A stretch of 64,000 bases of DNA from Tubiluchus corallicola (GCA_030141605.1 JAQGDQ010000304.1:62001-126000); one strand, 5' to 3'. Shown: positions 1 to 64,000, numbered from the stretch's first letter. Numbers and translations are program-made. The notes: generated from the sequence alone by a model not told the origin.

Positions 1-1961
1 GAAGACTCATACATCTCTTCCAAAAAACTCCTATCCTGAGCTATCTTGTACACTTCCAGATTTTGCCAGGCATACCATGGTGCCGATGAAGTCAACATCC
101 CATCATGCTCTATAATCTCATCCAGATAAGAACCCGTACGGTAATTAATATAACCATTCTCATACTGCCGCTCACTATAAACCCGCTGAGAATTCATAGC
201 ACTTTCAGGATCCAGGTAAGCATAGGCTAACATCGTAATACTCTCATGAAAAACCTGTCCCCCATGCCCCCATCCCCATGTAGGCTCACGCGAAAAAACA
301 TAATAATTATAAGAAGACTTCCCCTCTGGAGGATAAAACACCTGCCTCATCATGTTAAAACTACTGTAATACAGATATTTCTCATCCAGGCTTTTGAAAG
401 GTATCTCTCTTATATTACTAAATAAATCTTCATTATACGCTACATAACTATCCATGCTCTCACTTAGCAACCTCTCTGCCTCTTCAAGCAGCCCCCTCTT
501 CTCCTTCTCTTTCCCTCCCAACACCCTTACAAGTCGCACTTTCTCCTTGCCCTTTCTCCCAACTGTAAAGTTCCTCTTAAAAGCAATAAAACGGGTATAG
601 TTCGTACCTTTTGTATCATCGCCTTTTTCAATAAAATCTTTAAAAACAGACAACGGCATATTGGTCGCCTCACGTGAGTGCATTCCCATTTGCCCTCCAC
701 GGGTACTTGTAACGACATAGCCCAAACATGCAACCTCTTCGCCTTGATTATCCACAAAAAACTTATCATTGACACCATGTGCTATAAGACTATACACTCC
801 CTCTTTTGAATAGTCCCTCCTGTAAACATTATAAATGTCGCCATCTCCATCCCACTCTACTTTATAACCGTCCTGACACCTACTTACTCTTACATTTGTT
901 GGAATAGCCGGTAAATCATAAGCTCTTATATCAATATCCTGCCTCCTGCTTTTTTTTCTATCCAACGCTGTTATATTTGGAACCTTCGCGCTATAAGAAC
1001 CATACTCATCCATCTGCTCATTATAATACACAACAGTATAAACATCACCCTCTCTCACCTTTTCAAAATTTCCCAACTCAATACTGAAATAACCACTCTG
1101 TGGCATACTCTCCTGCGCAATACCCATTAAAGGAGAATTTTCAGTTATAAGCTTGTCCCCATCAATATATAACTGTAACCTTGCTTGAGGAGGACTAGCA
1201 ACCACCCTTTTACCATCCTTTAGAGCCCTGCCATTTACTTTGAAAACGCTCTCCCTGTCTATATAAACCCCGAATGGATACAAAAAATCCTCTTTCTTAT
1301 CAAAACAATGATACGCACCTTCAGAATCTGCCACTTTCGACAATAACAGAACATTTTGTACGCTGTCTGCATGTGGCAGCTTATGATGCAATGTCCAGCT
1401 ATCAGGATAATTTTCATGAAAAAAATGAACTCCATTAGTCGCTACAGAAAAATCAACATTATTAAAATCCCTGTAATCATTACTCATAAAAGGAAATAAC
1501 TCTATTTCAATATCCTTCCCCGTCTCATTGTGAATAGTAACATCCATTATTGAAGCACTACTGCTTTGTACAAGAAAAGCAACCTCCGCTTTAACTCCCT
1601 TAAATGGATAATAATGGAAAATAACCATATCTGGATAAGACATAGATATAACAGGTTCCATGTACATATCCTGCAGCTTATAGACCCACTTACCCTCTTT
1701 CTTAAAGCCCAGGTAAATATTACCTCCTTTCTGGGATGTGAACCCAATGCCCTTATCTTTCTCATAAAAACGGAATTCATACCCCTGGTCCAAAACAAAA
1801 TTAGACCGCTCCATCGCTGCTGCATAAGTAGTATACAAAGGTGTATGCTTATCAGCTTCAAGACTTGAAAGAAAAGGCTTGCCACTTTTATTACAACCTG
1901 GCAAAAACAAAACAACACCCAGTACAATCAGGATAGCTTTAGCTTTACAGTTCATTTTCAT
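1..1961 (-). CDS. Lipoprotein glycoside hydrolase, MGH1/GH63- or trehalase-like (alpha/alpha)6 barrel with an Fn3-like segment; 3'-partial (runs off the left edge)
   Basis: Hand-translated open frame from ATG 1961 to base 1, absent from the ORF track because no stop lies in the window. Starts MKMNCKAKAILIVLGVVLFLPGC (lipobox), has Fn3-like LPAIPTNVRV..YKVEWDG..YNVYRR, then YVFSREPTWGWGHGGQVFHESITMLAYAYLDPESAMNSQRVY..SSAPWYAWQNLEVYKIAQDRSFLEEMY. Family assignment is by motif resemblance only. Confidence 0.8.
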   Translation of the reverse strand, partial: MKMNCKAKAILIVLGVVLFLPGCNKSGKPFLSSLEADKHTPLYTTYAAAMERSNFVLDQGYEFRFYEKDKGIGFTSQKGGNIYLGFKKEGKWVYKLQDMYMEPVISMSYPDMVIFHYYPFKGVKAEVAFLVQSSSASIMDVTIHNETGKDIEIELFPFMSNDYRDFNNVDFSVATNGVHFFHENYPDSWTLHHKLPHADSVQNVLLLSKVADSEGAYHCFDKKEDFLYPFGVYIDRESVFKVNGRALKDGKRVVASPPQARLQLYIDGDKLITENSPLMGIAQESMPQSGYFSIELGNFEKVREGDVYTVVYYNEQMDEYGSYSAKVPNITALDRKKSRRQDIDIRAYDLPAIPTNVRVSRCQDGYKVEWDGDGDIYNVYRRDYSKEGVYSLIAHGVNDKFFVDNQGEEVACLGYVVTSTRGGQMGMHSREATNMPLSVFKDFIEKGDDTKGTNYTRFIAFKRNFTVGRKGKEKVRLVRVLGGKEKEKRGLLEEAERLLSESMDSYVAYNEDLFSNIREIPFKSLDEKYLYYSSFNMMRQVFYPPEGKSSYNYYVFSREPTWGWGHGGQVFHESITMLAYAYLDPESAMNSQRVYSERQYENGYINYRTGSYLDEIIEHDGMLTSSAPWYAWQNLEVYKIAQDRSFLEEMYES

Positions 1962-1981
1962 CCAATCAAATACTTAGTCGA

Positions 1982-2371
1982 CTACTTAATAATAATAAAT
2001 TGTGATGTACGGCCATCATTTAATATCAGATAAGGTGTCTCAAGCACCTCACTCTTGGCAGCACCCTTTTCTGCATACAGATAAAATATACCTGCTCCTT
2101 TCTTTTCCAAATCATCTGCTACAAAATATACTTTCCCCTCTTCATCAGTAACCTTAGCAGCCAGTGCATTTGCTCTGCTCTCCCCATCATCCCGTGAGCC
2201 ATACAACTCCACTGAAGCCCCTGTTACAGTACTTTCATCATCGTACTGCACTATTACCTGCAATTCCGGAGGCGTAAGATCCCCCACTGCCTCCTGCCTA
2301 AAAGTTCTGTTACAGCTTGCCAAAACAAGCCAGAAAACAAACAGTACTGCAAAATACCTTATATACTTCAT
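1982..2371 (-). CDS. Small PUL-associated lipoprotein (predicted beta-sandwich, carboxypeptidase-regulatory/prealbumin-like)
   Basis: 129 aa ORF with signal peptide and lipobox LVLASC; motif GASVELY...KVTDEEGKVYF; tightly packed between susD and the hydrolase. Confidence 0.75.
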   Translation of the reverse strand: MKYIRYFAVLFVFWLVLASCNRTFRQEAVGDLTPPELQVIVQYDDESTVTGASVELYGSRDDGESRANALAAKVTDEEGKVYFVADDLEKKGAGIFYLYAEKGAAKSEVLETPYLILNDGRTSQFIIIK

Positions 2372-2416
2372 GATGATAACTTATTATAATTTTAATATAA
2401 ATTGTACAAGTTGCTA

Positions 2417-3955
2417 TTATTGCTCATTACCTGCTCCTCCGAATGTGTATATGGGCAGACCGTGCAAATTTGATTCCTGAGCAGGCATAGGCAAATGCCT
2501 TACCGTTCCATCCTGCAAATCATCACTTCTCCTCCTGTCAAACCAGCCCAATAGCGGATAAGTGAGCAAAAGCTCTACATATCTCTCATAAAATAGCTTA
2601 TCCAGTATATCAGCATCCCCATCTGTTGCAAGAGGCAGTCCCCCTATGCTCCTGGTCTTATTAATAAGCGCTGCCGCACCAGATTTACCCTGCCTTATCA
2701 ACGCTTCCGCATGCAACAAATCACTCTCAGACTTCATCATAAACTTTATGGTAAACCTGTTCTCCACAGGATAGAAGCTGTCAAAAAGACGCTTGTATCT
2801 ATAATGCGACAATATATGATACCCACGTGACGATGCCTGCGCTGCCCAGGGAATAGCAGCACTACCACTATTAGGATCAACAACATATTCCATATAGTCA
2901 AAAAACCGACTATCATTACAATTATCTACAGGAGATAACTCCGTAACTCCTGAAGGAAAAGGAAATTGTGCGCTCTCAGGGGATGTATCTCCTGCCATCA
3001 TGTTAATAATTTTCTGACTGACACGATGCCATCCCCACACATGCGTATCATGATAGCTAAAGTTATCCCTATCTATCGCTATTCCACTAGTTCCATACTC
3101 ACCTTTCGCTTCCACCTGAAAATCGCTTTGTATACCCTTTGCTGCTAGTAACTCTACCTTTTCCCAATCAACACTGGCAATACCCGCTTTGTCACGTGGA
3201 GCATAAGCCAGGAACCTTGCCGCAGTTGTTGCTGCAAATTGAGCCAGTGTAACATTGGTAAATGCATCCATCTCTGGAAACATTACATAGCCATCCGTAA
3301 AGTTATTACTTTCACAAATATCTATCGCTTTTTCCAGACGCTCTACTGCAAAATCTATCAGATCCTGGTAAGTAGCAGGCCGGGAATAATCATAAGCCTC
3401 AAGATTACTGTTTTCATCAACAATATATCCCTTGTCATACAACAGCCCCAGATGGCCATGTAGCAGTCCCTGCAATATGTATCCATGAGCCAAAACAGAC
3501 TGTGTGTAATCTACTCCCCCTATTTCAACCTTTACCTCCTCCTCAACTATCTTTCTCACTATTGAATTGGGATATGCTGTAAGAGGATAGTACCCCATCC
3601 AGCCTCCATAAACAGGGAATAACACAAAATCAACCCCGTCAGGATTTGGCACCGACTCTCTAGGCAACTGATAATATGGAGCAGACCCCCATGAACCATA
3701 GCCCGTTATTGTGTAATCAGATGCAGGGGAAAGTGCAAAATTGGGATTGTTCCCAATTGATGTATTCCACCAGCCCTTGTATGTTCCACTCAATGCACCT
3801 GGAAAATTATGGACATTTCCCAGCACATAATCTATATCAGGATTATTATAATTCGGCACATCCAGGTCGGAAAAGAAATTACATGCACTTGCCAGCAGCA
3901 AAACGACTATCCCTACTGCTACTACTCTTTTATATATAAAGTTTTTAACTCGCAT
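2417..3955 (-). CDS. susD: SusD/RagB-family nutrient-binding outer membrane lipoprotein
   Basis: 512 aa with lipobox LLASAC, directly downstream of susC; SusD-type C-terminal motifs ESDLLHAEALIR, INKTRSIGGL, LFYERYVELL..GWFDRRR, HLPMPAQE. Confidence 0.9.
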   Translation of the reverse strand: MRVKNFIYKRVVAVGIVVLLLASACNFFSDLDVPNYNNPDIDYVLGNVHNFPGALSGTYKGWWNTSIGNNPNFALSPASDYTITGYGSWGSAPYYQLPRESVPNPDGVDFVLFPVYGGWMGYYPLTAYPNSIVRKIVEEEVKVEIGGVDYTQSVLAHGYILQGLLHGHLGLLYDKGYIVDENSNLEAYDYSRPATYQDLIDFAVERLEKAIDICESNNFTDGYVMFPEMDAFTNVTLAQFAATTAARFLAYAPRDKAGIASVDWEKVELLAAKGIQSDFQVEAKGEYGTSGIAIDRDNFSYHDTHVWGWHRVSQKIINMMAGDTSPESAQFPFPSGVTELSPVDNCNDSRFFDYMEYVVDPNSGSAAIPWAAQASSRGYHILSHYRYKRLFDSFYPVENRFTIKFMMKSESDLLHAEALIRQGKSGAAALINKTRSIGGLPLATDGDADILDKLFYERYVELLLTYPLLGWFDRRRSDDLQDGTVRHLPMPAQESNLHGLPIYTFGGAGNEQ

Positions 3956-3988
3956 GACTTTTATGTTATAATATTACTTTAACAATCA

Positions 3989-6900
3989 CTAAAATTTAAG
4001 TGTTACTGTAGCTGCTACATTACTGTACATAGGGTGTGAGGAAATATCAAAACGCGCAACCGTTGCCGATAAATCGTCTAGGTTTGAACTCGTAGTCGGA
4101 TTAGGGTCATAACCCGAATACTTTGTCAATACAAACAGGTTTCTAGCCACTATGCCAAGCTTTAGCTCTTTAATGGAAAGGCTCTCCAGATTAAATGTGT
4201 ACCCTGCAGAAATCTCCTGCAATCTTAAGTGTGTGGCATCCTCCACAAAATACTCATTATTCCACGCTCCTAACCCTTGAAAATATGCAAACGGCTTCTT
4301 CTCATTTTCAGGTAACCCCGATTGATCCAAAGGATGCCCTACCTGGTTCAACATAGAATACCTTCTCATATGATTGTAAACATCTCCTCCGTGCTGATAG
4401 GTAAACAGAGCATATACTGAGAACCCTTTATAGGAAAATGTCGTATTAAAATTAAGATTAAAATCAGGAAAAGTATTTCCAATTTTTCTCTCTATAAAAT
4501 TTCCATCATCATCTTTTATCTGTATAGGTGTCTCCTTGGGTGTACCTATCTCGCTACTTCTCGTTACATAACCATGATTATTTATCACAAAATAATCCTC
4601 CACCCGACCTCCGGCAGGCACTTGATTAGCCACATCATCAAGAGAACGCGCAAACACACGCCCGTACATATCTCCAACACTAGCCCCCTCTTCAACTCTG
4701 AACAAACCACCAGACACAAGAGCAAACCCGCCAGGAACATGCAACTCCACTATCTTCTGTCTTACCCTGTCAAACGTAAACCCAGCATCCCATGTAAAAT
4801 CGTTCTTGCTAATAAGATTAGCGTTCAATACCGCCTCCCATACGTTAGTCCTTAAATTCCCCGCATTTTGGTATTGTGTTAAAAACCCTGATGTAGCAGA
4901 AACTGGCACAGGCATAATCTGGTTTTTGTTATTTGTTAGTGCATAGGTAAGAGAAAAGTTAAATCTATTCAAAAATGAAACATCAAACCCTGTCTCTATC
5001 TCATCAGATACCCATGGCTGCAAGTTACTATTTCCCTTCACCTTAGGTGAAGAAACAGCACCGTTACTCAACTCTACCACCTCATACTGAGCCTCAAAAG
5101 GCGGGCGTAGCCCCGCCGTACCATAAGAAAGCCTTAGCTTTAGCTCATCTACCCCCTCTATTTTAAAATCCTCCGATACCCGATACGCACCGGATACTCT
5201 GTAAAACGGATTCCACCTCACATCTGAACCAAAGAGAGATACACCGTCATACCGCAATAAAGCATCAAAAATATACCTGTCTTTATAATCCAGAAACACC
5301 ACCCCCGAAAGGTTATTTGCAACTACCAGATACTCATAAGACCCAACGCTTAGCGTTGAAGGATCTGCCAGATCCAACGAACGTATAGTCATCCCCCCTA
5401 CAGCTAAGTTGCTGCCACTCCCGAAACTTGACTCATAAGCATTGTATTCATATAAATATTGCAATTTCCCTCTTACTGTAAAATCCCCTATCCGCTTTTT
5501 AATCATAGAGTCAAACTGCAAGGTTTGTGCATTTGTGATACTGTTCGACTTACTTATACTTCCGGTAGAGCGTGTTGTAGTTCCATCTCTTTGTGGGTTT
5601 AATTTCCCTTTGGGAGTCAAGTAAAATGAACTGCTCGCCGCATAATCTACTCCATAAGCAAACTTAAAATCAAGATAATCAACAGGTTTAAACTCCAAAG
5701 CATAATTCCCTATAAACCGGCTTCGTTTTGTTTCGTTCACCTGATTACTAATAGCATAAAGAGGATTTTCTATATGCTTATTTATTTGATTGGGATTTAC
5801 CAGATAAGGAGAGCCGTCCAGGTTATCTTGCAAAAAATCAACATCAGGATCAGCATAATACACCTGGTCCCACCCAAAATTTCTGTTATCTCTATTGGAT
5901 ATCGTATAATTATTAGATGCGGAAATATTAAGATGCTCCTTAATAGAGTGATCTAGATTTGCCTTAAAAGACATACGGTCAAACCCCTCATTTATCTTTA
6001 TAATATCAGGCTCATGTGTATACTGAGCAGATGTATAAATACCTGTTTTACCATCATCACTATTTCCTCTAAAGGAGATAGTATTCATCGTTTGTAATTT
6101 ATTCTCAAAAAGCTGACTATTTACATTTGTAGTTTTAGGATATACATTATCAAATATTCCATCCGCTGCCAGTTTATCGTAATTAACCTTCCCATCTTCA
6201 ATTATATACTGCGTAGCCTTCGTTTTAGGTGGCACATACCCTATAAAATTTGTTCCCATCTGGCTCCTGATAATTACTTCAGATGTTCCACTTCTCATAC
6301 TACGGCCTCTCTTGGTAACAATATTGATAACGCCATTTGCAGCTCTTGAACCGTACAGAGAAGAAGCTGCTGCTCCTTTTACAACCTCTATCTTCTCAAC
6401 ATCATCCATATTAATATCCGACAGTGAACCGTCAGACAATGTACCATCAATTATTATCAAGGGAGAAGAAGTTCCAAATATTGCTGTAGCTCCTCTCAGC
6501 TGTATTTCAGGATCCTCACCTGGTGCCCCTGATGCCTGTGTAATCTTTATTCCTGCCATCTTACCTGCCAAAGATGTCCCAACATTGACAGCGGGAACCT
6601 CATCCAGCAGATCATCATTAACTGACTCAACCGTAAACCCTAGCTTCTTTTTAGATGTCGCGCTCCCTACCCCTGTTACTACCACCTCATCCAGATCAAC
6701 AGCACCACTTCTCATCACCACATCAATAGAGGTTTGTCCACCAATAACAAACTCCTGTGGCGCCATTCCAATAAATGAAAACTGCAACTTCTCGCCATCT
6801 TTAGGAACACTCAGGTAATACTGGCCATCCACATCAGTAACCACACCGGTAGTCGTACCCATAATAAACACAGTTACTCCAGGTAGTGGCTCTCCAGACT

Positions 6901-7318
6901 CATCTGTTACCTTACCGGAAACACTCTTTGTCTGATCTTGTTGCTTGCTAGCAGCCTGAGGAAATAAAACAATCTTACGATCTGCTATCTCAAACCCTAC
7001 ATTACTCCCTTCAAAAAGTTGTGCTAATACGCTCTTTATACTAACATTATCTGCATTAATATCAACTCTGCGATTGGTGTCAATCAACTTCTCATTGTAC
7101 AGAAAGAAAAACTCGCTATCACTCTCAATCTTATCAAGAACATCCTCTACCCGAGCATCCATCATCGTAAGTGAAATACTGGCCGACTGCGAATAGGCAC
7201 CCCCTGCTGTCACATGCATTATCCCAAGAAAAAAGATAAACAACGCTGCACCCATAACTTTTTCGATCTTTATAATGGAGTAATTACTCAACCCATTAAA
7301 TACCCGATTGCTTTTCAT
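3989..7318 (-). CDS. susC: SusC/RagA TonB-dependent transporter with N-terminal STN signalling domain
   Basis: 1109 aa: STN domain (ISLTMMDARVEDVLDKIESDSEFFFLYN), carboxypeptidase-like domain (VSGKVTDESGEPLPGVTV), TonB box LDEVVVTG, plug motif DVEKIEVVKGAAASSLYGSRAANGVINIVTKRG, C-terminal F. Confidence 0.96.
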   Translation of the reverse strand: MKSNRVFNGLSNYSIIKIEKVMGAALFIFFLGIMHVTAGGAYSQSASISLTMMDARVEDVLDKIESDSEFFFLYNEKLIDTNRRVDINADNVSIKSVLAQLFEGSNVGFEIADRKIVLFPQAASKQQDQTKSVSGKVTDESGEPLPGVTVFIMGTTTGVVTDVDGQYYLSVPKDGEKLQFSFIGMAPQEFVIGGQTSIDVVMRSGAVDLDEVVVTGVGSATSKKKLGFTVESVNDDLLDEVPAVNVGTSLAGKMAGIKITQASGAPGEDPEIQLRGATAIFGTSSPLIIIDGTLSDGSLSDINMDDVEKIEVVKGAAASSLYGSRAANGVINIVTKRGRSMRSGTSEVIIRSQMGTNFIGYVPPKTKATQYIIEDGKVNYDKLAADGIFDNVYPKTTNVNSQLFENKLQTMNTISFRGNSDDGKTGIYTSAQYTHEPDIIKINEGFDRMSFKANLDHSIKEHLNISASNNYTISNRDNRNFGWDQVYYADPDVDFLQDNLDGSPYLVNPNQINKHIENPLYAISNQVNETKRSRFIGNYALEFKPVDYLDFKFAYGVDYAASSSFYLTPKGKLNPQRDGTTTRSTGSISKSNSITNAQTLQFDSMIKKRIGDFTVRGKLQYLYEYNAYESSFGSGSNLAVGGMTIRSLDLADPSTLSVGSYEYLVVANNLSGVVFLDYKDRYIFDALLRYDGVSLFGSDVRWNPFYRVSGAYRVSEDFKIEGVDELKLRLSYGTAGLRPPFEAQYEVVELSNGAVSSPKVKGNSNLQPWVSDEIETGFDVSFLNRFNFSLTYALTNNKNQIMPVPVSATSGFLTQYQNAGNLRTNVWEAVLNANLISKNDFTWDAGFTFDRVRQKIVELHVPGGFALVSGGLFRVEEGASVGDMYGRVFARSLDDVANQVPAGGRVEDYFVINNHGYVTRSSEIGTPKETPIQIKDDDGNFIERKIGNTFPDFNLNFNTTFSYKGFSVYALFTYQHGGDVYNHMRRYSMLNQVGHPLDQSGLPENEKKPFAYFQGLGAWNNEYFVEDATHLRLQEISAGYTFNLESLSIKELKLGIVARNLFVLTKYSGYDPNPTTSSNLDDLSATVARFDISSHPMYSNVAATVTLKF

Positions 7319-7356
7319 ATGAACCTATAATATTAATAATAAAAGTATATCCTACT

Positions 7357-7384
7357 CAGGAAAGCCTGCAAAACAGCTCTCCTG
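7357..7384 (-). promoter_or_regulatory. Stem-loop between fecR and susC (possible attenuator or processing hairpin)
   Basis: Minus strand reads CAGGAGAGC-TGTTTTGCAG-GCTTTCCTG, a 9-bp stem with one G:U pair, about 40 nt upstream of the susC ATG. Confidence 0.45.
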
Positions 7385-7440
7385 TCTCTTACAAACTATT
7401 TTGACATCACTATCACAAACTTTTATACACTCAAACCTGT

Positions 7441-8445
7441 TCATGACTTATATATAATAACCTGTTTGCGCCTAAACACTCCATCTTCCATCTTTGCTCC
7501 ATCTATAATCTTGTAACCTATAGGTGATGTCTTTTTCAAAAACATAAGAACCTCCTCTATAGAATTATTCTGAAACACTCCACGAAAAGAATATTGCTCA
7601 AGCTCCTTATCTTCAACTACTATGTCAATATTATACCATCGCTCCAACCTGTTTACAAGCTTTTGCATCGGGTCCCCTCTAAATACCAGCATCCCCTCCT
7701 TCCATGCCATAAACATGTCAGGCTTCGTCACGCTAAGAGACACCTCACTGTTGTTACAAACCAACCGCCCGTTTGGCTTCAACACATAAAAAGTATCCTG
7801 TTTCGACAAGTAACACTCCACCTCTCCTTCAACCAAAACAACTTCGGAGTAACTATCCTCAGGATAGGAAGAGAAGTTAAACTTTGTTCCGGTAACCTTA
7901 ACCCTTAAATCTTTTCCGGTAACTGAAAACGGACTCGCAGGATTATAAGCTACCTCCATATAAGCCTCCCCCGATAGATTAACATCTCTTGTCTTTCTAA
8001 ACGGCAAACTATAAATTAGCTTGGAATCACTGTTTAACCAACCAATAGTTCCATCAGGTAAGGTAAATCTGACTTTAGCTCCCGGAGGTGACACTATCAC
8101 TGCTGCTGCTTGATTATCAGAAAACTCATAACTGTCTGAATGTAGCTTTCCTACCAGATAAGCAATTCCTATAGACAACGGAATAAGGAGAATAGCTGCA
8201 GCAGTATAATACCACCGAACCAGCTTAGCCCGAAAGCGCTTCCCCAAATAACTATCTCTTACCCTTATAGCGTGATGTATTCTGGAAAGCACATGGTCTG
8301 GCGCCTCATACTTATCCATTTTTGCCTCCATCTCACGCATAAAACCTTCACGTAAGCACTCCTTAATAACAGAATTCTCCTCACTACATGACAACTCAAT
8401 CTGTGCAAACTCCACCTCCTTCTTTGACGCTTTTCCTTTAGAATA
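7441..8445 (-). CDS. fecR: FecR-family anti-sigma factor, apparently missing its first few codons at the junction
   Basis: TM helix WYYTAAAILLIPLSIGIAYL; FecR motifs FTLPDGTIGWLNSDSKL, VNLSGEAYMEV, VKVTGTKFN; C-terminal domain AWKEGMLVFR..LERWYNIDI. FecR-like sequence begins at YSKGKASKKEVE (Tyr at 8445). The 15 upstream codons from TTG 8490 are T-rich, contain no ATG and do not resemble FecR. Confidence 0.9.
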   Translation of the reverse strand, partial: YSKGKASKKEVEFAQIELSCSEENSVIKECLREGFMREMEAKMDKYEAPDHVLSRIHHAIRVRDSYLGKRFRAKLVRWYYTAAAILLIPLSIGIAYLVGKLHSDSYEFSDNQAAAVIVSPPGAKVRFTLPDGTIGWLNSDSKLIYSLPFRKTRDVNLSGEAYMEVAYNPASPFSVTGKDLRVKVTGTKFNFSSYPEDSYSEVVLVEGEVECYLSKQDTFYVLKPNGRLVCNNSEVSLSVTKPDMFMAWKEGMLVFRGDPMQKLVNRLERWYNIDIVVEDKELEQYSFRGVFQNNSIEEVLMFLKKTSPIGYKIIDGAKMEDGVFRRKQVIIYKS

Positions 8446-8659
8446 CAAGACACTATGAAGCAAATACACGAAAAAATAAAAGAAATTCAAAAGCAGGAAT
8501 TACAAGAAAACTGTACACAAGTGACACACAAACAAAACATGCAATCTAAAAACACTAGACAAAAAAGAGCCAATTTTACAAAAACTGTAAGACTGCTCAA
8601 CATACATTAAAAAGTACAGAATTAAGATCGAATTTCATAATAAAACAATTGAGCACCAG

Positions 8660-11300
8660 GCCTAAAAAGATTTACGGGACTGAAAATGTTGGATCTGCCC
8701 ACACAGTTCGTTTCTGGCTATAAAAATAATAAAAGATAACACAATGACTAGTTTTGCATTTTTTTTGAAATCTTTAAACTTCATGTGATGTGGATGTGAT
8801 TTTAACCGCTTTTCACTGGTTTTCGAAATAAACCCGCGACTTCCCATTCTCGACTGCAAAATATTGCACTTCAAAGCTGTTCCCTTCAATGTCTGTAACC
8901 AAGCTTGCACATTTATTCTCTATAAACTGGTGTGCGTTTTCAATATTCAGGTCAAAAGAGACTGTCAGCTCGAATATGAATAGATTCTTCAGCAGTTTAT
9001 TGAATACGTATATATATCAGTGATGGACGTAATTTGCAAACATTCAAGCGGTATTGTGGTAACTCTGTTGTTGTTAAAACCAAGTAAATAAACACGGACT
9101 ACGAAGCCAACTGAAGAAGTTGCTTATATCAAAAGCGAACTATATTATAATGGCGATGAGTGTATCGGGAGGAAAGTTTTACAAGAATGTAAGAAAATGA
9201 TTCAGTGGAGTTGGAGTAGGAGCACTTGGCTGTGGTTTTGTTGTCCCAGACAGTTGTAGCATAACGATTGCTGTATTGCACTTGAATTTCAAAACACTTT
9301 CCGGAAGAATATAAACCACACATGTAATCCAATCAATGCCAATTTGTTCTTCGACGAGGAATTCTAAAAAACGGCCTTGCATCACCAGAGTTTTGATTTA
9401 ATCTTGCCAATCAGAATGAATAAGTATGGACTTTAGCTGTTGTTTCTTTTTTTTGAGCTTAGCTGTGTTTTCTTCTGCCCGGCTGAGATCTGTGAAAGTG
9501 TTATCGCATTACAGTTGAAATTAATTTCTTATGTGACCGTGACCTTTCTTTGGAAAATTTATTGTCTAAAACCGATCGAACTAGTTCTTCACCCTCTTTC
9601 CTTCCTAACATATAGGCTAAGGCACGTGATCCTTTACAAATACGACTAAGTTGCTACAGGTTTAGGCCTTCAGAAAGAGACAAGAATGTTGATATTACAA
9701 GTGTGACTAGTGCGCACTAGCCGCGTAAAAAGTATTAGCTAAGGCACTTAGTTCATGTAGAAGACAATTGCACATATCACTGACAGGGCAAGCCTTAGAA
9801 AAAATGGAAAATATCCATCATAAATTTTAATTTTATATTCAAATCGGACATGATAGGAATCCATATTCTTCAAATCCGTCTGTTCGCCTCACTGTTCTTA
9901 ATTGTTAATTGCTGAACAAAGAAACTTATGGTCACTCTCAAACGATGAAGATATATTGATATCTGCTATGGATAAGTTAATTTCAACTGAGATCTTTTCG
10001 CAAAAAACTGTGATCTAATTTTACTTGGTTTGAGCTTTAGACCTAAGCAACTAGAATATTTTTGGATCTATTCTATGATTCTTTGATGGGTGTTCTTATC
10101 CAGTGTGATTAGGCAAAGCCAGCCGCAAATAGTAGTGTGATTCAATGTGATTCATGCGTAATTTCTGTTTCCAAGTATTCAGTCAGTGGATTGAAACACA
10201 ATAAGATAATTAGAGCAGATTTTTGACATAGGTTTGTATTTCACGAAGAAAATTTTCTTTGAAGTGTCAAGTTGATGAAGTCGTGGCGTACTGAGCCAAA
10301 AGCAACTTCCAGGTCAAACCACAGAAATGACATGATCTCTTTCTATGTTTCGTATAAGATATTATTTCATGTAAAATTAAAAACAGTATTATATTTCATA
10401 TAAGATATTATTTCATGTAAAATAAAAAACAGTTTCCACACAACCGTTCATTCCTTTTATAAAAGCTTTTCTGCAAGACAATGTTCAGGGTTCAACAGCC
10501 TATTGCATTTGATGAAAGACACAGTACGATCAGCAATAATTTGATGGAAAATTTTTAATACTCAGCTAGAGAGTGCTATCATGCTGAAGTTTGCAGGCTG
10601 ACAGGAGAACCTTTTACTAATACAGCTTTGACACAAAGAGCTGGGTGGTTCACAATTTTGCAGGACTTTTCTAAAAAGAGTAGCTAGTGTATGATGAGCA
10701 CATGGTAGGTTTTTTAACAATCCATAAGTTATTTTATCTAGTCCTGGACAAGAATTGGAATTTTTAGATTTCAAAACATTTCTAAGATCTGTTGGTCTTA
10801 CACCGAGTCCAAAATAAATGAATGATGATATGACCTTTACGCTGGAACTACTGTAAACTCGGTTTTATCGACCAGTGTTTTCTGGGAGACTGAAATATTT
10901 ACTTGGGTAGTAAATATCAGTTCTTTCTTTTTGAAAACTAAGGCGCAGGATCTCTTTCACATATGGGACCTCTAACAGCCTTTTTCGAAAAATTCAATTT
11001 CTGGTTATCGCTATTTTCTGTCTATCTTTGTTTAAGAAACTTGAAGCTATGCAGAACAGAAAGAATTGGTTTCTTTTTCTTGTGAACTGTGTTTCCCAAA
11101 TGTCTGTTTTCTAAGTTGATTTTCGAGTCTAAATTTAGCTTCAGCTACAGATTTTAATTCTCGAAAGTAACACTTATTTCATCCGTCAGTAGTTCGATGT
11201 TGGCATAGTTCTGGTTTAGAAACGAAAAAGCAATGCAGTTTGTTGACAAGTCTTTCCGTGTTGACTTACAGTTTCGGAACTGCGAATTTGACTATTTACC
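8660..11300 (-). mobile_element. Decayed RLE-type (R2/NeSL/HERO-like) non-LTR retrotransposon
   Basis: Frameshifted fragments in the expected order. RT: SCPGLDKITYGLLKNLP..PANFSMIALSS (10562-10774), WFDLEVAFGSVRHDFI (~10275-10320), IILLCFNPLTEY, decayed FADD motif (ITLLFAAG), GLKLKPSK. Linker QGRFLEFL..W..YILPESVLKF. Zinc-knuckle remnant AKC..ES..IL..RYTHRH. Endonuclease FELTVSFDLNIENAH..K and GSRGFISK. Outer boundaries approximate. Confidence 0.85.
10353..10433. repeat. Local direct duplication of ~35 bp inside the retroelement RT
   Basis: TATAAGATATTATTTCATGTAAAAT(T/A)AAAAACAGT at 10353 and again at 10399. Confidence 0.8.
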
Positions 11301-14300
11301 GAACAGTACGGCGGTAAATATAGTACTTGGGGCAGCATTGTGAAATTTCAAGGTTTTTTACGGAATCCGGTTGTATGCTTGACTGCTTTGAGTTTCGTGG
11401 CGTTTACAGACGATTAGACCGCGTTTTCTTTTTTGGGAGAAAATTTGTTAGATAGCGTCCAATTTACCAGGTAACCATAGTTGAAGCATGATTAATGTAA
11501 TTAACAGTGCAGGACAGATTTATTTATCGACTATCTTTTTCTGGTGCCACATCCAGAGTCTATAACTTCTCTTACCGGAGATCAAAACTTTTTATTCGTG
11601 GACACCGAGTAACACAATTACAAAATATTAATTTGTGTTTTAAACTGGAATTGCAAAATTTGCAAAGCAGAAACAACAAGCTATCCACACAACAGTGAAA
11701 GTAATCAAAGTACCATTGATGACGAAGTCACACCATATCCACCCTCATTAAATAGGCCTGCTGATGAGTGTTAGATTCCGGCTTGCAGTGTGCCGAAATG
11801 AGCAAAATATACCGATCGTTTCCATGGTACTAATTGCAACTTACCATCTAACATAAGTGAATGTACATTGAAAATTAACCACGGGAAGTTAAAGTAGGAG
11901 AAATCTAGCAGGCGTGCCAGCAGGCAAGTAAGACGCAAAAGGATTGCATCAATAATTTTTATTTGACAGCTACAGGAAACTGTTAAAGTGCAGTAAATTT
12001 ATAAATACAATTAGATTGTTACAGCCACATAAACTATATAGGATCTATTTCGTCAACAAATAGGCTATTTAAAATGAAACTTTTCCTGACGTTTACATGT
12101 CCATATAGATCTTAATTGGGATTTGGGAGTGAACCGTAAACACAAAAATTACAAACGAAATAAGATACGTAGCTGTTATCCAAGTCTTGCAAAATATGAT
12201 TATAAATCTGTAACTCTATTTGTACCTATGTTGAGCGAACTTGGCAAAGCCGGAGTCTGCACTATTACAGCAAATGACACTCCATATAATCCAAACCGGT
12301 ATAGATTGCAGATAAATGCACTAAAGATTAAAAGCAGCAATTTTCTCTGGCGGACTATCAGTGATCAGCAGGCTTCAACGAGCTACATTATTCTTAACGA
12401 TATCGCTACTGCGAGTCTGTCGGTGGAGTTTCAGTGGCATGGAAAACTCAAATTGCACAAAGAACAAATATAGTTAAAATGCCTTTCAGATAGAGCAAAT
12501 TTCTCATTCAAAACAAACTAGGTTGAAAGAATGAAATTCTGCTAAAAAACTTAACTGGACAAGCATTACATTTCAATATATATGTTTACGTAGAACCGAT
12601 TAAATTTATATAGCCTTAAAATGACATTACCTACGTCATACATTAACACTTTCAAACCGCAAATGTTTGAAACCCAGTTTTTTGAAACTTCAAACCTCCT
12701 CGAGTGTGGTCGTTACCCGTCTGCATAATTCTATCGATTTTCAGGCCAATTTGTTCGCCGCTGAATGTCATGACCGTTGACAGACGCCGAACCTATGGCA
12801 ACCAATGCTTGGGTGGCCCCGCAATTTGTTGTATTGTTTTAACCTTGGTATAGCAGCTTTAACAAGAAAGCGGCAGGCCTGACATGGAATGCGCTTTGCA
12901 GCCAATGATTGGCTTTTAAACGAACATTTTTTTCCAGAAAATATTTTTATAAAATTTCCAACTTGTGAATTAAAGATATTTTAAAAACTTTTTCTTACTC
13001 AGTCCAAAAAAGTTATTATTGTTAAGAATATAAAATACGCTCAGTTTCATCAGGAAAAGCAAGCTTGATCCAGTGATGCGTCCAATTTCTTTCGAGAGAA
13101 ACTAGAAAAAACAGATCAGTGCAATCCTTTGAAAAGAAAAACCATTTTGGCACTTGCATATACGAAATTAGAATACGCAAAAGAAATTTATCGGTAGCTC
13201 CGCCAGCCCGTGTCACCCAAGTCAAAAAGTTCACCACTTTCCTATTCAGTATAACGCTGAAACTAGGGATACTCTTCACCGAAGCTTCAATTTCCATAAA
13301 AAACAATGCACATCTACAGCAAGATACTTATTTTCTCCATTAAATTTTTGTGATGCTCCAAAATATGCGTGCGAATATTGAATAACTGTTTTCCAAGTGA
13401 CATAATATGTTATGAAATGTTTATAAATTCTCCTGCTCCCATAAATCATATGCATCACTTTCTGCTATTCGCATGCGTTTGAAACTAACTAACATAAAAG
13501 CCTGAAGGTGAGTTGTTTTCGTTGATTAATAAATACATTAAGTTCAATGGCTTTTACAGACACTAATTATTTATCAATAATTTCATTAAAAAGTAATCAT
13601 CCTTTCAACAACACGTGAAAGCGGCGAAATTTATCCCTTGCTGTCGACAGTGTATCAACTACGCTGCATAGTTAAAGCATATGATGAACACATGTCTATA
13701 AGTAAATGGACATCGCTATACATAATCAAAGCGTTCCATTAGGAATAGAGAATCATAATTACGCTGCCAATGAAGCCGTGAAGTGTTTGAACCACAAGAC
13801 ATCGCAGAAAAAAACAAAAAATACTAGCCATTGGCCATAATGTGCTGTATATACAAGGCTATACTAAATTTCCTACACGATTATGCAATATACATGTATT
13901 ATTCTGCCACAACACAAGATTATGACATTATAATACAAGCCTGTAACCCGTAGCCCTGTATGGAAAAATCTCCCGTTTAATCAGCAAATTAACAACACTC
14001 CAGTCATCTTAATAGGCTTCTGATTCTAATGAAATAGCTGTATTAGTGGATTAACTGAAATCTTGCAATCAATTAGGATTTGTGTTCACGCACAGGTTCA
14101 TAAATATATGGGTGTGCATATTCATGAATTCTTCGCTTAACCAGGCACACACGTAGTGCGATTATCGGCAAAATTAAACCCATGCAGGACAGTTTAGACT
14201 TCAAGAGCGAATCAAGAAATCTAAGATTGAATGTGAAAATACACACAGCGACACAAGGAGAAGTAAAACAGTTTAAAAAGATGCGCATGCCGATCAAGTC

Positions 14301-14497
14301 GTCAAAAGCAGAAAGGTGTTGGAGTTGCAAAGCTTATCGTCAGATTATGACAGCTTCCAAGCAGTATGAGGACTATTTTTTAGTAAACAAACGTTGCTTT
14401 CTATTAGTGTGATCTGATTTTGTTTTACGCAAATTGTTGCATCGAGCCCGCGCACACGAGCAGGATGAGTGTGTCGGACACAGCAGATATGCATATA

Positions 14498-14733
14498 TCG
14501 CTTGTATTGGCATTATGTTTTTAACACTACTGCAAACAGCAGTTTTTTAACTAATTATACATAATAAACATTTACTTGTATATATGATACTTGTGTATGT
14601 ACAGCAATAGCAATAAAGAATTGCCATTGTTATACATGCACAAGTATCATATATACAAGTAAATAATTATATATAACCAGTTAAAAAACTACTGTTTGCA
14701 ATAGTGTTAAAAACAAAATACCAATACAAGCGA
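14498..14733. repeat. ~236-bp imperfect palindrome (foldback/MITE-like)
   Basis: Left arm TCGCTTGTATTGGCATTATGTTTTTAACACTACTGCAAACAGCAGTTTTTTAACT...TTTACTTGTATATATGATACTTGTG pairs with right arm CACAAGTATCATATATACAAGTAAA...AGTTAAAAAACTACTGTTTGCAATAGTGTTAAAAACAAAATACCAATACAAGCGA; centre near 14615. Confidence 0.85.
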
Positions 14734-17286
14734 CATCAAATACAAACATTCCAATATAAAACTAATCCACGTATTATAAACGATATCAAACATCAAATAA
14801 TGCATACACTTATATAATACAAATTCGAACACGACGAATTTTGCGTTTTGTGTCCGAAAACGGCATTCAAGGAGATCACAGACTACTAATAAAACTCTGT
14901 GTCCCTTAATTGCGTCAGACAGTTTTTTTATAGCGTGCGTCCTGTAAAACTACTTCAGACAAACCGATCTTGCTCTAGTCTGCTGGTCCGAACAAAAATC
15001 TGAATCAGGCAAATAAAAAGGAGTCGTTTTGGTCACCTGTCTTCTATTACTGTTTACTGAGATTACCCATGACATCGTATGCTTCATACAAAAGTTTCGT
15101 CCGAGATAATTTGCATTAGACAATTAATTAATTAAACTGCAGACAGATTTTTTATCGTACTTGAAAAAAGACGAAGTCGTTTGAAAATATCTGATACTTC
15201 ACTTAGTAGGCACACTTTGAATTTCTATTACAATAAGTTTGTGATATTTATGTCTGGTACGCACATCTCAACTATTCTTACTGTGAGATCAGGCATACAT
15301 CAGTAAGTCAAATTTTGCTAATGTTGTGAATTTCGAAAATCTCCATTGTTTTCTCATCTAGCCAAAAACATTAAAAACACATAGCTAACAAGAATATAAT
15401 ATAAATGTGCCTGTTATTTACGCAAAAACAAAACTGAAGACAGTTTGCCATCAGGAAGGCATTTTTATTGATCATTTGTTCCATTAAAGCTTGATATAAG
15501 TAGAAATTCATTTTCCGTGGCAGCGACACGTAATTTCTAATTTATTACCATTGTGGGAAAATTATAACAGTGAAGTTTGCAGCAATACGGACTATCTTCT
15601 TGAGTTAATAACTTCATTTCATTCTTCTTTAAATCTCCGGAGAGAATGGACATTGAATTAAATACAGTTTTCTGAGGGTGCCACTATGTGTAGCAAAATT
15701 TCTGAATCTGAAAGGCAAATGTTTCTCTCAGATGTATCTATTATTCAAAACCCAGAGAGAAACAAAACTTTTCAAGCTTCCCAATTCAATTACCTAAATC
15801 AACTAATACATGTATGAAAGTTTAATTAACTACAAACTTGACACAATGCTTGCCCAGTTTTTAAGTAGAAACAAGTAATGTTTAATGATTTGTTCTGCAA
15901 AATTTTAGCATTGGAAAGGACTTAACCAAGCTTATACAAAACATTTTTTAGAAATGTGTGAATAACTGTCAGTGTATAAATTGTTAATTGGGTACACTTA
16001 GTAATGTCACAACAGAAAATGGCACATATAATTATAAATAACAAAGTGAGACAGTGAAATAGTATGCAAATATATCTATTCAGTGAATTCAAAGAATCGC
16101 ATCCTAATTTTTTATTCACCCAGATCACTACACTACTTTTATTGTCACAAACTTATTACTGGGTCTCTACATACCTGTACACCTGCTCAGTTCTATAACA
16201 TACTCTAAGCCTACTATATCGCACTACACTAAAGCCTTGATTTGACTCATGCAAGCCAACAAACAATTTAAAAAATGAAAACAGGAATGAATTGTTTTTA
16301 GAAACTTTTGGTGAGGCTCTATTGCAAGTTTCTTAAGCATCACAAAAGGTGTGTTAAAAAGTCGTGCAAACTTTTTAAGACACATTCTATAAAAAGTAAT
16401 TTATCAAAACATGCAACTAACCAAGTTTTCTGTTTAACCAGGTAAGCTGAAAACTGTGAAATTTAATTGCATGTCAAAAAATTACTGAAAAATTCTTTGA
16501 ACAAAGTAAACTTCTGAAAGTGTAATTCAACATCTGTTTCCAATTTCTGTTAAGATTTAAATTTCTTGCAAAGAATTTCCATCAGGAAGTAAGCTTTTGC
16601 TTTGGCTTTTTATAAGTTTGAACTTTTTAAAGCAGATTAAATAATTTATAAATGCCAGAGTGGAAGAGTAGGAGTGAACAGAACTAGTGCCTGCAGAAGA
16701 TTTACCAAGCATGAGCTAATGCTTGGGGTGACTATCCAATTTATATTCCAACTCAGGTACAAGTATTTACCCTACAGATCAGTTATCAATAACATAACAT
16801 ATAAAACAAGCTATATGGGAAACCCAAACAGGTACTGGTTTGGCACACCTTGTCTGACAGAACCAAAGAAAATTACACTGTTATGCAGCCAAAATTCAAA
16901 TACGATATTGTATACTTTGCATAGCAATTTACAGTTCTGAAAGTGGTCAGAGATCTGGTTCATGGGTATGCGTATGCATTCAAAATATGCTGCTAAAATG
17001 ACTTCTTCATAAAATTAGTCCAAATACCAAAAAAATATTTTGTGATTTAATTTTTTTTTAATGCAGATTGAACGAGTGTATCTTTTGATGTTCATCTTGA
17101 ACCAAACAAAGTTGTGCTAAACAGAGGAGACAATCTTTCTAAATCTAAAAGAACTCACTCAACAGAACAAGAAGCCCAGAAAACATGGATTTACAAGCGA
17201 TAGTCCTATATCCATGGTCATGAATCATAGTCCATGGTCAGTGATGTAATGTGAATTTTACAAATAGTAATGGACTATAGATTAAA

Positions 17287-17660
17287 TTAGGGGAAAGAAT
17301 TCTCTACCAGAAAGCAAATACGAATCGAATGGAATCGATTTGAACCAAACTTCAGTATTTCGGATTCGAATTGAGAATGAAAGATATTCGAACCACCAGT
17401 AAAAATTAGTCTTACAAAAATCATGCATATTACTCGATTTTGTTCTGCTGTCAAACCATAAATAATTGTGCACAGAAATCACTGCTAAATTATACTAATT
17501 GCATGATGTTTCAATCGTTTTAATGATAAAGTATGTATATGTCTGAAGTGCTGAATTATTCTAATTTACAGTTTTATGTTCGAATCAAATGCAAACTAAA
17601 AAAACTCGTGTGAATCGAATTCGAACATTCGAACTCGGAACGTTCGATGCTCACCCCTAG
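17287..17660. mobile_element. Degenerate MITE with TAGGGG...CCCCTA ends and TTCGAA-type subterminal repeats
   Basis: Begins TTAGGGG and ends GCTCACCCCTAG; clusters of TCGAA/TTCGA motifs near both ends. Confidence 0.4.
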
Positions 17661-18459
17661 ATTAGATAGACCCATTTGTTCTATAACTTTCGATTTTAGG
17701 CAATTCTTTTATTGACTGTCATAGATATATTTTTGCTAACAACATTTATTGCCTAAGATGTGTATATAACTTGAAGGTGTGTAGATGTTGTATACTGGTC
17801 CTTTTTGAGTCAGTAAACTACTATTCCCCAAGAATCTTCAGGATAAAACTGTGAGCAAAAGGAGCACTTCAAGGAAACTATCTGTCTTTATCAAAATGCA
17901 GTGAAAAGAGACAGCTAGGTTTAATATTGCAAAAAACCTTTGATGAGCAAAAGACTGCACAGATGACCCCAATAACACTAAATTACCCTCAGCTACTAGG
18001 GCGACTAGAGTAATTACTAGAGCAATAATAAGAACGACAGGATTATGGTTGCTGCACCACCTAACATATTAATACATTGCTGGGATAATCAATTTGTAAA
18101 GAAAGGAAGAGTAATGAACGAGTTAAATTTTTTCCAATACTATAAAGACATCCTACTTTTTCCAGAATATTCTGGAGTCTAGACACATCTAGCATCTACA
18201 ATCACAACATGCTCAAAAGACAAGTCGACACCAAATACTTTAAAAATCAAAAATATTTTAACTGTAAAACAGAATGCATTGTATAAGATTCCATAACCAT
18301 TTACTTTATCGGCGCGTAAGAACAATAATAAGCCTAGGGTAATACCTCAAGTATTCACATAAAACTACTACAGCTACAGAGTCTGGAGGTTTAGAACAAA
18401 GTTTACAGGGTAATAAATCAGCCTAGTGACTATACAAATTAAACTACAAAAAATCTTAC

Positions 18460-18617
18460 CAAATGAAGTCCTTGCAATGACTGCAGAATGTTGGCTGCTT
18501 AAAAAACCTCGCAATAAACTTGTGATCCTTCACTTCGTGCACATTTTTTTGTCTCAAAGCACCTTTTCTTGCAAATCCGCGGACAGTTTGACGGACATTA
18601 TTTTCCTCGTCCGCCAT
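18460..18617 (-). CDS. PRKCA: Conventional protein kinase C (PKC alpha/beta/gamma co-ortholog), first coding exon: pseudosubstrate and start of C1a
   Basis: [52 protein letters not shown](W), followed by a GTAAG donor in phase 2. The exon extends 5' as UTR to an acceptor TTTCTTACAG at 18799. Not in the ORF track. Symbol denotes the family, not one-to-one orthology. Confidence 0.95.
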
Positions 18618-19399
18618 GTCTGCCTTCGGCAGGTGGAAGTGATGACCGCATACTGCGCAGACTCGTGCTGACGACGCCTGACGTCCGAATATGCGCCAGT
18701 CTATCAGGGTGCGAAGCTGCAGCTGACTGAGCAGGGTATTGCTACGGTAGTAGTGGGTTTCCTGGTTGTTAGTAGAAAGGGTTAAACACTGATGTTATCT
18801 GTAAGAAATATAAGATAAACTGCTTTATAGTTTTCTGCTTTTAAAAAGTTGAAAACCGAACAAGTTGTTTATTTGGAAACACAGTACTAGAGCAGTCATG
18901 AACGTGAGCATTCAAAGAAAAGCAATGGTCGCTGAGCCCAATTCGCAAATGAACGGGTGTCTACCGAGAAAGTGGCTTCATTGCGGCTTTTAGTTCATAC
19001 ATTGAACCTGGCCACAGTGATGTAGAAGTTGTATTCTAAATTTCACATGCTTCCGGAATATTACAATTTAGCTATTGAATTGAATTTATATTTTTGTAAG
19101 TTATGTTGTCAGTTATAGTAGCCACCTGTAGGAGGAGCACCAGAAAGCACTTGCTCCTTCCTCCATACAACAACTTTTGACAAATTTTTATTAGTCAAAT
19201 AATGGATTTTTGTATTGATTGTCTTCGTTGTAAAAAAATAAATTTATTCTATTCTGTTATCTCGTTGATAGAGAATGCATAGGCATCCGAATGTTCTTGA
19301 GAAGACATGTAAGTTGTGACAATAAATAATTAATGATATTTAGGCGTAAGTAAAAAAGGCTAAAAAAATCAAATAAAATCCGAAAATCCAATTTTAAAG

Positions 19400-19673
19400 T
19401 GGCTCCTCATTTGAAAGAAAAGATCCCTGTTTGAGGCCATCTATTTGAGACATATGGCCTTTGTTTGAGGCCCTTTATTAGAGATAGGAACCTTTTTTTG
19501 GAAGCCCTTTATTTGAAATATAGGTGCCCCAGCTGTGCAAAAGTTGCTGGAATATAATTATAACAAGTAAAGAATATTCGAGACAAGTGCGAGCAAATTA
19601 GTGGGTGGTTCCGTCTGAGAGGACCCCATGATTTCATTAGCCTAGGGGTCCCAAAAGGTCATAATCCGGCCCT
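19400..19673. repeat. ~33-bp tandem units plus MITE-like terminus
   Basis: TGTTTGAGGCCATCTATTTGAGA / TGTTTGAGGCCCTTTATTAGAGA / TTTTGGAAGCCCTTTATTTGAAA; ends TAATCCGGCCCTG, resembling ends of non-autonomous hAT-like elements. Confidence 0.45.
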
Positions 19674-20509
19674 GATGCTCAGTAGTATATACTGAAGCGT
19701 CGGGTAACCCATTGTTACTGTCTACTGTCTACATTTTGTGTGCGTATATTTATAACAAAAACTAAATTCATTAACCTTCAGTTTTTTCCAGCTATGACCA
19801 TCCAACTAGCCAATTTCGCGCCCCATGGCAAACAACAGTCGGAACTCATTCATACACTAATGCCTGTCAATAATGACTTCTCATGCAGTCTTGAGCAAGC
19901 AAAGGTGGTCGATAAAGGTCGATATATTATTAGATGTAGCACCGGTTAAGCTCTTAATCGATCATCAACAGTTACTTTACACAGTTTGATTTGCAACTCC
20001 AATGCATAAACATTAGCTATATCCGCTGTTGTTAGACTAGGACGAGTGAAAATGACCATGTTTAAGCACAGCCTGCCATCCAGAATACCAGATGAAGCCA
20101 TTTACTAGCGCGCCATACAGAAAATCACAATTGATTTCTCAGAAATTTTGCAGCAACGTCGGAAATCAATGCTTCGCCTATTTAATGGTTAATAGCCCGT
20201 CGATAATTTGCGACATGATTAAGGTTTAGCAACAAAAATAGTTGCAGATATATAACAGCTTACAGATAAATAAAAAACAGCTAGACAGCAGTACTGCGTT
20301 TTTATAAGTAACCTAGCAAGGCTTACATAAACATATTAGTACTATGCTTACGTTATGCTGTATTTCCCCAACAGGAGTTAGAACCAATGAAAGTGCTTGG
20401 TAGCTGGGCAATTTGTAATTTTGACATTATAAGACATATATATTTTATTCTCATCTCATATTTTGTACATATATATGATTCTACATATATACACAACACT
20501 ATAGGTTAT

Positions 20510-21190
20510 CTATATATATACATATATGTATATATATAGAATAACCTTTATTTGCCAAAAAAATCGAAATTCACAAGCACAAAAGTATACAAGAACATCG
20601 CAGTATGAGAATAAAATTAACACAACTGATAAAGGCAAATGCGTCCAGTGCAAACTAAAAATTACTGTGCAAAGAAATTAAAAACAAAAATATGTAGTAC
20701 AATACTATATGAAAACTATAATACTGTATACATACAATTTAGAATGCACAGATATCAATAAAATTTGTGGAATAATATATGCCATCATTGAAATGCGTAG
20801 AATTTTTAAAACGATTTAAGGTATGTATTTTTAATTTTTAATTCAATTTTCATAAAGACTTGATTATTTTAAATTCTGTGGCAGGGTCTTCCGATGTTTA
20901 ACTGCTTGTTTAGTGATGGAATTGTTGTCGTTAGCGTGTGTTTGTTTAATATTATGTGTTCTTAGGTTTAGTGTGGTGTCCGGCAGAGGTGTAAGCTTAT
21001 TTTTAATGTCAATGTTAAGGTTGTGTTGATATTATTGACATACTTGTATAAAAATGGGATTGTGTAGTAGTGTTTATGTGCTTGTAAAGTGCTTGAATTT
21101 TAAATATGGTTCTTAAATCTGTTTGTAGAAACTGTTTGGATTTGCGATGAGAAATGTTTTATTTGGTAATCTCGATAAAACATTATTACA
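20510..21190 (-). mobile_element. Decayed 3' fragment of an L2/CR1-group LINE
   Basis: Minus strand gives NSITKQAVKHRKTLPQNLKIIKSL (compare the WN.LP..K...SL end of L2/CR1 ORF2), later GGCAAATAAAGG and a (TA)n tail. Confidence 0.45.
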
Positions 21191-21514
21191 CTTGATAGGG
21201 TATGGCTCTGCTTCCGTTTATTTTACACTCATTGGCAGGGCCTACTGTAGGCTGATACATCCTCCTTCAGCAAGGTAATTAGCCGGGTGGGGTAGTAGAA
21301 CAGATAAAACTGTCCAAAAGCAGCTTTCTCAGCATCACCCATCCATTTTACTCGTGGTGGCAAACTTGACGTTATTTAACTTTCTGTCCGTAAGGAAATA
21401 CCACTCAGGTAATGCCCTTATGGCCCCACCATTTTACCAGCATGACTACGTAAACAAGCAATTTATTGCTCAAACGCATGTCGAATATACAATTTATTGC
21501 TAATAATCCCTATC

Positions 21515-21522
21515 ATAATAAC

Positions 21523-21584
<62 letters not shown>

Positions 21585-21626
21585 CAACAACAACAATAAA
21601 AATAATAACAATAATACTAATAAATA
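21515..21626. repeat. (AAT)n/(AAC)n microsatellite
   Basis: Long pure AAT run changing to AAC, directly visible. Confidence 0.95.
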
Positions 21627-21998
21627 ACGACAAAACAAACAAACATTTATTTCATCCAGCAAACAATCAAGATGCAAGTTTCACGAAATAGCTAAAAATA
21701 CAACAAATGCTTAGAAATTGGGCCCCACATTATTACAATTTTACAAATAGACTGCAAGGACTACAAGAAGTTTGCTGCGTAGTGATCAAGAAAGGAACTT
21801 TGTTAGGCTACCTAAAAAACCTCTTCTAAAAAAAGAAGATAAAGAAATGTGAATTATTTTGCGGTTAATTAAAAGTAACCAGGAAGAAACCAAAACAGTT
21901 GAAACAAAGTTCAGATTCCATGTATATATTGCATTTTGAACGATAATAAATCCTCCAATACGATAACGTTAAGTGGAGATTTTTAATTTGGAGTCTTC

Positions 21999-22001
<3 letters not shown>

Positions 22002-22065
<64 letters not shown>
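22002..22065. repeat. (CT)n microsatellite
   Basis: Near-perfect CT run, directly visible. Confidence 0.95.
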
Positions 22066-24401
22066 GTATGTCTCGCTTTTTTTCTACCTCTCTTTCAGCA
22101 AGTAGATAAGTGGCTGAATGAATAAGACTGAATAAGCGAATAAAACAACGAACGAGTGAATGTGTGAAGGAGTGAGTAAACGTTGGTTAAGGAAGTGAAC
22201 GTGTGATAGTGAACAGAATTTGCGATCAAGATACTTAGCTGCTGCGGCTCTACTGCCACCGGCCACCTGTGATATGGCGCCAAATTTTGGGAGGCCCCAA
22301 TTTGTAGAAGTAATTTTGGCATAAATAGTAAGCATGGCATAAACAAGAAGTAACTAAGTAATAAGTCAGAAGTAAAAGCTTGGCATAAATAATAACATAA
22401 TATACTGTCTTAAATTTAAGTAAATGAATTTTCTGCGTTACTTTCAAACCAAAATGTATGATATATCAATTCTAACACAGAGTTGTCTTCCCGCAACAAC
22501 ACACATACTACGTTTGGCTTTATCTGTCTTCCCTTCATCATTTCAGACAGGCAGTACTGCCGCTTTACCCTGCTTTTGTTCATAATTTGCACTGGCAGGA
22601 TTGTGTGTATAAAGCAGCAGAGCTAATACTATACTCTCACACGATAAATAGATCCGTCTGTAACAAATTGTCTGATTCAAACTCTAGGCAATGTTTACTT
22701 CGGTAGTTTTTGTAAGAAGCAGATTATACCCTTCACACTATTACGTCGTGGATAACTCAGTAAGCAATTATTTGATAACACGTGGCCAAAGAGGATTACT
22801 TTTTATTGGGCTGATCTAATCTGTCTGAGGTAGGTTTTTATACTGGACCCGCACACGAAAGCAGGATCATTAAGTTTAACAAAAATCTGCGTGTCACCTA
22901 GTTGGTAAAAACACAGCTTGTTAATCCGGCGTGTGGAAAATAGGAAAACCGCTTATTAAATCCAAAATTTAAAATACGAATTGTAAAGTTAAACGTCACA
23001 AAATTTGTCGGTTTTTAATTGCCGATTCTTCAAAAAATTTCTCTCGGATCATTACTGGAGCAGACGTTGATTCGTATTCGTACATCAATTCAAAGCAAAC
23101 TCGTCTTTTCTTGTTGATTCGAGGCTAGAAAATTCAATGCGCCACACGGCTGCGTACGGCAAAAATATTAGTTCACCTGGTCAAGTGGTTTAAACTGTGC
23201 ATTCGGAAGCTCATCCCGGAGTTATTTCTTACATAATTTAACCAGATTAGCTGAAATTTTATTACAGGTGTTACGTTTTTTTCATTAAAATTTGATGAAA
23301 GTATAGTGTCACGTGATGCGGTTACAATCAGATTGATCCAGCTACTGTTTCTTAGTTATTGAAAATTTAAGTGAAACCAAATTCTGTTGGTTATTATTGA
23401 AAATTAATTGCCATCATGAGCACAACGTCAAACAGAAAGTTTTCTAGTTTAAACCACAGCAGTGTTAAACGAAAAAAACAACTTACAACACCCATTCAGT
23501 ACGATAAACCCATTCAAAACGAGGCCATTTTAAATGAAATCTTCTTCGATTTAAAACAAGATCAACAGGTAGGGATTTGAGTTCAAGCTGTGTTAAGCTC
23601 AATTCACAAACAACAATACGGCCCGTTCGCAGTATATAGCCAAAGCGATTCTATTTAGGGTAATGCAAGGCCAAAAGGCGATAAAGTATTTTGAAGCCAG
23701 CAAGAATCCAAAAATGGCTCGATATGATTTAAATTACTGCGAATCCTTTGTAACCGCGAACGGACCGTTTTTACACAAAATCCCGGTTCCGCTTAACACA
23801 TTTTGGGATTTTGTGTAGGGTGCCTATAAGCTCGATCTAAATTGCAGTAAGCTTCATTTTGCTTTGCAATTAATAACAGAATTATACATTTCAATGTTTT
23901 ATCTAAATAATTTTATGCATCTAAAGGCCTACAGTAGACGTTCAAACACACGGCAATAACGCTGTTTAAAAGCCCCATAAAAGGTGTTCTGAGGTGAATA
24001 AAAGTGGTCGAAATTGCTTGAAAATAAAGCACACGAAGCTTCTAATTCTCCCTTAAATGAACGATTGAGTAATCGATTTCGGGTTTTATACATAGTGTTG
24101 TATCGATCAGGTGCAAAACTGTGTCACTGAATGAAAGCAAAACCTATACGTAACTAATTTAGCGAACCCAACTAAGCATCAATGAGTAAATACTGCACCA
24201 CAATACGAGTCAATTTTATGTAGCCTGGTATTTTTTCATTGTCTGCAAAAACAGTCAATATATTGGCAGTTGTCATTGGAAAATTCATTTTTAATAGAGC
24301 AGTACTACACAATCAAGGAGTGGATTGGCTTAAATCACCTAAAAATGAATGAGACAGACTGATTGTATTATTTTTGATAACAAACCGCAGCTTGATAAAC
24401 G

Positions 24402-24407
24402 TTTATT
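24402..24407 (-). terminator. Candidate poly(A) signal for the myosin transcript
   Basis: AATAAA on the minus strand about 2.2 kb past the myosin stop, followed by GT/T-containing sequence; other sites are possible. Confidence 0.25.
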
Positions 24408-26595
24408 GTCATCTTTGAATGTTGGTTCTAATAATGTGCAAACTAGTGACTCGGTTACATGCCTTTCGGGAAAATTATGAAATAAATCTTTTTGCCGTGA
24501 TATCTGATATCAATCTGCTATCGAATTGCCCCTGTTAGTTACGCATTAACAATGATTTAATTTGGTTTGTGTGTTAATTTGATTTAATCTGAGTGTTATT
24601 TTTTGCAGGAAAATGTAAGCAGAGATGCCTGACAAGCTCATTTCAGTAAAGCAGTCACTTAGAATGATGTACCACACAAGTATAAAGAAACAAAAAGAAG
24701 ACAACTTGTACTCAACAATGCTTTTACTTTTTCCCCCAAAATACAAATATTCTAATGAATATTCTCCATACAAATCAAGAGATTTGTTAGCATTTTTAAG
24801 CTGTGTTTATATCTTAGCTTAGCAAATTAACATAAAGAAATTCTTCCAGTACGATACATTAATTATTATAATAATTATTAAATATTACTTACTGCGAAAA
24901 ATATTAAAGCACACCTATGCACGCATTAGCTCTACTGCTGATAGATAATTAATTATATTACTAAACTAATACTGTGCATGGTATGGTATAACAAAAGTTA
25001 TGTGCATATCCAAAAATGACAACTGATTTCTGTGGTTAGTAAATTTTCAAAAAAAAGTGCAGTTATTAGTTCCTATACAGAGCACCACTATTCAACTGTT
25101 CAACACTTCTCAAGTCTCTCTATACATCTAAAAGGGCAGCCTATAGTAACCACAACAGACTTGTCCTATGACAACACAGTCTACCAGAATTAGTACTCCG
25201 CAGGCTGTGTTGCAGCTTGATGAATATGTAGTTAAACAGCTAGCTTTCAGACAAACTATCACCAACACATAATGACACAGTAGGTCACTAATATGCAAAA
25301 TAAAATAAATAATTAAAGTTGTTGCCAATATTACTATTAATAATTGCTTGAACAAACGTACCATCACGGAAACCGTAAAATAGGGCTTACACAGTAGTAC
25401 TAGGAGTACTTGCAATAATAACTAAACATGGGTTGAAGCTAAAATAATTATAGGAAAAATTTTTAATAATGTATCGTTCATTTACATATCGCGAAATCGT
25501 AGTTTTCACGATATTTAAACATGTTTAAATAGTGCTGATAGAATAAGAACTGTTCCAAACAGTTTAACTCATCATGTCTCAGTTTCAGTGTTTAAGTAGG
25601 AGCAAGAGCAGAAATCTTTGAGTTCTAGCAGTACTTTGCATATTAAATTAGAGAATTAAATAATGTAATGAGTTTTTAAAGTGATTTTATAACAAACACC
25701 CATTTTCCAGGTTTGGTTAGTGGACGTTTAAGAGCCTTACAACAACAAACTAAATATTAACTGTAAACCAAGTATGATCACACCATTGCAAGTTGTCATA
25801 ACAATAACAATAATAGCACAGCTTGTAGCCGATTGCTGACCAATCACCAAAAAAAAACAATGTTTTGTTTAAATAGTTTAGAATAACTAAATCAATCACC
25901 TAAAGGAAGACATAACATTATATCTATAAACCTATGCAATATAGCGAAATAACTGCAACAGATACGGAAAGACATACTAGCTAACCAATTGTCTCTACGT
26001 ACATGGATAAATACCATATACCAGTAGTACTTCCAAAAATACAAAAACACCTATAACAATCACCAGTTTTAATATCTCACAGACATTGTCAGAACAAGGC
26101 AGTATTCTCAATGGCTCATCTGACGGACATAAAAAAACATAAAAAAATTATTGATTTACACACAAGATAAGCATCGACTACTATATCACTAATATTTCTT
26201 AGTCTGATCGGGCAATAGGAAATATATTTTTAAAAAACCAAAGCAAAATATATCCTCACTTTATGATGCCTAGCAAATTATCAAACATTATCACCTGCTA
26301 ATGTTCACAATGTCATCTCATATCTCTGGATAATTTAAATAGTTTCTACGACTTCAGACTATGACATGCAGAATACTCGATATATTTTAATTATTAATTA
26401 CCCATCAAACAAACACAAATGGGAATGTAACTTCTTTCCTATAACATCATCGAAGGAACACAAACAAGCTAGTACAGTTAAAGAAATTTTGCACATTAAT
26501 CAAACACTGGCAGAAGTGCTGCTGTTTAATATTTCTAGAGACAATTAACGTGTTTGTCATGATATTTTAAAGCAAAAGTTCAATATTAAAGGCAA

Positions 26596-63106
<36,511 letters not shown>

Positions 63107-64000
63107 CTGTAAAATCATAATTAAAATAGAAGCTAAAGAGTGGTGATTAATCATTAAATATAACATACAGCTATCAAACTGTAAAATCCATATTGGTTGA
63201 CAACACTTGGAAAACATTAACAGTCCCAAAATCATGTTCTGCAAAAGAATTTATATTTGATTCCCAGACTCAAATAATACCAAAAAAGTAATCTAAAAGG
63301 TGTTTGCTAACTGTTAAACACTTTAAAAATAAGGCCCCGAATAATGACTATTTCTGTCATTCCTTAGCTAAAGATGAGCAAGAAGGCCGTATATGGCTAA
63401 CATTCAAAATCTTGCCTCTTATACTGTCGATTGGTAACAAATAACACAGCTAACGAAAGATACGGTAACTTGACAAAAAATAATCACTTTTCAGACAGAG
63501 AAGAAACAAAACCTTTCTTAGTTTTACATCTCAAATTTACCACGAACCCTCAGCGGCTCACCCACTATCATGGCCAAAGACGCAAGAGACTAAAAGCCTA
63601 CTTATTATTAATTAGTATCCCCACCCCATTTGAGTGTATATTTGCACATCCATTTGGAGACTTAGTGCATTGTAAAAAAATAGATAGAATAGGATTGACA
63701 AGACCGCCATATGTGATAAGAATTAGGACAGCTCTGGAAAGTTTTAAAAATGAGAAAACAAATCTCTTTAGGGCTTACAATTTTCAAGTTTTTGGAAAAC
63801 TAATCAGAAATTTATACATATAAATTTTTGTGGAGTTTTCATCATTAGTTGGTTGCCAATTCACAAGATTACAACATTCACAGCGTAATTGAGTAACCAC
63901 TGTGGTCTTCAATAAATTACTTGAAGGGTTGATTATTGTAACATTAAATGTCTTGTGATTTTCCATTTTGGGCAAAGTTAAGTTATGAGGTGGCAACAAG

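What the first reader, a model, noticed from the sequence alone, without database searches (positions are those of the whole stretch)
8400..8700. Seamless Bacteroidota-to-animal junction that cuts the 5' end of fecR
Seen: five intact, tightly packed bacterial genes end at ~8445; 55 kb of spliced animal DNA follows with no N gap. FecR-like residues stop at YSKGKASKKEVE, no ATG lies upstream in frame, and no ECF sigma gene is present. Known: Bacteroidota fecR plus STN-susC loci normally carry an adjacent ECF sigma. Inference: the break lies within the first ~10 codons of fecR. Either this is a chimeric or concatenated assembly of a host and an associated bacterium (more likely, since the bacterial genes show no decay), or a very recent >8.4-kb lateral transfer into an animal chromosome.
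Basis: partly seen in the sequence, partly recalled or inferred. Interest (0 to 1): 0.85.

Follow-up and report, generated by a model that had tools for sequence, protein, structure and literature searches.

The report
Bacterium-animal assembly misjoin, not transfer
A piece of a co-sequenced bacterium's genome is glued onto an intron of an animal kinase gene in this assembly, but public data show each side continuing into its own DNA at different depths, so the join is an assembly artefact, likely from a rare chimeric read, and not gene transfer.

Summary
The junction is in the sequence, but it is a misjoin. Contigs of four public runs fix it: bacterial DNA ends at 8441, animal DNA starts at 8443, and base 8442 fits neither. 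In run X1 a 58,271-bp contig (depth 59) covers 1-8441 and runs on 42,650 bp past the break. In X2 and X3 the sequence beyond the break continues the fecR frame and fits the FecR family N-terminus. Animal contigs start at 8443 in three runs from two samples and run on leftwards into other sequence. No listed contig bridges the join. The bacterial:animal depth ratio is 0.32 in X1 and 3.0 in X2 of the same sample, which linked DNA should not give. The break also strands exon 1 of a protein kinase C gene: no further exon lies in the window. About 13 fecR codons are lost; an ECF sigma gene sits next to fecR in 61 of 65 related loci. The donor is Marinilabiliales-like, and the animal is an unidentified invertebrate. 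Raw long reads could not be seen, so the chimeric-read cause is inferred. No earlier scan note on such a join was found.

The parts
3..1961 (-). Bacterial ORF, likely a GH63/MGH1-type glycoside hydrolase; its 3' end runs off the window
   Evidence: 653 aa, open end. No Pfam or NCBIfam hit. The ESM Atlas lead is a 902-aa Bacteroidota amylo-alpha-1,6-glucosidase/GH63 cluster, score 0.86, 185 of 256 features (a lead only). Relatives at 39-54% identity in 3 metagenome loci.
1982..2371 (-). Small bacterial ORF, likely a lipoprotein (129 aa)
   Evidence: a signal-peptide/Cys pattern is seen by eye. No family hit above cutoff.
2417..3955 (-). Bacterial ORF in the SusD position, likely a SusD-like lipoprotein (512 aa)
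   Evidence: It lies directly after susC. No Pfam or NCBIfam hit, so the name rests on position and size.
3989..7318 (-). SusC/RagA TonB-dependent transporter with an N-terminal STN domain (1109 aa)
   Evidence: PF07660, PF13715, PF07715; TIGR04056 at 558.5 bits, above the 368.25 cutoff.
7441..8441 (-). fecR anti-sigma gene, cut inside about codon 14 by the misjoin
   Evidence: PF04773 + PF16344; 33-49% identical to 120 listed homologs; N-terminal alignment. Bacterial contigs fit up to 8441 and run on.
8442..8442 (.). Single base (A) at the join, matched by neither partner; no microhomology
   Evidence: Bacterial contigs end their match at 8441 with a different next base (X2, X3 loose ends). 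Animal contigs begin at 8443 in X1, X2 and X4.
8443..18459 (-). Animal non-coding DNA, inferred to be the first 10 kb of PKC intron 1, with dispersed repeats
   Evidence: GT donor at 18459-18458. No further PKC exon is found by tblastn with 5 PKCs or by a PKC profile over 3963 six-frame segments. Animal-depth contigs cover it.
18460..18617 (-). Exon 1 (coding part) of a conventional protein kinase C, left without its other exons in the window
   Evidence: About 80-85% identical to PKC-beta/alpha N-termini; donor site read directly.
27346..63115 (-). Spliced non-muscle myosin II heavy-chain gene (5' end beyond the window)
   Evidence: 33 collinear tblastn matches spanning residues 99-1925 of a 1966-aa myosin, about 59% identity.

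Best explanation
The window joins two unlinked genomes at 8441/8443, a Bacteroidota SusC/FecR locus and an intron of an animal protein kinase C gene, each of which continues into its own DNA in public contigs; the join likely came from one or very few chimeric library molecules that the assembler followed where animal coverage was thin. Shown: the position of the join, native continuation on both sides, different and library-dependent depths, and no listed bridging contig. Inferred: end-to-end ligation of a bacterial and an animal fragment during library preparation, with the unmatched A possibly an A-tail remnant. Also inferred: the bacterium is Marinilabiliales-like and was co-extracted with the animal, and its own fecR is whole, with an ECF sigma gene upstream.
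For: (1) X1: a 58,271-bp contig at depth 59.2 fits 1-8441 and runs on 42,650 bp. X2: an 8,459-bp contig runs on 6,688 bp. (2) X2 and X3 give the same 30-nt loose end behind 8441. Read by hand in the fecR frame it has no stop, and it matches the commonest family residue class at 4 of the 6 columns up to the conserved aromatic residue, against 1 of 6 for the window's version. (3) Animal contigs start at 8443 and extend left by 406 (X1), 53 (X2) and 152 bp (X4, a second sample) into sequence unlike the window. (4) No joint across 8441/8443 among the 5 joints listed in the zoomed call, and no listed record bridges it. (5) Single-contig depth, bacterial vs animal: X1 59 vs 185-202, X2 21-23 vs 6.6-8.8; ratios 0.32 and 3.0 within one sample. 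(6) Both flanking genes are cut: fecR, and PKC after exon 1. (7) Four window bases (522, 7367, 10791, 11441) are absent from the full-depth contigs over them, while four X1 contigs between 11633 and 20000 show 0 differences, as thin read support near the join would give. (8) The bacterial block is 97.4% coding with open frames.
Against: Only assembled contigs could be laid. They drop rare variants, so the chimeric read itself was not seen, and a rare real junction is not formally excluded. Tables were truncated (46 records and 33 loose ends not shown). X1-X3 are one sample, possibly the source of the assembly; only X4 is independent. The letters of the three animal continuations were not displayed, so I could not check that they agree. 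A +1 base is not among the artefact signatures in the parts of bioRxiv 10.64898/2026.06.24.734375 that I read (blunt ends; offsets -6, -1 and about +35 to +40), so the A-tail step is my inference. An assembler or scaffolder join without a chimeric read would leave much the same picture.
Confidence: 0.96

Rival explanations
1. A real, inherited lateral transfer: more than 8.4 kb of Bacteroidota DNA integrated recently into PKC intron 1 of the animal's chromosome (fixed or heterozygous).
For: The join is seamless with no N. It lies in an intron, where an insertion could be tolerated. One unmatched base without microhomology would also fit end-joining repair.
Against: An inherited copy would sit at about 187 (or about 93 if heterozygous) in X1 and keep the same ratio in every library. 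The observed ratios are 0.32 and 3.0. Animal and bacterial contigs both pass the break point unbroken, and no listed contig has the joined form. The window's own bases at 522 and 7367 are in no listed contig.
Confidence: 0.01
2. A real but rare (somatic or mosaic) integration in a few host cells, captured by one long read and assembled.
For: Contigs drop rare variants, so cannot exclude it. The four window-private bases suggest that few molecules support this stretch.
Against: There is no positive evidence. Single-molecule inter-species junctions are a measured library artefact (human-fly singleton junctions, bioRxiv 10.64898/2026.06.24.734375, passage). I saw no mobile-element ends or repeats at the break.
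Confidence: 0.015
3. The window's source simply concatenates two separate records (a bacterial contig and an animal contig) without a gap marker.
For: A blunt join without homology fits a concatenation as well as a ligation.
Against: Neither side stops at a repeat or an assembly dead end: unique contigs cross both break points in the public runs. The private bases on both sides within about 11 kb point to one thinly supported molecule. The assembly's contig table could not be seen (no genome held). This is still an artefact, so it does not change the verdict.
Confidence: 0.015

Closest known systems
Inter-kingdom chimeric sequences in genome assemblies (FCS-GX TRIM/FIX class; PMC10898089, passages read)
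   Same: One assembled sequence with a prokaryotic span fused to a eukaryotic span. That paper treats such cases as contamination to be trimmed, and notes that chimeras are under-reported when close relatives are missing from the database.
   Different: Here there is no N spacer, and the donor is only about 40% identical in protein to its nearest catalogued relatives, which would make database screening weak.
Single-molecule inter-species ligation chimeras of sequencing libraries (bioRxiv 10.64898/2026.06.24.734375, sections 5 and 9 and passages read; PMC13141652, passages read)
   Same: End-to-end ligation joins unrelated fragments, also across species, with no homology at the join.
   Different: Those papers measure read-level artefacts in human, fly and microbial standards. 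I did not see the raw read here, and a one-base insertion is not a signature named in the parts that I read.
Contamination mistaken for lateral transfer, as in the tardigrade genome (reviewed in PMC8862208, passages read)
   Same: Intact bacterial genes from co-sequenced microbes, with coverage unlike the host's.
   Different: A single seamless junction, not a genome-wide claim.
Real bacteria-to-animal integrants, e.g. Wolbachia insertions in insects and nematodes (named in PMC10898089, passage read)
   Same: Bacterial DNA contiguous with animal DNA in an assembly.
   Different: Real integrants are supported by spanning molecules and host-like depth (established criteria, recalled). Neither holds here.
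Bacteroidota ECF sigma / FecR / STN-SusC / SusD polysaccharide-utilisation loci
   Same: fecR, STN-susC, a SusD-position lipoprotein and a likely glycoside hydrolase, in the usual order.
   Different: The ECF sigma gene and the fecR start are missing from the window because of the misjoin. The SusD-position protein has no family hit.

Membership tests
Inherited bacteria-to-animal lateral transfer | Independent molecules or contigs span the junction | tested here: not met
   No listed contig or joint bridges 8441/8443 in 4 runs; contigs only, tables truncated.
Inherited bacteria-to-animal lateral transfer | Depth of the foreign block equals host depth (or half) in every library | tested here: not met
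   Ratios 0.32 (X1) and 3.0 (X2) in one sample; 2.0 in X3 from a single animal contig.
Inherited bacteria-to-animal lateral transfer | The host locus is interrupted at the insertion site | tested here: not met
   Animal contigs pass 8443 into other sequence in X1, X2 and X4.
Inherited bacteria-to-animal lateral transfer | Decay, introns or compositional drift towards the host (older transfers only) | tested here: not met
   97.4% coding, open frames, 40.5% GC with strong skew. Not diagnostic for a very recent event.
Inherited bacteria-to-animal lateral transfer | Junction PCR, FISH or Hi-C linkage | not testable with these tools
   Needs tissue or raw contact data.
Inter-kingdom chimeric contig (misassembly) | Both partners exist with their own native continuation in the sequenced material | tested here: met
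   The bacterial contig runs 42,650 bp on, with an in-frame FecR N-terminus; animal contigs run 53-406 bp on.
Inter-kingdom chimeric contig (misassembly) | Coverage step at the join that varies between libraries | tested here: met
Inter-kingdom chimeric contig (misassembly) | Join supported by only one or a few raw reads | not testable with these tools
   Only assembled contigs are held for these runs; the four private bases are indirect support.
Bacteroidota ECF sigma/FecR/STN-SusC/SusD locus | FecR with FecR and FecR_C domains directly upstream of an STN-bearing SusC | tested here: met
Bacteroidota ECF sigma/FecR/STN-SusC/SusD locus | Adjacent ECF sigma gene | tested here: inconclusive
   Absent from the window. 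Adjacent in 61 of 65 related fecR-susC loci with room upstream. The donor's own upstream DNA could not be read beyond 30 nt.
Bacteroidota ECF sigma/FecR/STN-SusC/SusD locus | SusD-family lipoprotein after susC | tested here: inconclusive
   A 512-aa ORF lies in the right place, but it has no Pfam or NCBIfam hit.

The most novel reading that the evidence does not exclude
A living Marinilabiliales-like associate of this invertebrate integrated more than 8 kb of a polysaccharide-utilisation locus into PKC intron 1 in a minority of host cells by end-joining, and a long read caught this ongoing somatic bacteria-to-animal transfer from a donor group not known (to me) as an intracellular symbiont.
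Probability: 0.02. Interest if true: 0.8.

Novelty: not a real feature. Interest (0 to 1): 0.05.

Why it matters
Biologically it does not: it is an assembly error. Practically, this assembly needs a cut at 8441/8443. As it stands it carries at least 8.4 kb of bacterial genes that an annotator could call horizontally acquired, a fecR with a false N-terminus, and a PKC gene separated from all exons after the first. It is also a clean example that a gapless, intron-located, homology-free join with intact bacterial genes is not evidence of transfer until depth and native continuations are checked.

Tried and rejected
Whole-genome look-up: none is held, so contig or AGP boundaries and the rest of the PKC gene could not be checked. 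First genome-contig scan with the single FecR: 32 pattern matches, none confirmed; the alignment query then gave 450 relatives, of which 80 were kept. No close relative of the donor was found: FecR at most about 46% identity in those loci, ORF1 39-54% in 3 metagenome loci, SusC about 28-30%. So the donor is placed only as Bacteroidales/Marinilabiliales-like. No RNA holder was listed, which says nothing about expression. Repeat or transposon ends at the break: only short matches, likely chance. A TTG start at 8490 or 8448 that would make fecR whole was rejected: both lie in DNA held by animal contigs. My first script for upstream ORFs missed many sigma genes and was replaced by tblastn. In one search, 7 of 80 loci were dropped for having under 1000 bp upstream; 67 of the remaining 73 had an adjacent sigma. 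The animal was not identified: best named myosin and PKC hits span amphioxus, coral, fish and nematodes, and no tree was built. Four stop codons fall within the 33 myosin matches; I did not examine them, and overrun into introns is likely. Scan look-ups near the site and by words found no note on such a join (the four partial word matches concern bacterial duplications and a gene relic).

Full report
Observation. The window has no N. Positions 1-8441 carry five minus-strand ORFs covering 97.4% of the block, at 40.5% GC and GC skew -0.295; 8443-64000 has 34.5% GC and skew -0.059. A Markov change-point falls at 8436. The bacterial genes are, in transcription order, fecR (PF04773, PF16344), an STN-bearing susC (TIGR04056 above cutoff), a 512-aa ORF in the SusD position, a 129-aa ORF, and an ORF that runs off the window and resembles GH63-type hydrolases as a lead only. 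The named FecR relatives are mostly Prolixibacteraceae, Marinilabiliaceae and unplaced Bacteroidales at about 37-46% identity. The right side is animal: exon 1 of a conventional PKC at 18460-18617 with a GT donor, and a non-muscle myosin II gene with 33 collinear matches between 27346 and 63115.

The fecR break. In an alignment with 94 homologs, 74 have exactly 12 residues before the aromatic residue that aligns with the window's Tyr, and the window's residues upstream of it do not fit the family. No ATG lies in frame. An ECF sigma gene (Pfam-checked for 6 of the 8 seeds) lies within 1.5 kb upstream of fecR in 67 of 73 related loci with room upstream, and in 61 of the 65 that also have susC downstream; the window has no hit.

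A second broken gene. PKC is transcribed towards the junction, and only exon 1 is present. tblastn with five full-length PKCs and a PKC profile over 3963 six-frame segments found nothing else of significance. The junction therefore lies about 10 kb into what is most simply intron 1. This fits a misjoin, but by itself it also fits an intronic insertion.

Sequencing data decide it. Four public runs hold the stretch or part of it: X1-X3 (one sample, flagged as a possible source of this DNA) and X4 (another sample and study). All are assembled contigs. In X1 one contig of 58,271 bp at depth 59.2 fits 1-8441 with 2 differences and runs on for 42,650 bp past 8441 and 7,180 bp before position 1; in X2 an 8,459-bp contig runs on for 6,688 bp. 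X2 and X3 give the same 30-nt loose end behind 8441. Translated by hand in the fecR frame, it has no stop and ends in Arg-Tyr-Ala before the window's Lys-Gly. It matches the commonest residue class at 4 of the 6 family columns up to the aromatic residue, where the window's version matches 1 of 6. The real bacterium thus has an ordinary fecR, and the window's Tyr codon (8443-8445) is animal DNA. On the other side, contigs begin to match at 8443 in X1 (depth 162.8), X2 and X4, and extend 406, 53 and 152 bp leftwards into sequence unlike the window. Base 8442 is matched by neither side, and there is no microhomology. None of the 5 joints and none of the 32 records listed in the zoomed call crosses the break (46 records were not shown).

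Depth. Single long contigs give bacterial vs animal depths of 59 vs 185-202 in X1 and 21-23 vs 6.6-8.8 in X2, ratios of 0.32 and 3.0; X3 gives 2.0 from a single animal contig. Contig depth is not a copy number, but physically linked DNA in one sample should not change its ratio about tenfold between libraries, whereas two genomes extracted or sheared with different efficiency can. Four window bases (522, a silent third codon position; 7367, intergenic; 10791 and 11441, intronic) are absent from the full-depth contigs over them, while the listed X1 contigs between 11633 and 20000 show no difference. I read this as thin support, perhaps one molecule, for about 11 kb around the join; this is inference.

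Mechanism. Shown: two unlinked genomes are joined at 8441/8443. Inferred: a bacterial and an animal fragment were ligated end to end in a library, and the assembler followed that molecule where animal coverage was low (animal depth was about 7 in X2 and lower in X3; their single-base gaps look like long-read errors, but the library type is not on record). End-to-end ligation and singleton inter-species junctions are described as library artefacts in bioRxiv 10.64898/2026.06.24.734375 (sections 5 and 9 and passages read), and ligation-made chimeric nanopore reads in PMC13141652 (passages). The idea that the extra A is an A-tail remnant is mine, from recalled library chemistry; the parts I read name blunt joins and other offsets, and the preprint's supplementary figures on artefact classes could not be seen. 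A plain concatenation of records is a minor rival with the same verdict.

Limits. Raw reads were not available, and contigs drop rare variants, so a rare somatic integration cannot be formally excluded (about 2%). An inherited transfer is contradicted. The letters of the animal continuations were not displayed. The assembly's contig table was not available, so how far the bacterial block extends left of the window is unknown.

Comparison and verdict. This is an inter-kingdom chimeric sequence of the kind that FCS-GX flags for trimming (PMC10898089, passages), and of the kind that has been mistaken for lateral transfer before (PMC8862208, passages). It fails the tested criteria of a real integrant. 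Other notes on this genome describe animal genes of an unidentified invertebrate, which agrees with the bacterial block being the foreign part. Not a real biological feature; interest 0.05.

Noticed in passing
window 10150-10870 (minus strand): Decayed fragment that looks like a non-LTR retrotransposon reverse transcriptase (recalled motif resemblance; stops and frameshifts; a 46-bp tandem duplication at 10344-10433). No NCBIfam hit for the longest open piece.
   Followed up: partly
window 8598-8650, 14620-14800, 17320-17660, 19380-19675: Dispersed animal repeats. Summed depth in X1 is about 10 times the unique level at 8598-8650 and several thousand times at about 17420, so the latter is a very high-copy short element.
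   Followed up: no
window 1-8441: The co-sequenced bacterium assembles into long contigs in X1 (58 kb here), and its proteins are only about 30-50% identical to catalogued relatives, so it may be an undescribed Marinilabiliales-like associate recoverable as a genome bin. The SusD-position protein escapes Pfam and NCBIfam.
   Followed up: partly
window 18460-27346: The non-muscle myosin II gene and the PKC gene are tandem neighbours on the same strand, about 8.7 kb apart (last myosin match to PKC start).
   Followed up: no
window 8706 (run X4): A loose end in X4 reads like an Illumina adapter remnant (recalled sequence), a data-quality note only.
   Followed up: no
window 21515-21623, 22002-22065, 28524-28622: Simple repeats: (ATA)n, (CT)n and a CT-rich 36-bp duplication.
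   Followed up: no
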